A DNA stretch of 64,000 bases from an uncultured Chthonomonadaceae bacterium. Its GTDB lineage: Bacteria > Armatimonadota > Chthonomonadetes > Chthonomonadales > Chthonomonadaceae. The notes beneath the pieces are model-generated. The model saw nothing but the letters and a program-made list of their open reading frames with translations. It was not told where the DNA came from and made no database searches. The first letter of the stretch is position 1, and the number at the start of each line of letters is the position of its first letter. The position numbers and the translations under genes are program-made. The DNA is taken from the NCBI GenBank assembly GCA_963817895.1, contig CAWFQB010000002.1, positions 192,001 through 256,000 of the forward strand, written 5' to 3'. Shown piece by piece: positions 1-64,000 of the stretch.

Positions 1-330
1 CTTCGGGAAACGTGCGATAAGATTGTCGAGTACACCGGAAACGATCCTTGCCTCCAATTCCGGTTCGGTCACGACGGCGAAATAACGGTATGCTTTGCCT
101 TCCTTCTCCCGGCGAACGATGTCCTTGTTCAGCAAGCGATCCAACGTCGTCAGAACCGTAGTTAAAGCAATCGCCTGCTCCTTGTCCAATGTCTGTTGCA
201 GGTCGGCGGCAAGACAACCGGACTCGCCACAGCCCCAGACTTCCTGCATGATGGCTGTCTCTAACTCACCGAGCGGCCCGCCCACGCCAGTACGTTCCGG
301 TCGAAATCTTTGCCGTGCTTTGTTGGTCAC
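1..330 (-). CDS. BlaI/MecI/CopY family transcriptional repressor (3' end runs off window)
   Basis: Manual translation from GTG at 330 with GGAGGAG RBS: ...PLGELETAIMQEVW...IALTTVLTTLDRLLNKDIVRREKEGKAYRY, a BlaI winged-helix signature; absent from the ORF track. Confidence 0.85.
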   Translation of the reverse strand, partial: MTNKARQRFRPERTGVGGPLGELETAIMQEVWGCGESGCLAADLQQTLDKEQAIALTTVLTTLDRLLNKDIVRREKEGKAYRYFAVVTEPELEARIVSGVLDNLIARFPK

Positions 331-499
331 TTGCTCCTCCGTTTTCTCTTGATACAATCTCTATACCAAGTTTACCACAGGTGAGTTCTATCGCCAATAG
401 AAAGATTTGGCTGGATTCAAGTATAATGATGCCCAGATGGTCTCGAAAAGTTATTTTGCCGCAATGCTGTGGACGCGGAGGCGGCAACAAGGAGAAATT

Positions 500-1630
500 A
501 TGCGGTTCAAATACCTATGCGCTTTGTTCACCCTTTCAGCAGTTCTGGGGCTTGCGACTTCCAGGCAAGCAACGGCTCAGAGTTCCACGGTAGTTCCGGT
601 CATTCCGACTGGCGCGCTGACCGAAGCACGGGAGCCACAAGTCGCCGTTAGCGCAACGGGCAAAGTGTTCGTGACGTATGGGGTGAAGAACGCCCTTTAC
701 TGCTCGGTGTCGGGCGACGGAGGCCATAAATATGCTCCGCCCATCAAGGTTGGTGAAGCGGGCGCACTGGCGCTCGGTATGCGTCGGGGGCCGCGCATTG
801 CAGTCACCAACAAAGCCGTGGTCATCTCTGCCGTTTATGGTGGACAGGGTGCGGGGCATGACGGCGACCTGCTGGCATGGCGGTCGCAGGATGGCGGCAA
901 GACCTGGCAAGGGCCGTCCAAAGTAAATGACGTTCCTGGTGCGGCGCGCGAGGGACTACACGCGATGGCAGCCTCGCCCAAAGGCGTACTCACCTGCGCG
1001 TGGCTCGACCTCCGAACGAAGGGAACGAAGATTTATGCTTCTTCTTCGCAGGATGGGGGAGCGACGTGGGGTACGAACAAACTCGTCTATCAGTCCCCGG
1101 ATGAAACCGTGTGTGAATGCTGCCACCCATCCGTTGCCTACGACGCGCAAGGGCGGCTCTATATCATGTGGCGCAACTGGCTTGGCGGTTCGCGCGATAT
1201 GTACCTGACGCGCTCCGATGACAGTGGCAAGACCTTCGCATCCGCTCAGAAACTCGGCGTTGGAACCTGGCCTTTGAACGCCTGCCCAATGGATGGCGGC
1301 GCGGTTTCTGTTGCCAATGGATCGGTGACGACGTTCTGGCAGAGGAACCGCAAAATGTTTGAGTGCGCGCCAGGAGGCGAAGAACACGTTATTGGGGACG
1401 GAGTGCAGGGTTGGATTGCCGCTGGCACATCGGGCGCGTACCATGTCTGGTTAGAACGGCGCGGGGGTACGCTTATGGCTCAGATGCCTGCCAAACACGC
1501 CCTGATGTTGGCCCCTTCCGCTGACGACCCGGTTGTCGCATCTGCACCAGATGGTAAAGGGCTGATTGTGGCTGTCTGGAAGACGACGAAAGAGGGTGCA
1601 TCCAGTATTCTAAGCAGTGTCTTGCCGTAG
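500..1630 (+). CDS. Secreted BNR/Asp-box (sialidase-fold) beta-propeller protein
   Basis: Signal peptide; repeated S.DGG.TW Asp-boxes; CECC and CPMDGG motifs; ATG 500 follows AGGAG. Confidence 0.75.
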   Translation: MRFKYLCALFTLSAVLGLATSRQATAQSSTVVPVIPTGALTEAREPQVAVSATGKVFVTYGVKNALYCSVSGDGGHKYAPPIKVGEAGALALGMRRGPRIAVTNKAVVISAVYGGQGAGHDGDLLAWRSQDGGKTWQGPSKVNDVPGAAREGLHAMAASPKGVLTCAWLDLRTKGTKIYASSSQDGGATWGTNKLVYQSPDETVCECCHPSVAYDAQGRLYIMWRNWLGGSRDMYLTRSDDSGKTFASAQKLGVGTWPLNACPMDGGAVSVANGSVTTFWQRNRKMFECAPGGEEHVIGDGVQGWIAAGTSGAYHVWLERRGGTLMAQMPAKHALMLAPSADDPVVASAPDGKGLIVAVWKTTKEGASSILSSVLP

Positions 1631-1651
1631 CACTCTCTACAAGGGCAGTGT

Positions 1652-1693
1652 AAATGCCTGTGCCAGCCGAAGTTTGGGCTGGCACAGGCATTT
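1652..1693. terminator. 17-bp perfect inverted repeat between convergent genes
   Basis: AAATGCCTGTGCCAGCC-gaagtttg-GGCTGGCACAGGCATTT. Confidence 0.65.
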
Positions 1694-1903
1694 GTTCATC
1701 AGGATACTTTCTGCGAGACGTATACCAGCCCATCAACCCAACCATCCGTAGATTTCAGCACGATACAGCGTTCGTCCGAAGAAGAACAAACCGAACAGCA
1801 ATGATAGCCCGAATAGAATACGCGCACTGTACTCGTCCTACTTCTTACCGCCTAGTGCGTCGATCTCCAACCATCATTCAAAGGACATCATATTTGCGTG
1901 GTT

Positions 1904-2944
1904 TCAGCGCCAGTCCAAGCCATACATGCCAGTAGGCGAACCGCCTGCCACTTCTATGCGTACCTGCCCCGTTCCATCGGCGTTCATCATCCAGACGTAT
2001 GAGCCAGAGTAAAATGAACTTTCATCTACGGAACCACGATTGGACGCAAAGGCAATTTTGGTTCCGTCCGGGCTAAATACAGGTAGGTGATCCGTTGAGG
2101 GCGCTGTGGTAAGTTGCTGTTGGTGTGAGCCATCCGCATCCATTACCCATATATGAAAATCCGACGTGTAGACAATGCGCTTTCCATCCGGGCTGTAATT
2201 GGCTTCCCATTGATTGCCTGTGGTTGTTAGCGTTCGTTGTCCCGTACCATCTATGTTCATCACGACAATATGTGAAGTCGAGGTCGTCGCGCCTAGCACA
2301 TGTAGTGACTGAAGGCAAAGGATATGTTTTCCATCTGGGCTATAAACGGGCTTTGATCCTCCTTTATCACCCTTCACAATGAGCCGCAAATCCGTGCCAT
2401 CTACTTTGATGGAAGATATGTCATTGACCCCGCTGCCCCCCGCAAATAGGAGCCGAGACCCATCCGGGCTAAATGAGGGCTGACCAGCAAAGAGACCTGG
2501 TAACACAGCGCCACCTCTTTTCGGAATACTGCCATCCGCATTGATGAGGTCAATGCTTAATATGCCCGAACCAGAGTCAAAAGCAATTTGGCTGCCATCA
2601 GGACTGAAGCGGGTATCTGCGGCACTGCCACTATTTGGGCCGCTGACAACCTGAACAAGATTGCTGCCATTGGGGTTGACGGTGTAAATGCCCTGTTTGG
2701 GTGGATCAATGGCGACAAATACCAACCGGTTGGGGCCAGTCACACGAACGGGAGGAGTAACCACATTGTTACCTCCCCCACATCCGTACAGATTTAGAAA
2801 GGCCATTGTGAGGAACACCCAAAACCCCTGTGAACGGAACACTGCAAAGCGTCTAAAAGCGTAGAGTTGAAGTGACAAAGCACAATCTCCTAACGGGAAA
2901 TGGTCGGAAGGGGCTACCAATAATAAGACGCGAACTGCTGGCAT
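1904..2944 (-). CDS. TolB-like PD40 beta-propeller, probable lipoprotein (start uncertain)
   Basis: Repeated (F/Y)SPDG..I.F and MNADGTG motifs; lipobox-like LYGC. Confidence 0.75.
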   Translation of the reverse strand: MPAVRVLLLVAPSDHFPLGDCALSLQLYAFRRFAVFRSQGFWVFLTMAFLNLYGCGGGNNVVTPPVRVTGPNRLVFVAIDPPKQGIYTVNPNGSNLVQVVSGPNSGSAADTRFSPDGSQIAFDSGSGILSIDLINADGSIPKRGGAVLPGLFAGQPSFSPDGSRLLFAGGSGVNDISSIKVDGTDLRLIVKGDKGGSKPVYSPDGKHILCLQSLHVLGATTSTSHIVVMNIDGTGQRTLTTTGNQWEANYSPDGKRIVYTSDFHIWVMDADGSHQQQLTTAPSTDHLPVFSPDGTKIAFASNRGSVDESSFYSGSYVWMMNADGTGQVRIEVAGGSPTGMYGLDWR

Positions 2945-3057
2945 TTTAGTGCGTTGAGAAGCAGAAAGCCTGAAAGAGAGTCATACTACGACCGCACCTG
3001 GTCAGGTTGAAAAGACGCGGGAACGCTCATGGTATAAGCACCTAGTATGGTACCAAT

Positions 3058-4371
3058 TTATTTGAATGTTACCTGTGCTGCAACGCTATTGGCTTCCTGA
3101 TTGAGAGACAGACTCCAGCCGTTGGCAACCACAATAGCCTTGCAGATTGCCAGCCCCAAGCCATTGCCGCCCGTGTCTGAATTGCGCGAAGAGTCCGGGC
3201 GATAGAACGGCTCGAACAGTTTGTCTTCATTCCATTCGGGCAAAGGCAGGCATTCATTGAAAATGGTCAGCCGCGTCTCCTCTGGAAGAACCTGGATACA
3301 AACCTGGACTTCGCTACCTGGCACAGCGTATTTGACAGCGTTCTCCAATAGGTTACGAAGCAGAATATCCAGATGCGAGGCTATTTCCTGAATCCAAACA
3401 GTTTCGGATGGGCAAATCATAAAGCGCAGACCGCGCGATGTGGCAAGCGGCGCAAACTCCTCTGTCCACCCAGCGCAGGCTTCCCCTAGTTTCACGGCCT
3501 GTTTCTCACGAACTGGCGTTGCTTCCAACTGGTTCAACAGTAGCAGCGCTTGTACGAGCGAGGTCAGCCGCTCACTCTGTAAGTGGGCTTCCGCCAGAGC
3601 AATCCGGTAATCCTCCGCCTTGCGTTCGCGCATCAAGGCCAACTCCAGATAACCCTTAAGCGTTTGCAAGGGCGTTCGTAGTTCATGGGAAGCCGCCGCA
3701 TAAAAGCGTTCCCGCGCCGAAATTGCGCCGGAGAGCCGTCCTAGCAGCGCATTCAGCGTCCCTACAAGATGCACAATCTCTGTATCCTGTGATGGAGCGT
3801 TGAGATGAATACGCAAGTTATCCGTCGAAGCAGCGTCCGCCTGCATCGAAAGTCCATAGATCGGCGAAAGCGTCCGACCAACAAGCATCCATACTCCGAA
3901 TGTCGCTCCCAGAAATAATGCCAGACACAGCGCAATCAGCATAAGCGCCTGCGCCCGTAGCGTGTTTTCTGTCTTTTGCCAGTGGTAGCCCAGAACCGCC
4001 GTCTTGCTTCCCAGGGCAACCGTTTGAATACGCCACTCTTGCGGATCGGGGCGAGGCCAAGTGGGAACCTTGCCCGGCGTTTTTAGCGTCATGCCTCCCT
4101 GTGCATCCACTATCACCAGCGCAAGGTTTTGCTGTGTCAGTTCGTCCGGCTCGTCCGACCACCCGGCTTTGCCTTGTTCCTGCCGCGTCTCGGAGTATTC
4201 TCCCCGCATCTTATCGGCAGCGGTTTGCAGCGCGGCGTCTGCGCTTCGCTCCGCCGTATGGCGGGCAAACCACAGAATGAAACCGCCGAAGATCAGGATC
4301 AGGGCGGCGAAGGCACAGGCGAAAGCCGCTGTCATGCGGGAGCGCAGCGATCTAAGTTTCATGGTGGGCAT
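3058..4371 (-). CDS. Membrane sensor histidine kinase (HAMP-HisKA-HATPase)
   Basis: Two TM segments; ASHELRTPL H-box; NLLENAVKY; GNGLGLAI. Confidence 0.93.
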   Translation of the reverse strand: MPTMKLRSLRSRMTAAFACAFAALILIFGGFILWFARHTAERSADAALQTAADKMRGEYSETRQEQGKAGWSDEPDELTQQNLALVIVDAQGGMTLKTPGKVPTWPRPDPQEWRIQTVALGSKTAVLGYHWQKTENTLRAQALMLIALCLALFLGATFGVWMLVGRTLSPIYGLSMQADAASTDNLRIHLNAPSQDTEIVHLVGTLNALLGRLSGAISARERFYAAASHELRTPLQTLKGYLELALMRERKAEDYRIALAEAHLQSERLTSLVQALLLLNQLEATPVREKQAVKLGEACAGWTEEFAPLATSRGLRFMICPSETVWIQEIASHLDILLRNLLENAVKYAVPGSEVQVCIQVLPEETRLTIFNECLPLPEWNEDKLFEPFYRPDSSRNSDTGGNGLGLAICKAIVVANGWSLSLNQEANSVAAQVTFK

Positions 4372-5029
4372 CCAGGCAAAAGCCCACCCCCCGCACCGTG
4401 CGAATCAGGGCGGGGGAGTGGTTGCGGTCTATCTTGCCGCGAAGGTAGCCGATATACACATCCAAAACGTTGTCATTGCCGTCAAAGTCATACTGCCAGA
4501 CGTGTTCCATAATCATGGAGCGCGTCAGCACACGCCCGGCATTTCGCATCAGATATTCCAGCAGCGCGTACTCGGTAGCCGAAAGGGAGATTGTCTTGCC
4601 GTTGCGCGATGCTCGCCGCGCCGCAGGATCAAGCGTCAGGTCGGCAACGCGCAGCACAGCGGGGGTGGAAACGCCCCGCCGCATCAGGGCGCGCATCCGG
4701 GCCAGCAGTTCCCGGATTGCTACGGGTTTGACGATGTAATCATCCGCGCCGCTGTCCAGACCCTCTACCTTGTTATCTACCGCGTCGCGCGCCGTAATTA
4801 TCAACACGGGCGACAGAATACGGGCGGCGCGAAGGCGACGGCAGACTTCCAGCCCGTCCAAGCCCGGCAGCATGATGTCCAGCAGTATCAGATCGAACTC
4901 GAAACTTTGCGCCAGTTCCAGCGCGGCAGAACCGTTGTGTTCCACCTGCGTGACGTACCCGGCTTCGCTAACCGCCTGTTGCAGCAGTCGCGCCAGGCTT
5001 TTATCATCTTCCACAATCAGAACATTCAT
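4352..5029 (-). CDS. OmpR-family response regulator
   Basis: LIVEDD, LLDIMLP, GADDYIVKP, IRTVRGVG. Confidence 0.95.
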   Translation of the reverse strand: MNVLIVEDDKSLARLLQQAVSEAGYVTQVEHNGSAALELAQSFEFDLILLDIMLPGLDGLEVCRRLRAARILSPVLIITARDAVDNKVEGLDSGADDYIVKPVAIRELLARMRALMRRGVSTPAVLRVADLTLDPAARRASRNGKTISLSATEYALLEYLMRNAGRVLTRSMIMEHVWQYDFDGNDNVLDVYIGYLRGKIDRNHSPALIRTVRGVGFCLDAHHET

Positions 5030-5100
5030 GTCGGTTTCCCGCAAAAGAAGCAGGCGAGCCGTTTGCCTCGCCTGCCTGTCGCACTGTCGGGTGCAGAGGG

Positions 5101-5526
5101 TTACGGCTTTTCGGGCTTCTCGCCCTTCTCCTCCGCTCCTGCGCTTGCGCTGACTTTGCCGCCAGTGGCTTTCGTCAACATGTCCTTCATCTCCTTCGCC
5201 TCATCCTCCGGCGTGACGGTTTCCACAGCGCCCACCTTGCCCGTCATCGGGTCAATCTCCACCTCTTTGATGGTTTTGCCCAACACGATCATCACGCCGT
5301 ACACCCACTTGCCCTCATCGAACTCGAAATTGGCTTGCAGCGGGCGACCGACGACCTTGCCTTCCGCAATCTTGATCGCTTCCACCGGAGTAATCTTGCA
5401 CTTGGGTTGCGGCGTCGCGCTTCCCTTCTGCTGCGCCTGTGCCGCCAGCAACCCCGTTCCTCCGGCGAGAACCGTCATCACGCCAAGCGTGGCGTAAAGC
5501 GCTGTCTTCATTCGTTTTGTTTGCAT
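5101..5526 (-). CDS. Secreted PepSY-domain protein
   Basis: Signal peptide; KITPVEAIKIA...EFDEGKWVYGV...EVEIDPMTGKV. Confidence 0.8.
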   Translation of the reverse strand: MQTKRMKTALYATLGVMTVLAGGTGLLAAQAQQKGSATPQPKCKITPVEAIKIAEGKVVGRPLQANFEFDEGKWVYGVMIVLGKTIKEVEIDPMTGKVGAVETVTPEDEAKEMKDMLTKATGGKVSASAGAEEKGEKPEKP

Positions 5527-5619
5527 TTCGGCTCCTGTCTTCCCTGGGTTTGTTTAGCCCGCCCTGCGCGAACTTGAAACCAGTATACAGGGCCACCTTG
5601 AAACGAGCCTAAGTTCTAT

Positions 5620-5645
5620 CTGAGAGTTTCCTGAGAAGACTGAGA
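5620..5645. promoter_or_regulatory. Three CTGAGA direct repeats in the divergent intergenic region; possible OmpR-family binding site
   Basis: CTGAGA at 5620, 5631 and 5640 between the divergent PepSY genes. Confidence 0.4.
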
Positions 5646-5749
5646 AAACTCTCAATCTGTTCACAAGCAGGGTTCAGATTGAAGGCGTACACTGTGACTG
5701 TCGGCGCAACTACGCGCCGATACACCTATCCCTTCGAGGAGAAAAGAAC

Positions 5750-6211
5750 ATGACGAAGCGTTTCAACCTTCTCTCGCTGTCAGCGGCGTGCGGCGCGGTT
5801 TTGGCGGTCACTACCGTCTATGCGCTTGCCAATGCCCCAAAAGCAGTGCCCGACACGGCCCATGCTGCCGTTTCCAAAACCGTTTCCGCTTTCAGCAAAA
5901 CGTTTTCTCCGACCAGCAACAAGAGCGACGGCGATGGCGAGGAGAACGACGAGAAAGACGCGCCCAATCCCACCAGTGCGAAAGTCACCCCGGCACAAGC
6001 AACGGCGGCAGCCCTTGCCGCGCATCCGGGCGGCAAAGTCACCGACACGCCCGAACTTGAAAATGAGAATGGCGTTGCCGTCTACGGCTTAGACATCACA
6101 GTAGCAGACGGCAAGAAGTATGACGTGAAGGTGGACGCCAACACGGGCAAAGTCCTCACATCCGAAGCCGACAACGACGGCGAGCAGAACGACGGGCCGG
6201 ACAGCAAATAG
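5750..6211 (+). CDS. Secreted PepSY-domain protein
   Basis: Signal peptide; KVTPAQATAAAL...ELENENGVAVYG...DVKVDANTGKV; GAGGAG RBS. Confidence 0.85.
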   Translation: MTKRFNLLSLSAACGAVLAVTTVYALANAPKAVPDTAHAAVSKTVSAFSKTFSPTSNKSDGDGEENDEKDAPNPTSAKVTPAQATAAALAAHPGGKVTDTPELENENGVAVYGLDITVADGKKYDVKVDANTGKVLTSEADNDGEQNDGPDSK

Positions 6212-6286
6212 TTTCCGGGGGTCGCTGTTCGGGCAGATGCCATCCGCGACTGCCCGAACAGCAAACCGGCGAACAGGGAGAAAGTT

Positions 6287-7072
6287 ATGTTACCGAAAGC
6301 AAACGCGATAGGCCGGGAGATGCTGAACAAAGTGCCGGAAGTCACGCTCTACTTCTGGATTATCAAGGTGTTATGCACTACCGTAGGCGAAACGGCGGCA
6401 GACTCCCTGAACGCCAAACTGCATCTTGGCTTGACCAACACCACCTATATCATGGGCAGCCTCCTGCTCATCACGCTGTTTTTCCAGTTCAGGGCGCGGA
6501 AATACGTTCCCGGCATCTACTGGCTTGCCGTTGTCCTGCTGAGTGTCGTCGGTACGCTCATCACCGATAACCTGACAGACCACTTCAAAGTGTCTCTGGT
6601 GACGACTACCGTGATTTTTAGTGTCGCGCTGGCAGCGACCTTTGCAGCGTGGTACGCGAAAGAGAAAACGCTTTCGATCCATTCCATTTGCACCACCCGG
6701 CGCGAGGGCTTCTACTGGCTGGCGATCCTGTTCACCTTCGCCCTGGGTACGGCGGCGGGCGATCTGGTGGCGGAGAAGTTCGCCCTCGGCTATCTGGTAT
6801 CGCTGCTCCTGTTCGGGGGCATGATTGCGGTCGTGGCGGTCGCTTACTTCCGCTTCAAATTGAACAGCATCCTGGCGTTCTGGATGGCCTACATCCTGAC
6901 CCGTCCGCTTGGCGCGTCGCTTGGCGATTACCTGTCGCAGCCGCATAACTTAGGCGGTCTGAGCCTCGGCACAATGGGAACCAGCGTTCTCTTTCTTGCA
7001 GCGATCCTGAGCCTTGTCATCTTCCTTGCCTTGACAAGACGGGATGTGTCTGGCGTGAAGGCCACCGCGTAA
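6287..7072 (+). CDS. COG4705/DUF347 repeat membrane protein
   Basis: KVPEVTLYFWIIK..TTVGET, FALGTAAGD, YILTRPLGA motifs. Confidence 0.88.
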   Translation: MLPKANAIGREMLNKVPEVTLYFWIIKVLCTTVGETAADSLNAKLHLGLTNTTYIMGSLLLITLFFQFRARKYVPGIYWLAVVLLSVVGTLITDNLTDHFKVSLVTTTVIFSVALAATFAAWYAKEKTLSIHSICTTRREGFYWLAILFTFALGTAAGDLVAEKFALGYLVSLLLFGGMIAVVAVAYFRFKLNSILAFWMAYILTRPLGASLGDYLSQPHNLGGLSLGTMGTSVLFLAAILSLVIFLALTRRDVSGVKATA

Positions 7073-7197
7073 CGGGGCGCAACAACCTCTGTCAACCCGT
7101 CCGCTCCGTTCGCCATATACAAGAGACGGAGAAAACGATAGGGTAAATCAGGGTTGGAAAAGGAATCGCTTTGCCCCGTATTCAACAAGGAACCGCT

Positions 7198-7944
7198 ATG
7201 AACACAAGCAAAGTCGCCCAGGTGACGCTTTATTTCTGGATTATGAAAATCTGTGCGACCACATTGGGCGAAACGGCGGGCGACCTGCTTTCCATGACGC
7301 TCAATGTCGGCTACGCCGTGAGTTCCGCCATTCTGATCGGCTTGTTTCTGGTGACGCTGACGGCGCAACTCGCCTCGAAAAAGTTTCACCCGTTCCTCTA
7401 TTGGGCGGTGATTCTCGCCACCAGCACCGCCGGTACAACCATGTCGGATTACATGGATCGCACATTGGGACTTGGCTACGCCAAAGGCTCCCTGATCCTC
7501 ATTTGCTGCCTGGTGGCGGTGCTGTCCGCGTGGCGTTACAGTGAAAAGACGCTTTCCGTTGACAACATCCACACCACCAAAGCAGAATTGTTTTACTGGA
7601 TAGCGATCCTGTTTTCCAATACGCTCGGAACCGCCGCCGGAGATTACCTTGCTGATAGTTCCGGCCTGGGCTTCTTGGGAGGAGCCGCGCTGATCGGCGG
7701 ACTACTGGTATTGATTACCCTTGCCGCCTTTTTCACTCGCATCAATCGCATCCTGCTCTTTTGGCTCGCCTTTGTGCTGACCCGTCCCTTCGGGGCAACG
7801 TTCGGCGACCTGCTCACGAAGCCGGTTCCAAAAGGCGGGTTGGGCTTCGGAACGATTGGGTCTTCTGTGATCCTTGCCGCCTTGCTCGTGGGGTTTGTCC
7901 TCTACACGAGCATCAAAGATAAACAAGCGGGCCGGTCGCACTAA
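7198..7944 (+). CDS. COG4705/DUF347 repeat membrane protein (paralog)
   Basis: SKVAQVTLYFWIMKICATTLGET, SNTLGTAAGD, LTRPFGAT. Confidence 0.88.
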   Translation: MNTSKVAQVTLYFWIMKICATTLGETAGDLLSMTLNVGYAVSSAILIGLFLVTLTAQLASKKFHPFLYWAVILATSTAGTTMSDYMDRTLGLGYAKGSLILICCLVAVLSAWRYSEKTLSVDNIHTTKAELFYWIAILFSNTLGTAAGDYLADSSGLGFLGGAALIGGLLVLITLAAFFTRINRILLFWLAFVLTRPFGATFGDLLTKPVPKGGLGFGTIGSSVILAALLVGFVLYTSIKDKQAGRSH

Positions 7945-8008
7945 AGGAGCCGCCGTCTTAGCGCCTCATGCGTTACACAATTTCAATACGTGACAAGCAG
8001 GCACTTCC

Positions 8009-8614
8009 TTGCCTGTCGGAGAGTTTATATCCATGTTTTTATGTCGCCTGCTTGCTTCGACTGTCCTACTCGTTACTTGTGCTGCCAGCGTTGCGCTCTG
8101 TCCTGTGCAAGCGCGCGCGGACGAACCTGTAAATCGCCAAGCCTGGCATTTCATGTCAAATATGGGCAACATCCTTTATCTTGCCGCAGGGGTGGGTGTG
8201 CCGCTCATCGAGGACGGAAGAAAGGGGCGTACTCATGCCCTGCGCTCTGCGGATACTCTGCTAACCAGTGTACTGCTCTCGGAAGGGATGAAAGGCTTGT
8301 TTCAGGAGAAGCGCCCCGACAGTAACGCGCACGACAGTTTCCCAAGCGGTCACGCCACCGCCGCGTTTTCCGTGGCTGCCCTTGAAAGCGGCTTACATCC
8401 GCGTCAGGCTCCCTATTGGTATGCAGGGGCGACTTTGATTGCGGCGTCGCGTGTCGGGCTGCATCGGCATACGGTAGGCGATGTTCTGGCAGGAGCCGCA
8501 TTGGGGTATGGCGTCACCCGGCTGGAACTTTCCACCCGGCGCGGCCTGCTTCTCTCGCCATTCATCCGGCCTGAACAACACGCCTACGGACTTACCCTGT
8601 CCAAGTCGTTCTGA
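8009..8614 (+). CDS. PAP2 superfamily phosphatase
   Basis: K......RP, SFPSGH and SRV..HRH...DV motifs. Confidence 0.9.
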   Translation: MPVGEFISMFLCRLLASTVLLVTCAASVALCPVQARADEPVNRQAWHFMSNMGNILYLAAGVGVPLIEDGRKGRTHALRSADTLLTSVLLSEGMKGLFQEKRPDSNAHDSFPSGHATAAFSVAALESGLHPRQAPYWYAGATLIAASRVGLHRHTVGDVLAGAALGYGVTRLELSTRRGLLLSPFIRPEQHAYGLTLSKSF

Positions 8615-8640
8615 CCTTGTTGCAGCATACCCTGCCTACG

Positions 8641-9417
8641 TTAGGTGAGCCAGCCGTAAACTTCGGCGCGGTAGAGCGTCCTGCCCAGGAAAAACAGCCC
8701 GAAAAGAAGCAGGAACCAGCCAAAGGCGAGACGGGACTGTTTTTGGTTCAGCGCCAGTCCTAACCGTGCGCCCACATAGGTTGAGGGGATGACGCCCAGG
8801 CTAAGACGCAGGGCCAGCGACCATTCTACATGATGCAGCCGCCAATGTACCCACGTTCCGGGCACCGCCAGCAATGCGACCGCCACGAGGGACGTTCCCG
8901 CCGCTTCCTACGCGCCCATCGAGAATAGAAGCATATACGCGGGGACGAGTAGAAAGCCGCCTCCATTGGCAAGCAGGCCCGATAGGAAGCCCACGCCCGC
9001 GCCGACAGTCACGAGCGCCAGGGGCGCGATCTCCTGCCTCTCCTTTCGTTCAGGGGCTACCGGGGCCAAGCGCAGCAACCGGACGCCAACGGCAGCCACG
9101 AATAGCCCGGTCAGGATCATCAGGAGCCGACCGGGAACATTTTGCGTAAGGTACGAACCCGCGACGACGGCAGGAACGCCGCCGATGGCTGTCCAGAGAA
9201 CCGCCCGCAGGTTGACGAGGCCGCGCTTCCAGTAGGTGAAGCCTCCGACTAGAGCCGTCGGAAGCGTCACCGGAAGCGGCGTACCAAGCGCGATCAAGCG
9301 AGGAACGTCAAGGAGCCGTAGGATTGGCGTTGCTACGCTGCTGCCTCCCACACCGAAAATGCCGGAGAGAAATCCCAGCAACGCGCCCACAGCAATCATC
9401 GTGAAACGGTATTCCAT
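8641..9417 (-). pseudogene. TauE/SafE sulfite exporter interrupted by an in-frame TAG at 8908-8910
   Basis: GIFGVGG and ANGGGFLLVP motifs; the frame continues after the TAG as EAAGTSLVAVALLAVPG. Confidence 0.75.
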
Positions 9418-9452
9418 TCCTTGCCCTCTGGGTAAGTTCGCCTCCCATGCGT

Positions 9453-9848
9453 TCAGATGCGGGCGCTGTCAATAAGATACCAGATGATGAGCAGTCCCAT
9501 TAACACAACAATCGCAGCAAAAGTGAGTACAAGCCCTCCCGACGCCACGTACCGATGTTCACGGATTTGCCCTTGTACTGGTAGAAAGTGGCGGGCCGAC
9601 AGTACAACGGTCAGAAGGCCAATGATCGTGAACAGCAGCCCGATGTTGGAAGCATGGACAATGCCGCGCGAGGGCGGCGTGAGCGCATTTGGCGGGAACA
9701 GGTAGCGTAGTTTGGCAATCACCACGCCGAACCCCATTGTGGCAATACCCGTTCGCAGCCATGCCAGATACGTTCGTTCGTTGGCAAGATGGTCGCGTAC
9801 ACGCTCATCGTCTTGGGAGTGTTCCACGCTTAACTCCTCTTTCATCAT
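9453..9848 (-). CDS. DUF202/YidH inner membrane protein
   Basis: RDHLANERTYLAWLRT signature. Confidence 0.92.
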   Translation of the reverse strand: MMKEELSVEHSQDDERVRDHLANERTYLAWLRTGIATMGFGVVIAKLRYLFPPNALTPPSRGIVHASNIGLLFTIIGLLTVVLSARHFLPVQGQIREHRYVASGGLVLTFAAIVVLMGLLIIWYLIDSARI

Positions 9849-10763
9849 CTACGCGGTTCTGGAAATTGCGTTGTTGCCCACGGCTATGAAATCCCATAGG
9901 GCCGACGCAACTCCGATGAGAGGGCGATCACGCCGCCGTGCCAGGTAGAAGTTTCGCGTTTGCCGCAGTCGCTCATCTGGTATAGGGCATAGTAACCCTG
10001 CTTCTTCTTCTAATCTCGTTGCCCAAGAGGACAGAACTGCCAGCCCTAACCCTGCGGCAACCGATCCCTTGATAGCCTCTGTGCTTGGCATTGCAACCAC
10101 ACGCCGAAACGCTGCCAGGAGCGGCCCCAACAATCCCTCTGCGCCTGCGCGGGTGCTTGCTCCCGGTTCGCGTAGAAAAAGCGTTCGTGTCCGCAAATCG
10201 TGTTCCTGAACAAAAGTTTGTTCCAATAGCGAGTTACCCCTAGTCACCACGAGGCGCAATTCATCCGAAGCCACGGGAACACGCAAGATGTCGGCATCCT
10301 CTTGCGCCTCGCCAACGACGGCAAGCGAGATGCGGTAGTCATGCAGCCAAGTGAGAACCTGCGCGCTATCAGCAATCATTATGTCCGGCTCTACGTTCGG
10401 GTAACGGTCACAAAAGCGGCGCAGCACACCGGGAAGCCAATAGACGCCCGGCGTACTGGACGCGGCAATCTTCACCTTACCTTCAATCTTGTCCTGAACA
10501 GAGACAACGGCGACGCGAGCATCTTCCAGCAGGCCAAAGACACGGTTCGCGTACTCGCTCAACATCTGTCCCGCAGGCGTCAGGCGCATTCCGCGGGGAG
10601 TACGCTCAAACAGCATCACCTGGTATCCGGCTTCCAGCGCACGCAACTGTGATGAAACCGCAGGCTGGCTCACGCACAACATTTTTGCGGCCTTCGTAAT
10701 ACTGCCCCACAAAACGATCTGACGAAAGACATGGAGTGGATAGAGATTGAAGGCGTTATCCAT
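9849..10763 (-). CDS. LysR family regulator (CysL-like)
   Basis: SITKAAKMLCVSQPAVSSQLRALE HTH; REPGASTR; STEAIK.SV.AGLG. Confidence 0.92.
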   Translation of the reverse strand: MDNAFNLYPLHVFRQIVLWGSITKAAKMLCVSQPAVSSQLRALEAGYQVMLFERTPRGMRLTPAGQMLSEYANRVFGLLEDARVAVVSVQDKIEGKVKIAASSTPGVYWLPGVLRRFCDRYPNVEPDIMIADSAQVLTWLHDYRISLAVVGEAQEDADILRVPVASDELRLVVTRGNSLLEQTFVQEHDLRTRTLFLREPGASTRAGAEGLLGPLLAAFRRVVAMPSTEAIKGSVAAGLGLAVLSSWATRLEEEAGLLCPIPDERLRQTRNFYLARRRDRPLIGVASALWDFIAVGNNAISRTA

Positions 10764-10867
10764 AAGCGGAACCTTATGTCCCTCCTTACGCAATATGACG
10801 TTGACTTATTCCTCTTACCCCTGTATGCTTCCTCCTACAAGACCTAATCTGCTGAAAGGAAAGCAAC

Positions 10868-11602
10868 ATGGGAGAAGGAAGCGTATTGCGGGAGAGTGTG
10901 CGGATGGCGTATTCTGCCATTGCAGAACATCCTGAAGCGGCGACTCCGTTTCCAACCGGGCGGGAGTTGGCGTTGAACCTGGGGTATCCATCTGATCTCC
11001 TCAATACGCTTCCATCCGTTGCGGTGGATGCTTTCTGCGGGGTCTCCAATGTTCCGTTGTTCGCTGACATTCCTGTGCGTGCAACTGTCCTCGACCTGGG
11101 ATGTGGCGCGGGACTAGACACCCTAATTACTGGACGCCGGACAGGAAAAGGAGGTAAGGTAATTGGAATTGATTTCAGCGTGACCATGTTGGCGCGGGCA
11201 CGGCAAGCGACTGACGAAGCCGGAGCCGATAACGTGGGGTTGCTACTGTCGAGCGCGGAGAGCCTGCCGCTCGAAAGTGACAGCATAGATGTGGCGCTGG
11301 TCAACGGCATCTTCAACCTGAATCCGGCACGCGAACGCATCTTCGGCGAATTGGCGCGCGTTCTGCGAACAGGTGGAGCAGTATATGTTGCCGAACTGAT
11401 ACTGAACGAATCTGCGCCTGAAGCGCAAATGCTGGGCGCAACGGAGTGGTTCTCCTGAATTGCCGGTGCAAAGGAAAGCGGCGCTTTCCTCGACGAGTTT
11501 CAGACGGCAGGATTTCACGAGGTTGTTCTGCTGCGCGCCTTCCGCAACATCCGCGCTCGTAATCCCCATGTATTCGTAGCAGAAGTGATGGCCCGAAAGT
11601 AA
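10868..11602 (+). CDS. ArsM-like SAM-dependent methyltransferase, predicted selenoprotein (UGA at 11456-11458)
   Basis: FCGVSN, VLDLGCGAGLD, NGIFNL; WFS-UGA-IAGA matches the ArsM W..C(I/V)AGA motif; frame stays open for 47 more codons to TAA 11600-11602. Confidence 0.8.
11472..11490 (+). other. Bacterial SECIS-like hairpin
   Basis: AGGAAAGC-GGC-GCTTTCCT; loop begins with G, 21 nt after the UGA. Confidence 0.7.
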
Positions 11603-11631
11603 GAACGGGGACGGGTTAATCCCCGCAGGAG

Positions 11632-12639
11632 ATGATGATGAAGCATGATAACTTGTCTCGACGGCAACTGCTGTGCGCCGCTACGCTTGGAACAGCCAGC
11701 GTCGTTAGTCTTGGGGCTATCGAAATCGCAGAGGCCGCGCGTGTTGGGAAAACGCCACCCATGACGACCGAGGAAATGGCGGCAGTAGATGCGGCAATGG
11801 GAAAGAAGGGCAACTATGTCGAAGCGCAGGCGACTTACACAACACCGCTTCCCCGCAACGACTTGAAAATGACCGTCAAGGGCGAGAGCGTTCCCATCCC
11901 GCTCGGCTTCGGCGGGTGGGTGTCGGTGAAGAAGACACTGGATGGCAAATCCAGTGTCCTGATGAGCGACACCGTTCTGCTGCAAGAGGAAGTTAATCCG
12001 CTCATGTCCGCTGCCCATGAGAACGGTCTGGAAGTGAGCGCAGTTCACAACCACTTTTTCTATGAGGAGCCGCGCATCTTCTATATGCACGTTCACGGCA
12101 TGGGGAATGCGGCAGACCTCATCAGCAGGTATGCTGCCGCCATTAAGACCACCAAACTGTTCCCCGGCAATCAGCCTCCTGCCGGATCGCCGCCCGCGCG
12201 CATGGGCAGCGAACGATTTGACGTTCCGGCTATGGATGAGATCGTGAAGTATAAAGCCGCTGTCAATGGCCCTACCATCAAGTACACGGTAGGACGCGCT
12301 GACCTGAACGTGATCGCTATGGGCGCGGACATTACCGCCGCCATCGGTCTGAACTCTTGGGCTGCCTTTGCCGGAGACAAAGACAACGCGCATGTGGCGG
12401 GTGACATTGCCATGCTCGAACCCGAAGTCAACCCCGTTATCATGGCGCTCCACAAACATAACTTGGATGTGGTTGCCGTACATAACCACATGATCGGCGA
12501 GCAGCCGCGCATGATGTTCCTCCACTACTATGGCAGCGGCCCGGCAATGACGCTGGCGCAGGGCTTTCGGGCGGCACTAGACGAACTCGGCAAGCACGGC
12601 AAAACCCTAAACATGAAGCCAATGAAGATGGAGCGGTAG
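11632..12639 (+). CDS. DUF1259 (LppY/LpqO-like) protein with Tat signal
   Basis: SRRQLL twin-arginine motif; two repeats with AVHNH...P...(Y/F)(M/L)H. Confidence 0.85.
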   Translation: MMMKHDNLSRRQLLCAATLGTASVVSLGAIEIAEAARVGKTPPMTTEEMAAVDAAMGKKGNYVEAQATYTTPLPRNDLKMTVKGESVPIPLGFGGWVSVKKTLDGKSSVLMSDTVLLQEEVNPLMSAAHENGLEVSAVHNHFFYEEPRIFYMHVHGMGNAADLISRYAAAIKTTKLFPGNQPPAGSPPARMGSERFDVPAMDEIVKYKAAVNGPTIKYTVGRADLNVIAMGADITAAIGLNSWAAFAGDKDNAHVAGDIAMLEPEVNPVIMALHKHNLDVVAVHNHMIGEQPRMMFLHYYGSGPAMTLAQGFRAALDELGKHGKTLNMKPMKMER

Positions 12640-12654
12640 CCCTTTTGAATTTTC

Positions 12655-12695
12655 GTGCCATCGAAGGCGAAATTATATTTCGCCTTCGATGGCAC
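12655..12695. terminator. 19-bp perfect inverted repeat
   Basis: GTGCCATCGAAGGCGAAAT-tat-ATTTCGCCTTCGATGGCAC just after the stop at 12639. Confidence 0.7.
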
Positions 12696-12770
12696 AACTT
12701 ACTCGTAATTTGATACACCTACTTGCGTGGAGCGGAAATTTCTGCTCGACGCATTATTTTTGTACACCCC

Positions 12771-12802
12771 TTGACTCTGGAACCAATTCCATAGTTTATA
12801 CT
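12771..12802 (+). promoter_or_regulatory. MerR-family (ZntR-type) promoter/operator
   Basis: TTGACT-20 bp-TATACT containing the dyad ACTCTGGAA-ccaa-TTCCATAGT. Confidence 0.85.
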
Positions 12803-12808
12803 AACGCC

Positions 12809-13252
12809 ATGAAACACGCACATACGAAACAAACCACCTTGCGCTCCGGGGAACTGGCACGAGTGGCAGGCGTCAGCACCGACACACTGCGCCATTACGA
12901 GCGCAAAGGATTGCTCGCTCCGGCACGAGCCGCTAATGGTTACCGTGAACACCCTCAAGCAGCACTGGATCGCGTTCTGCTGATACGTCGGGCGCTCGCT
13001 GTTGGCTTTGGATTAGATGACTTGGCGCGTATACTCCAAACACGCGATCAGGGCGGTATGCCATGCCGCGAGGTGAGGACACTTGCCGTTACAAAACTGG
13101 ATGCAGTGGAAGCGCAAATCATAGAGTTGATCCGGCTGCGTGACGATCTGCGAGAGATGGTACACGACTGGGATGTAAAATTGGCAGAAACGCCCGTAGG
13201 AGAACGCGCGCGCCTACTGGAAACGCTGGTTTCCCAAAATTGGACGACATAG
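12809..13252 (+). CDS. MerR family heavy-metal regulator
   Basis: SGELARVAGVSTDTLRHYERKGLL..R.ANGYR. Confidence 0.9.
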   Translation: MKHAHTKQTTLRSGELARVAGVSTDTLRHYERKGLLAPARAANGYREHPQAALDRVLLIRRALAVGFGLDDLARILQTRDQGGMPCREVRTLAVTKLDAVEAQIIELIRLRDDLREMVHDWDVKLAETPVGERARLLETLVSQNWTT

Positions 13253-13267
13253 AAAGGGAAGGGGAAA

Positions 13268-13990
13268 ATGAAGAAATCGGTTAAGGACAACGCTTTACGG
13301 ATTCTAACTGTGCTGCTGGTCAGTTCGTCTGGTGGAGTATGCGCCCAAGCCGCCTCTGGAATGGATACGGGCCACATGGAGCGAATGCGCCATGAGAAAA
13401 GCCACGACATGGATACAATTCATCAGATGTTCAACTACACCGCCAAGATCAAAAGAACTGTGAAGAAAACACCAACTGGCATGGAAACCGCCACAGAGTC
13501 CAATAATCCAAAGGTAGCGGCGATGATTCAGGAACACGTTCTGGCGATGCGGACGCGCATGAAGAATCACCAGCCGATCCGCGCCTGGGACGAATTGTTC
13601 GCCACACTTTTCAAGAACGCCGACAAGGTGAAGTTCGAGATCATCAAAACACAGAAGGGAGTCAGGATTGCCGAAACGTCGGATGATCCTTATACAGTGA
13701 AGATTATCCGTGCCCACGCCCATGCGGTTTCCGACTTCATCAAAGAGGGCATGACGGGAATGGCGAAAGCGCATCCGGCTCCGGCGAAAGTGGAAGCGAC
13801 GGCAAAGGTCGTGCCCGCCGCATTCCTCGGCAAAGGGGATGGCGTCACCACTTGCCCAGTGACAGGGGAACCGGTGGACAGGAATATCAAGGCTGAGATC
13901 AACGGGCGAACTGTCTATTTCTGCTGCGCCAGTTGCAAAGGTATTGTACAAAATAAGCCGACGCAGTACCTCAAGCCGAAGTCGCCATGA
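13268..13990 (+). CDS. Secreted His/Met-rich protein with C-terminal YHS/TRASH domain
   Basis: Signal peptide; CPVTGEPV...GRTVYFCCASC. Confidence 0.75.
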   Translation: MKKSVKDNALRILTVLLVSSSGGVCAQAASGMDTGHMERMRHEKSHDMDTIHQMFNYTAKIKRTVKKTPTGMETATESNNPKVAAMIQEHVLAMRTRMKNHQPIRAWDELFATLFKNADKVKFEIIKTQKGVRIAETSDDPYTVKIIRAHAHAVSDFIKEGMTGMAKAHPAPAKVEATAKVVPAAFLGKGDGVTTCPVTGEPVDRNIKAEINGRTVYFCCASCKGIVQNKPTQYLKPKSP

Positions 13991-14029
13991 AACTTATATT
14001 TGCGTGACGTACTCATTGCCGCATATAAA

Positions 14030-14704
14030 TTAACCTGTGTCTGTTGTTCCAGGTTGCGAACAGCACTTGTTGCAGCACTCCCCGGAGATGGCTTCCTTTC
14101 CTTCCTTGATAAGGAACGGAATGAGGACAAGCGCCGCTACAAAGTTGAGCCACCACCATCCGAATAACCGGGTTGCTGCCAATCCCCCCATGAGAACGAG
14201 GGATAGATACCCGCAGGTAATCGCCTCCATAGCATCTGCGCGAAGCGCACGGGAATTCAAGCGCGCCGCAACCTTCAACTTGAATCCCGCCAGTATGGGC
14301 ATTCCAATCTTTGCGACCAGACCGATCAAGATACCCCAGGCGCTTTCGTGGGTATCGGTCACCCGATGCGCGAAGAACAGGCCGTAGGCGGAATTCAGAA
14401 CGACGTAGGCGGCGAGTATATAGAGCGTATAGCCGACCATCCGAGATGCTCGCCGCTCAACCGCCTCCACAGTCGCTTCATTCGCACGTCCTGATGCCTC
14501 AATTTGCAACCGCCAGAGCAGCACGCCCGCGCTGAACAACTCCACCACACTATCAATACCGAAGGCTTCAAGCAGCAGGCTATGGGAGGCGTGACCCAGC
14601 CACAGCGAGGCTGCGCCTTCAATGGTCATCCAAACGAGTGTAAGGTAGGTAAGTGCCAGGGCCAGCCTCACATCCGCGGCGCGGTTGTTAGCAGGGTTGT
14701 TCAT
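14030..14704 (-). CDS. Cation-efflux (CDF-like) membrane protein, TM part only
   Basis: AFGIDSVVE, ALRADAME..C motifs; six TM segments; C-terminal CC..CC. Confidence 0.8.
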   Translation of the reverse strand: MNNPANNRAADVRLALALTYLTLVWMTIEGAASLWLGHASHSLLLEAFGIDSVVELFSAGVLLWRLQIEASGRANEATVEAVERRASRMVGYTLYILAAYVVLNSAYGLFFAHRVTDTHESAWGILIGLVAKIGMPILAGFKLKVAARLNSRALRADAMEAITCGYLSLVLMGGLAATRLFGWWWLNFVAALVLIPFLIKEGKEAISGECCNKCCSQPGTTDTG

Positions 14705-14811
14705 ACTCTATCCTTCCTTCCATTTGCCAATCAGTTCCTTCGCAAGACCTAATTCCTCTTTAGAGGCTAAGGTGAGGGTACTGCGCTTGATACGTGTCGT
14801 CGGCTGTCGGG

Positions 14812-15750
14812 TTAAAGGAAAACTATCGTCGGCAATGCGCCATGCTCCTCCTGCTGATGTTTTTCCTCCGCCTGAAATGGTTCCGTGTGCAGGGTTATGA
14901 CGCTGTTAGGCAGAGCCTCGCGCACTCGCTGCTCTAACTGCTCGGTCAGTTCGTGGGCCTGCAACAGCGTGAGGTTGTCATCCATTAGGACATGGGCATC
15001 CACATGACGCACCGAACCTGCCTTGCGCGTCCGTAATTTGTGATAAGCCAGCACGTTTGTGTCGGCATCGAACACCTGCCGTATCGTTTCTATTTCCTTT
15101 TGCGGTAACTGCCTGTCAACAAGTGTACCGAACGCCTCACGCGCCACTTCCCATGCACCGTGGACAATCACGAGCGCCACCACCAACGCCAGCACGGAAT
15201 CGAAGAAGGCCAACCCCGTCACCCTCACCAGCACAAGGCCGATGAGAACGCCAATAGCGGTGTAGATGTCATTGCGGTGATCTTGGGCATCGGCGCGCAA
15301 TGCCTGTGAGTTTGTTTGCTCGGCGACCCGTTTGACATAGCGCGCGATGAAGATATTGACGATGGCGGATACGACCATGATGCCTATACCCCAATCCACA
15401 CGCGCAGGCGCGGCATGATGGACGAGGTGCTGAACAGCCTCATAGATGATGTAGGCGGCAACCCCGAACAGCAGGAGGGCCTGCACAAACGCGGACATGC
15501 TCTCCATTTTGCCATGTCCATACGGATGTGTTTCATCAGGAGGACGATCTGCAACGCGCACAGCGACCAGAGCAAGGCTGGATGCCATCAGGTCACTGGC
15601 GGAATGTGCGCCTTCGGAAATCACGCTCACGCTGCCGGAAAGCAGGCCGATTGCCAACTTGATAACCGTCAGTGCCAGGTTTGAGACTAGGGACACGCGG
15701 GCGGCGGCAAGTTTCTCCTGCTGCGCTTGCGAAACAGGATTGGTCTGCAT
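14812..15750 (-). CDS. CDF transporter, FieF/YiiP-like
   Basis: HSASD, PPDETHPYGHGKME, ADAQDHRND; C-terminal dimerisation domain; start overlaps the upstream TGA. Confidence 0.9.
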   Translation of the reverse strand: MQTNPVSQAQQEKLAAARVSLVSNLALTVIKLAIGLLSGSVSVISEGAHSASDLMASSLALVAVRVADRPPDETHPYGHGKMESMSAFVQALLLFGVAAYIIYEAVQHLVHHAAPARVDWGIGIMVVSAIVNIFIARYVKRVAEQTNSQALRADAQDHRNDIYTAIGVLIGLVLVRVTGLAFFDSVLALVVALVIVHGAWEVAREAFGTLVDRQLPQKEIETIRQVFDADTNVLAYHKLRTRKAGSVRHVDAHVLMDDNLTLLQAHELTEQLEQRVREALPNSVITLHTEPFQAEEKHQQEEHGALPTIVFL

Positions 15751-16785
15751 CAAGGTTTTTCTCCCACGGGTGCGGCTTCGCCGCAAAACAATGGGTTCTT
15801 CTCGTGAGCCACGCATTCGCCCTGTAACTCCGGCTGAATTGTCGCGTGTGCGATACCGAAGTCATGGGCCAGGAGTTCACAAAGATCGTGAACAATTTTA
15901 CCGCAATCCGTCATTTTGCAGAGGTCAGGGACAACCACATGGCATGAGAGATAGTTCATGCCGTCCGTTACTGTCCAGGTGTGCAGGTCGTGTACCGCCA
16001 GAACATTGGGAACGCTCCGCATGGCCTCGACCATTTTGTTTGTGTCCAGGTTCCTGGGTGTGCCTTCCAGCAGAACGTCCGTTGCGTCCCGCACAATCCC
16101 CCACGACGAATACAGAATAAACAGCGCGATCAGCACCGAAACGGTGGGGTCGGCATAGAGCCATCCCGTCTTTTTAACCACAAACCCGGCGATGAGAACT
16201 GCTAGGGAGGAGAGCGCATCCCCCGCCATGTGAATAAACGCCGCGCGCATGTTCATGCTTTCCTTCGCGCCGCCTTGCAGCAGATAGGCAATGACTGTAT
16301 TCATCACGAGCGCGATTGCGGCGACCCACAGCATCAATGTGCCATTGACCTTTTCCGGTGTGCGGAACAGTTGATAGGCTTCCACGAGGATGAAGACGGC
16401 GATCAGAATGAGCGTCACCGCATTGAACAGCGCCGTGAGGATACCAACCCGGTGATAGCCATACGTCTTTTTGGCGTTGGCAGGCTTCTTGGCAATCCAG
16501 ACGGCGTAGGCTGCCAATCCCAGAGCCAGGGCGTCGCTCAGGTTGTGGCCTGCATCCGAAATGAGAGCCAGCGAGTTAGCAACGCGCCCAGCGATGAACT
16601 CTCCGATGACGAAGACAACTGTTATCCCCATTGAAATCCAGAGCATGGGGCCATGCGTCGCGCCATGTACATGGCCCGTACCGCCATGATCGTGTTCATG
16701 GCCTGCATGGTTGTAATCATCCCCCTGACTATTAGGCTCCTCATGGCCTGAGTGTTCATCGTGCGAAAGTGACGATTTCGGACAT
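15750..16785 (-). CDS. czcD: CDF transporter, CzcD/ZitB-like, with His-rich N-terminus; one frameshift near 16767
   Basis: SDAGHNLSD, AFIHMAGDAL, HDLHTW; ATG 16785 with AGGAG RBS is one base out of frame with HDEHSGH...HEHDHGG. Confidence 0.8.
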
Positions 16786-16805
16786 TCTGCTTTCTCCTGT
16801 AATAG

Positions 16806-18074
16806 TTAAAGTTGTTCATCCTGCTCGCCCTGTGCGCTCTGAGGCTGGAATGTTGCCTTTTCCATTGTTCCTATTACATTCCGAGCAGCAACAACGGCAA
16901 CGCCGACAGACACGATGCCCGCCAGTAGGTAGGGCACTTCGGGCCTCCAATCGAACAGCACACCGCCCAGCAGAGGACCGACGAGGAAACCGAGCGAGCG
17001 CGTGGATTGCAGCAGGCCGAACATCTCGCCCTGACGCGGTTGGGGCGTGGCCTCGCTGCATAAGGTGTTGAGCGTTGGGTTAGCGCAGGCTGTGCCAATG
17101 GCAAACAGGGTACTGGCTCCAAAAAGCGCGAACAGGTTGGGCATGAACGGCATGAGGGCCAACCCGACGCCTTGCAGCAGATAGGAAAGGCGCAACAGCA
17201 GGGATGGCGCGATACGATGCGAAATCTTGTCCAGTAATACGCCCTGAACAACAACGTTCAGAAGCGCCTCATACCCGAAGATCAAGCCAAACTCTTTCGG
17301 GCCATATCCCAACTTGTGCCGGATCAGGCGTCCGAACGTTCCTTCCAGACAGGCCAGCACAAAGAACGCAAGCGCCGCCACGACAAATAAAGGCCGGAGG
17401 GAAGGCGTGTCGCGCAGCAGGGATAGGTCGAAGAACTTCTGGCGCGGCTTCACTTTGCTCTCTGAGCGCGCGTCACGCGGAACACTCAACCAAATCCACA
17501 AGGCTCCAAGCGCCGACGCGCTTGCCGCCACTCCGCCCACCAGAACATTACTCCCCTGCGCCGCCAGCCATCCGCCAAGCGCGGGGCCGAGGATCAGACC
17601 CCCTGTCGTCGCCGCTCCCATGCGCCCCATTGCCGCCGCACGGTTCGGTTCGTCCGTCGCGTCGGCAAGGTACGCCTGCGCCACCACGACGTTCGCGCCG
17701 CCAAACCCTGCCAGAATACGGCTCGCCAGCACCCACCCGATGCCGTGTGCGAGCGCGTAAACCAGCATGGAACCAGCCGACAACACACCACACACGATAA
17801 GAATGGGCTTGCGGCCTATGCGGTCGCTCAACTGTCCCCACGCAGGCGAACAGAGCATCTGAACCAGAAAGTAGGCCGTAAATACGCCGCCAATCTGCCA
17901 GCCCCGCGCCCCGAACGCTTCCAGCCGCGTCTGCACATCCGGCAGCAGCATCCCGAAGCCCGCGAGATCGAGGAAGATGGCAAATAGGAGAGGCCACTCA
18001 TGGCGAGGAACCCATCCTGATGACATAAGCGGGTGCGCTTGGGGTTGAGCATTGACGTGTACAACGTGCTTCAT
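16806..18074 (-). CDS. MFS transporter (TetA/DHA1-like)
   Basis: WGQLSDRIGRKP motif A, AYLADAT, GPALGG; about 12 TM segments. Confidence 0.9.
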   Translation of the reverse strand: MKHVVHVNAQPQAHPLMSSGWVPRHEWPLLFAIFLDLAGFGMLLPDVQTRLEAFGARGWQIGGVFTAYFLVQMLCSPAWGQLSDRIGRKPILIVCGVLSAGSMLVYALAHGIGWVLASRILAGFGGANVVVAQAYLADATDEPNRAAAMGRMGAATTGGLILGPALGGWLAAQGSNVLVGGVAASASALGALWIWLSVPRDARSESKVKPRQKFFDLSLLRDTPSLRPLFVVAALAFFVLACLEGTFGRLIRHKLGYGPKEFGLIFGYEALLNVVVQGVLLDKISHRIAPSLLLRLSYLLQGVGLALMPFMPNLFALFGASTLFAIGTACANPTLNTLCSEATPQPRQGEMFGLLQSTRSLGFLVGPLLGGVLFDWRPEVPYLLAGIVSVGVAVVAARNVIGTMEKATFQPQSAQGEQDEQL

Positions 18075-18238
18075 ACTTCTATTTGCCCGCTTCGACAGTA
18101 ACAGTAGACAAACTGTTGTGTGACTCCGAATGGTGTATGGTGTACCTCATGGGTATGCTCGACCAGTTGAAAGGACGCGCTGACTTCACTCGGAGGCTTT
18201 GTCGCGTAAACATTTTCCCAATGGGTTTTTGTGTGCAT
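18071..18238 (-). pseudogene. Internally deleted remnant of a class I SAM methyltransferase (55 aa)
   Basis: MHTKTHWENVYATKPPSEVS joined in frame to FQLVEHTHEVHHTPFGVTQQFVYCYCR; RBS present; stop overlaps the MFS ATG. Confidence 0.65.
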
Positions 18239-18344
18239 TGTTCTGTTATCCTCTCAAAATGCCCGAAAGTCGTATGAGAACAGAAACCTTCCTAGCATAA
18301 GTAGTCACACCGTCAATACCTAATCAGATAGTTTCGTCGTCATC

Positions 18345-18378
18345 GCTTGTCACTTCATTGCTTGTCACTTCATTGCTT
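18345..18378. repeat. Tandem duplication of a 15-mer
   Basis: GCTTGTCACTTCATT twice plus GCTT. Confidence 0.8.
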
Positions 18379-18413
18379 AAAGGTCTGGCCCCTTATTCTC
18401 ATTCTTCAAGACG

Positions 18414-19752
18414 TTATGCTGCCGGGCAGAGTTGGACGACCACACCGCCAAACGAGCGCACATGATTACGCAGCACCGTTTCCACGTCCTGCGTAATCAT
18501 GTGCGCTTCCTGCATGGAGAGACCCGGATCAACATCAATATGCAGATCAGCGAAAACCTTATGCCCCACCCACCGCGGCGCGAGCCTGATGGACGCCCCG
18601 CACACCGGCAACATACAAGGGGGTGCGTTCAATGTTGCTGAGGATTTCCGGCTCTATCCCATCCACCATGCGGTTGAAAACGGCTAACGTCGCGTCTTTG
18701 ACGATAAAGAGAATGGCAATCGTGATGAGAATGCCGATGAGTGGATCAATGATGGGATACCCGGCCCAAACGCCAACCACGCCCAACAGCACGGCGAGGC
18801 TTGTAAAGCCATCCACGCGCGCATGTTGACCGTCAGCAATCAGCGCCGCCGATTCGATTTCCCGGCCCACCTTGAGCCGAAGTACGGCAACGGCTTCGTT
18901 GCCGATGAAGCCCACGAGCGCCGCGACCGCGACCCAACCGAGGTGCGTAATTGGCTGGGGGTGAATAATCTTCATCACCAATTCATAGGCGGCGATGCAG
19001 GCCGAAAAGAAGATGACGCCGACAATCGCTACGCCCGCCACGTCTTCGGTTTTGCCATACCCATAGGTAAAGTGACGAGAGACGCCGCGCCGTGTGAGCG
19101 CAAACGCGATCCAGAGCGGAATACTGGTAGTCGCGTCCCCGAAGTTATGAATGGTATCCGCCAGGAGCGCGACCGACCCGGAGAGAAACACTATCGCCAC
19201 TTGAATGAGCGAAGTCACGAGCAGGATCACGAGCGTAATTTTAAGCGCCCAAATACCCCGCGCATTGCTTTCCATCGTCTCATCTATCTTATCCTCAATG
19301 CTGTGGGAGTGACCGAACGTGCCGCGCAGCCAGCCAAGAATTCCCCTGCCGTGTTCATGCCCTCCGGGGCCGTGCGCGTGACCGTGGCCTTCCTCAGTGA
19401 ACTCTGTTTCATAGGTGCGCGGAATGCCCGCTTGCGGAAGCGTGAGGCTTACGCGGAACTCATGCGGCTCCGGTATGTCCGAGGTAGAGCGTAGATAACC
19501 CGGTTCCGGGATGAACTCGAAGACCTGCTTTGCCCCGTCAGGCCGAACGGTTTCAATGGTGACAGCCGAACTTGTGACCGGAGGACAAGGCAGTTTTTCC
19601 GAGTTGAAGAAGTACAGTCGGAAATGCGGCGGAACTCCTGTTTCAAAGACGCTGATTTCCACAAAGCCGTTTTCGGTTTGTATCCGTGTCCCGCCATGCG
19701 GGGCGGCCTCGTTTTTGCTTTCGTTCATATCGTGCCTAACTTTCCCGGTCAC
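18414..19752 (-). CDS. CDF transporter with extra soluble N-terminal domain and His-rich linker; frameshift near 18580
   Basis: LLADTIHNFGDA, ADGQHARVDG; the C-terminus RWVGHKVFADLHI...EAH continues in another frame. Confidence 0.8.
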
Positions 19753-20027
19753 TTCAAATAAGCCTTGATAACATCTATGATTTCTTCGACCGCTTCAGCC
19801 TGTTCCGCTGTGGGAGGCCGTTCCGGGTCAACAACGTGCAGCCGAATATGCCCCTCCATCACTTCTGCCATCAGGCCGTTAATGGCCCCACGACAGGCGG
19901 CAATGCTTTGCAGGATTTGCGCCGGGTCTTTCTCTTGGTCGAGCGCCTTTTCAACTCCTTCCATCTGCCCCCGAATGCGGCGCACCCGGTCGAGGAGTTT
20001 CTTTTTGTCTCGAATGGTATGGCTCAT
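19749..20027 (-). CDS. RcnR/DmeR/FrmR family metal-sensing repressor
   Basis: MSH..., RVRRIRGQ, AACRGAING, EGHIRLHV (His3/Cys/His/His pattern). Confidence 0.9.
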   Translation of the reverse strand: MSHTIRDKKKLLDRVRRIRGQMEGVEKALDQEKDPAQILQSIAACRGAINGLMAEVMEGHIRLHVVDPERPPTAEQAEAVEEIIDVIKAYLK

Positions 20028-20063
20028 GTTGTCACCTTCCCGATATTTCGCTTGTTCTCGCGC

Positions 20064-20089
20064 GTATACTATACCCCATTAGAGTATAC
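20064..20089. promoter_or_regulatory. RcnR/CsoR-type operator
   Basis: GTATACT...CCCC...AGTATAC inverted repeat flanking a C/G tract upstream of the repressor. Confidence 0.6.
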
Positions 20090-20299
20090 CGACGACGAAA
20101 ATGTTTCCTCATTATGGCAGCGGGCGGAGTACCTTAAAAGCACGTTCGCGCGTGACTTCCTCAAAGCCGCATGACCTGTTGGCGGAATATCAGACCGGGC
20201 GGCTGAGGAACGACATTGACAACAAGTTCCATTCATAGGCAGCAAGCCTTCGCCAACTTTTCGGATATGTGTACAAAGATTCATTTCCGAAGGTTCGGC

Positions 20300-20483
20300 T
20301 TAGATCAGCGTGTCGGGAATCATAATTTCCAGTTTGGTCTTGACGATCTGCTCATAGCGTCCGGGATGGACGCTGACAGCGCACCTCGGAAAGCGTAATG
20401 CCCGGCAGCCCTTCGATCTCATGCAGCGCGTTCAGAACGTTATCCAGCATGAACGGCTGAATGATGGCTTTGACTTCCTTCAT
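20300..20483 (-). pseudogene. Frameshifted, truncated P-II-like protein downstream of czcA
   Basis: MKEVKAIIQPFMLDNVLNALHEIEGLPGITLSEVR, then in a shifted frame ...KTKLEIMIPDTLI-stop. Confidence 0.75.
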
Positions 20484-20536
20484 CGGTGTTCTTCGCACAG
20501 ACCCAGGCGAGAATATTCCTCGCCTGGGTCTGCAAG

Positions 20537-23637
<3,101 letters not shown>

Positions 23638-23640
23638 GGC

Positions 23641-25427
23641 TCAGTCATCCCCTTTCAGTTTGTCTTTGTTGGCTTCGCTTTTCAGGACAAACATGCCTTC
23701 CGTGACAACGCGCTCACCGGCTTTGAGGCTTCCGATGATTTCCGCCTGTGTATCGGTGACGCGCCCAACCTGCACCTTGCGTCGCTCGTACTTGCCATTC
23801 TCCTCCACGTACACGAACCTGTCCGCGCCATCTTCTTCCAGGGCGGAGACCGGCACGGTGAGGGCGTTCGTGCGCGTACCAACGCCGAGCGTGACGCGGG
23901 CGAACATCTCCGGGCGAAGCAGCCCGCTGCGGTTTTCGACCAAACACCGCACAGCAAGCGCGCGGGTCTTTTCGTCTACCCGGCCTGCAATGCTCTGCAC
24001 TGTTCCGGGGAAGTGCTGCTTGGGATAGGCCGGAACCGTCACCTCCACAGGCTGCCCCACCCGGATGCGCGCAACGCTCGCTTCGGCAACATTGGCGTTG
24101 ACCGTTACGGTGTTCAGGTTCTCGATGACAAGAAGGGCCGTCGTGCGCTCCACAGCCTCGCCGGTTGTTGCGGCGCGCTCCGTAACAACCCCGCTGATAG
24201 GAGCCGAAACGGTGATCAGACCGCCATTTCCCTCCGTATGCCCACTTCCTTCCAGGGCGTAAAGATTGGTGCGGGCGGTTCGCAACGTATCTTCCGCGCC
24301 TCGCAAAGTGGTTCGGGCCGCCTGCTCGCCTTTTTGTGCGCGGCGAACGTCCTGCTGTGCCCGCAGCACTCCCTGTCGGGCTTTCTGCACCTCGCCCTGC
24401 GCGGCGCGCACGTCGGCTTCTGCGGTCTGCACTTCGCGCGCGTTCAGCAAACCGCCCTGAAAAACGGTCTGTTCGCGTTGCAGCGCTTGTTTGGCAATGG
24501 CGACACGCTCCTGAATCCGGTTCACCGTGATCTGGTTCTGTTTTTGTTCCAGTTGTGCCGCTTCGTAATCGTTGCGCGACACCAATTCTTCTTTGAACAG
24601 CCGCTCGGTGCGCTGCAACTGCGCCGCGCGGGTTTGCAGTTGCGCTTGCGCCTGTTGTAGTTCGGATTGGGCAGCGGTCACCTCGGTCTGAGCGGCTTGT
24701 AGCGGGACTTGTGAGAAGGCTCCCGCCTGAGCCAGTTTACGCTGGCGCTGCAACACGGTTTCCGCGCTGGCTTGCCGGGTGCGCGCCTGCTCCACTTCGC
24801 CCTGCGCCTGCTGGACGCTTGCTTGGTACTGTGATACCTCCGCCTGCGCGGTTTGTATCCCGGAGCGCGCCTGCTGTATGCCGGATTCGGCCTGGCGCAC
24901 GGCAGCATGGGCCTGTGCCACCTCATAACTATCCAGAACGACGAGCGGCTGTCCGGCGCGCACCGTATCGCCAAGATTGACCAGCAGGCGCATCACCTTG
25001 CCGGGCGTGGGCGGCGTAATCTTCGCGCCCCGATTGGGACTGAGTTCGACGGTGCCGGGAACGGTCAGCCCTTCGCCGATGGACGCAAGACGCGCTGCCA
25101 CCACGCGAATGCCAGCAGTTTTGGCGGCTTCCTCGCTCAAGGAAATGGAGCCGGAAGCGTCGCTTTCTGCTTTGGCTTCTTTGGGTGCGTCCTGAGCCGG
25201 GCTTGTGGCGGCGGGGGCGATGGATGAAGGCGCGGCATTACAAACGACGTAGCCACAACGCCGAGCAGAATGCCGCCAATGATAAGCGGCAAGCCCGATT
25301 TGCGCGGTGAGGCGGCCTGGCGCCTGCCAGAGATCGGAACACTTGCCGCAGTCCCATGCGTGGTTCTAGGTACAGGTGGCGGTATATGTTCGGTTGTGTT
25401 GTGTGTGGTTTCGGGCAAAGGATTCAT
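23641..25427 (-). pseudogene. czcB: CzcB-like RND membrane fusion protein with long coiled coil; frameshift near 25140-25200
   Basis: N-terminal TM anchor in ORF 25137-25427; lipoyl/hairpin and LRPEMFA beta-barrel in 23641-25140. Confidence 0.82.
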
Positions 25428-25429
25428 GT

Positions 25430-26699
25430 TTACCTCCGGGGCGCGGGCAGCAACGAAGCAGGAACCGCACCCGCCGCGCGCTCCAACTCGGCGCGCGCCT
25501 GGGCCTGGTTTGCCAGAGCGTTGATGTAGTCGGTTTGCACGGCGCGATATGTGCGCTGCGCTTCCAAAATGGTGAGGACGCTGGTTCCCGCCGCGCCTTC
25601 CTGAAACGCCCTGCGGCTGCCTTCCAGCAGGCGGCGTGACTGGTCGAGGATGCCCTGTTGGTAGTTCAGCGCCACGGTTTGAGCTGCGCGCAGGCGGGCA
25701 ATGGCCTGAGTCACTTCCTGCTGCACCTGGTTCTGGGTTGCGGTAATGCGGTCCGTCTGCGCGCGGGCAGATTCTTCGGCCTGGCGGATGCGGTTGCGGC
25801 GATTGCCGTAGTCAAAGATGGGCAGCGAAATGCCTAGTCCCACGCCGAAGCCGTTGCCCGTGTCGCCGCTCGGCGTCCCTCGTACCAGGCTGCCGAAGCG
25901 GATTTGGGGCGCGAGGTCAGGGCGGCCCTCGGCACGGGCAAGGCGCGCTTCCTGCAAGAAGGTGTCGCGGCTGGCAGTCACACTGGCAATCTCGGCCCGG
26001 TTTTGCAAGGACTGCTGCACAAGAGCCGCATCAGTGAGCGTTTCCGTAGCCGAAGGCAGTGGGGTGAGCGGGCCAATGGGAGTGTCTGCGGGTCTTCCCA
26101 AGAAGGTGTTCAGAGCAGAAATTGCAGCCGTCACCTGGGCATCTGCAAGGGTCACCTGCTGCTGCGCGCGCCCCACTTCAATGCCGGTCTGTGCCAGATC
26201 AATGCCGGGCCGCCTGCCCGCCTTCCACTAGGAGGCGCGTCACGCGGTCGAACTCCTGCGCGTTTTTCAGCACCTCCTGCGCCAGGGTTTGCAGTTCCCG
26301 CGCCTGTTCCAGTTGGTAGTAGGCGGACTTGGTAGCCGACACGAGACCCCGCAGTTCAACAACCGCCTCGGCCTGGGTGACGCGCAACTGCGCCCCGGCA
26401 ACGCCTGTGCGCGCGGAGCGAGTTCCATTGAGTTCCAATGGCTGGGACAACAACAGTTCGTCGCCGGAACCGGAAATACTTGTCAGTCCTGGCGCGAAGA
26501 TGAAGTTGGGGTTGGTAAGCGCGCGTGCCGAACGGACGCCAGACTGTCCCGCCACGACATCTCGCGTGGCAGCCGACAGGCGTGGGTTGTTCTTGACCGC
26601 CAGCGTCACCGCATCGTCTGCGGTGAGGGGCGGGGATATGGTCTGTGCCGTGATAACACCCGGCACAAGCAAAAGCAAACAGGGAAGAATGAAACGCAC
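25430..26699 (-). pseudogene. czcC: CzcC/TolC outer membrane factor; frameshift near 26200
   Basis: Signal peptide, NNPRL, SQPLELNG, ISLPIFDYGNR, LEAQRTY in two frames. Confidence 0.85.
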
Positions 26700-26707
26700 G
26701 AAATCCT

Positions 26708-26737
26708 CCTGACAGACCCGATGGGCCGGATGTCAGG
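26708..26737 (-). promoter_or_regulatory. Hairpin overlapping the czcC Shine-Dalgarno
   Basis: Minus strand CCTGACA...TGTCAGG-AGGATTTC-GTG; the 3' arm contains half of AGGAGG. Confidence 0.5.
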
Positions 26738-26800
26738 CAGGCGTAAAGAAGGAATGGCACAATGCGCTGACGAACCCGGCTCGAAAATAAATTGGGTAGG

Positions 26801-27253
26801 TCAGGCGATAGGAGGAGCGCGTAGGGAAAGATTGCGGAAATTCAGAGGAGCGCGAGGCGGGCCGCGTGTCTCAATGTGAAGGAGAACAGTCTCGGATGCA
26901 GGCGGGGCCGCATACGTGATGGTGGGCAGAACAGGGAGAATGGCAATCGCAAGCGAGGGAACGATATGGGAAGGCACTGCGGCATCATGTGAGGTCGCCG
27001 CTTTGACGTTCAACGTACATTTACAGCCAGCGCCACACCCATCTGCTTTGCGGGCGTTGGTGGTATTCGTGGAGCGTACACGGCATTTTAAATCTTGCTG
27101 ACGGATAGGAGCCTGACAGCAACAAACAGCGGCAGTGCTGCATACGCGCCCGTCGCAAATCCAAGCCATTGCCTCCCCACTTGATAACAGCGAGGTTAGC
27201 AAAATCAGGCAGGCCAGTATTCGGGTGAAGATGTTTCGTACCATCCTGAGCAT
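26801..27253 (-). CDS. Exported Cys-rich leader protein ending in RGPP...RAPP (DUF2946/CzcI-like)
   Basis: Signal peptide; nine Cys after it; C-terminus TRGPPRAPLNFRNLSLRAPPIA. Confidence 0.7.
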   Translation of the reverse strand: MLRMVRNIFTRILACLILLTSLLSSGEAMAWICDGRVCSTAAVCCCQAPIRQQDLKCRVRSTNTTNARKADGCGAGCKCTLNVKAATSHDAAVPSHIVPSLAIAILPVLPTITYAAPPASETVLLHIETRGPPRAPLNFRNLSLRAPPIA

Positions 27254-27315
27254 TATACCACAATATTATGACACATCAAAGAATATCGGTTTCATTTAGC
27301 AAGACTGATGAGGAG

Positions 27316-28563
27316 TTATGGGATTGGTAGTTGGAAATCTCTAGCCTCAAGCAATAGTTGGGCAATAGTATCCATTTCCTTCTCAGCAGCGACATGCCAG
27401 GGCGTCATTTGCCAGGGATCAAGCAACATTGCGGCAGACATGTCTTGTTGCAGTATCGCCTTTAGTCTTTCCACATCACCATCCAGTACGGCTCGAAACA
27501 CCGGTATGGCACGCCGCGACGCAGTTGTAAGCGAACGCACTATTGGAGATGATATGGCTTCCTGGTAGGTGATGGCGTCCCCATGAGCCAAATCCTTGAG
27601 GGCCAACTCCAATGGTGTACTTCCATTGGAATCTCGTGCTGAGATGTCAGCGCCCGCTGTGAGCAAAATGTCAATGATTTGCTCCCGCCGCTTGATGCGT
27701 TCATCCTCATCCGACTTGTCGCCACCAATTGGTGGCACCCCCAAATCAACGCCATACCATTTTCCATTATCCCAGCCAATGTTTGAGGCAGCCAAGTGCA
27801 ACGGTGCGCGCGATAGACTATCCTGAGCATTAACCCACGCACCTGCATCAATCAATGCCTGAACAGTTGACGGACTATAACTAAGTGCCGCATTATGCAA
27901 CGGAGTTTCTTCAAAGAAGCATCTAGCCGCGAGATTGGCTCCATATCCAATCAAACATTCTACAATCTCCGAATGGCCTGTTGTTGCTGCCAGGCTAAGA
28001 GCAGTCTTGTAACCCTGCTTGGTTTGCTCAGTGCGCGCACCCATCTCAAGGAGGACGCGCACCACTTCTACTCGTTTGTTAAAAATCGCGACCAGAAGCG
28101 GTGTCGGATAAACACTATCATTGGCTACGGAATTGACCAACTCAGGTTGTTGTTGAAGCAGTTGTCTAAGGATTTCGACTTTACCCAACCCTGCGGCTTG
28201 ATATACGGCCTCGATCTCTCTTTGTTGACGTGCCGCAGTCTCTCTTATAGTCCGCATCTGTGTGGATGCCGCTTCTTCTGCGCCTGCTAGGACGCCCGTT
28301 ATTTCTGTGTTGCCATGATACACTCTAGCCCAATACCAGGGGGCATATCCACGTCTATCGCAGGCGTACACATCTGCTCCTCTCGATAATAGTAATCTTG
28401 CTATATCCGCGTGTCCGCCTGCCGCTGCCCAATGGAGTGCTGTCCAACCGTCGTTTCCGGGCCGATTGAGGCATTCAGCATCTTCAATCAGCAGGCGCTC
28501 CACTTCCGCCACGTCGCCCTGCTCGGCTGCACGATAGATAGTCTTCTCGTCAAATATACCCAT
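27316..28563 (-). CDS. Ankyrin repeat protein
   Basis: Multiple TALHWAA / TPLHNAA / TPWHVAA repeats. Confidence 0.9.
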   Translation of the reverse strand: MGIFDEKTIYRAAEQGDVAEVERLLIEDAECLNRPGNDGWTALHWAAAGGHADIARLLLSRGADVYACDRRGYAPWYWARVYHGNTEITGVLAGAEEAASTQMRTIRETAARQQREIEAVYQAAGLGKVEILRQLLQQQPELVNSVANDSVYPTPLLVAIFNKRVEVVRVLLEMGARTEQTKQGYKTALSLAATTGHSEIVECLIGYGANLAARCFFEETPLHNAALSYSPSTVQALIDAGAWVNAQDSLSRAPLHLAASNIGWDNGKWYGVDLGVPPIGGDKSDEDERIKRREQIIDILLTAGADISARDSNGSTPLELALKDLAHGDAITYQEAISSPIVRSLTTASRRAIPVFRAVLDGDVERLKAILQQDMSAAMLLDPWQMTPWHVAAEKEMDTIAQLLLEARDFQLPIP

Positions 28564-28694
28564 GCCTCTCCTCCAATACCGGTCGTCGTGAAGCAAACAT
28601 TTTCACTTAAAAATATACCATGTTTTCACTTGTAAACCTATTGAGGACTACAAACTTGCGATAATGGTACACTCCCTTTGAATGGATTGTGCTA

Positions 28695-28979
28695 ATGCCG
28701 CGTGGTGCTCCCAGATTACGTGCAGGTGATGGAAAAAAGAACCAAGTGGGTTTGCGTGTGCGGCAACGCCGGGTGGAACTGCAACTCACTCAAGACGCCG
28801 TAAGCGCACATTTGGCGACGGCAACCGATGGAGAGTGGAGCCCCACTTTGCAAGAGATACTACACATCGAAAATGGCAGCCGTATCGTATCCGATGTTGA
28901 AGTGGTTGCTCTGGCACGCGCATTAGAGTGTGATGCGTGCTGGCTCCTGGTAGGGAATAGAGATGAGACAAACGCTTGA
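28695..28979 (+). CDS. XRE family HTH regulator
   Basis: VGLRVRQRRVELQLTQ...ILHIENGSR...ALARALE. Confidence 0.8.
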   Translation: MPRGAPRLRAGDGKKNQVGLRVRQRRVELQLTQDAVSAHLATATDGEWSPTLQEILHIENGSRIVSDVEVVALARALECDACWLLVGNRDETNA

Positions 28980-29021
28980 TTGCCCGTATGAAATGTTTTT
29001 CATACGGGCAATCAAGCGTTT
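28970..29021. repeat. 24-bp perfect inverted repeat (terminator or origin-associated)
   Basis: AAACGCTTGATTGCCCGTATGAAA-tgtt-TTTCATACGGGCAATCAAGCGTTT. Confidence 0.8.
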
Positions 29022-29233
29022 AATGAAGTATTAACCACCTTAAACTTGCCGCTCCTGCTCGAAGCAAATTATTTTCTCTATTTAATCGATTGCAAAATCC
29101 ATTATGGAAAGCGACATTCCACATTGTTGATCCACTTTCACAGGTGTACTTACTGGTTTCCACAGCATCCTTACGGGATTTTGCAACGAGCAGGTAATCC
29201 TACGATGAGGCCGAGGTTGGCACGAGCCGAAGA

Positions 29234-31261
29234 TTGATTTACCTCATATTTTTGAGGCCAATTACAATCTCATCTCTAGGAAATATGTCGATGAACATGT
29301 CCGCCGAATTTGATCAGAACATCTTTACCTGCCACACCATGCCGCTCGCGGGCTATCTTGAATCAGAAGGCTACGCGGAGATCGCTCCTAAAAAGAAGGT
29401 AAACGCTGCTGACTATGAGCGTTTGGTGCCGACGACAACCACCATCGCACGCGCAATGTTTTCAGCGCTTCCTCAGCGGGATAGGTGGGGGCGGCAGGTA
29501 CAGGGAAGGACAGGAGGGCAGTGGGTGACAGAGGTTAGAGGCCAATGGTATCCGGCGCGCAATGGCTCAAAGCGTCCCGGCAAATCCCTGACGGCTCACG
29601 ACCTTCTGCGCTCCCTTGCCCGCCCCAACGTGTTTGCGTTCGGGCGCACCGATGCCCATGTTGAGGAAGTTGAGTTTCCTCGGTTCCGGGCTGAGGAGTT
29701 TCACACTACCTCTGTGGACTGTCTTTGTCTCGATGTGGATATGGATTTTGCCTGGGAGCGGCAGGATGCTGGAATGATACATCACGAGATCGCCCGTGAG
29801 CATGAGATCGCTCGCGCGCTTGGTCTGTTCTATCGCGTTTTCAGGACAGGGAGCAGAGGGCATCAGGTGGTAATACCGCTCCCTGCCGCTATTGATCGTA
29901 GTGTTGCGACATGGCTGTTGTATGGGTTCGTGAGTCTTCTCGAACAGTATCATCTGCGGGACACGGCAGAGAATAGTAACCATCTGCTTGCCAAAGCCGA
30001 TGTCTCTAATCTGGAAAAGATCATTCGAATCGCCGGAGGAAGACACATCAGGACGGGCAGGCTTGCCCTATGGATTGATCCCGGCACGGGACACCTGCAT
30101 GACCTGGCGCAACAAAGCGAGTTGATGCGCCGAGGGTATCAGCATCCGGGAAATGGGGCATTCGCGCGCGAGGATTATATTGAGGCCGCCGAGGAAATTG
30201 CGGCTTATCTTGAGTCTCAGATGGTGTTTCGTCACGAATGTCCTAAGATGCCTTTTCGCACAAACATGTTCCATGTGGTAGTGAAAGCGTTACCGACCAA
30301 TCTACTCGTTGAACGCTTCTTGGCTGCACAGGACGAATGGGGGCTATCTGCGACCTCAGCGCGTTTGTCAAAGGTGAGTACGCCCAAAGTTGACACCACC
30401 CATGTGGAAAACCAAACGGACGCCAGTGAATGGCAGTCGGCACCGGAGGGCATACAACAATGGGCAACCCGTGTTTGGGCCATGCAGTGGGGTGAAGGAA
30501 CATTTTGGTCTTGGGTAAATGAGGGAGGAGAGCGGGCCATCACTGCCGCCAAAGTTTTATTCGGCGATCAGGCGCTCAGAAAACTGATCGAGCGCACGTA
30601 TGCTGCGCCGCATGTTACGCCGGAGGAACCGAACGAATGGCGCAGGGTTATCAATGCGCTTTACCATCGGCATGAAATGTTGGGATATAAAGCGCGGCTG
30701 AATCCCAACACCGTGTTTGGACATCTTTCGGATGAGGATGTAGCGTTGATTCCGATGATAACGGACGCGCTAAATACGCATAAAAAAATCCAAACGCGCA
30801 ACCGGGAGGACATCGAACACATCATCTACATCTTGCTGCTGGCGTTCAAGCAGTCTGTCGAAGGCTATATTGATCTTTCACAGGAGGCTATCCGAGATTC
30901 CATCCGTACCCGATGGCCTGATGCTGACGTGGATGTTTCCACAATTTGGCGACACCTGCGCCGTCTCAAAGAGGGCGACTCCGCTTGCGGCTTTTCCCTT
31001 TTACAATCAATCCGTGTGGATCGTTCAGGGCAAAACTATGCGGCACGGTACCGGCCTGGCGCAGACCTGCGCAAAACACCGTTCGGCGCGACACTGCCTG
31101 TTGACGCTTGCGAGGATGCTCCAGAGCGTACGTCTGGCCCATTAGAGATGGAGGTTATATCTCGTGTCACAGGCAAAATCGAAACCGTTGATCTCTCTCC
31201 TAAACAAAGAGGACGCAAACCAACGCAACAATATCAAGAGGAACACACAGTAATAAGATAA
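29234..31261 (+). CDS. Putative AEP-superfamily primase/replication initiator with C-terminal HTH (true start probably 29285-29297)
   Basis: LCLDVD, FRTGSRGHQV, IIRIAGGRHIRTG resemble AEP motifs; STIWRHLRRL HTH-like segment. Confidence 0.55.
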   Translation: MIYLIFLRPITISSLGNMSMNMSAEFDQNIFTCHTMPLAGYLESEGYAEIAPKKKVNAADYERLVPTTTTIARAMFSALPQRDRWGRQVQGRTGGQWVTEVRGQWYPARNGSKRPGKSLTAHDLLRSLARPNVFAFGRTDAHVEEVEFPRFRAEEFHTTSVDCLCLDVDMDFAWERQDAGMIHHEIAREHEIARALGLFYRVFRTGSRGHQVVIPLPAAIDRSVATWLLYGFVSLLEQYHLRDTAENSNHLLAKADVSNLEKIIRIAGGRHIRTGRLALWIDPGTGHLHDLAQQSELMRRGYQHPGNGAFAREDYIEAAEEIAAYLESQMVFRHECPKMPFRTNMFHVVVKALPTNLLVERFLAAQDEWGLSATSARLSKVSTPKVDTTHVENQTDASEWQSAPEGIQQWATRVWAMQWGEGTFWSWVNEGGERAITAAKVLFGDQALRKLIERTYAAPHVTPEEPNEWRRVINALYHRHEMLGYKARLNPNTVFGHLSDEDVALIPMITDALNTHKKIQTRNREDIEHIIYILLLAFKQSVEGYIDLSQEAIRDSIRTRWPDADVDVSTIWRHLRRLKEGDSACGFSLLQSIRVDRSGQNYAARYRPGADLRKTPFGATLPVDACEDAPERTSGPLEMEVISRVTGKIETVDLSPKQRGRKPTQQYQEEHTVIR

Positions 31262-31514
31262 TTCAGTTTTTAGGGATGAACACATCCAGGCATCGAGCCA
31301 CGAGTTGGAGGCCAGACAATGCCGACACTCCTATGGTTGCTCCTCCCATTTTGATGGAGAGCCATTATTTCGGGGGAAGGCCAGTATACAACGTAATCGC
31401 CGTCGAGTATACCATACGCCAATGTGCCACAACCATTGCAGCCTCTCTCGTGAATGAGAGGGAGTTCGCCCGCTCTCTAACCCTGCGTGTGCGATTGGCA
31501 GATGACAGCCATGT

Positions 31515-33326
31515 TCAGGATTTGCCTGACGCATCAATTGGGAATGTGACAACAACACGCCCACCACCCCGATCTCGATTCTCGTACACGACATCCCCGC
31601 ACAAGTCCCATCGCGCCGTGCTGTCAATGAGTTCCAAGCCTGTATTTGCGGCTTTGCGTGGGTCGAAGCCAGCAGGGAAGCCGTCGCCATCGTCGCATAC
31701 TTCCAGACGCGCGGTGCCTCCCTCAACCTCAAGGGTAATCTCCACTTCTCCCTTTGCGTGTTTGATGGCATTGCTGACGCACTCGCTGACCAGCAGGGAT
31801 AGCGCGGTGGCTTTCTGCACGGAAAGTGGTATGTCCGCGATGTCGGCTTTGATACGCCTGTCACCGCTTGTTGCCTGCAACATGGGGATCAGGTGTTGCA
31901 GAACGTCTTCGGCGCTGACAATGGAGGTGCTGGCATCCCGCTTTGCCTGCTGCGTCAGCAAGTCATGGATCGTGGCGAGCGAGCGGATGTGCTGCTTGAT
32001 GCGTTGCACCGCCGAAACATTCCCCAACTCGTCGGCCTGCATTTCCACAAGGGCTGCGATCACTTGCAGGTTGTTCTTGACCCGGTGATGGGTCTCCTGC
32101 ATGGCGCGGGCAAGGCGGATATTCAAGCCCTCTATCTCGGATTGGTGGCGGCGCAGGGCTTCTTCAGTCTCTCTCTGCTCGGTAATGTCCGTATTCGTTC
32201 CGAACCAGAGAGTGACATTCCCGGCTTCATCCAGGATAGGAAAAGCACGGGACAAGAACCATCGCCAGTCGCCGTCCTTGCTGCGCAGCGGAAAGGTGTC
32301 TTCCCATTCCCGCCTCGCACCCAGGTGTTCCGTCCACCGTTTCGTAACCGGGGCAATGTAGTCGGGGTGATGGACACCTTGCCATCCCCAACCCTGCATT
32401 TCCTCAAGGGTGGTTCCAGTGTAATCGTACCAGCGGCGGTTGTACCAGAAAATCCAGCCTGTGCCGTCTGCCATCCATGCCAGTTGTACAATGTTGTCCG
32501 CTAGGGCACGAAAGCGCGTTTCGCTTTCGCGCAGGGCATCCTCCGCCTTCTGGCGCTCGGTGAGATCGGCAAACGTGACACTGAAACCATCCTCCGCCTG
32601 TACTGCCATAAGGCGGATATAAACGTGAACCTCCTCGTGGTCGTAGCGCAACGCCTGGGTGTAGGGTTCTCCTGTTTCAACGACGCGCACATAGGCGTCG
32701 AACAGCCCTTCCTCGCGGTTGCCCGGCATTTCCTCCAGCAGCAGGCGTCCAACGAACCATTCACGCGGGCGGCCTATGATTCGGGCGGCGGCCTCATTTG
32801 CGTATGTCCAGCGAAAGTCTACGACAGCGCCGACCTCGTTGCGAACGGCTGTGAGTGTCATAAATCCGTCCAAACTTGCATCCTGCGTGGTGCGGTAGCG
32901 AGCCTCGCTCTGACGCAAAGCGCCTTCGGCTTGCCGGTGCGCGGTGAGGTCGCGGAAGATTTTGAGGTAGCCGTGCAGTTCCCCATCCAAGACAGGAAAG
33001 ACCAAGCCGCTGCCCCAAAAGCGGCTGCCGTCCTTGCGAAGATGCCAGCGTTCGTCCTCGGCGCGACCCTGCTCACGGGCAGTGCGAAACTCTTTGTCAG
33101 GAGCGCCTGCGTCCCGATCTTCGGGCGTGAAAAAGACGGCGGCATTCTGCCCGACAATTTCTGCTTCTTGCCAGCCCAGCACGTTCTCCGCCCCGGTATT
33201 CCACAGGACAATGCGCCCTTCGGTGTCCATCATAACAATAGCATAGTCGCGGGCGTTTTCAATGAGGAGTTGCAGCGTTTTGGCTTGGTAGGGCATGGTG
33301 TGGTAAGGGTTCTTTTCTTCGGGCAT
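31515..33326 (-). CDS. Soluble multi-PAS histidine kinase (HisKA_2 type)
   Basis: Three PAS/PAC domains; ETHHRVKNNLQ; NAIKHA; DDGDG. Confidence 0.92.
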   Translation of the reverse strand: MPEEKNPYHTMPYQAKTLQLLIENARDYAIVMMDTEGRIVLWNTGAENVLGWQEAEIVGQNAAVFFTPEDRDAGAPDKEFRTAREQGRAEDERWHLRKDGSRFWGSGLVFPVLDGELHGYLKIFRDLTAHRQAEGALRQSEARYRTTQDASLDGFMTLTAVRNEVGAVVDFRWTYANEAAARIIGRPREWFVGRLLLEEMPGNREEGLFDAYVRVVETGEPYTQALRYDHEEVHVYIRLMAVQAEDGFSVTFADLTERQKAEDALRESETRFRALADNIVQLAWMADGTGWIFWYNRRWYDYTGTTLEEMQGWGWQGVHHPDYIAPVTKRWTEHLGARREWEDTFPLRSKDGDWRWFLSRAFPILDEAGNVTLWFGTNTDITEQRETEEALRRHQSEIEGLNIRLARAMQETHHRVKNNLQVIAALVEMQADELGNVSAVQRIKQHIRSLATIHDLLTQQAKRDASTSIVSAEDVLQHLIPMLQATSGDRRIKADIADIPLSVQKATALSLLVSECVSNAIKHAKGEVEITLEVEGGTARLEVCDDGDGFPAGFDPRKAANTGLELIDSTARWDLCGDVVYENRDRGGGRVVVTFPIDASGKS

Positions 33327-33490
33327 GACAAACAAACCTCCTCGCATAATTTATACGCTTGGAGGTCATTTTCATTTCCAGATTGTTCAGCCCCAATCCC
33401 GTGACGGCATTTACCTGCCTTCATCAGGAGATTGATTGTTGTCACAGATAAAATGCGGTACAAGAGTATCTTGGTAGTGCCTGTTGCAGA

Positions 33491-33519
33491 AGGGGCCGGG
33501 GAAATTTTCTCCGGCCCCT
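33491..33519. terminator. Hairpin downstream of 33541-33834
   Basis: AGGGGCCGGgGAAA-t-TTTCtCCGGCCCCT. Confidence 0.55.
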
Positions 33520-33540
33520 CATGCAACATGTAGCCACAGT

Positions 33541-33834
33541 TCAGTCGGCGTATTCCATTGCCCCACCCTTATCCCTAACCATTACGCTGCTGGTCGCTTC
33601 CGCTGTGGTGACGGCGAATGTGGAGCCATCCTCCATATCCAAGTCAAGCGTGGTGCCCGCCTGCCGTACAGCCTTTATCGTGCCACCGCTACTCGCGCTA
33701 TTAGATGATCCTGCTGTTTTGATGGTCATGTGTGAGCCATCCGTAAAAGTGATGGTCAGTTTGTTGTCTTGGTTTTGAGTGCCTGAGATTGTACGGCCCT
33801 TGATGACACTCGTGAGTTTGTGATTGGCTGCCAT
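33541..33834 (-). CDS. Hypothetical protein
   Basis: 97-aa ORF abutting the upstream stop codon, with GGAGG RBS. Confidence 0.65.
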   Translation of the reverse strand: MAANHKLTSVIKGRTISGTQNQDNKLTITFTDGSHMTIKTAGSSNSASSGGTIKAVRQAGTTLDLDMEDGSTFAVTTAEATSSVMVRDKGGAMEYAD

Positions 33835-34536
33835 TTAGTTCGTGCCTCCGCCTGCCGTATGATACCCGGCTTTAATCGCCTCCGATTCCGTCATGTATTT
33901 GCCTTCTTTGGTCTTTCCAAAATAGCGCGTTCCCGGACGCCAGTACGCGCCTGATTTTGTGTTCACCCACACTTGCCCATCGGTTGCGCCTGTTGGCGCA
34001 GAAGCAGATGCGTTCTTTTCTGATCGCGTCCGGCGTCCGTTGCGCGCCTTCGTCAAGGGCTGATCTGTGTGAAAGTATTTCTTGTAGGCCGCAATCCAGT
34101 CCCGTGCGATGTCCTGTTGCGCCGTCTTGATGTCGATCTTGCCTGAACAGATTTCCGAGTGCAGTTCGTTTTCAAGGGCATCTTTGACATGTGCGTTCCA
34201 GGGTTCACTTTTATACAATTCAGGCCACAGATTTTTGATGCTGTTGTTGCCGCCAAGTTCCAGCGATATGAGGTGATCCACTTCATACTCGCCAGGCGCG
34301 TGGCTCGTAATGCCATACTCTTGATACACCTGATTTTTCACGGCTTGTGGGACATTTCGGACTTTCTTCGTGTAGCCAGAAACGCAGATGTCGGCTTTCG
34401 TGACATCCAACGCATCGCCCGGCGTCATCTTGGGATCGGGCAGAATGGGCGGGTTGTTGCCGCGTTGGGCCAGGCCAGAAGAAGCGAGGGCGAGAACGAT
34501 GCCTGCGGCGGCAAAGAGGTTGGTTCGGAGGCGCAT
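33835..34536 (-). CDS. Secreted HNH-like protein with small C-terminal domain
   Basis: Signal peptide; YEVDHLISLELGG.N...NLWPE; VWVNTKSGAYW...TKEGKYMTE. Confidence 0.7.
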   Translation of the reverse strand: MRLRTNLFAAAGIVLALASSGLAQRGNNPPILPDPKMTPGDALDVTKADICVSGYTKKVRNVPQAVKNQVYQEYGITSHAPGEYEVDHLISLELGGNNSIKNLWPELYKSEPWNAHVKDALENELHSEICSGKIDIKTAQQDIARDWIAAYKKYFHTDQPLTKARNGRRTRSEKNASASAPTGATDGQVWVNTKSGAYWRPGTRYFGKTKEGKYMTESEAIKAGYHTAGGGTN

Positions 34537-34580
34537 AAAATGTCCTTTCATGCTTACATATTATTGTACTCTCAAGCGTA

Positions 34581-35609
34581 TTAGAAACGCGAAGGCGGCA
34601 TGTCCGTTCTTGGCAGGCGGAAGAACTCGCAATCTACCGCTTCGTTCGTTCCACAGTAGATTTTTCTGAACTTGCAGTACACAGGCGCGGTGACATCTTC
34701 ATTGCGGTTCTGTCCTTCGTAGCGGCACAACAGGCAGTTACGAATCCGTATGCCCTGCTTGTGTGTTTCTTCTACTAATTTCTTGAACACATCGCCGCGG
34801 CCCATCGGATATACCGTTCGCTTGGAATCAATGAGTTTGCGGTAGATCGTTTTCTCTTTTGTCTTGTGGATTTTGTCCTGAATAAACGACAAAGAACCTT
34901 CTTCCAGATAACATCTGCCTGAATCGAACACGAAAAAGCATAAAAACTCTTTCGTCGCGCACAAACAGTCTGCGTCTGTTGCTGCCACTAAGCGCTTGCC
35001 GAGGTTGAGGAAGGCAGCATGTTTTTCATTGATGTAGCGGTCGATGATAGGGGTGATGTCGTCCTCGGTTGCAATCGGTATTTCGATGATGCGATTGGAC
35101 GAGGCTTGCTTCTTCTCGGAAAGGAAGTGCGTCACGGCTATCTCGATATACACCTTCTGGCGCTCGTCTGCGGTGTTGTAGATCAGCAGGTCAGGGATAA
35201 AACTGTCATCTCGCTTTTCCATGCGGATGCCATTGAAACGCGCAGTCAGGTCGTGTTTCTTCGACACGGTTCCGGCGTCACAATCATGGCCCAAGAGGTC
35301 GTAAAACCGTTGACATTGCTTGGAATGCTGACGCCCAATACGAAAGGGAATGTTTTGCTCTAAACACTCCTTGTAGACGTTGTAGAAGGTTGTCTTTGCC
35401 AGTCGGTGCAGATAGGTTTCTGGCGCGCACACCACCCGCTGTTTGTGCGCGAAGTGCTTTTCCTTCTTCTCCCCTTTTGTCTTGGCGATCAAGGGTTCTC
35501 CACAGCCGACGCAGGTGAATGGCCCAAGCGGTTCACTTCTGTCCGCAGGCAGGGTGAGAATATCAACAATCTGCTCTTGTTCGTTGTGGGCGTAGCGAAA
35601 TTGTGGCAT
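34581..35609 (-). CDS. CoiA-like zinc-ribbon plus PD-(D/E)XK nuclease protein
   Basis: CVGC...HFAH...ETYLHRLAK; FIPDLL...YIEIAVTH; C-terminal Cys cluster. Confidence 0.7.
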   Translation of the reverse strand: MPQFRYAHNEQEQIVDILTLPADRSEPLGPFTCVGCGEPLIAKTKGEKKEKHFAHKQRVVCAPETYLHRLAKTTFYNVYKECLEQNIPFRIGRQHSKQCQRFYDLLGHDCDAGTVSKKHDLTARFNGIRMEKRDDSFIPDLLIYNTADERQKVYIEIAVTHFLSEKKQASSNRIIEIPIATEDDITPIIDRYINEKHAAFLNLGKRLVAATDADCLCATKEFLCFFVFDSGRCYLEEGSLSFIQDKIHKTKEKTIYRKLIDSKRTVYPMGRGDVFKKLVEETHKQGIRIRNCLLCRYEGQNRNEDVTAPVYCKFRKIYCGTNEAVDCEFFRLPRTDMPPSRF

Positions 35610-35735
35610 GGCTGTTTTGACGTGAGCATGGTCAGAAATTTTCTGACCATGCTCACCCAGAATAACTATTGCAGAATAGCCGTAATTACATCCCCTGTCC
35701 AATCGAATCCGAATTGGAAGCGAGAGCCATCCAGA

Positions 35736-36911
35736 TTATGCACCTATGGCGAGATTTGCTAGTAACTCAAAAGCAAATGCGCTTGCATGGTCGGCTGCTG
35801 CCTCTTGCGATCCAGAGGCGTCCGAGGCAGATTTGTGATCAATCATATCAGATATGCCACGAATCAAAATGGCGTCCACGTTTTGATTGACATGTGCTGC
35901 CTGAAGAAACCCACGCCCCTCCATTTCTACAGCAACCGCATCTCCATAAGTCGCACGAAGGAAGCGATACGTTTCAGAACGTGTATCCGCGACAACTTGC
36001 TCGCCTGCGGCGATTGGTTTGACATAGGCTTGTGGCGAGTGAGATGAAACAGGGCTATGGATGCGTTTGAGCCATTGTGTCCCGCGCGCTTCGGCACGGG
36101 CATGTTGTTCCATGCGATACGTAGAACGAAACACTTCGGGGCGTGGTTGAAACTCCACGTTGGATTTGCCTGCCTCGTATCCGTATACCTTCGTGGCGGC
36201 GACTACATCTCCGAGTTGGACATCCTTAATACCCCCGCCAACGCCAACAAACATGACTACCTGCGGTGTAAAGAAACTTATGGCTCGCTCAGTCTCAATA
36301 CCAGCACCGGGATTACCTGGGCCGGTTTCGACGACTACAACTTGCCATGATTTGTCGGAAGTTGGAAATGTGCCTTGCTCATAAAGCGTTCCCTGCGGAT
36401 GAGGCACACGCGATAAATTTTCCAGATGCGTGGCAACTGCGCGAAATTCTACAGGCAACGCAGTCAACATCACTGCACAACGTTGCTTTTGAATCAAGAC
36501 TGGTGATGGAGATGAAAGTGTCTGTGGGCCTGTGCTGGACAGGTTATTCACCTGCGAACTGTTAGTGGTTCCTTGTTGAACTGGTGAGTTGCTGACACTG
36601 CCATAAACGTTTATGACATTGCTTGGGTTGGAGTTTGAGGATGAAGTCATGTGTTTACTCGCTGTCATTTCTTGATAAAGTGCGCGCCCGCCCCATTGGA
36701 TAACTGTGGCTCCGCCTATTCCACCAATCGTTTTGACGGCGCTCTTACTACCCAAAAATTGGAGCGCATCAAGAAAGTCTCTCTCCGATATAGGGTTCTC
36801 GGAGACAAGGTAATCGTATAAACTTTGATTGGAAACAGACCTATCACGATCTGGGTTAGCCTCATTCAATGCTGCCAAAACTCGCAACGCATTTTGTTCA
36901 ATCGGGTTCAA
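35736..36911 (-). CDS. PNP_UDP_1 (MTA/SAH nucleosidase-like) effector with N-terminal wHTH-like domain and N/S/Q-rich linker
   Basis: [36 protein letters not shown]. Confidence 0.85.
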
Positions 36912-38503
36912 CTCTCGGCCTTTCCCTCTTGGTTGTCGAACGTTGTGTCTTCCGGCAGCGTCTCCGATCTAATGTTCGTAGTCTGTGTACTACCACTTGT
37001 TGCCAATTGTACTGGTGAGTTCACCATGCTGCCATAGTTGTTTAGGACGTTTTGAGGTGCGGCGGACTGCAAATCCTGTCGGAGCGTGTAGAACTGATGA
37101 CTGCGGCGTGCAGCATCCTCAAAGGTTTGCCCTTCCAGCAACTTGCCGAAGCCGGATTGCCAGTTTCTATCGGTCAAGTACGTGGTACGAACAACAGCCT
37201 TCTTACCCATTCGCTTTGGATACAGTTCAAGCATACTGCGTTGAAATCGCTGTACAAAGCGTTCCAGCAATTCTATCATATTGGCGCTGTTTACATTCAA
37301 ATCAACGACTGTATACGCGCTGTATGCTCCGGCAGGCGAAATGGACATCTCAATAGGCCCTGTCTTCACCATGTACACCGGCCCCTCAAAGCCATATACC
37401 TTACTCAGCCAGCGGTCAGGAAAATTGATGTCTTGGAGTGAGAAAACTTGATCTTTCACGGAGGGTATCACGAGTTCCAACAACTCTGTGTCACCGAAAG
37501 GCAGGAGTTCGCCTGCTTCGGTTTCAAAGAAAAACTCCACAAGTAAAGTCGCCCATTTAGGAGATGGTTGGTTTGATGTCGAGGCAATCTCGACAGGGCG
37601 TAGATTTGTGTCCTCTCCGTTGACGGACAAGCAGAAAGCAGGAAAGTCGGAATATGGTTGGTTGAACAGGGAGTATACTTTCTGTGTGAGCGGCGCTCCC
37701 AAACTGCTCAATTCACTCAAGATAGCACTGTCAAGTTCTGTGAGGCGAGCAGAAAATTCTACGTAGCGATTAGATCGGCAATGCCCACGCGGGTATAGCA
37801 CCGGAATCGGTTTGCATTCCGTTGGAACTTCCACCACTTCTCGAACGCGCGCCGGATCAGTAAGTGTAAGGTTGGCCTCTTTTCCCGTCCGGGGTATCTG
37901 ATCAAATAGTTCCGAGGCTCCCACACTGTATATCCATTGCTCAGGGTTCAAACTGCAATTAGCAAAACCATTGTCCATGCCATACACCCACGGCTGATCA
38001 TCAGGGGATTGCATCTCAATTTCGGGTATGGGAATCTGGATAGAAGGGGGATTGGCTAATTCCAAATTGAAACCCAATGTCGATGTTGGATACACAAAGC
38101 CCAACATCAAATCATCCCGTTCAAAAGGTATACTGCCCGCAGGCAGAAAAGCGGGGGACGGAGTCATACGTACTCCTGGCCTGCCATCCTCGGAAACAGC
38201 ATATTCACTGTCAAACCGATAAGGTGAATACGCTTTCGGCAAATACCAGTAAGCATACGAGGACAGCCATCCCCTTCCCGTAACCTGACTTCCAAGTTCG
38301 AGTTCACCTGCACTCACAGCAACACTCAGCGCAACGACATCTTCAAAACTTTTGGCAGCACGTCCTTGTCTTATGTTGGTTCCAATCCGTAATGATTGAA
38401 CGAGTTCGCGCAAGCCTGTGTAGAATCGCAATAAGTGTTGTATGTACTCATTCGTCAAAGTAGGGCACCCCTGGATTGAACTTCCCTTGTGCATATAGAT
38501 CAT
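36908..38503 (-). CDS. Hypothetical protein with C-terminal amyloid/RHIM-like motif (start uncertain)
   Basis: 531-aa ORF; stop overlaps the PNP gene ATG; tail [23 protein letters not shown]. Confidence 0.7.
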
Positions 38504-39320
38504 CTAGCCGCTTTAGAATGGAAGGCCATTGTCCGAAAAACTTGGGAAGGATTGGTTGTAACGTTAGCGTTGATTCGTGATCAGAGTATTCTATGAGGCG
38601 ATAGTCACTCGTATCGAACCACTTTGCAAAAGCCGCAGCAGAGATATGAAAGCGGCGCTCATCCCCCTCAAAAACAATGCCCATCAAATAAGGGGGTTGC
38701 GACCCATCCGGTGTCGGCCTCATCCATAGCCCGAACTGAAAAGACGACTGCAACGTTTCCGGCAAAGGCTCTCGGCATGGGCCCAGAAATTGTTTGTCCC
38801 ATCGGGAACCATCTGGGTCTACTCCTGAAACAGGAATGATAAGTTCAGCACCGGGAGCAACACTCCCGTCCACCTCAAACATCCAGGGGCGGATTACTTC
38901 ACTTTTTGAAACTCGTGCGCCGGGAAATAAGGATAGGGTTAGGAATGACCGCTCACCTTCGGGCTGCATCAGCACCCACCCCATTGTGCTCAGGTCTCTA
39001 TCATTTGCTAACGAAGAAGCCTCGATAGCCCATTTTTGATTGTCGCCTTCGACAATGATTGCGTACAGGAAAGGAACTGCCATACTGTCAGGAGCAGCGT
39101 ACAGACCCAGCGTGAAACCTTCAAAAGCCGGGGTGGTAAGCGGCAGGCGTTGAGGATTAGTGTACTCTTTATGCCAGGGCATTCCAGCAGCAATGCTGCC
39201 ATTTACACCGATGACGACTTTTGCCCCATCAGGAATGTCTCCGTCGATGGAAATTAGATATGGGCGGTGTACATCACTTCTGCCAATAAAACGTTTTATT
39301 GTTGAACTCCTTTTTATCAA
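38448..39320 (-). CDS. Hypothetical protein with two tandem homologous domains
   Basis: 290-aa ORF overlapping the next gene; internal duplication visible in the translation. Confidence 0.65.
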   Translation of the reverse strand: MIKRSSTIKRFIGRSDVHRPYLISIDGDIPDGAKVVIGVNGSIAAGMPWHKEYTNPQRLPLTTPAFEGFTLGLYAAPDSMAVPFLYAIIVEGDNQKWAIEASSLANDRDLSTMGWVLMQPEGERSFLTLSLFPGARVSKSEVIRPWMFEVDGSVAPGAELIIPVSGVDPDGSRWDKQFLGPCREPLPETLQSSFQFGLWMRPTPDGSQPPYLMGIVFEGDERRFHISAAAFAKWFDTSDYRLIEYSDHESTLTLQPILPKFFGQWPSILKRLDDLYAQGKFNPGVPYFDE

Positions 39321-39430
39321 AGCGAGTTGTCAAGAGGCGCGATTTACCCATCATTGTACTCGCCATGTAGGATGTCGATAATTTACCTAATATTGTACTT
39401 CATCTGATGAAGTTATAGTAGACAGAAGTT

Positions 39431-39460
39431 GCAAGAGCCGAAGAAACTTTCGGCTCTTGC
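39431..39460. terminator. 12-bp inverted repeat
   Basis: GCAAGAGCCGAA-gaaact-TTCGGCTCTTGC downstream of the YARHG gene. Confidence 0.55.
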
Positions 39461-39622
39461 GACGGAATAGAATCTGTCAATTGGCACACTTTCGGCACAC
39501 CATGAGAACATAGTTCACGCCCTACGCACTATGTATCATTAGTCTGCTCGTCTCGCAATTAGGTGACTCGCAACCGGAAATGCTCGTCGTCCTTTGCCAT
39601 TTTGTTCCTCTCGGTTGCATCC

Positions 39623-40270
39623 TCACCGATGCCTGCGGTAGTAACCGTGAACATGCACGACCTTACCCGTTTTGGTATGGCGATAGTAGTCTCGCACATG
39701 AACCGTCCGGCTGCCATGCCCATGCGTCCAGCCCGTCGAAAGTACAGGATCATTAGTAGAACCTACAGGACGCGCATAATCGTGTGCGTTGCTCTCGTCA
39801 TTAGGGCCAGCGCTGTTCCCACCCACATGCAGGCTGCCAGAGGTAGAGGACGAACCCGTATGGCTGGCCCGACGCAGCACTGTTGTACTGTGCGTTGAAG
39901 TTGACGGCGTGACAATGGAGCCAGAGGGGAGCCGATGTTCCACGCGCGCGATAGTTTCAGCGTTGCGTTCCTCGACTACCGAAATGCTTGGCTCTCGATT
40001 GCTTGATGATGGAATGTACCAGGGCTGGTGATTGAAGTAATTTTGCAGCCAGGCAGTTTGGAAGCGCCGTCCATGCCGCGCGTAGATGGTGTTGCGGAGC
40101 AGACACAACTGGTCACGGCTCAACCCGGAGAGAGCGGCTTCGTCCACAGGCTTGTTGAGGTTGATGGTGGGAATACGTATCTGCGAACGATCCTGAGCAT
40201 GACTGGCAAAACCTAAAACGGAGAGCCAGGCAATAATGAGGATGAGGAACGGTGAGCGTCGCATCTGCAT
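39623..40270 (-). CDS. Secreted YARHG-domain protein
   Basis: Signal peptide; LRNTIYARHGRRF...YF...WY. Confidence 0.88.
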   Translation of the reverse strand: MQMRRSPFLILIIAWLSVLGFASHAQDRSQIRIPTINLNKPVDEAALSGLSRDQLCLLRNTIYARHGRRFQTAWLQNYFNHQPWYIPSSSNREPSISVVEERNAETIARVEHRLPSGSIVTPSTSTHSTTVLRRASHTGSSSTSGSLHVGGNSAGPNDESNAHDYARPVGSTNDPVLSTGWTHGHGSRTVHVRDYYRHTKTGKVVHVHGYYRRHR

Positions 40271-40330
40271 TTCTCCTTTTTGCGCGCACAAACGGGTATG
40301 TGGTTTCGGTACATCCCTCTGACACATTGA

Positions 40331-40687
40331 TTAGTGCATCTTGAACGGTTCTCCATGTGGTTCGGGAGTAAGATCAGGACGGCTGGAATCCTGAATAACC
40401 TCGTGGACTTCCAGTTTGTTCTGGGCCGTGAATGCTTCCTTTGGCAAAGAGCCAGACTTCGCATGTCCCTGCATAAATTCATCGGAGTGTATCCACGCCT
40501 CGAAGTCGGCACGCGCATTCCACAGAGTCAAAACGATGTAGGGATCGCCGGGGTTGACAGGGCGTAAAACTTGGTTAGAGATAAACCCCGGCATCCCATC
40601 CACAAGGCCCGCACGCTTGCGGAAGGCTTCTTCAAACTGTTCGGCAAATTCGGACGCTACGAAGATGCGGTTGGCAACAGTAATCAT
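40331..40687 (-). CDS. ABM monooxygenase (IsdG/HmoA-like)
   Basis: NRI.V, FEEAF..R, MPGF, W...ADFEAW..S..F..GH. Confidence 0.85.
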   Translation of the reverse strand: MITVANRIFVASEFAEQFEEAFRKRAGLVDGMPGFISNQVLRPVNPGDPYIVLTLWNARADFEAWIHSDEFMQGHAKSGSLPKEAFTAQNKLEVHEVIQDSSRPDLTPEPHGEPFKMH

Positions 40688-40715
40688 TTCTATCTCCTTT
40701 GAACCTCAAATGGTC

Positions 40716-40943
40716 TTACAGAGTGGTAGGGATCGTCAAATATGTGTGTTCAAAGCGCTCGATCTCATGGTAAGTGACCTTGACAACGCGATGAGTGCTG
40801 GCAAGGTCGCCGTCCTCGTTCTCGGCGCAACGGGCCAGTTCGATCAAGCAGCCGATTTGTACCACCATGTACAGGCCAGCCGGAATCTCACCCAGATTAA
40901 CAGGCAGGCGCAGCACATCGCCGGGATTTAGGTTGTGGAACAT
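40716..40943 (-). CDS. Hypothetical protein
   Basis: 75-aa ORF co-oriented with neighbours; no motif recognised. Confidence 0.4.
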   Translation of the reverse strand: MFHNLNPGDVLRLPVNLGEIPAGLYMVVQIGCLIELARCAENEDGDLASTHRVVKVTYHEIERFEHTYLTIPTTL

Positions 40944-41149
40944 GTTTGCTCGTCTGACATTTGCCTTCTACACAACAGGATTGCCGTTATATTCAGACGC
41001 CGTGCAAAGATATTCCTGCACGGCGTTTGTCGGAATTTATCAGGAGGATTTTGAGTTCCGTTCAGCGAAAAGAATGCGGCGTCTTGAACCATGTTTTCCA
41101 CATTTTTATGCTGTATGGTAGTGGCTTGGACAGGAGTGAGGTACTTGTA

Positions 41150-43585
41150 TTGAGCGATGATAATTTACTACAACCTGAACTGCTCAACGAAGCCGATACT
41201 TGCCGGAAGTACGTCACGCCACGCCTGCAAGCCGCAGGCTGGGAAGCCGAGCCGCACTCGCTCGTGGAGCAGTACACCTTTACCGCGGGCCGCATCCAGA
41301 TTAGGGGCCAGAAGGCGAAGCGCAAGCCCGGCAAGCGTGCCGATTATCTACTTCGCTATACCCGTGATTACCCCATCGCAGTTGTTGAGGCAAAGGCCGA
41401 AGAATTGCCCGCCGCGCAAGGCGTTGAACAGGCGAAAGAGTACGCAGAGGTGCTTGGGCTGTATTTCGCCTATTCTACAAATGGCAAAGAAATCATTGAA
41501 TTCGACTACCTGGCAGGAACGGAACAGGTTGTTGCCGACTATCCCACCCCTGCCCAATTATGGCAGCGGCTTCGGGTAGCACGCAAAGTGACTAAAGACT
41601 CCGAGGCGGTTTTGCTGTCGCCCTCCTACCATCAGGGTGTAGGTGCAACACGCTACTATCAGGACATCGCCATCCAGCGCGTACTGGAAGCCGTCCTTGC
41701 CGGACAACGCCGGGTTCTTCTCACCTGCGCTACGGGTACTGGCAAGAGCAATATCGCCTTTCAGATTGCTTGGAAGTTGTGGAATGCGCGCTGGAACCAG
41801 ACAGGCCGCCAGGGACGCCCGCGTGTTTTGTTTATTGCTGACCGCTCGGTGTTGGTTGACGACCCTATGGACAAAATGTTCGCGCCGCTCGGTACAGCGA
41901 GACACAAGATCGAAGGCAAGGCAGAGACCGGGCGCGACATCTACTTCGCCACCTATCAATCTCTTGCCGGAGACGAGCGGCGAGACGGGTTGTATCGTGA
42001 GTTCGATCCCAACTTCTTTGACCTGGTGATTGTGGATGAAGCGCATCGAGGCAGCGCACGCGAGGATTCCAACTGGCGCGACATCCTCAACCATTTTGCA
42101 CCGGCCTATCAGTTGGGTATGACCGCCAGCCCCATACGCGATTCAAATCGCGACACCTACCAGTATTTCGGCAACCCCGTTTATACATATAGTCTCAAGC
42201 AAGGAATAGATGACGGCTTCCTCGCACCGTACCGCGTTTACCGCATCCAAACTGTCTGGGATGAGATTGGCTACCGCCCCGGCAAGGGAGCCGTAGATCG
42301 ACATGGGCAGGCTATCCCCGACGAAATCTTCAAGACCAAAGACTTCGAGCGCGTCATTGTGTTGCAGGCGCGCACGGAGGCCATTGCTCGTCACCTCTCC
42401 GACTTTCTCAAGTCCACAGATCGGTTCGCCAAAACCATCGTGTTTTGCGCGAACCAGGAACACGCGCTCGCCATGCGGCAGGCGCTTATCAATGAGAACC
42501 GCGACCTGGTAAAAACCTACCCCAACTACGTTTGTCGGGTGACGGCTGACGAGGGCGACATCGGACGGGCTCATCTGTCACGCTTTCAAGAAGTGGACAC
42601 CAAAACGCCCACAATCCTGACAACGAGCCAACTGCTCACTACGGGCGTAGATGCCCCCACTTGCAAGAATGTCGTTCTCGTGCGCCCGATTGACAGCATG
42701 GTGGAATTCAAACAGATAATCGGCAGGGGAACACGGGTTCGGGAAGACTACGGCAAACTGTTCTTCAACATTCTTGATTACGCAGGTTCCGCGAGCGAAC
42801 GCTTCGCCGACCCACAATTCGATGGCGATCCGGCCCTGCTCACTGAAATAGAATTGGACGAACACGGGCAGGCCACTGAGGAGAACATCCGCGCCGCTGA
42901 GGAGAAAGAAGCCTCTGATCCCGAAGACGAAGATGCCAATGTAGGTGAGGAGGATGCCGATGAAGGTTATACTGGCGGCTACAAAGGCGGCGGGCGACGC
43001 AAGAAGTATTATGTAGACGGCGGCATCGTTCAGATTGCCAGCGAGATTGTACAGGAATTAGACGCGGATGGTAATGTCCTGCGAGTCATGCGTCTGACCG
43101 ACTACACGGCAGACAAGATGCGGATGCTGTGCGCCACGCCCGAAGAAATGCAGCAGTCATGGAGCGACCCGGTACAGCGGGGCGAGATCGTGAACGCGCT
43201 GGAAGAACGCGGCATAGATTTTGAGGAACTGGCGCGCGTAGTGGGCAAGCCGGACGCCGATCCCTTCGACGTACTCTGCCATCTCGCCTACCAAGCGCCC
43301 CTGCTCACCCGCCGTGAGCGCGCCGACCGATTGAAGCGCAGTAAGCCCGACTTCTTTGACGCCTACGGCCCTACCGCCCGTGCCATTTTGGAAGAACTAC
43401 TGGACAAGTACGCAGAGCATGGCGTGGAGCAGTTTCAAATTCCCGATGCGCTGAAAGTGCCGCCGATTTCCAACCACGGCAACATTTCGGAGATCATAAA
43501 GGCGTTTGGCGGCGCGGAGGTGTTGAGAAGCGCGGTGATGGGATTGCAAGCCATGCTGTACGAACAGGCGGGAACCGCCAGATGA
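41150..43585 (+). CDS. hsdR: Type I restriction subunit R (EcoAI/EcoEI-like)
   Basis: ADY...VVEAK nuclease motif; ATGTGKS, DEAHRG, QIIGRGTR; TTG 41150 follows GGAGTGAGG. Confidence 0.93.
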   Translation: MSDDNLLQPELLNEADTCRKYVTPRLQAAGWEAEPHSLVEQYTFTAGRIQIRGQKAKRKPGKRADYLLRYTRDYPIAVVEAKAEELPAAQGVEQAKEYAEVLGLYFAYSTNGKEIIEFDYLAGTEQVVADYPTPAQLWQRLRVARKVTKDSEAVLLSPSYHQGVGATRYYQDIAIQRVLEAVLAGQRRVLLTCATGTGKSNIAFQIAWKLWNARWNQTGRQGRPRVLFIADRSVLVDDPMDKMFAPLGTARHKIEGKAETGRDIYFATYQSLAGDERRDGLYREFDPNFFDLVIVDEAHRGSAREDSNWRDILNHFAPAYQLGMTASPIRDSNRDTYQYFGNPVYTYSLKQGIDDGFLAPYRVYRIQTVWDEIGYRPGKGAVDRHGQAIPDEIFKTKDFERVIVLQARTEAIARHLSDFLKSTDRFAKTIVFCANQEHALAMRQALINENRDLVKTYPNYVCRVTADEGDIGRAHLSRFQEVDTKTPTILTTSQLLTTGVDAPTCKNVVLVRPIDSMVEFKQIIGRGTRVREDYGKLFFNILDYAGSASERFADPQFDGDPALLTEIELDEHGQATEENIRAAEEKEASDPEDEDANVGEEDADEGYTGGYKGGGRRKKYYVDGGIVQIASEIVQELDADGNVLRVMRLTDYTADKMRMLCATPEEMQQSWSDPVQRGEIVNALEERGIDFEELARVVGKPDADPFDVLCHLAYQAPLLTRRERADRLKRSKPDFFDAYGPTARAILEELLDKYAEHGVEQFQIPDALKVPPISNHGNISEIIKAFGGAEVLRSAVMGLQAMLYEQAGTAR

Positions 43586-44154
43586 AAATCAACTTTGGTG
43601 TCTTCGGCAAGAAAGACGAATTCGCCATCGAGATTCCTGAGCCTTTTGCGGCGGCACCTGACGAACCAGAACATACAAGTGCCACTGGCATCATAGCGGA
43701 TGTCGAGGAAACCCACAGTCTTGCAAAGGCATTCCGTCAGGCAATTCAGAAGTGTGACCAAGATTTGCTGCCCATAAACTTTGAACGTTTTCCAAATGGA
43801 GCCTGCGGCGTGACCTCGCGCCTGCTGCAAAAGTACCTGCGTGAGCGTGATCAGGGCGAGTTTAATTACATCTATGGAATACGGACGTGGAAATCCCAGA
43901 GTTGGCGCTCTCACGCCTGGTTGGAACAGAACGGCTTGATTGTGGACATCACTGCGGATCAATTTTATGATATGCGACGGGCTGTGTTGGTTACAACGGA
44001 TCGCGCATGGCATACTAAGTTTCGTAAACGACGAATTTCTCGTGGCACAACATGGGAAAGGGGCAGTTGTTCGGCAGACGAAAATCTGCTTACCACCTAT
44101 CCGCACATTGCCACCCTCGCGGATGAAATTCGAGAAAAAAGTAGGAAGGATTGA
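43582..44154 (+). CDS. Hypothetical protein with papain/transglutaminase-like Cys-His-Asp pattern
   Basis: FPNGACG...SHAWLE...IVDITADQF; 4-nt overlaps with hsdR and hsdM. Confidence 0.7.
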   Translation: MKINFGVFGKKDEFAIEIPEPFAAAPDEPEHTSATGIIADVEETHSLAKAFRQAIQKCDQDLLPINFERFPNGACGVTSRLLQKYLRERDQGEFNYIYGIRTWKSQSWRSHAWLEQNGLIVDITADQFYDMRRAVLVTTDRAWHTKFRKRRISRGTTWERGSCSADENLLTTYPHIATLADEIREKSRKD

Positions 44155-46040
44155 CAGAGCACATGCCTTCGAGAAAAAAGGAGCAAATGGAACTGGCAGG
44201 GATGCCCGCAAAGCCCATACGTGCTAAACGCGAGGAAAAACAGGTGACCACGGCGCAGCGTCTTGGCAGTCTCGTCAAGTCCGCGCGCGACCTCATGCGT
44301 AAAGATAAGGGACTTTCCGGGGACGCTGACCGGCTGCCGCAACTCACCTGGATTATGTTCCTCAAGTTCCTAGACGATTTGGAACGAACGCGCGAGGAGG
44401 CGGCTCCGCTATCCGGGGAGGTGTTCCGCCCTATTCTGGAAACTCCCTACCGCTGGCGCGATTGGGCGGATCGTGAGAGTGGGCCAACCGGCGACGACCT
44501 TTTGGATTTCATCGGCGGGCAGGAAGTTGTAATTGGCAAGGATGCGACTGGGGCGGACATCAAAAAGCCGGGGCTGTTTCGGTATTTGCGCGGCTTTCAA
44601 GGCAGTGATAATCCGCAACGCGCCGTCATCGGCAACATCTTCCGAAATGTCCAGAACCGCATGAACGACGGGTATCTCCTTCGCAGTGTTTTGAACCTTG
44701 TAGATGGGATTCATTTCGACAGCAGCGAGGAAATTCATACCCTGGGCCGGTTGTACGAGTCCATGCTCAAGGAGATGCGTGATGCAAGTGGCGACGCCGG
44801 GGAGTTTTATACGCCGCGCCCGGTCGTAAGGTTCATGGTCGAGGTGATGAACCCTCGCTTGGGCGAAACTGTGTACGATCCTGCCTGCGGCACAGGCGGC
44901 TTCCTGAGTGAGGCGTTCCTCCACCTCAAGCAGCAGTGCCGCAGGGCAGAGGATAACTCTACATTGCAGGCGCGCAGCATCCTGGGCGGTGAGGCCAAAC
45001 CGCTGCCGTATCTGCTGTGTGAAATGAATTTGCTGTTGCACGGGTTGGACGCGCCGGACGTGCGCTTCGACAATAGCCTCAAGGTACGGCTGGGCGAAAT
45101 TGGTGAACAAGAGCGCGTGAGCGTGGTACTTACCAACCCACCTTTCGGCGGTGAGGAGGAGGCGAGTGTGCAGAACGGCTTTCCAGCCGACAAGCGCACA
45201 TCGGAGACAGCCCTGTTGTTTCTGCAACTCATTATGAGGAAATTGCATCGTAGTCCTGAGCCGGGGCGAGCAGGCGTGGTTGTGCCCAACGGCATCTTGT
45301 TTGCGGACGGCGTTGCGGCGCGCATCAAGGAGGAACTGCTCACGGAGTTCCGCCTGCATACCATTGTGCGACTGCCCGTTGGTGTCTTCGCGCCGTACAC
45401 CAGCATCCCCACGAACCTGCTGTTTTTCGAGGCGGGCGCACCCACAACAGAAATCTGGTATTACGAGCAGCCTTTGCCCGAAGGCCGCAAATCCTACTCT
45501 AAGACGCAGCCCATGCAGTACGAGGAGTTTGCCCCGCTCTTAGCCTGGTGGGATGTGCGCGAGGAGAATGAGCGCGCCTGGCGTGTGGATTGGACACAGA
45601 CCTATGAGACGGCGCGCACGGCGGCACAACCGCACTGGGACGCCGCGCAGGAAGCGGAAGCCAAAGCCCGCGAGTATGGCGCGACAGCGAAGGAGGCGGG
45701 TGAGCAGATGCAATCGGCGCAACGTCTTCTGCAATCCGGGATGCTGCCGCAGGAGGAGCGCGCTCGCATACAGGCTGAAATCGAGAACCAGCGTGCCCGA
45801 CGCGATCAGGCCCAAGAAATCGAACGCAGCCTTCGGGAGCGCGTCCGCGAGGAGCAGACAAAAGGCGATGCCCTGTATTGGCCCATCTACAACCTGGATC
45901 GCAAAAATCCGAGTCGTGCTGAGGACTTTGAACATTTGCCGCCTGAACAACTGATTGGCGATATTCTGAATAAAGAACTGCAAATTATCTCTTTGATGCA
46001 AGAGATCGAGCGAGCGCTTTTGGTAGGGGTAACAGCATGA
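44151..46040 (+). CDS. hsdM: Type I methyltransferase subunit M with coiled-coil insert
   Basis: GEFYTPR, DPACGTGGF, TNPPFGG. Confidence 0.95.
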   Translation: MTEHMPSRKKEQMELAGMPAKPIRAKREEKQVTTAQRLGSLVKSARDLMRKDKGLSGDADRLPQLTWIMFLKFLDDLERTREEAAPLSGEVFRPILETPYRWRDWADRESGPTGDDLLDFIGGQEVVIGKDATGADIKKPGLFRYLRGFQGSDNPQRAVIGNIFRNVQNRMNDGYLLRSVLNLVDGIHFDSSEEIHTLGRLYESMLKEMRDASGDAGEFYTPRPVVRFMVEVMNPRLGETVYDPACGTGGFLSEAFLHLKQQCRRAEDNSTLQARSILGGEAKPLPYLLCEMNLLLHGLDAPDVRFDNSLKVRLGEIGEQERVSVVLTNPPFGGEEEASVQNGFPADKRTSETALLFLQLIMRKLHRSPEPGRAGVVVPNGILFADGVAARIKEELLTEFRLHTIVRLPVGVFAPYTSIPTNLLFFEAGAPTTEIWYYEQPLPEGRKSYSKTQPMQYEEFAPLLAWWDVREENERAWRVDWTQTYETARTAAQPHWDAAQEAEAKAREYGATAKEAGEQMQSAQRLLQSGMLPQEERARIQAEIENQRARRDQAQEIERSLRERVREEQTKGDALYWPIYNLDRKNPSRAEDFEHLPPEQLIGDILNKELQIISLMQEIERALLVGVTA

Positions 46041-47189
46041 GCATAGGGTGGCCTCTCGTTCCATTGGCAAAAGTCGCTCGTCCTATCTCTCGCGTAGTGT
46101 CCGTTACATCTGGGGAAACCTATCGCACGATTGGGGTAAGGTGGTGGGGAGAGGGAGCGTATGAACGGCAAACCATAGACGGCTCCCAGACTGCCGCAAA
46201 AACCCTGAACATCGTCCGCGAAAACGATTTGATCATTAACAAAATATGGGTGCGACATGGTTCGACCGCAATTGCGTCTGCTGCGGTGGATGGATGTGCG
46301 GCTTCCGGCGAGTTTCCGATGTTTGAACTTGATCCAAGTCGTGTTATGCCACGTTGGATACACTGGTTGACCAAAATGCGTCCCTTCTGGGATAGTTGTG
46401 ACCGACTTTCTCAAGGAACAAGCGGCAAGAACCGCATACGTCCAGAGTTATTTCTCACAATCTTAGTTCCACTTCCGCCCCTACACGAACAGCAGCGCAT
46501 CGTGGCGCACATTGAGGAGTTGGTGGGCAAGATTACGCAAGCGGGGGAACTGAGACGTGAAAGCCGGAGAGATATGAGGGCTGCTCTACTGGCTTCCTAC
46601 TCGGCGATCATTAAAGACGCCTGCCGATTCACCATGTCAACTGTCGCTCCGCTGGTGCGCCGTCCCATCAATGTTATCGAAGAAACACTTTACCCGGAAC
46701 TTGGAATTCGGTCGTTTGGTAAAGGTACTTTCCATAAATCTCCAGTAAGGGGGAGTGAAATCGGCTCCAAACGGCTGTTTGGTATCGAACCTGGCGATCT
46801 GTTGTTCAACATTGTTTTCGCATGGGAGGGCGCAGTAGCCATTGCAAAACCAGAAGATGTTGGGCGCGTAGGTTCCCATCGCTTTCTGACTCGTGTTGTA
46901 AATCCCGATTTGGCGTTAGCCTCTTATCTCTGTTTCCACTTTTTGACCGAAAGAGGACTGGAACAACTACCAGCAAGCATCTCCCGGTGGCGCAGGAAGA
47001 AATCGCACTCTCGGCCTCAAAACATTGGAGAAAATTGAAGTACCGATTCCAACTCTTGACGCACAACGAACATTCGATAGATTGTTGGCGCGCAGTGACG
47101 CAATTGAAGCGTTGCAAAAAGAGGCCGATGTAAAAATAGAAGCCCTTGTACCTTCGTTGCTCGACCTGGCGTTCAGGGGCGAACTTTGA
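46037..47189 (+). pseudogene. hsdS: Type I specificity subunit S; +1 frameshift near 46970
   Basis: VPLPPLHEQQRIV; the shifted frame gives SPGGAGRNRTL...IEVPIP...LLDLAFRGEL-stop. Confidence 0.85.
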
Positions 47190-47249
47190 TCGTATAAAGA
47201 GTCATTTAAGTCGCCCACTGAGGCTATACAATGCTTGGTGTTGTGTTCT

Positions 47250-47282
47250 TTTCCAGTGTGCAAAAATTTTGCACACTGGAAA
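47250..47282. promoter_or_regulatory. 16-bp perfect palindrome between hsdS and the XRE gene (operator or terminator)
   Basis: TTTCCAGTGTGCAAAA-a-TTTTGCACACTGGAAA followed by TGC-TATAAT. Confidence 0.6.
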
Positions 47283-47352
47283 TTTTTATGCTATAATAGT
47301 CCAGACAATGAAGTTGTATTCAGAATCGGCAGAACGAGGAGACTAAACGCCC

Positions 47353-47874
47353 ATGAAAAAGAATTCAGCAGGCGGGTCGCCCCAGTCGGCCTCGGTCGTC
47401 AGTCTGGAAGATTTGGGGAAACTGATCCGCGAAAAGCGTAAGGCTGCGGATTTGACATTGGAACAGGCCGCGCAACAAGCAGGTGTCAGCGCGGCAACTC
47501 TTTCTCGATGGGAACGACAGGGAAGATTGCAAGAAGGCGTTGATGGTACAGCACGAACGATGCGCACCCCCGACATGCAGACCCTTGCCGCTATTACCCG
47601 CTGGCTCGGAGTGTCCATAGATAGGGTTAGCACTTTCGAGACACCACCGCCCGCGCACAGTGTGGTGCATCACGCAGGCGAAGCCACGCCTGACATTGTA
47701 GAAGCCCATCTAAGAGCAGATCGCAACCTTGACCCGGACACAGCCGGGGCGCTGTCGCGGATGTTTCGGGTCGCCTATGAGCAGTTTGCCAAGTTGCAGG
47801 CTGCTGCGCCGTCCGAAGATCGTCCAGAAAGGAAACCGGATAATGAGCCGGATGACGCCACCAAAACACAATGA
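47353..47874 (+). CDS. XRE family HTH regulator
   Basis: LTLEQAAQQAGVSAATLSRWER; C-terminal VEAHLRADRNL. Confidence 0.88.
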   Translation: MKKNSAGGSPQSASVVSLEDLGKLIREKRKAADLTLEQAAQQAGVSAATLSRWERQGRLQEGVDGTARTMRTPDMQTLAAITRWLGVSIDRVSTFETPPPAHSVVHHAGEATPDIVEAHLRADRNLDPDTAGALSRMFRVAYEQFAKLQAAAPSEDRPERKPDNEPDDATKTQ

Positions 47875-48499
47875 GGACAAGGAAAGTAGCAATCGCGCGC
47901 CGCGTATAGTGACGACTGGATTGCGCGAGTTTCTGCGACGGATCGAGGAGAACGGACTGGCTCTGCGGCAGAAGGCAGGTATTGGGCCGGAAGAACGACT
48001 GTATCCGCGCAGACTGGCGACAGAGTTCAAGTTGCACTTCATGGAACTCAACGATATGGAAGCGCTTGCGCCCGCAGACCGGGCACACATCGAAAGCAGT
48101 GATGCCAGGAAGTGGTCGGGCAGCGGTCTTCCGCTTCCCAATGACGAGTGGTTGATTATCTTGCACCCCTGCCAAACACCGGAGCGCGCCACCGTGACCA
48201 CGATGGAAGAAATAGCGCATGTTCACTATAGACACAAACCTTGTCGCCTGGTAACAGATGCAGCCGGGGTGACGCATCGGGAGTACGACCCGGAAATTGA
48301 GGACGAAGCCTACTGGACAGCATCCGCAGCCCTATTGCCTTCTAAAGCCCTGGCGCGGCGCGTGTATAAAGGCGTGACCACGCAAGCCATTGCCGCGGAG
48401 TTCGGCGTCAGCACACAACTGGTAGAGTTCCGCATTAAGACACTGGGGTTGTGGAGTGACCACAAAGCGCGCCATCGGGAGGAGGCAGTCACCGCATGA
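47843..48499 (+). CDS. ImmA/IrrE-family metallopeptidase (EExxH variant)
   Basis: R...T.MEEIAH, EDEAYWTASAALLP, IAAEFGVS..LV.FR. Confidence 0.8.
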   Translation: MSRMTPPKHNEDKESSNRAPRIVTTGLREFLRRIEENGLALRQKAGIGPEERLYPRRLATEFKLHFMELNDMEALAPADRAHIESSDARKWSGSGLPLPNDEWLIILHPCQTPERATVTTMEEIAHVHYRHKPCRLVTDAAGVTHREYDPEIEDEAYWTASAALLPSKALARRVYKGVTTQAIAAEFGVSTQLVEFRIKTLGLWSDHKARHREEAVTA

Positions 48500-49479
48500 A
48501 AGTGTCTATTGAGGAGTTCAGTGCCTTATTATCCACGCCCTTGAGGGAACTTGGGGCGAAGCAGGTCGCTCGTTCCTCCTACCATGCGGATCAAAATGGT
48601 TACCGGATGGCAACATCTCCATCCAGTACAGATGGATTATTGCAAACTCGGCTGCGAATGTCGTTTTCGGCGGCGGAGCGGGAAGCGGTGAGATTGGTGG
48701 CACAGAACCGCCCGCTCCCGTTGCGGGAGTTCGACCAAATACCAATGTACAACCGCGATCTGCTCCGTCAGGCCAAATTGATCGCACCCTATCTGGCGGG
48801 TAAGACAGTCGCCTTTGTGGGAGACATTGATAGCACTAGCCTGATGCTGGGGATGCTAACCCTCTGTAGCAACCCGTCGCCTGCGCGTATGGTACTGCTC
48901 GACTTCGATGCCCGCCTGCTCACGGCGGCAAGGAAAATGGCGTCTCGCTATGGGTTTTCACGTCTGCTGGAAACCCGGATGCACAATTTCTTTGATCCTG
49001 TGCCCGCTGACCTGATTGGTACCTGTGATTGGTTTTATACCAACCCACCTTTCGGCTCGAACAATCAAGGGGCGAGCGCACAATTGTTTATAGCACGCGG
49101 ACAGGAACTCTGCAAAGAGGAAGGGGCAAGCGGCTGTATTATCATGCCATACGACACGAACAGAGCGTGGACTACGCAGACATGGCTGGCAACGCAACGG
49201 TTCCTTGTAAATGGCGGATGGGGTGTACGCGAAAAAGTGGATGGTATGCACCGTTACCATTTGGATGATGACCCGGAACTGACCTCCTCCATGATCTTGG
49301 TAGATGCAATCATGGGAGGATTACTGGACGCTGCATCTTACGCAGGGCGGCGCGTTCCTTTTGATGAAATCCCTTTGTTCTATGGGCGTAGTGTGCAGCC
49401 GCCGTATCCGCGCTACATTCGAGAGGACGGCAGTTTCGACATGGATTGGAGCGTCGAGGAAGGCGGTTACAGCATATAG
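48496..49479 (+). CDS. BpsA/DUF43-like SAM-fold transferase
   Basis: RP.PLREFDQ, VAFVGDIDSTSL, DFDARL, FYTNPPFG. Confidence 0.7.
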   Translation: MKVSIEEFSALLSTPLRELGAKQVARSSYHADQNGYRMATSPSSTDGLLQTRLRMSFSAAEREAVRLVAQNRPLPLREFDQIPMYNRDLLRQAKLIAPYLAGKTVAFVGDIDSTSLMLGMLTLCSNPSPARMVLLDFDARLLTAARKMASRYGFSRLLETRMHNFFDPVPADLIGTCDWFYTNPPFGSNNQGASAQLFIARGQELCKEEGASGCIIMPYDTNRAWTTQTWLATQRFLVNGGWGVREKVDGMHRYHLDDDPELTSSMILVDAIMGGLLDAASYAGRRVPFDEIPLFYGRSVQPPYPRYIREDGSFDMDWSVEEGGYSI

Positions 49480-49480
49480 C

Positions 49481-49960
49481 ATGGAAGAACAAATGGATAA
49501 CTCAACCCGCCGAACGTGGATTTTTCAAGGAAATCCTGATAAGTACCGTCTCGAAAATGCGCTGCAAAACGAAAAGGAAGAATGGTGGAATCTGAATCAA
49601 CACGCCAAGAGTGTGCGCGCCGGGGATCGCGCTTTGATCTGGATTTCTGGAGAGAAGGCAGGGATTTATGCGATTGGCAGTGTGCTGACCGCCCCGGAAG
49701 TCCGGCCTGACTCCACGACTGGCACAGGTTACTGGTACAACCCCACCGAAGGTCTAAAAGCGAAGTCCCGTGTCCGTGTGCGCTACGAACGTCTGCTGTT
49801 CAAACAGCCATTGCGAAAGGCATATTTACAAGCCGACCCCAACCTGTGGGATATGACCATTCTCCACATGCCGCGCGCGACAATCTTTGCGGTCAGCGCG
49901 GATGAATGGCAGGCTATTGAAGCCTGGTTGGATGAGAATACAGACGCCGAAGTATTATAG
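49481..49960 (+). CDS. EVE domain protein
   Basis: TWIFQGNPDKY, VRAGDRALIW, GIYAIGSV, VSADEWQAI. Confidence 0.8.
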   Translation: MEEQMDNSTRRTWIFQGNPDKYRLENALQNEKEEWWNLNQHAKSVRAGDRALIWISGEKAGIYAIGSVLTAPEVRPDSTTGTGYWYNPTEGLKAKSRVRVRYERLLFKQPLRKAYLQADPNLWDMTILHMPRATIFAVSADEWQAIEAWLDENTDAEVL

Positions 49961-50131
49961 GGATTAAACGCCCAGTGGTGGGCGTGTCTCTTAAACAAGA
50001 ACATACCTGTGCCTAGAAACGAGGGCCTGCATTTTAGTCCCAACCTGAAAAAATAATGCGGTAGTTTCCTGATTTCATTTTGCTGTCGTAGTGGTCAAGT
50101 TTGAATTCCAAATAGGAGGTCGTCTACAACA

Positions 50132-52471
50132 ATGCCACAGACCACAAATCAGACCAACAACACCAGCCTACTTCTGAATATCGCTCCGGTAGAGTTTCAG
50201 GATAGGGAGATCGCAGTGGGCGTATTCGCCTATGCTGACAATCAACAATTGCGCACCCTACGAAGCGAATACCGAGAGACACACCTTTTCCGACGTGAAC
50301 GCAACAATGAGCAAGACGAGATTTTGTGTGTTCCCCTCATTTCAGACGTTGAACCACTGGGTGACAAGACACGAACCATTCGGCTTTACAATCATCTTCA
50401 CCTTTGTGCGGCGCTCGTTCGCGAGGCCATGCTTGAATTTCTCTATAAGCATGGCATCCAGAGTTTTGGGTATGATCCAATCGAGTACGTGGTCAACGCA
50501 GTCGGTGATGATCTCCTGCGCGCCTCGCTACCTTCTGGCGTGGTGGCACCCTCATGGATTTCCGTTAAGGTACTCAACGCATTGACAATCCGCCCGATGC
50601 ACATGGAACGCCAAGCGCCGTTTGTGGGTGTCGCGCTTGACTTTCACGCACAGCACCTTGTGAATGTTCCCTGCGATCAGTTGATTGCAATGGGGTTGAA
50701 CATCAAGGGATTATACGTCAGTCAGGCATTGCCCGAATCAGACCCGCGTGTGTTTCCGCGTGAGCGACTGTTGGGGCGCGTTCAGTCTGTGCAGAATGGA
50801 AAATTGTCGCTTTCAGATGTGCGCCATGACGATGGCCCGGACTGTGTAGAGGCCAGTGCCGTATACCTTGAACCACGTCACGACGCCTTCGATGTATGTC
50901 TGAACCATGCGTTCAAGCAGCGTGTCAGGCAAGTAAGAGACAACCTACACCGCAACCTGCACCAAATTCAAAGTGGCCCAGATAAGTTGGATCGGCTTCG
51001 CAAACGCATGGAAACGCTAACTAACCGCAAGACACCATTGGAAATGCTGCCTGGCATTCCGTTCTCGTTCCAGCCATTTCTCGCGGAGGGGACAAGCAAA
51101 ACGTTTCCGCTCGTGAACCACGCCAAGCGCCCCGTCTACGTGTTCGATCCTACTGGTACGCGCACGGCAGAGTATAATGACCCCGGCATCACCCAATACG
51201 GCCCATACAGTGCCTACGGCAACCTGTTCACGCCGAACCTACCCAACATGGTCGTGATCTGCCAGAAGAACAAAAAGGGACTCGTCGAACAGTTTCTCGC
51301 CAAGTTCAAGACAGGCATCGCCGGGTCGCGTTTTGAGACCGGATTTGTGGGTAAATACCGGTTGGCAGATGTCAACTTCGAGTTTTTCCTTACGGAGACG
51401 GAGAGTGCGGAAGACTATGAGGAAGCGGCAAACCGCGCCATTCACGCCTACGCCAAAGCCGACAAGCGCATCCACTTAGGCTTTGTGCAAATAGAAGACC
51501 GGTATCGTGAATTGCGTGGAGGGACAAATCCCTATTTGGTAACAAAGGCTGCTTTTTTGTCACACCAAATCCCTGTTCAGGAGTTCACCATCCAGAAGGC
51601 GACACAGGAAGACAAATATCTCTCGCATATTCTGAACACGATAGGGCTGGCGGTATATGCCAAACTTGGCGGAACGCCCTGGCTCATGCCATCCAACCGT
51701 GTGATCGCTCACGAACTGGTTTTCGGATTGGGCAGCGCGCAGGTGAATGAAGGACGGTTTGGAGAGCGACGCAGATATGTGGGCATCACCACGGTGTTCA
51801 GTGGAGATGGCAATTACCGTCTCGCCAATCTGTCGCAGGCAGTGCCTCTAAGGAGGTATGAGGAAGCGTTGCTCGACTCCCTGCGGGAAACCGTAACTAA
51901 AGTGCGCGCCGACAATAACTGGCAACCCGGCGACACTGTACGCCTGATATTCCACGCATTCAAACCCATGAAATATGCTGAGATCGACGCCGTAACTGCG
52001 TTGATGGATGAACTTGGCGACTACGAAGTAGAATTCGCCTTTCTACACATTGCCGAGGAACACCCGTACCTCCTGTTCGACCCGGCGCAGAAGGGTGTGT
52101 ATTCCTACGAAATCCGGGCCAATAAAGGCGTATATGCCCCTATGCGCGGCATATACTTCCGCCTTTCCGAACACGAAACTCTGATGTCGCTTGTCGGCGC
52201 GCGTGAAGTTAAAAGACCAGAAGATGGTCTGCCACGTCCAGTGCTTTTGAAACTACATCCACGCTCCACGTTCGCGGATCATATCTATCTCGCCCGCCAA
52301 GTTTTTATGTTTTCCTGTCACTCATGGCGAAATTTTACGCCTGGCGCACACCCAGTTACGATTCATTATTCATCGCTGATAGCACGTATGCTCGGCGAAT
52401 TGGAAACAGTGCCGACGTGGAATCCAAACGTTATGTATGGAAGGATTGGCGAAACAAGGTGGTTCCTATAA
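50132..52471 (+). CDS. ago: Long-B prokaryotic Argonaute, catalytically inactive (RsAgo-like)
   Basis: MID motifs NPYLVTK, IPVQ, YAKLGG; PIWI ELVFGLG, LIFHAFK, PVTIHYS lack DEDX; ends RWFL. Confidence 0.93.
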   Translation: MPQTTNQTNNTSLLLNIAPVEFQDREIAVGVFAYADNQQLRTLRSEYRETHLFRRERNNEQDEILCVPLISDVEPLGDKTRTIRLYNHLHLCAALVREAMLEFLYKHGIQSFGYDPIEYVVNAVGDDLLRASLPSGVVAPSWISVKVLNALTIRPMHMERQAPFVGVALDFHAQHLVNVPCDQLIAMGLNIKGLYVSQALPESDPRVFPRERLLGRVQSVQNGKLSLSDVRHDDGPDCVEASAVYLEPRHDAFDVCLNHAFKQRVRQVRDNLHRNLHQIQSGPDKLDRLRKRMETLTNRKTPLEMLPGIPFSFQPFLAEGTSKTFPLVNHAKRPVYVFDPTGTRTAEYNDPGITQYGPYSAYGNLFTPNLPNMVVICQKNKKGLVEQFLAKFKTGIAGSRFETGFVGKYRLADVNFEFFLTETESAEDYEEAANRAIHAYAKADKRIHLGFVQIEDRYRELRGGTNPYLVTKAAFLSHQIPVQEFTIQKATQEDKYLSHILNTIGLAVYAKLGGTPWLMPSNRVIAHELVFGLGSAQVNEGRFGERRRYVGITTVFSGDGNYRLANLSQAVPLRRYEEALLDSLRETVTKVRADNNWQPGDTVRLIFHAFKPMKYAEIDAVTALMDELGDYEVEFAFLHIAEEHPYLLFDPAQKGVYSYEIRANKGVYAPMRGIYFRLSEHETLMSLVGAREVKRPEDGLPRPVLLKLHPRSTFADHIYLARQVFMFSCHSWRNFTPGAHPVTIHYSSLIARMLGELETVPTWNPNVMYGRIGETRWFL

Positions 52472-53682
52472 GCAAAACAAGCAGTATTCTTTTCAGCGAT
52501 GTACGGGCAACACTGGCACGGGTGGCACAACAAGCCGAAGGCCGCAATGATGCCGTAGAAGCCGCTTGCGCATGGTTGCTCCCCGGTCTGGATACAGTCT
52601 CAAGACTGGCAACAATGGCAGAACACGCGGCTACCTGTAAAGGGCAGATGCGCTCCTACAAACAGGTTGCCGTCTTAGGGTATGCGGCAAGTCTGTTGCT
52701 GGACAAGTTCCAACAGCAGGCTGCACTCGAAAATGGTCTGAAATGGCTTTCTGGCTTGCCTGCTATGAGTGCGGGCGCACTTATGGGCTTCGCCACTGAT
52801 CCCGTCTCGTTGCTTGGTATCGCACTCGGAACAAGATGCGCTTGTGATGAAGTAAAGTCTGCCGTACGGAATTGGGCTGCTAAATTTCTTTCTGACGAGT
52901 ATAACGCTCTGGGTACGGAACCGTGGCACAGTTGCTTGCTGGCGGTCACAGCACAGATTTTAACAATAGAACCTGTGTTACCCATTCCCATTGAGACGGA
53001 AGCAGCGTGTGTGCGGGTCGCCATGCGATCAAAAGGATTATTGCCTGCAAACTCCTCGAATGAAGCGGACGAGGAGTTTGTCTTAACACTTCTGAAAGAA
53101 AGCCGTGCTACAGAAACGGATTGCACCCATGCTGCCATTCAGATGGTCGCACTCGACTGGATTAGGCGCAAAGCGCCAACCGTTATACCAGCGCGCATGA
53201 CGCCTGAAGATGTCGTCAGTCTGTTGAAACATACGGAGTTCGCCCTCAAGCGTTGGACTTGGGAGGACAAGCCCAAAACCACAACAGGAATCGCTCGACA
53301 GTGGCACATAGACAATGAGTACCATTTGCAAAATCTGCTGTGGACACTCCTCGCCCCCATATTTCCTGACCTCACAGACGAGGAATATACCATTCAACTC
53401 GGCTCTAAAAATCCTCGCATTGATCTTGGCATTCCTTCCCTCAAATTGATCATTGAAGCAAAATTCATGCGCATGGGCGACCCGCCGAAAAAGTTTATTG
53501 AGGAGATTGCGGCAGACGCCAGCCTTTATTTGGTGGAAGGGGCGCGGTACAACCAGATTGTCGCTATTATTTGGGATGACACAGCACGCACAAACCTGCA
53601 CACAGAGATGATACGCGCTATGAACCAGATTGATGGTGTGCTGGATGCCGTAGTTGTGTCCCGCCCAGGAAACTGGACATGA
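52459..53682 (+). CDS. Argonaute-associated PD-(D/E)XK nuclease (DpnII/MboI-like C-terminal domain)
   Basis: NEYHLQNLL...EE...RIDL...IIEAK; probable GTG start overlapping the end of ago. Confidence 0.8.
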   Translation: MVPISKTSSILFSDVRATLARVAQQAEGRNDAVEAACAWLLPGLDTVSRLATMAEHAATCKGQMRSYKQVAVLGYAASLLLDKFQQQAALENGLKWLSGLPAMSAGALMGFATDPVSLLGIALGTRCACDEVKSAVRNWAAKFLSDEYNALGTEPWHSCLLAVTAQILTIEPVLPIPIETEAACVRVAMRSKGLLPANSSNEADEEFVLTLLKESRATETDCTHAAIQMVALDWIRRKAPTVIPARMTPEDVVSLLKHTEFALKRWTWEDKPKTTTGIARQWHIDNEYHLQNLLWTLLAPIFPDLTDEEYTIQLGSKNPRIDLGIPSLKLIIEAKFMRMGDPPKKFIEEIAADASLYLVEGARYNQIVAIIWDDTARTNLHTEMIRAMNQIDGVLDAVVVSRPGNWT

Positions 53683-53783
53683 GGCGGCGGAATATCAACT
53701 GCACCAGAGTATATTCCAATACAAGCACCCGACTATCTCGCACCACGCCGCTCCGGTGCTAGTTTCCACTGCACACATAATAA

Positions 53784-53815
53784 AAGCGGGACTGCAAATT
53801 TTTGCAGTCCCGCTT
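53784..53815. terminator. 15-bp inverted repeat between convergent genes
   Basis: AAGCGGGACTGCAAA-tt-TTTGCAGTCCCGCTT. Confidence 0.7.
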
Positions 53816-53860
53816 GAACGAAATAGAAGGTTGTTCACTTCCTGACCTTGCGGCATGTAC

Positions 53861-55231
53861 CTAAACGCTGTGAACGACATCAGGTTTCGCTGAAGTTGCA
53901 ACGCCACTGGTCATGGCTTGTGTGTTGGTCAGGTGGGCGGCTTCGGCGAGCCAGCCGGTCAAAGGTGCTGCGATGTCAGTTGTATTGTGGTTTTCGCGCC
54001 TCAACCTGATTTGGACATGAACGCAATTGCCACGCCATTCATATTGACTACAAAACAGGGCTGTCACCTTTTCTCGATATGCACTGACCATGAACTCGGC
54101 GACGGCACGCACAAACACTGCTCGGTCAGTACCTTTATAGAGGTAGATGGAAGGCAAAAGGCGTATTGTCCACTGTCTGGCTGGCAATAGTTCAATGGTG
54201 TAAAGCCCCGTGTTCGGATTATGCTCGAAGTCCAGCGCAAACCGTGCTGGCTCACAGTTGAGTAGATTGAGCGTTTGGAGTAGCCCTTGATCCAGAAACA
54301 GCCTTGCCGCATCCGGCTTGGGGGTGGGCTTGGGCCGCGTTGGGTGCGCGGCTTCTGCAAGCCAGTGCGCGAGCGCTCCGCGAGGTGGCGTCTCGTCGTC
54401 TGTATTGCGGGACATAGATGCGAAACTTATTGTGTCGTCGTGGAACTTGCTGGCGTAGGGGTAACGCGCATACAAGTCGGCGATGGCGCGTGCAAACATC
54501 GCCGGATCATCGCCCTCGTACATTACTTCAAACGCTTCTGGTGACATTGGTTGCAGACGCGACGCGTGCAACCTCTGATTATCGCGTACTTTGATGCAGA
54601 ATAGCCCATCCTTTGTACCGATTCCATTGATATGATGATGCACAAATTTGATGTAAAAATCCGCATCAGGATGGTCAAGTCCAAGCGTTTTCAGAAAAGC
54701 CACGATGCCGCGCCTTCGTAGTCTGTGGGGGCGGTTCTTCTCCTCACGTATCTGCCTCTTGAGCGAAACAGCCAGTTGAAAGTCCGGGCTTCCAGGGGCC
54801 AGATCAATGGCCTCTTTGCGCTTCTCCAACGGCTGGATATAAGGAGCCGCTCCTCTTTTTATTTTTGCAAAAGGATCGGCATTTTCGCAGACAGAACAAA
54901 CATTGCTGCATCCAAATCCCCCGTCTTGCACGACATCGCAGCGAGTAATGTAGGGCGAAGCCATAAGTCTTTGAAACAAGTACATCATTTCCATCCAAGA
55001 CAAGTTCTCAAGCCGCAGAAAGGGCGTGGAAACCGAACACATGCCCGGCTCACCGACAACATCTGACCTTCCCCCTTTCTTTCGTTCCACACTGAAGCGA
55101 ATCGGCGTCTTGGCCTCTTGCATGGCGTCATAAACCAGGCTGCGTCCATCCTCGGACAAGCGATAGCGTGTGGGGTTGATGGCCCCGGTTTCATCTCGCA
55201 GAGAGTTGAGCAAACGATGAATGCGTCCCAT
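53861..55231 (-). CDS. Hypothetical protein (paralog 1)
   Basis: About 456-aa ORF, clearly similar to 57756-59100. Confidence 0.75.
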   Translation of the reverse strand: MGRIHRLLNSLRDETGAINPTRYRLSEDGRSLVYDAMQEAKTPIRFSVERKKGGRSDVVGEPGMCSVSTPFLRLENLSWMEMMYLFQRLMASPYITRCDVVQDGGFGCSNVCSVCENADPFAKIKRGAAPYIQPLEKRKEAIDLAPGSPDFQLAVSLKRQIREEKNRPHRLRRRGIVAFLKTLGLDHPDADFYIKFVHHHINGIGTKDGLFCIKVRDNQRLHASRLQPMSPEAFEVMYEGDDPAMFARAIADLYARYPYASKFHDDTISFASMSRNTDDETPPRGALAHWLAEAAHPTRPKPTPKPDAARLFLDQGLLQTLNLLNCEPARFALDFEHNPNTGLYTIELLPARQWTIRLLPSIYLYKGTDRAVFVRAVAEFMVSAYREKVTALFCSQYEWRGNCVHVQIRLRRENHNTTDIAAPLTGWLAEAAHLTNTQAMTSGVATSAKPDVVHSV

Positions 55232-55370
55232 TTTCAAACTCCTTTTGCCGTTTGTTGTAATCTGCCCGCGTGGGCAGGCGCGCTACAGCCATAGAAATGA
55301 CCACCTTGCCATTAGGTGGTCATTTCTGGCATCTTGTATTGTGGTATGCGGTGCAACGCCGCCCTTTGCA

Positions 55371-56132
55371 TCACTTGAATGTGGCAGGCTGGACGATGTA
55401 TTTGAATTTCGTGTCATCGGTCTCGAAGCCGAATTGATCAAACTCGATGTCATCTAGGGAGGCTGGCAAGGCAATGTGTTCCTCCTTCGCGCGTTCGTTG
55501 TACACGAGCAGGCTATCTTGATTCACAGTCAAGATGGGAGCCACATGTTCCGGTCGCTTGGAACTGTTCTTGTGACGAATGACGATGGCCTTCACACGCG
55601 ATAGGTAGTCGCGTAATGCCCCCATGCTCGCAAAGGGACATACCCACCACTCGGCATCAGGAACCTCCTTCCACTTCTCATGCAGTTCCATAAAGGCTTC
55701 GTAATGCGCCTGGCTTATTTTGATCTCGTGGGGCTTTAACTCTTTGCGTCGTTCGTCGGAGAGAAGGTCAAATGGCGTCTCATTGGGCCATGGCATCAGG
55801 ATAACTCCATTGGTTTGCATGGTCGGGCGAATGTGGTAATGAGGATAGGGCCGCGCTCTGGCAATGAAAGACATGTGGAACTGATTACTGACAAACGAAC
55901 ACTGATCTTGCGACCAGCCCTGCTCGAAGGTGTCGTCGAGCAACGCGTAAAGCACCTTCAGTGCTTCATTAATCTTGGCATGGCGCTTGCGGCTTGCTTT
56001 GTACACCACAGTTCCGTCTTTGCGGATTTGCACCAAGTCAGGCCAACACTGAAATGAGACGGAATAATTCTGTCGGTCGCTGATCCTGTGCTCGGCGGAA
56101 ATTTGCTCGCCCAAATTGTTGTCAGTGGTCAT
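55371..56132 (-). CDS. Hypothetical protein
   Basis: 253-aa ORF with AAGGAGG RBS. Confidence 0.7.
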   Translation of the reverse strand: MTTDNNLGEQISAEHRISDRQNYSVSFQCWPDLVQIRKDGTVVYKASRKRHAKINEALKVLYALLDDTFEQGWSQDQCSFVSNQFHMSFIARARPYPHYHIRPTMQTNGVILMPWPNETPFDLLSDERRKELKPHEIKISQAHYEAFMELHEKWKEVPDAEWWVCPFASMGALRDYLSRVKAIVIRHKNSSKRPEHVAPILTVNQDSLLVYNERAKEEHIALPASLDDIEFDQFGFETDDTKFKYIVQPATFK

Positions 56133-56171
56133 TATTTTCCTCCTTCTCTGGCATTATTCCAGAACATAGTT

Positions 56172-56918
56172 TTAGTAGTTGACAGTGTGCGAGTCTGGAG
56201 CGGCTCCGGCTTCGATCAAAACATGCGCCGTGTCGGGAACGCCATACAGCAGCGCATAATAGAGCGCGCTTTTGTCATTGTTGTCGCAGGCGTTGACATC
56301 AGCCTGATGCGCGAGCAGACAAGACACGATTTCGGTGTTCCCTCTGGACGCGGCATACATCAGCGCAGTGCAGCCTCTTTCATCGCGCGCTTCGATGTCG
56401 CTTCCTCCGTCGAGTAATGCTTGCACGACCGCCTCTCTGTTGCACCATGCCGCGTATTGTAAGGGCGTAAGTCCAAGTTCATTTCGCGCCTCCAAATCGT
56501 GGGCCGCCGCCACAACCAAGTGATTGATTCGGGGTGAGAAACCCATGAGCGAATGCAGTTCAGTGTTGCCGTCCGCCTGTTTTGCGCTGGGATCGATTCC
56601 CAGTTGGCAGAGGACTTCCACAACCTCCACCCTGTCGCATATCTCTGCCAGGCGGAGAAGTGTCATCGACTTATGCACGGGATGGTAAATGTCCACTCCC
56701 TGCTCAATCAAAAATCGCACTTGCTCCACGTTGCCAGTCAGTACCGCGTTGCCCATTGGCGTATAGCCGCCCTCCCCAACAGCGTACAAGTCGGCCTCGT
56801 TGGATGGCTCGGCTTTGCGGAAGTGGGCGGCAATGGTGAGGGAAGTGACTGCACTCCGGGATGATTTCCAATTGCGGATTACATTCTTGCGCGTGCGTTG
56901 TGTTTGTCTCGTAGGCAT
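56172..56918 (-). CDS. Ankyrin repeat protein
   Basis: GLTPLQYAA, GCTALMYAA repeats; AAGGAG RBS. Confidence 0.88.
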   Translation of the reverse strand: MPTRQTQRTRKNVIRNWKSSRSAVTSLTIAAHFRKAEPSNEADLYAVGEGGYTPMGNAVLTGNVEQVRFLIEQGVDIYHPVHKSMTLLRLAEICDRVEVVEVLCQLGIDPSAKQADGNTELHSLMGFSPRINHLVVAAAHDLEARNELGLTPLQYAAWCNREAVVQALLDGGSDIEARDERGCTALMYAASRGNTEIVSCLLAHQADVNACDNNDKSALYYALLYGVPDTAHVLIEAGAAPDSHTVNY

Positions 56919-57209
56919 TTCTGTCTCCTTGTTGTGCGGCTTGGTCATTTGTATTGCGATGATTGCGATAGTAGCGTAATAGAGCCGTCTGCTCGCCATC
57001 AATTCCTAAATCCTCAACGTCAACTTGCGCTTGGTTGGCTTGGTCATCGGCCCAACTGCCAAGCAAAGGTATAGTTGTAGGCAACGAGGAAAAGGAAGTC
57101 GTATCATGTGGCAAGGGGCAGGAAGCCCGCACAACCGCCTGCCCCGCCTTGCCCAATTTAATAGAAACACCCGAAATCCGTACTTGCGCATCCGGGCGTA
57201 AATTTCGAT

Positions 57210-57419
57210 TTAGCACACTTCCGGCGAATTATCCGCCTTCCAGCACACCTCACATCGAGTGCGCTTGGGCACACGCAGCGTGCCCTGTCGGTACACCGTA
57301 TGTCCACATTGCAAGATCAAACGATGTGAGCCGACAGCCTGCCGTTGGGTTGCTCGTTTTTCCAGTTTGTTTTCCACCACCTTACGCAGGTAGGAAGACG
57401 GGCGTGAACACTTGGACAT
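57210..57419 (-). CDS. Small basic Cys/His protein (possible Zn ribbon), copy 1
   Basis: LQCGH...RTRCEVC; paralog at 61161-61340. Confidence 0.65.
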   Translation of the reverse strand: MSKCSRPSSYLRKVVENKLEKRATQRQAVGSHRLILQCGHTVYRQGTLRVPKRTRCEVCWKADNSPEVC

Positions 57420-57487
57420 ATTCCTCTCCTTTCTTCTCCATAAGGCCGCACCAAAATGTGTCAGCCTTCAATGTCGCTGTCGCCCAG

Positions 57488-57528
57488 TGTTGAACGCCCA
57501 CGTAAAATATTTACGTGGGCGTTCAACA
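57488..57528. terminator. 19-bp perfect inverted repeat
   Basis: TGTTGAACGCCCACGTAAA-ata-TTTACGTGGGCGTTCAACA. Confidence 0.65.
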
Positions 57529-57546
57529 TGATCTTTGGGCATCTCT

Positions 57547-57619
57547 CAGTCTTCGGAAGCCAGCATGATGGTTGCGCTGCTTCGATCCGCTTTGTCAACA
57601 CATAGATTTTCTCCGAGCG
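57547..57619 (-). pseudogene. Remnant C-terminus of a paralog of 59757-60026
   Basis: EKIYVLT/KADRSSATIMLASED versus EKIYVITEADRSATTIMLAGEN. Confidence 0.6.
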
Positions 57620-57755
57620 CACCCCGGATCAGTGTCGGATACCGATCATAGGAAAAGGTGACACTCTGCAAAGACCAGGGCGAGCCGTCCGCGCAGCCAA
57701 TGGACGCCTGCCCTTCAACTGATGTGAGGGGTAAACCACCCCATCTGCAACGTTA

Positions 57756-59100
57756 TCATCGTTGATCCGACTCACTTGCCGTTGGAAGCCGCGCTGCCTC
57801 CTCAAGCCAGCCCGTTAAAGGTGCTTTGATGTCGGTGATATGGTAGTTTTTGTGCCTCAACCTGATTTTTACATGAACGGTGTTGCCAGCCAAATCAGAA
57901 TGTCCGCAGTACAGGGATGTAACCTTCTCTCGATAGGCGCTTTCCATGAACTCAGCCACGGCGCGCACAAACACCGCTCGGTCAGTGCCATTATAGAGGT
58001 AGATGGAAGGCAGAACCCGTATTGTCCACTCGCGGGCAGGCAATAGTGTAATGGTGTAAAACCCCGTTTTCGGATTATGCTCGAATTCCAAAGCAAAACG
58101 TGCTGGTTCACAGTTGAGTAGATTAAGGGTGTGAACTAATCCCTCTACCAGAAAGCAGGCTCGCCATATCCGGCTTCGGGGCGGGCTTGGGCCGCGTTGG
58201 TTGCGCGGCCTCGGCAAGCCACTGTGTGAGCATTCCGGGTGGCGGCATCTCGTCGTCTATGGAGACGCGAGACGAAGTGAATGTTAGTTCGCAGCCATGT
58301 GTATCAAGGGAATGCTGGTGGAATTTGCTGGCGCAGGGATAATGTGTATGAAGGTCGGCGATGGCGCGGGCAAACATCGCGGGATCATCGCCCTCATAGA
58401 GCATGACAAACGCTTCGGGCGAATTTGGTTGCAGACGCGATGCACGTATCTGGTGGTTATCGCGTACCCTGATGTTGAACACCCCATCCTTTGTGCCGAT
58501 CTCATCGATGTGATGGTGCAGGAATCCGATGGAGAAATCTGCGTCCGGTTGATCGAGTCCAAGCGTTTGCAGAAAAGCCATGATGCCGCGTCGTCGTAGC
58601 CTATGGGGGCGGTTCTTCTCCTCGCGCACCTGCTTTTTGAGCGAAACGGCAAGTTGAAAGTCCGCGCTTCCAGGAGTGAGATCAATGGTATCCTGGCGCG
58701 TTCCCCACTTTCCTCCGCTGGGAACATACTGTGTGGAGGCGATCAACGGATTAGGGGTTTCTGTCACCGTTATTCTTGGCACAAAACCCTGTATGCTACC
58801 TGAGTGTATGTTGCAGCGGGTGATGAAGGGAGATGCCACTATTTGTTGGTGCAAGTAGACAACTTCCAGCCAAGAGAGATCGCGCAGGCACATCCCCGGA
58901 CACGAAATGGAGTAACCACAGGGGACAGGCCGTATGTCACGTTCGATGCGATGTTTAATGTGAAAGTGGAGGGGTGTCTTCGGCGGTAACGTCGCGTCAT
59001 AAAGCAGGCTGCGCCCATCCCCGGACAAGCGATAGCAGGTGGGGTTGACAGTGCCGGTTTCATCTCGCAGATAATTGAGCAAACGATGGATGCGTCCCAT
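57756..59100 (-). pseudogene. Hypothetical protein (paralog 2); frameshift near 58150
   Basis: ORFs 58123-59100 and 57756-58217 together align to 53861-55231. Confidence 0.75.
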
Positions 59101-59291
59101 TTTGGGTTCTCCTTTGGTCGGTCTGTTGCCAGCCGCCTTCTGTGGCAGCGATGACAGTGCAGACAGGGCAGTGTTCCTTGATCAGTGCGGAATGGTAGGC
59201 GCGACCGATGCAGGGCTGACCGCACATCAGCCCTGCGGCGGTGGTGTGGGAGGGCAGGCGATCCCGCACAGAAGCACCCGCGATTATTTCC

Positions 59292-59345
59292 CACAATATA
59301 TCTAGTCAAGCCCAGAATCGATATTTCTGAATCCTCGCCATTTTT
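59292..59345. repeat. Intergenic repeat copy A
   Basis: CACAATATATCTAG.CAAG......TCGATATTTCTGAATC.TCGCC shared with 61044-61097. Confidence 0.75.
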
Positions 59346-59709
59346 AGCCCCTTTTGGGCTTCGTCTGAAAACTTTTTTCGGCAAGCGTAAATTGCCTACA
59401 GAAACCCGGTCATAACGAATGTATATGACACGGCTGCAAGCGCGCAAGGTATCGAGGCAGCAGGGTTCCGAAGGAATGCGGATGCGTTGGGTGCAGCCCA
59501 GGCTGATGCCGGGCCTGATCTTGCGCACAGCCATCCGAGGCAAGTGAGGATTGATATTTGGCGGTTTGTTGCTGTGATGCGGCTGGCGGAAGTGGTAGAT
59601 GTGCTCAACCTTTAATATAAGGGCGTGGTGGGCGTGGCATCGCTGGCGACGGCAGAAAAGCATGTTCCGACTCGAATTGCCTTTGGTGCGCCCGATCATT
59701 ATGAATCCA

Positions 59710-59743
59710 AAAACCCCGGATGAAATTTTTCATCCGGGGTTTT
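59710..59743. terminator. 16-bp inverted repeat after 59757-60026
   Basis: AAAACCCCGGATGAAA-tt-TTTCATCCGGGGTTTT. Confidence 0.7.
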
Positions 59744-59756
59744 GTTTGTTTCAGAA

Positions 59757-60026
59757 TCAGTTCTCGCCAGCCAGCATGATCGTTGTGGCACTTCGATCCG
59801 CCTCGGTGATGACGTAGATTTTCTCGTCGCGCACAAAGTACACAGAAAGCAAGCGTCCGCCTTCCACCAGCGCCTCCTCATTGCGCTGCCAATCATCAGG
59901 AGTCACGTCGCCCCAATCCCCTCTGTGGTGGCGCTCAAATAGGCTTTGGGGCGTGACACCAGCCTCCTCAAGCAGTGCCACTACCGTCGCCGTGCCCACT
60001 GTCCTACCCATTTCAAACAGGCTCAT
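59757..60026 (-). CDS. Small conserved plasmid/ICE-associated protein
   Basis: RHHRGDWG...NEEAL..G.RLLSVY...IYVITEADRSATT, a family I associate with mobile elements. Confidence 0.75.
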   Translation of the reverse strand: MSLFEMGRTVGTATVVALLEEAGVTPQSLFERHHRGDWGDVTPDDWQRNEEALVEGGRLLSVYFVRDEKIYVITEADRSATTIMLAGEN

Positions 60027-60957
60027 TCGCTTCGCCTCCTTCCTTTTGGCGTTTTTTCAGTGCTTTCCAGTCCTCATGCCACACTTTATCATCCCAATTC
60101 CACGATACCACCTTCTGCGCCCAGGTCGCCATTTCGTCTGTGGTGCAGATAGAAGCGTCCGGGTAGCCCCTTTTGAGTTTGGGGTTGATCGCATTCCAGG
60201 CACAGTTGGGTTTATACTCGACGTAGGCGCAACCGACCTTGCCATTCACACCAGGGTCGAAGTCATCCACGCCCACAATGATACGGTACTCATTGCACGC
60301 GCGGCGCACAATCATGCCTTCCTTGATGTCCGGGCCTGTGAGTGGTTGAGCAGGCGTTCTACCCAGTTCGATCATCAGGTCATCGTCTAGCCAGAAAATG
60401 GTGGTCATTGCCGCCTTCCGCGCGTCAGGAGACATGCGCCTGATCCGCTCACGCCGGGAAGCGGGATGCAGGCGCAGAAGGTCGGTTTCAAACTTCGGGA
60501 ATTTATAGCCTGTGGGTTTTGTACCTGTGTCGAAAGGTATCCGTACCACGTTGGGCAAGTCGGGCAGGTAGCCAGTGGTCGGGCCGTCCAGAATGCTTAG
60601 ATCGTCCAGGCCCACCACTTCCCATCCGACACGGTGCATACCATCTTGAGTCTGGATGCTTTCCACCCAGAGGAGCATGGAGAGGATGCAATAGTCCGTG
60701 CGCTCGGAAGCGGCATACGCGACATCGATCTCACATTTCAAGCAGCCCCGCTCGTCGAAGTTGGGACAGAAAATCTGCCTCATTTCAATGCTGCCCTCAA
60801 TTGCGCCATTTTCGTCTTTGCCCAGTTTCAGGGCTGTCCATTCAACCTCGTAATCGAAATCGCAATTTTTCAGGATTTCCACCACCTCGTCGGCTTCGGC
60901 CTGGTTGTTGGGAATGCGTCTCACCCACATGCTGTTCTGATCATTCGCTGCTGACAT
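60013..60957 (-). CDS. Hypothetical protein
   Basis: 314-aa ORF with AGGAG RBS, overlapping the next gene. Confidence 0.7.
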   Translation of the reverse strand: MSAANDQNSMWVRRIPNNQAEADEVVEILKNCDFDYEVEWTALKLGKDENGAIEGSIEMRQIFCPNFDERGCLKCEIDVAYAASERTDYCILSMLLWVESIQTQDGMHRVGWEVVGLDDLSILDGPTTGYLPDLPNVVRIPFDTGTKPTGYKFPKFETDLLRLHPASRRERIRRMSPDARKAAMTTIFWLDDDLMIELGRTPAQPLTGPDIKEGMIVRRACNEYRIIVGVDDFDPGVNGKVGCAYVEYKPNCAWNAINPKLKRGYPDASICTTDEMATWAQKVVSWNWDDKVWHEDWKALKKRQKEGGEANEPV

Positions 60958-61043
60958 CGGTTTTTCTCCTATGTGCGGTAAAGGATTGGTTGTGTAGCGT
61001 GACGAGGGGCAGGCTTTCCCCGCACAGGTTGGCCCGCCCGCGT

Positions 61044-61097
61044 CACAATATATCTAGGCAAGGCGATATTCGATATTTCTGAATCGTCGCCGTTTTC
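61044..61097. repeat. Intergenic repeat copy B
   Basis: Similar to 59292-59345. Confidence 0.75.
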
Positions 61098-61160
61098 AAG
61101 GCCCATTCAGCCTTTTTCAGGGTGGTTGAGAAATTATTTTTTCGGGCATCCATCCAGTTG

Positions 61161-61340
61161 TCAGCAAAAGTGGCAACGAGTTCTTCGGGGAACGCGCAGA
61201 GTGCCCTGAATATAGAGTGTGTGCCCGCAGTCTAACAGCAGGCGATGCGAACCGACAGCCTGCCGTTGCACTCCGCGCTTCACCAGTTCGCTTTTAATAA
61301 CCTGGCGAAAGTAGGCGCTGGGAACAAGACATTTTGACAT
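61161..61340 (-). CDS. Small basic Cys/His protein, copy 2 (59 aa)
   Basis: MSKCLVPSAYFRQV...QRQAVGSHRLLLDCGH...GTLRVPRRTRCHFC. Confidence 0.6.
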   Translation of the reverse strand: MSKCLVPSAYFRQVIKSELVKRGVQRQAVGSHRLLLDCGHTLYIQGTLRVPRRTRCHFC

Positions 61341-61423
61341 CGTTCTACTTCCTTGCTCTTGTATCCTTAATAGACTCTTATATGCCTATACATTGGGGTT
61401 CAAAAATCAGAAGATGTCGGCAG

Positions 61424-62216
61424 TCAGTCATCGAAGGAAATGGCGTCTAGTGCCGCAGGCGCGACGTTCTGGCATTCGTCTAACAGCGGGCAAAATTGGC
61501 AGTGTTCGCTTCGGGTAGGTAGAAATTCGGTTGCTGATTTCGTAGCGTTGCACCAGGGCTGCGACGTGCTTGTGGATGCCCTTTAGATCGCGCGAGTGGT
61601 AGGTGGTGGTTTCAAAACCATCATCCGTCAGGTTGGTCAACTCCAAAACATGGTACTTGAAAGCACTCTGATGAGCCAATTTTGCCACCGCGAGATTTAT
61701 GAAAATTTGGATCGGATCGAGAGGACGAAGTGAGGAGGCTACCTTATAATCGCGGACAATTAGAGTGTCAGGAGCGTCAGGGCGAATCAGTATGCGGTCG
61801 AGGCGGGCACTGACGTGAAAGGCTACCTTGCCCGGAGACAATTCGATGGGGAAGTTTCCAGACAATTCGACAGCCGTGGTGCAGTTGGCATCTTCATCCT
61901 CATCCAAATACCTGCTGATGATCCTGTGGGCGCGGTGCATATCCAGTTCACGCGCGGCCTCGTCCTTGTTGTAGAAATGTTGTTGAAGGAACGCCATGCG
62001 AACGTATGTGGCGAGGTTTTGGGAATGGGGTAGCGGGCCAGGGGTGAGAGGATCGTAAAGATGGCGCAGGATTTGATGGCACGCCGAAGAAAACGACAAG
62101 ACGCTGCTACGCTGTGAGCGGACAGCAGGGTATTGCTTTTTGACAGCGAGGCGATCAAAGCGTTTGGCACAAGTCGCCAGCCATGTGGCGTTGCTGGGCG
62201 TAAGAGTTAAGGGCAT
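61424..62216 (-). CDS. PD-(D/E)XK nuclease, Cas4/AddB-like with four-Cys staple; frameshift near 61540
   Basis: N-terminal C; ARLDRI...VRDYK; the shifted frame gives HCQFCPLLDEC. Confidence 0.75.
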
Positions 62217-62413
62217 TTCCTTCTCCTTTTGTTCGCCCTGCAAACACGAGTGTGCGGCACGCGCAGCAGGTGGGGTATAGATTTGTCGAGTTGATTTATA
62301 GCACAGCCAAAATTTGGCTGTCAACTACGCAGGCGCAAAAATCTATTCGGCCCGCCAAAAAACATTTTCTGGCGGGCAGAATGGTGGCGATGAGCGGAAT
62401 ACGTTACGCAGCG

Positions 62414-63022
62414 CTATTCCCCCTCATCATCCTCGTCGTCCTCATCGTCTTGAGCGTCGTCCTCAAGGTTTTGGCGATAATATTCGAGGGCGGAGGGTAT
62501 GCCGGAATAGTGTATGTATCCAGCGTTGTCAAGAGCGGTTTCAACGTCTGCGGCGATGCGATCCAAGTCAACATCTGATGTTTCTGCTGTGATTTCTCCC
62601 AGCGATGGTACGTCGATGTCGTCTGGAATATCTGTTATGTCTGTCACTTCAAGTGTTTTCAAAACGTAGGCATCGCTTGCGTAATCCGCCAAACATTGAA
62701 GCGCATTTTGTGCGTTCTCGTCCAGTTTGCCGATCAGATTTGTGTTGTGCCACTCCTCCGTGTAACCGGCAGCGATCTGGTCGAGCAGATTCTTGTGCTC
62801 TGTCATGCCGCGCGACAATGCTTCCGCGTCCACGTTGTCCGGCAAGACCAACGCATAGAGCCGATCATGCACCACGCTCTCAAACGTGTCAGGATTATCG
62901 ACATGCTGATGGTATTGTTGCACCGACCAAGTGTGGGTGTCGGGATCGATCATCAGATAGTTCGCGTACTGTTCGTCGTCACCACCTGTTAGCAAAAATT
63001 GGGTCTGAGTGTATCGAGGCAT
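62414..63022 (-). CDS. Very acidic hypothetical protein
   Basis: About 48 D/E versus about 8 K/R in 202 aa (hand count); GGAGG RBS. Confidence 0.7.
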   Translation of the reverse strand: MPRYTQTQFLLTGGDDEQYANYLMIDPDTHTWSVQQYHQHVDNPDTFESVVHDRLYALVLPDNVDAEALSRGMTEHKNLLDQIAAGYTEEWHNTNLIGKLDENAQNALQCLADYASDAYVLKTLEVTDITDIPDDIDVPSLGEITAETSDVDLDRIAADVETALDNAGYIHYSGIPSALEYYRQNLEDDAQDDEDDEDDEGE

Positions 63023-63195
63023 CTGGCCCTCCGCGTGTATTGATGTTGTGGCCCGCGGTTCCGGCACGGGCCGGGTTGTTGCGTAGCATCCAACCTCAGC
63101 GATGGCTTATTCTACCAAATGTGCATTGATTTGTCAAATTTGTAATGCAGATTTTCCCAAGTAGATGCGAGGTACAATATGATGGGAGGCTGAAT

Positions 63196-63522
63196 ATGGC
63201 AAAAGAGTATGATCCAGACGACAAACGACCTTTTTCTGCACGTTTAAGACCGGAGGCTTTCGCATCATTGGAAAAACTAGCAAAAGATTGGGGTATCAGC
63301 CAAACTGCTGTAGTCGAGTCATTGCTAATAAGCGTTGCATCACATCCTTCAATTGCAAGTATGCCACCATTCCATAATTTAGCGCTGGCACGCAAACTTA
63401 TGCTCGATGCCATCCATATTATGGAGACATCAATACATATATTACCTATCAGCGTAGAGCCGCAGTCATCACCACGCGGACGCAAACCAAGTAACAAACA
63501 ACCTGATACTGACGCAACCTAA
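63196..63522 (+). CDS. Ribbon-helix-helix-like small regulator
   Basis: PFSARLRPEAFASLEKLAKDWGISQTAVVESLL; GGAGG RBS. Confidence 0.6.
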   Translation: MAKEYDPDDKRPFSARLRPEAFASLEKLAKDWGISQTAVVESLLISVASHPSIASMPPFHNLALARKLMLDAIHIMETSIHILPISVEPQSSPRGRKPSNKQPDTDAT

Positions 63523-63541
63523 CGTGCCATTAGCGCTGCCA

Positions 63542-63787
63542 CTATCGCCCCGCGCCCCACAACAAATAACGCCTGATATATTGCCCGTGCGTTAGTATTT
63601 TGAGCGGCTGTCCGCAGGAAGGATACGCCATCGCCTGCTTGCTGACTTGGTGGGCGCAGGCGGGGAAGGGTTCGAGGCTGATCGTGGATGCAGGCGCGGC
63701 AGTAAATGTTTGAACCGGGAAGCCGCAATGCGGGCATTCAACCTGGCTGATGGCAAACGAGCGGGTACAGTTGGCGCAGGCGGTCAT
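63542..63787 (-). CDS. Zinc-ribbon protein, possibly degenerate
   Basis: CANC, CPHC and an eroded second ribbon. Confidence 0.4.
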   Translation of the reverse strand: MTACANCTRSFAISQVECPHCGFPVQTFTAAPASTISLEPFPACAHQVSKQAMAYPSCGQPLKILTHGQYIRRYLLWGAGR

Positions 63788-64000
63788 TTAGTTGGTTGTT
63801 GCAATTGTCATTGTTTTGCCTTTCCTAACGCGCGACGTTGTTCGGCTGCCGTGCGGCGGGCGGCAAGCCACTCTTGAAGGTGCAGGTAGGATACGTGGTT
63901 TGAGGTAAGGGCTGGTATATGCCGGTTGACGCTCGATTTCGGCAACACCCATGAGCGTAGCGGCCTCGGCTTTTGTCACCGCCCGATCCTGGGCCTGGAC

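Follow-up and report, generated by a model that had tools for sequence, protein, structure and literature searches.

Bacterial amyloid immunity rests on few cases: a single E. coli system that has been tested, and NLR/Bell gene pairs inferred from genomes, whose motifs act as prions when placed in fungi. The gene pairs, BASS1-10, and their prion behaviour are described by Dyrka et al. (10.1101/2020.01.06.895854). The E. coli system, Bab/Agp (BASS11) of strain ECOR25, has a non-NLR sensor, phage-triggered motif assembly and antiphage activity (10.1101/2024.11.07.622273), indicating that an NLR is not obligatory for amyloid signalling pairs. Two further groups of systems bear on the effector side. 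The fungal PNP_UDP-linked motif PUASM is described as forming fibrils (PMC9815663), while the PNP domains of the immune effectors Cap17 and DtcC are described as cleaving (d)ATP (10.1101/2023.01.24.525353).

The window analysed here is a 64,000-nucleotide stretch of contig CAWFQB010000002.1 from an uncultured Chthonomonadaceae bacterium (Armatimonadota). It carries A, B and C, three translationally coupled, co-oriented genes (Table 1) that form an operon of ~3.6 kb. The overlap of the three minus-strand reading frames noted in a preliminary description of this DNA was recovered: with a TTG start for B, A and B overlap by 11 nt and B and C by 4 nt (TTGA). The TTG start is the one used by the B orthologue in a second locus of the same genus (L001), where it matches window position 38458 and gives a protein of 516 aa, and the B/C overlap is 4 nt there too. 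The operon sits inside a defence island of this soil bacterium, adjoined by a type I R-M system, a Piwi-domain protein and an M78 peptidase, in keeping with its original description as a candidate defence module. A more distant homologous locus (L002) is adjoined by IetAS. Gene D also lies downstream in L001, and a CoiA_N protein is found near the L002 locus. D was considered as a fourth component and rejected for now, as the L002 neighbour has only the zinc ribbon in common with it (E 5e-4), and its membership in the A-B-C module is doubtful. The genus has a third genome, G389, which is 91% complete; an empty-site search there did not find the flanking genes either with the queries used, and thus gave no clean indel boundary.

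Table 1. Features of the A-B-C locus and the neighbouring gene D (positions in the window)
Feature	Position	Strand	Description
Gene A	38448-39320	minus	290 aa ORF; perhaps ~273 aa from internal GTG, as in L001
Gene B	36908-38503 from ATG (531 aa), or 36908-38458 from TTG (516 aa)	minus	ORF
B globular domain	37055-38458	minus	residues 1-468 of 516-aa form
Motif copy in B	36974-37051	minus	26 aa, residues 470-495 of 516; 21-aa tail after
Gene C	35736-36911	minus	391 aa ORF; N-terminal small domain, motif, PNP_UDP
C N-terminal domain	36642-36911	minus	about residues 1-90; wHTH-like by pattern only
Motif copy in C	36543-36620	minus	26 aa, residues 98-123, N-terminal side of PNP domain
PNP_UDP_1 domain of C	35760-36470	minus	residues 148-384; Pfam PF01048 E 1.8e-26
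Gene D	34581-35702	minus	373 aa; zinc-ribbon protein, Pfam CoiA_N 1.6e-7

Gene A matched nothing in Pfam, PADLOC, NCBIfam or PHROGs. It is co-conserved with B, with homologues directly upstream of the B homologues in L001 (72% identity) and L002 (37%). An AF2 model built from 3 sequences reached a pLDDT of 48 and showed two beta-sandwich-like halves. A is predicted to contain two internal beta-rich repeats; the confidence of the model was too low for a fold search. Gene B was likewise without a match in the same four libraries. Its relatives numbered 6 in a collection of 5.8 billion proteins and 15 representatives in a library of 1.84 billion, and B was present in 2 of 401 genomes of the phylum. 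A search for further B loci gave one in genome contigs, one in metagenome contigs and none in viral contigs. Walker A was absent from A, B and D, and neither a P-loop nor repeats were found in B. Judged by its sequence, B appears to be a new protein family and a candidate sensor or scaffold, and not an NLR, as had been proposed. The claim of novelty made at that time goes too far for non-NLR amyloid phage defence as such, which is already described for Bab/Agp (10.1101/2024.11.07.622273).

The B domain was modelled with better confidence (AF2, 14 sequences; mean pLDDT 77.5, pTM 0.79). Foldseek with this model returned nothing at E<=1e-3 from PDB or BFVD. The best VIA wide match (Z 7.8) was OB-like for residues 30-290 and ferredoxin-like for residues 302-430; this Z is at the noise level stated for the tool, and no fold is claimed. 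An ESM Atlas search with A and B gave no usable match.

What joins B to C is a short motif. When B was compared with C by BLASTP, the motif was the single significant segment (15/28 identical, E 1e-5), and the next-best segments had E ~1 or worse. The Smith-Waterman score of 92 was reached by 0 of 2000 whole-protein shuffles, and the score of 89 obtained with the low-complexity tails alone by 0 of 5000 shuffles. These comparisons indicate that B and C have a single 26-residue motif in common and are otherwise dissimilar, as the preliminary description had maintained. It had also placed both copies to within a few bases and had seen the match in the DNA, where 50 of 78 positions are identical, including the reverse complements of AACTCACCAGT and TATGGCAG. 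B does not, as was then thought, end with the motif, but continues for the 21 residues of the tail. A loose 8-residue regex applied to all six frames of the 7.48-Mb genome gave 4 matches, with the full motif only in the two that lie in adjacent genes.

B and C have properties of known amyloid pairs. The genes are adjacent and otherwise dissimilar with a common short motif, and this motif is an uncharged, G/N/Q/S/T-rich stretch within the usual ~20-35 residues and outside the folded domain (disorder being modelled for the B copy). Across the four B and C copies there are 0 charged residues and 16-18 of 26 are N/Q/S/T/G (17/26 in the B copy). The pairing first reported is confirmed, and in composition the motif matches established signalling amyloids. 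In the AF2 model the B segment 469-516, which includes the motif, has pLDDT <50, with 10-residue block means of 25-33 from residue 471, placing the B motif in a predicted disordered C-terminal tail. This terminal motif appears to be held under constraint, since 20 of its 26 residues are conserved in P0001 and 16 in P0003, a protein with 62% identity to B overall in which the post-motif tail has been replaced. Identity between the B and C motifs is 15/26 in the window and 13/26 in L001, compared with 5-11 of 24-25 between the B/C motifs and those of eight other family members. A prediction of the complex of B 466-531 with C 1-145 gave a score of 0.00 which, obtained without control runs, speaks neither for nor against binding.

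The BASS3/RHIM-like core is [IV]-Q-[IV]-G, and the corresponding cores, compared by eye, are V-Q-Q-G in C and V-Q-L-A in B. The B/C motif also resembles by eye the BASS3 examples of PMC8086366 supplement 1 in G-x-x-x-x-[GS]-P, [LIV]-Q-x-G, the spacer and Q-x-N, with a spacer one residue longer and a pre-core stretch two residues shorter.

The PNP_UDP domain reported for C was confirmed by Pfam (Table 1). C could be aligned to solved MTA/SAH nucleosidases, at best with E 1.2e-8 in PDB. The alignments kept VEME and ISD, two segments that we take to be catalytic, so the PNP_UDP_1 domain appears intact there. A and B matched nothing in PADLOC-DB v2, whereas C matched PDC-M60C (1.3e-19), the only PDC-M60 component model matched by the locus, and the CBASS-type 'Effector PN-superfamily' (3.1e-17). 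Against NCBIfam, C matched MTAN (3.7e-20) and futalosine hydrolase (5.2e-15), scoring 72 bits against a cut-off of 169 bits for housekeeping MTAN. C matches the housekeeping MTAN models about as well as the immune-effector models, a point against the defence scheme set out below, in which a Cap17-like placement of C would be tentative.

The N-terminal part of C is less well defined. Residues 1-90 had no Pfam match, and the wHTH-like fold originally suggested for them was confirmed by no library; the only hints are an NCBIfam match to DicC at E 0.053 and a weak alignment of the domain plus motif to a wHTH-like-motif-AbiTi-like protein (L007, E 0.002). Positions 2-30 of the 114 of the PADLOC AbiTi model align on the C motif (E 1.2e-3). 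The search for relatives of C residues 1-145 found only C itself and its L001 orthologue. In sequence, C resembles a self-contained sensor-motif-effector protein.

The relatives of B provide evidence of a different kind. Among those with a readable C-terminus, five carry a C-terminal CHAT domain (P0005, P0006, P0010, P0011 and L002), one carries PNP_UDP_1 (P0007, residues 489-767, E 8.9e-15) and two carry C-terminal modules matching nothing known (P0004 and P0009), while three B-type proteins have the motif only (the window, P0001/L001 and P0003). The fused CHAT, PNP_UDP or other modules occupy exactly the position of the motif in B. By the classical argument from gene fusions, this suggests that motif-to-motif contact replaces the covalent link, and fusions of this sort serve as the criterion by which amyloid signalling pairs are defined. 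P0007 and the CHAT fusions are thus of the 'all-in-one' kind, a single protein made up of the sensor and an effector type. The effector-less B with its conserved terminal motif has been kept in three lineages, down to 62% identity; as every other full-length B relative keeps an effector, the effector-less sensor would need a partner.

The motif was then found to extend beyond this pair. When 401 Armatimonadota genomes were searched with a profile of the motif, 4 of them yielded strong matches, 11 in all (E <= 6e-10); three of these four contributed sequences to the profile and G331 is independent. The remaining matches had E >= 0.0175. Each strong match lay within ~3.3 kb of another, two or three together. 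In other proteins the motif joins AbiTii (PF18864) or wHTH-like domains to AbiTi-like effectors, and PF18864 was present in 62 of 77 motif-profile matches. The motif thus acts as a portable module and belongs to a wider family common to AbiTii/AbiTi-type proteins. The locus itself is not of the AbiT type, which combines AbiTii (PF18864) with an AbiTi helical domain: PF18864 is absent from A, B and C, and a full AbiTi-like domain occurs only in a third motif gene of L001 (4.4e-8). Lactococcal AbiTi/AbiTii were not found among the plasmid matches examined, the L. lactis plasmid match being an AbiTii fusion with a different linker, and no AbiT-amyloid link was found in the literature searched. 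The wider motif family, the co-conservation of A and the self-contained build of C had been missed in the preliminary description.

We give an even chance to the reading that A-B-C is a phage-defence (abortive infection) module in which the signal would pass from sensor to effector through the common beta-prone motif, in the manner of BASS and RHIM. Every step of this reading is inferred, from amyloid formation and templating to the degradation of ATP and the abortive infection. In this scheme A and/or the globular domain of B would detect an infection cue and B would oligomerise. The clustered B tails could then fold into a cross-beta nucleus, which would recruit and template the matching motif in C. 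Polymerisation of C would bring its PNP domains together; PNP-family enzymes are oligomers with inter-subunit active sites. Once active, the nucleosidase would, like Cap17 and DtcC, cleave ATP/dATP or a similar nucleotide; phage replication would stop and the cell would be sacrificed. C may receive a second input through its N-terminal domain, or be autoinhibited by it; the relatives of this domain are single chains that unite a wHTH-like part with the motif and an effector.

The topology of the motifs counts against this scheme. In amyloid pairs the motif is N-terminal in an NLR sensor (NB-ARC/NACHT plus repeats) and C-terminal in the effector; here it is C-terminal in the sensor B, and internal and N-terminal to the enzyme in C, between the N-terminal and PNP domains. 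According to PMC9815663, PUASM placed N-terminal to GFP formed no foci. A second point is the proline that directly precedes the V/I-Q core in both motif copies, which weighs against an amyloid. Q-to-P changes within BASS3 are described as abolishing foci (PMC9815663), although the BASS3 examples of PMC8086366 themselves contain a proline, located three residues before the core.

Such a proline is no less compatible with a folded beta-hairpin or linker than with an amyloid core, and the motif could couple B and C without amyloid templating, as a docking or strand-exchange peptide. The C motif would then be an autoinhibitory element lying on its own N-terminal or PNP domain; displacement by the B tail, or a strand contributed by that tail, would give a defined, finite hetero-oligomer. 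This accounts equally well for the pairing, for the fusions among the B relatives and for the clustering. A beta-hairpin or linker would also suit the internal placing of the motif, both in C and in AbiTii-AbiTi fusions, at least as well as an amyloid core would, and the N-terminal domain is always kept beside the C motif. However, a charge-free composition with 60-70% N/Q/S/T/G, together with a B tail modelled at low confidence, is what signalling amyloids typically show and would be unusual in a docking peptide. Furthermore, the domains flanking the motif (B domain, AbiTii, wHTH-like, PNP, AbiTi-like) are unrelated, so that no common docking surface is apparent. We regard coupling by docking as rather unlikely.

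It is less probable still that the motif likeness is a leftover of module shuffling, with B and C working separately. In that case C would be self-contained like its wHTH-like-motif-AbiTi-like cousins and use the motif for self-assembly only, while B would have lost the effector of its fused relatives, or would work with A alone. Most family members, including those with PF18864 and the L007 triplet, do have the motif in cis, flanked by a sensor-like domain and an effector within a single chain. This also counts against the amyloid scheme, since the motif may serve within one protein and need not signal between proteins. In L001 the third motif gene, beside C, encoded a complete protein of this sensor-motif-effector kind, now interrupted by an IS. 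Covariation of the B and C motifs is not demonstrated in the n=2 pairs compared (window and L001, of the same genus), in which only one motif position is altered in both proteins (N->S), a limit that applies to the amyloid scheme as well. Independent action is, however, difficult to reconcile with the persistence of an effector-less B with a conserved terminal motif in three lineages when all other full-length relatives keep an effector, with a B motif nearer to the C motif than to that of any other family member, and with the 4-nt overlap seen in both genomes. That the locus has no defence role, with A and B as unrelated neighbours of a C that is a nucleoside-salvage or futalosine-type enzyme regulated through its N-terminus, is very improbable, because the alignments of C to MTA/SAH nucleosidases, MTAN and futalosine hydrolase that favour it are outweighed by NCBIfam scores all far under equivalog cut-offs, the matches of C to PADLOC defence-effector models, the defence-island setting, the B relatives fused to CHAT or PNP, the rarity of B in the phylum and the translational coupling of the genes.

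If signalling through the motif is indeed how A-B-C works, the locus would add to bacterial amyloid immunity a sensor family in which no known domain is recognised, a bacterial effector that is an enzyme and depletes nucleotides, a motif topology that is reversed, and a link from the motif to the long-known, mechanistically unexplained AbiT family. A broader and more tentative idea, which we consider rather unlikely to hold, is that the motif is a widespread but so far unrecognised amyloid-type switch, possibly a RHIM/BASS3 offshoot, serving as a universal plug between unrelated sensors (the A/B module, AbiTii, wHTH-like domains) and effectors (the PNP nucleosidase, AbiTi-like helical domains). 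Lactococcal AbiT would then be an amyloid-controlled abortive-infection device, and the more than 100 plasmid-borne AbiTii-AbiTi fusions of Aeromonas, Pseudomonas, Klebsiella and Vibrio would also be amyloid-controlled. B/C would be the first case of a bacterial enzyme, not a pore-former, switched on by cross-seeding from a separate non-NLR sensor, and with the motif topology reversed. The small operon and the 26-residue motif make the A-B-C scheme directly testable.

The likeness to known systems is partial in each case. With the immune nucleosidases Cap17 (CBASS) and DtcC (Detocs), C has in common a PNP_UDP_1 effector domain in a defence setting. Those effectors are activated by cyclic-oligonucleotide binding or phosphotransfer (10.1101/2023.01.24.525353), whereas C is without such an input domain and the common motif is proposed in its place. 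With AbiT and PDC-M14B the locus shares the motif family, which there lies N-terminal to AbiTi-like helical domains and is joined to AbiTii or wHTH-like domains. Neither B nor C has an AbiTii or AbiTi-like domain, and unlike B/C, the AbiT-type relatives mostly carry the motif in one fused protein. In the fungal PUASM systems, a PNP_UDP effector is governed via a short amyloid-forming motif that it has in common with a next-door sensor. PNP_UDP effectors with amyloid motifs were already known in fungi (PMC9815663), and in this respect the preliminary description overstated its case. In the fungal case the partner is a NACHT NLR, the PNP protein ends in the motif, and the motif pattern as given in that source is FxGxGxQxxGxGxF.

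BASS pairs resemble B/C in their adjacent genes with a common G/N/Q/S/T-rich motif and in their 'all-in-one' sensor-effector fusions. They differ in that B/C are without NB-ARC, NACHT, TPR or WD repeats and have the termini reversed, and in that the hosts described are an actinobacterium or cyanobacterium, while the present one belongs to the Armatimonadota.

Bab/Agp is also an adjacent pair in a defence island, with a non-NLR sensor and only a short amyloid-type motif in common, and the logic proposed for A-B-C is the same: sensor activation, motif assembly and effector activation, leading to abortive infection. Here the sensor consists of a new domain of 470 aa followed by the motif at the C-terminus, and is accompanied by the co-conserved gene A. 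In Bab/Agp the effector is of the Bell type, small and pore-forming, and its motif is C-terminal (10.1101/2024.11.07.622273). C is instead a PNP_UDP enzyme whose motif precedes the catalytic domain and follows an extra one. The B/C motif family also appears to differ from BASS11. Bab/Agp has been demonstrated experimentally and A-B-C is known from sequence alone; the Bab/Agp toolkit of beta-breaker mutants, motif-GFP reporters and motif swaps should be usable unchanged for A-B-C.

Three genes, A, B and C, lie on the minus strand of the window (table), co-oriented and overlapping as the preliminary description had stated. B can be read from an ATG or, by correspondence with the start of its orthologue at the A-B-C locus of a related genome (L001), from a TTG at window position 38458, which gives a protein of 516 aa. 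The TTG start gives an 11-nt overlap between A and B; the B/C overlap is 4 nt (TTGA). The similarity between B and C in a 26-residue segment rich in N, Q, S, T and G (the motif) exceeds chance. The local alignment score of B against C was 92, which was equalled in none of 2000 shuffles of C. When composition was controlled by comparing and shuffling just the two low-complexity tails, the observed score was 89, again equalled by none of 5000 shuffles of both. By BLASTP, the motif was the single significant segment (15/28 identical, E 1e-5), with the remaining segments at E ~1 or worse, in agreement with the earlier claim that the two proteins are otherwise dissimilar. The match had also been reported in the DNA, where 50 of 78 bases are identical, including both words quoted. 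The copy in C was found, as described, on the N-terminal side of the nucleosidase domain. B had been said to end with the motif; its copy is indeed near the C-terminus, but 21 further residues follow it.

A loose regular expression, applied to all six reading frames of the complete 7.48-Mb assembly, gave four matches, of which just the two in the adjacent B and C have the full motif. Between B and C, the motif is identical at 15/26 positions in the window and at 13/26 in L001, compared with 5–11 of 24–25 positions against other copies. The comparison covered two orthologous B-C pairs of a single genus, which have one change in common, N to S at motif position one. The copy in B is constrained: P0003, a B relative with 62% identity overall, keeps 16 of the 26 motif positions while the tail behind the motif is replaced by seven unrelated residues.

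Features of the A-B-C locus, its surroundings and related proteins (window coordinates unless a locus or protein is named)
Feature	Position	Strand	Remarks
Gene A	38448-39320	minus	ORF, 290 aa
Gene B	36908-38503	minus	ORF, 531 aa counted from ATG
Gene C	35736-36911	minus	ORF, 391 aa
Motif copy in B	36974-37051	minus	
Motif copy in C	36543-36620	minus	
PNP_UDP_1 domain of C	residues 148-384		Pfam E 1.8e-26
Type I restriction enzyme and methylase region	40961-46040		
HsdR	40961-43585		
HsdM	44151-46040		
Unassigned 333-aa ORF	46037-47038		in place of HsdS
M78 (IrrE-type) peptidase	47729-48499		after type I genes
BpsA_C-like protein	48496-49479		after M78 peptidase
Piwi-domain protein, 779 aa	50132-52471		Pfam Piwi E 1.3e-6
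DpnII-MboI-type nuclease-domain protein, 452 aa	52324-53682		E 1.4e-43; overlaps Piwi gene
B relatives with C-terminal CHAT	P0005, P0006, P0010, P0011, L002 protein		
B relative with C-terminal PNP_UDP_1	P0007, residues 489-767		E 8.9e-15
B relatives with unassigned C-terminal modules, ~170 aa	P0004, P0009		no Pfam match
B proteins ending in motif only	window B, P0001/L001, P0003		
AbiTii-motif-AbiTi examples	L003:3419-4324, L004:3557-4315, L005:3671-4306; P0026-P0098		L003-L005 on plasmids

C had been read as a wHTH-like N-terminus joined to a PNP_UDP domain. The nucleosidase half of this reading was borne out by Pfam, but residues ~1–90 had no library match, and the wHTH label comes from pattern, from a DicC hint (E 0.053) and from weak alignment (E 0.002) with a relative that is itself wHTH-like. 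Among PADLOC models, C matched PDC-M60C (1.3e-19) and the CBASS-type 'Effector PN-superfamily' (3.1e-17). In alignment to solved MTA/SAH nucleosidases, C retains the VEME and ISD segments, and its score against the NCBIfam housekeeping MTAN model (72 bits) is far under its cut-off of 169 bits.

Neither A nor B matched any model in Pfam, PADLOC, NCBIfam or PHROGs, and no Walker A motif was present in A or B, as expected for B from the earlier remark that the partner has no P-loop. The B family is small, with six proteins in a collection of 5.8 billion and, among 1.84 billion proteins scanned exhaustively with HMMER, 15 representatives, of which eight reach E<=1e-30. The AF2 model of B, built on 14 sequences, was confident for residues 1–468 (mean pLDDT 77.5, pTM 0.79), while the segment 469–516 that holds the motif had pLDDT <50, with 10-residue block means of 25–33 from residue 471. 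With this model, Foldseek gave no PDB or BFVD match at E<=1e-3, and the top hit of an exhaustive VIA search (Z 7.8; OB-like 30–290, ferredoxin-like 302–430) was rated common background by the tool, so that no clear fold relative emerged from either search. Since neither the library nor the fold searches gave a clear relative, we regard B as a putative new domain, sensor or scaffold, whose fold is unassigned.

In the relatives of B, effector domains occupy the place where B has its motif. The CHAT assignments come from precomputed PF12770 (P0005, P0006), a PF12770 match at 5.9e-9 (P0011) and the PADLOC 'chat' model (the metagenome contig L002); that of P0010 is our reading from its near-identity to P0005. 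The PNP domain fused to the sensor in P0007 is 27% identical to that of C (E 8e-12). By eye, the C-terminal ~170 residues of P0004 and P0009 have a D...(Q/N)xK pattern that recalls nucleases of the restriction-endonuclease fold, with no Pfam match at E<=0.05. Judged by the C-terminal modules across the family (P0007 vs window B), the same sensor thus exists both fused to PNP and apart from it, and in the separate form a common short motif has been gained by both partners. Fused and separate forms together with a shared motif are the criterion that defines fungal and bacterial amyloid signalling pairs (10.1101/2020.01.06.895854).

The motif also belongs to a wider family. Positions 2–30 of the PADLOC AbiTi model align to the motif in C (E 1.2e-3). 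Beside C in L001 there is a third motif gene (L001:8853-10913), whose motif is interrupted by an insertion sequence with a transposase-like ORF (9246-10577). Its product joins a wHTH-like domain through the motif to a helical domain with matches to AbiTi (4.4e-8) and PDC-M14B (1.6e-8); the gene is wholly absent from the window genome. Two other Armatimonadota genomes carry tandem gene triplets (G121, L007:105-752, 973-1836, 1855-2496; G331, G331:C16:17143-18958), each gene with an N-terminal domain, wHTH-like in two, followed by the motif and an AbiTi-like domain. These may be a cross-seeding sensor set, or plain tandem duplications.

Plasmids of Aeromonas, Pseudomonas, Klebsiella, Vibrio, Brevibacillus and Paraburkholderia encode single proteins in which the motif separates an AbiTii domain (PF18864) from an AbiTi-like helical domain whose C-terminal helix is hydrophobic, an architecture read from three translated examples. 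The Brevibacillus protein matched 142 PLSDB records, 66 of which cover >=80% of the query. Ten aligned motif copies have an invariant Q, S and Q and 0–2 charges per copy. A profile of these ten matched 77 of 8000 scored candidates at E<=10, 62 of them with PF18864, the remainder being B and C proteins, wHTH-like forms and fragments. Paired occurrence of the motif had been proposed as a check by HMM. Among 401 genomes of the phylum, the profile had 11 strong matches (E<=6e-10; others E>=0.0175) in four genomes, three of which had contributed sequences to the profile while G331 had not, and all 11 have another match within ~3.3 kb. The same motif between PF18864 and AbiTi-like domains on many plasmids suggests that the classic AbiT abortive-infection family may use an amyloid-type switch. 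AbiTii proteins of a Klebsiella plasmid (L011:2495-3379) and a Lactococcus plasmid (L010:2480-3379) have different N/G- or N/S-rich stretches at the same position, and their C-terminal domains differ too; the differing stretches suggest that several motif families could exist within the AbiTii architecture.

The window, which comes from a soil Armatimonadota bacterium, is a defence island (table). At 50132-53682, the Piwi and DpnII-MboI genes resemble an argonaute-plus-nuclease defence pair. The closest genome, labelled a Chthonomonadaceae MAG, has the same A-B-C block at the equivalent site, with B 87% identical. B was found in 2 of 401 Armatimonadota genomes, both of a single genus, whose third genome (91% complete) gave no match. 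In L002 the B homologue is fused to CHAT and has a homologue of A (37% identity) immediately upstream, so A accompanies B both where B is fused to an effector and where the two are separate. Directly upstream of these two genes is an IetA/IetS (AAA ATPase and subtilase) defence pair (L002:108-3542). CoiA_N zinc-ribbon proteins are encoded downstream of the B homologue at all three loci (window 34581-35702; L001:11138-12244; L002:8190-9332); those of the window and L002 have the ribbon alone in common (E 5e-4), and a PIN-type gene intervenes in L002.

We propose a relay from A and B through the motif to the nucleosidase of C. A and/or the globular domain of B would detect infection and B would oligomerise, its gathered tails forming a cross-beta nucleus that would recruit the matching segment of C. 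Polymerisation of C would then assemble the PNP domains, which would cleave nucleotides and abort the infection. Each step has a separate published precedent: in the E. coli antiphage pair Bab/Agp (BASS11), whose sensor is not an NLR, phage triggers the assembly of a shared motif in a sensor-dependent manner (10.1101/2024.11.07.622273); fungal PNP_UDP-linked motifs form fibrils and prions (PMC9815663); and (d)ATP is cleaved by PNP domains of the immune systems CBASS, Avs, pAgo and Detocs (10.1101/2023.01.24.525353). Several features count against the relay. The motifs stand at the opposite termini from those of every described pair, and a proline stands immediately ahead of the V/I-Q core in both the B and C copies; proline substitutions within BASS3 abolish foci (PMC9815663). 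The motif may also act within one chain rather than between proteins, as its arrangement in cis in most family members suggests. Assignment of A-B-C as an AbiT or PDC-M60 system was rejected, as the component content does not fit.

In the literature searched, with most subscription journals and bioRxiv supplements outside it, no description was found of this sensor family, of an amyloid motif on a PNP effector from bacteria, or of an AbiT-amyloid link, the texts searched that name 'AbiTi' doing so without 'amyloid'. Compared by eye with BASS3 examples from the PMC8086366 supplement, the motif resembles them in its G-x-x-x-x-[GS]-P stretch, [LIV]-Q-x-G core, spacer and Q-x-N, with one- and two-residue length differences. 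The interest of the locus lies in its new sensor module, enzymatic effector, reversed topology and AbiT link. By analogy, A-B-C would work like a BASS pair; it is nearest in logic to Bab/Agp and differs from the classical pairs, in which the sensor is an NLR bearing the motif at its N-terminus and the effector bears it at its C-terminus.

Follow-up and report, generated by a model that had tools for sequence, protein, structure and literature searches.

A conserved four-gene cassette links a BpsA-like transferase to an EVE domain

Described systems with related components

The (PIN)-GNAT-EVE/ASCH/AAA_17 modules, to which the cassette described here is compared below, are predicted to be base-modifying toxin-antitoxin or restriction-modification (RM) accessory modules and are experimentally uncharacterised (PMC7641849). 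They share with the cassette a group-transfer enzyme to which a C-terminal EVE domain is coupled or joined by fusion, PUA-superfamily partners, and AAA_17, PIN and XRE genes in the wider family, the predicted GNAT-EVE systems occurring with AAA_17 and PIN. The modules themselves are often located near type I RM and DUF499/SNF2-type systems. The same source predicts that DCD-methyltransferases methylate DNA that is already modified. A PUA-superfamily reader with an aromatic pocket is joined to a catalytic domain both in these DCD-methyltransferase fusions and in the EVE-HNH protein VcaM4I (PMC7641849 and PMC7897488), and the cassette resembles both in this respect.

An XRE-type HTH protein with a conserved C-terminal module adjoins an M78 peptidase in CapH/CapP, in DdrO/IrrE and in ImmR/ImmA, as it does in the cassette; capH and capP are divergent from the operon that they control (10.1101/2022.04.27.489752 and 10.64898/2026.05.16.725639). 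In CapP and IrrE, a GAF domain forms part of the ssDNA-binding groove (10.64898/2026.05.16.725639). The aminopropyltransferase BpsA (EC 2.5.1.128) of heat-loving microbes is a branched-polyamine synthase that makes N4-(bis)aminopropylspermidine. PMC12979288 gives its residues of the D159, D225, E259 and C-terminal type a central part in positioning dcSAM, activating spermidine and relaying the aminopropyl group.

Organisation and distribution of the cassette

The window, a stretch of 64,000 nucleotides from an uncultured Chthonomonadaceae bacterium, contains four co-directional and tightly coupled open reading frames within positions 47250..49960, directly downstream of a type I RM system. The 2.7-kb cassette encodes a candidate XRE-family HTH repressor (47353..47874, plus strand; HTH_3, E 1.2e-10), an IrrE/ImmA-like M78 metallopeptidase (47843..48499, plus strand; Peptidase_M78, E 2.6e-14), a BpsA-derived class I SAM/dcSAM-dependent transferase (48496..49479, plus strand; BpsA_C, PF01861, E 4.6e-17, 62.5 bits with a cut-off of 27) and a stand-alone EVE domain of the PUA superfamily (49481..49960, plus strand; PF01878, E 1.9e-22, 80.2 bits). 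The open reading frames and domain matches agree with the original prediction of a four-gene cassette at this place, and the EExxH noted for the peptidase as well as GDID and NPPF of the transferase could be read as MEEIAH, VGDID and YTNPPFG. The end of the XRE gene and the peptidase frame share 32 nt (with 47852 as an alternative ATG of the peptidase), the peptidase and transferase genes share an ATGA overlap, and a single nucleotide separates the transferase from the EVE gene (alternative ATG at 49493).

None of the four genes scored above the cut-off of an NCBIfam model. The best PADLOC E-values were 3e-07 for the HTH protein, 4e-05 for the peptidase and 0.0095 for the transferase, with none for EVE; in line with the original remark that the combination was not recognised as a named system, no PADLOC model matched any of the genes strongly. 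No paper on this gene combination was found in full-text searches, although Iyer et al. 2013 (PMC3763556) and Burroughs & Aravind 2020 (PMC7685563), or their supplements, may list it.

Linkage was counted in loci with enough flanking sequence and a transferase at least 45% identical. The EVE gene follows the transferase gene in 44/44 loci, and the transferase gene is preceded by an EExxH peptidase gene in 45/45 and an HTH gene in 35/36, which supports the idea that the four genes form a conserved, linked unit. Cassette hosts belong to the Armatimonadota, Chloroflexota, Actinomycetota and Deinococcota, the versions of the latter beginning with a DUF6932-HTH pair. Of 401 genomes from the phylum, three contain the transferase clade. 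A search of two congeners of the window's genome gave no match in one, and the second carries an 80%-identical cassette. We regard the cassette as a mobile, conserved unit; its distribution is patchy. A viral origin was rejected, with no relative in the viral contig set and one weak match in a phage record (unannotated, 27% identity, 4.3-kb record). Five plasmid matches are all 33-35% identical, and the three that were examined belong to the non-EVE branch. In five of the 97 related loci, the transferase frame is broken, by an IS in L015 and as split frames in L021, L051, L090 and L096; the split frames may be assembly errors.

Promoter region and regulatory pair

A perfect inverted repeat (47250..47282), its 16-bp arms separated by a single nucleotide, and a sigma70-type promoter-like site (47269..47297, plus strand) precede the cassette, as had been noted for the palindrome and the TATAAT sequence. 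The repeat comprises two 14-bp operator-like boxes with the consensus TT(T/G)CA-N4-TG(A/C)AA (47250-47263 and 47269-47282), the second of which contains the -35 region. The -10 element, TATAAT at 47292-47297, is TG-extended (TG-n-TATAAT, 47289-47297; promoter match 10/12, TG present), and in related loci the equivalent place is taken by sites of the type TG-n-TA(T/C)(A/T)AT. The box pair over the -35 region is kept in 16-20 of 27 loci with an XRE-type gene: it outscores all 100 shuffles in 16 and at least 95 of 100 shuffles in 20 of them. The palindrome was rejected as unusual in itself, since such hairpins are common in the window (11 distinct perfect palindromes with arms of at least 11 bp) and in the genome (237 with arms of at least 14 bp), and a search with the 13-nt arm returned the two arms themselves and chance-level matches only. 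The feature that exceeds chance is the pair of 14-bp boxes conserved ahead of related cassettes, not the palindrome alone. For the RM operon upstream, the inverted repeat additionally receives a score as a terminator, and it may have a double role. The XRE protein probably represses its own promoter, and its binding to the conserved boxes is considered probable.

A C-terminal 'LRAD' module, likely a dimerisation/cleavage domain, is present in the window's XRE protein, in all 32 XRE-type HTH proteins and in 8 of 11 Deinococcota-type HTH proteins. The closest solved relatives of the peptidase are IrrE and CapP, which align with it across the linker HTH region; these alignments stop where the 218-amino-acid protein ends after the linker HTH. 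In contrast to CapP and IrrE, it has no C-terminal GAF domain; the DNA-damage induction suggested originally is hypothetical. It differs further from the peptidases of the CapH/CapP, the DdrO/IrrE and the ImmR/ImmA systems in that Glu replaces the first His of HExxH clade-wide, leaving it without the HExxH zinc site; the catalytic Glu, the second His and the third-ligand Glu are kept. EExxH was read in 49 of 51 clade peptidases (the motif was not found in the other two), whereas HExxH is present in 12/12 sister-branch peptidases. The EExxH peptidase may be inactive. That it cleaves the C-terminal module of the XRE protein is considered fairly probable. Unlike capH and capP, the cassette genes are all co-directional.

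A transferase outside canonical BpsA

Databases label these transferases 'bis-aminopropyl spermidine synthase family'. The AF2 model of the window protein (pLDDT 87, with about 45 disordered N-terminal residues) finds its best fold match in BpsA (5xnc; Z 25.6, rmsd 3.0, 234 aligned), followed by METTL5, an rRNA m6A methyltransferase (Z 19.4), and PH1948. The equivalents of D158, D160, the RP..FDQ motif and Y290 of BpsA are kept, and motif I has the GDxD form also seen in BpsA, not the glycine-rich GxGxG form. However, GDDD of BpsA is replaced by GDxD (GDID in the window protein; Asp at the D159 equivalent in 0/68 close homologues) and DP(P/V)E by NPP[Y/F], which is found in all 68 close homologues (the broader form NPP[Y/F/W] holds throughout). 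The D225 equivalent is N183, with Asn in 68/68 homologues, and E259 corresponds to A224 according to a sequence alignment rather than a structural superposition. An exchange of E259 for Arg was considered and rejected, as the invariant Arg aligns to the position just before it and E259 itself is matched by Ala/Pro. The C-terminal acidic DEE is present in 4/4 canonical BpsA proteins and 0/51 EVE-linked proteins, and the patchy distribution is a further difference from BpsA. In a quick-version tree, the clade forms a long branch separate from BpsA. Judged by its residues, the enzyme has the BpsA fold and lacks GDDD/D159, D225 together with E259, and DEE, which would place it outside BpsA (EC 2.5.1.128); the predicted non-canonical character is thereby upheld.

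NPP(Y/F) at motif IV is a mark of nucleic-acid amino-methyltransferases, and NPPY is also a motif of HemK-type protein methyltransferases; the HemK match to the transferase is non-significant (E about 0.6). With METTL5/TrmN-like amino-methyltransferases the enzyme shares the class I fold and NPP(Y/F), but it has GDxD where GxGxG is expected. NPPY alone does not exclude dcSAM as a substrate, because two NPPY relatives, including one from an archaeal genome, retain GDDD and sit directly behind speD. An internal acidic loop, HxYxLDDD, lies beside the Y290 equivalent and is new to the clade (YxLDDD in 60/68 homologues); it could be a polyamine-binding site or a carrier of an aminopropyl group. With a median net charge of -2 to -5, the core of the enzyme is not basic. 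Replacement of the dcSAM-amine Asp by Ile converts spermidine synthase into a methyltransferase (PMC3725402), which bears on the GDID transferase by analogy only.

A speD match was obtained in 7/17 cassette hosts compared with 12/12 canonical-type BpsA hosts, most of the speD-negative hosts being incomplete MAGs. No match was found in the window's own genome, which is 81% complete; the congener has a divergent speD with an ESH motif, and speD never adjoins an EVE-type cassette among the 97 related loci. A search for class 1A SAM decarboxylase was uninformative, because it gave no match in any host, canonical controls included. As donor, we lean slightly towards SAM rather than dcSAM.

The EVE domain and its replacement

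The EVE domain, whose family binds modified bases of DNA or RNA, is the only one of its clade in the genome. Its invariant W36 and W85 are at pocket positions: W36 pairs with the Trp that precedes the DG motif in 2ar1/2eve (W26 of 2eve) and W85 with Y82 of 2eve, in weak alignments (E 0.0008 for 2ar1 and 0.002 for 2eve). Five transferase-EVE fusion proteins were found, and a radical SAM-transferase fusion exists among the relatives; that no fusion longer than 773 aa was found is weak evidence. In the sister branch of distant relatives, 28/39 loci contain an unrelated-looking protein nearby instead of EVE. The model of this protein matches almost only YTH/EVE/McrB-N-type chains (18 matches, Z up to 3.7; Foldseek agrees in kind), and 15 of 30 Atlas matches are clusters labelled Pua-like, a label carried by 12% of the members in the cluster shown. 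Comparison with EVE by hhalign detected no similarity, and a PDB sequence search returned nothing. It is tentatively assigned, on low Z-scores, as another PUA-like protein. Both the fusions and this exchange of one PUA-like protein for another agree with the original idea that writer and reader are coupled. Unlike VcaM4I and the DCD-methyltransferases, the cassette contains no nuclease and its catalytic partner is BpsA-derived; its EVE domain may bind 5mC/5hmC or another modified base.

Genomic neighbourhood

An RM-like system is found at a distance of up to about 4.5 kb in 9/21 cassette loci compared with 0/15 control regions, this category having been set after the data were seen; 12/21 cassette loci have no RM-like neighbour. 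Raw counts of any PADLOC match do not separate the two groups (11/21 loci vs 9/15 controls). Distant relatives adjoin AAA_17 kinase, PIN-like and M78 genes. Kinases of the AAA_17/guanylate type accompany relatives (in 11 loci of a single cluster), and relatives are also found near MazG-like genes (6 loci) and near genes of the Nudix, Ham1, HhH-GPD glycosylase, Asn-synthase-like and radical SAM types; MazG-like genes come after the Deinococcus cassettes as well. AAA_17 is present in several sister-branch loci and follows the cassette in only one EVE-type locus (L035). In comparison with the (PIN)-GNAT-EVE/ASCH modules, the cassette has a BpsA-fold SAM/dcSAM transferase rather than a GNAT acetyltransferase, no ASCH match and no AAA_17 gene in the window operon, and it always includes the M78 peptidase and an XRE protein that has its own operator-like pair; genes of the PIN-like and AAA_17 types mostly occur in non-EVE branches of the transferase family.

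Downstream of EVE and on the same strand, the window contains a genuine prokaryotic Argonaute (pAgo) gene (50132-52471) followed by that of its partner nuclease (52468-53682). The suggestion that the cassette controls this operon was not supported. Neither pAgo nor its nuclease was found in the 97 related loci, many of which are short, and none of 40 relatives matched pAgo, the congener that carries the 80%-identical cassette being among them. The EVE-pAgo gap contains no operator box, the best operator-like site having three mismatches, and a related contig that covers the transferase and EVE genes differs from the window beyond 49932. On these grounds pAgo was rejected as part of the cassette system; the cassette is not a conserved part of the BPAN long-B Argonaute locus. 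The gap is short (171 nt, same strand), and no terminator-like site was called in it, so read-through into pAgo is possible in the window's genome; against the missing pAgo in loci and relatives, the mismatched gap site and the departing contig, joint control of the cassette and the long-B Argonaute-nuclease operon by the XRE/peptidase pair as one system is very unlikely.

Possible function of the cassette

The cassette is likely an undescribed, switchable system that would modify nucleic acid. We tentatively propose a repressed accessory module that often neighbours restriction-type systems and whose SAM-dependent transferase would be guided by EVE to modified nucleic acid, as in the predicted GNAT-EVE systems. 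The XRE protein would repress its own promoter until the M78 peptidase lifts repression by cleaving it; EVE would then aim the BpsA-derived transferase at nucleic acid already bearing a modified base, and a SAM-derived group, methyl or aminocarboxypropyl, would be added to a base amine. The outcome would probably be an accessory defence or toxin module. A nucleobase, in a polymer or a free nucleotide, is a reasonably probable acceptor, and a role in conflict with invading DNA is likewise somewhat favoured. A reader that aims the writer is preferred over a writer whose mark is read, because no effector lies downstream of EVE and EVE can be fused to the enzyme. Several observations count against this proposal: BpsA is by far the best fold match and its D158, D160, FDQ and Y290 equivalents are retained, the DDD loop is acidic, the core is not basic, and NPPY relatives with GDDD lie behind speD; the speD-negative hosts are mostly incomplete MAGs, and the congener has a divergent speD; the defence enrichment uses a post hoc category and is missing from 12/21 loci; the PUA call for the replacement protein comes with low Z-scores and a null hhalign result against EVE, and the EExxH peptidase may be inactive. 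A bolder form, in which the BpsA descendant would place bulky aminopropyl or aminocarboxypropyl groups on phage- or RM-modified bases and block replication or translation, with EVE, or a YTH-like domain in the sister branch, guiding it to bases already modified, appears unlikely.

The retained D158, D160, FDQ and Y290 equivalents, the match to BpsA in fold and sequence, the conserved DDD loop, the NPPY relatives with GDDD adjoining speD and the speD matches in 7/17 hosts would all suit an enzyme that still transfers aminopropyl or methyl groups to amines and yields an unusual polyamine in stressed cells, for DNA protection or chemical defence, with EVE as an ancillary protein. We find this doubtful: D159, D225, E259 and the C-terminal carrier cluster are lost, 10/17 hosts gave no speD match and speD is never beside an EVE-type cassette, and a base-reader gene in 44/44 loci would be left unexplained. 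Modification of bases in the free NMP/NTP pool, with products that a kinase or pyrophosphatase processes and that enter DNA or signal to the EVE/PUA-like reader, would fit the kinase, MazG-like and other nucleotide-related genes near the relatives and the radical SAM-transferase fusion. It too seems doubtful, as a kinase follows the cassette in only one EVE-type locus, no effector would answer the mark and the EVE-enzyme fusions suit targeting better than downstream reading. Finally, a selfish toxin-antitoxin-like module without an anti-phage role could be imagined, in which the transferase modifies a protein (a Gln or Lys amine, HemK-like) or host RNA and is neutralised by EVE or the inactive peptidase. 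The NPPY motif shared with HemK, the DUF6932-HTH start of the Deinococcota versions, the five broken frames and the 12/21 loci without RM-like neighbours are consistent with it; however, an EVE domain with an intact pocket is kept, or swapped for another PUA-like domain, which points to nucleic acid, and split frames may be assembly errors. This reading is quite unlikely.

Although labelled as BpsA family, the proteins of this branch no longer have the residues for that reaction and are accompanied by two kinds of modified-base reader domain. The clade-wide EExxH peptidase and the conserved operator-like pair would represent a GAF-less variant of the CapH/CapP switch. If only an unusual polyamine is made, the cassette would still provide a BpsA-type activity that is new, under regulation and distinct from the canonical family. 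If the enzyme acts on nucleic acid, it would be a repurposed BpsA fold with possibly a new base modification, and the cassette a small, self-contained example of the predicted conflict modules that combine EVE with a group-transfer enzyme. Should bulky groups indeed be added to modified bases, this would amount to nuclease-free, modification-dependent restriction by new base chemistry, switched on by an EExxH peptidase.

Gene content and neighbours of the cassette

The four tightly coupled open reading frames (ORFs) of the original prediction were all confirmed in the sequence, at the place and with the motifs claimed for them. They encode, on the forward strand, an XRE-type protein (47353-47874), an M78 peptidase (47843-48499), a BpsA-like transferase (48496-49479) and an EVE protein (49481-49960). 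All four genes score above cut-off with Pfam models (HTH_3, Peptidase_M78, BpsA_C and EVE), and none does so with an NCBIfam model. The PADLOC part of the proposed DefenseFinder/PADLOC check matched three of the genes, each weakly, and did not match EVE.

A type I restriction-modification (RM) operon (40961-47189) lies upstream of the cassette, and a class II Argonaute and nuclease pair (50132-53682) lies downstream. The hsdS gene of the RM operon (46037-47189) carries a frameshift near 46970, where one base is missing from the contigs of two independent runs; the frameshift is therefore ascribed to faulty assembly or to a recent indel. At the congener locus L002, the hsdS tail alone is kept ahead of the cassette, behind an IS. 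A 190-aa ORF (43582-44154) is inserted between hsdR and hsdM; its matches are all faint (AdoMet_dc, E 0.025; YunG, E 0.036; lasso B2, E 0.02). Paralogous ORFs with long common segments (53861-55237, 57756-58217 and 58123-59100) are probably part of a mobile element, and the two that were scanned have no Pfam match. Contig C4 of the same genome carries a dense tRNA gene array (~227900-229800), with 14 or more genes packed into 2 kb.

Linkage and distribution

Related loci were collected from GTDB genomes (20) and metagenomes (77). The gene profiles were built from these same loci and are hence partly circular; Pfam confirmed the genes of locus L015 and of the Deinococcota-type cassettes. In the profile scan, the order HTH, peptidase, transferase, EVE was found in 14/14 close GTDB loci. 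The close set comprised 56 loci, near-duplicates counted, with a transferase at least 45% identical. Neighbourhood analysis of this set bore out the linkage: EVE follows the transferase in 44/44 loci with at least 300 nt downstream, an EExxH peptidase precedes it in 45/45 with at least 500 nt upstream, and an HTH gene lies upstream in 35/36 with at least 1300 nt. Five transferase-EVE fusion proteins were also found. A quickly built tree of 85 rows, from which near-duplicates and fragments of 21 loci were left out, places the EVE-linked transferases in a single group (SH-aLRT 97) that a long branch (2.78) separates from canonical BpsA. The closest relative, whose transferase is 80% identical, comes from another genome of this Chthonomonadaceae genus. 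The spread is patchy: the clade occurs in 3/401 genomes of the phylum and in 4/251 genomes of the class of G012, another cassette-bearing genome, and the genome scan did not find it in one of two congeners. As a system, the cassette is real and conserved and has apparently not been named.

The transferase

The transferase model (pLDDT 87) matches the fold of BpsA best (Z 25.6), followed by METTL5 (19.4) and PH1948 (18.6). According to excerpts of PMC12979288, BpsA relies on D159 and D160 for the positioning of dcSAM, on D225, E259, Y290 and Y316 for spermidine activation, and on a C-terminal acidic cluster as carrier of the aminopropyl group. Residues were mapped onto 5xnc and 6j27, covering D158-D160, D225, E259, Y290 and the C-terminal DEE. 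Equivalents of D158, D160 and Y290 are retained. The D159 position is Asp in 0/68 close homologues, Gly in 29/29 proteins of a more distant sister branch and Ile in the window; E259 aligns with Ala/Pro, and the C-terminal DEE is absent from 51/51 EVE-linked proteins. The D225 position is Asn in all, giving the motif NPP[Y/F/W]. NPPY is a hallmark of enzymes whose target is a base or amide nitrogen. The predicted resemblance to BpsA, with GDID instead of GDDD and with NPPF, was upheld, and the mapped residues set the enzyme apart from the canonical type; judged from its sequence, the transferase is not BpsA.

speD was found in 12/12 genomes with canonical-type bpsA (GDDD seen in 10 of them), within ~1.5 kb of bpsA in the nine from the window's phylum. 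It was found in 7/17 cassette hosts, two of these being weak matches and most speD-negative hosts being incomplete genomes; speD of the window's congener is divergent. Spermidine synthase gains methyltransferase activity when the Asp that binds the dcSAM amine is changed to Ile, as described in a passage of PMC3725402. The Ile at the D159 position parallels this change, as an analogy and not as proof.

Promoter, repressor and peptidase

The window contains many palindromes; the perfect inverted repeat upstream of the XRE gene (47250-47282) is one, and it is also picked up by terminator scoring. By comparison, it consists of two 14-bp boxes, TT(T/G)CA-N4-TG(A/C)AA, the second of which lies over the -35 and is followed by a TG-extended -10. 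The consensus was read by eye from 11 loci, and box pairs were scored against 100 shuffles each in 27 XRE-type loci, after four near-duplicates and one short locus had been dropped. The best pair beat all shuffles in 16/27, at least 95 in 20/27, and nothing was found in 7/27. Among the 16 scored loci outside the consensus set, three of which had already had their palindrome arms displayed, seven beat all shuffles and 11 beat at least 95. None of nine scored Deinococcota-type loci, which have another HTH, beat all shuffles. Genome-wide, three such pairs occur at up to two mismatches, none of them in the gap between EVE and Argonaute.

A second operator-like box pair lies in a palindrome with 24-bp arms (28970-29021), between a short XRE-like reading frame and a 675-aa ORF (29234-31261) that has no Pfam match and looks primase-polymerase-like by eye. 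A 3.9-kb part of this region has a second copy on contig C4 (87.5% identical); the region is possibly a second target of XRE or part of a mobile element.

Deinococcota-type cassettes (L010-L014, L044, L045, L050, L052, L107 and L108) start with DUF6932 and a different HTH. Both HTH types end in an 'LRAD' module (32/32 XRE-type, 8/11 Deinococcota-type), and the module therefore travels with the EExxH peptidase. By analogy with the C-terminal dimer domain of CapH and DdrO, it is likely to be the substrate of the peptidase. The peptidase retains the catalytic Glu, the second His and the third-ligand Glu; the first His is replaced by Glu in 49/51. It lacks the GAF domain that helps CapP and IrrE to bind ssDNA. 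Repressor cleavage by the peptidase and induction of the cassette by DNA damage are predictions.

Distant branches and a probably exchangeable reader

The more distant loci number 41, of which 39 had sufficient flanking sequence; EVE lies downstream in 2/39, and a different, unannotated protein of ~190 aa (L018:1255-1815, alignment A2; motifs FMKVGxHAGE and FWGYGG) is encoded nearby in 28/39. It has no match in Pfam or among PDB sequences and no similarity to EVE by profile comparison. A structure search with its model (pLDDT 92) returned 18 chains at Z of at least 2, nearly all of YTH, EVE or McrB-N types (best Z 3.7); the weak top Foldseek matches agree with these types, and the Atlas ties the protein to clusters labelled Pua-like. 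Scores are low and the three approaches agree; the protein is probably a PUA/YTH-like reader of a new kind. One sub-branch has no HTH, and the genes preceding that of the probable reader there encode an M78 peptidase with HExxH and a small protein with a hydrophobic tail. Distant branches often have their own M78 peptidase (HExxH in 12/12), and often an AAA_17 kinase or a PIN-like gene, the latter judged by eye. The enzyme family has therefore acquired PUA-type partners of two different kinds, and on more than one occasion an M78 peptidase.

At five loci (L073, L074, L075, L077 and L089), distant transferases cluster with an Asn-synthase-like amidotransferase, radical SAM/SPASM and HhH-GPD glycosylase genes, some also with a guanylate kinase, MazG-like, Nudix or PUA-like gene; these clusters are a candidate undescribed base-modification pathway. 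An operon of speD, transferase (GDDD plus NPPY), Ham1, kinase and B12 radical SAM genes (L020:7569-11363, from a Woesearchaeota genome, and L094:535-4253) looks like aminopropylation of a nucleotide. Two divergent transferase paralogues stand back to back in an Acidobacteriota genome (L016:2630-4917), and protein P0179 is a radical SAM-transferase fusion.

Defence context and Argonaute

Genes within ~4.5 kb were scanned with PADLOC at E 1e-20 around 21 of 23 picked cassettes (two were dropped for the size limit) and in 15 of 16 control regions (seven speD loci, two arbitrary stretches and six canonical bpsA loci). Any match was found at 11/21 cassettes versus 9/15 controls. RM, Druantia-, DISARM- or Hma-type genes were found at 9/21 versus 0/15, a category that was set afterwards and leaves out four weak mad2 methyltransferase matches in controls. 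The neighbouring pair consists of a class II long-B type Argonaute and an Aga_Helical-REase/DpnII-MboI nuclease, the layout of the BPAN systems as presented in parts of PMC10620215. The suggestion that the Argonaute operon belongs to the cassette or is controlled by it found no support: Argonaute occurs in 0/97 related loci, many of them short, and in 0/40 relatives, in which the pair was likewise not found. Its position next to the cassette is a local feature.

Proposed mechanism and alternatives

The best explanation, which is held tentatively, is an operon switched by XRE and peptidase, in which EVE guides the transferase to nucleic acid that bears a modified base, and the enzyme then transfers a SAM-derived group. 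XRE would keep the operon off until the peptidase removes it on some cue; EVE, whose pocket aromatics are intact, would carry the transferase to its target, and a base amine would be modified, to the harm of the invader or the cell. Targeting by EVE is favoured over downstream reading because no effector follows EVE and because transferase-EVE fusions exist.

Modification of free nucleotides, with EVE as reader, is unlikely; some relatives have kinase, MazG, Nudix, Ham1 and glycosylase genes in their neighbourhood, which would fit it. An unusual polyamine has a similarly low probability as the product; a clean switch from BpsA is argued against by the clade's own conserved acidic loop (YxLDDD in 60/68), an enzyme core that is not basic, two NPPY relatives that retain GDDD beside speD, the incomplete hosts and the congener's speD. 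A toxin-antitoxin module acting independently of phage is less probable still, and joint control of Argonaute is very improbable.

Relation to known systems

The closest way of working, as far as excerpts of PMC7641849 describe it, is that of the (PIN)-GNAT-EVE/ASCH/AAA_17 modules, which are predicted and uncharacterised and have type I RM and DUF499 systems as neighbours. In contrast to these, the cassette has a BpsA-fold enzyme instead of GNAT and adds a CapH/CapP-like switch. Membership tests failed for the (PIN)-GNAT-EVE/ASCH family, for BpsA and for CapP/IrrE proper. The main text of PMC7641849 contains none of the terms spermidine, polyamine, DUF43 and peptidase, and PMC10853773 and PMC12839542 do not mention transferase terms. 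Full-text search, with supplements and older surveys beyond its scope, found no literature on the four-gene combination; an earlier bioinformatic mention is possible. The cassette is apparently a variant, not described before as far as found, of a predicted kind of system, the modules that combine EVE with a group-transfer enzyme.
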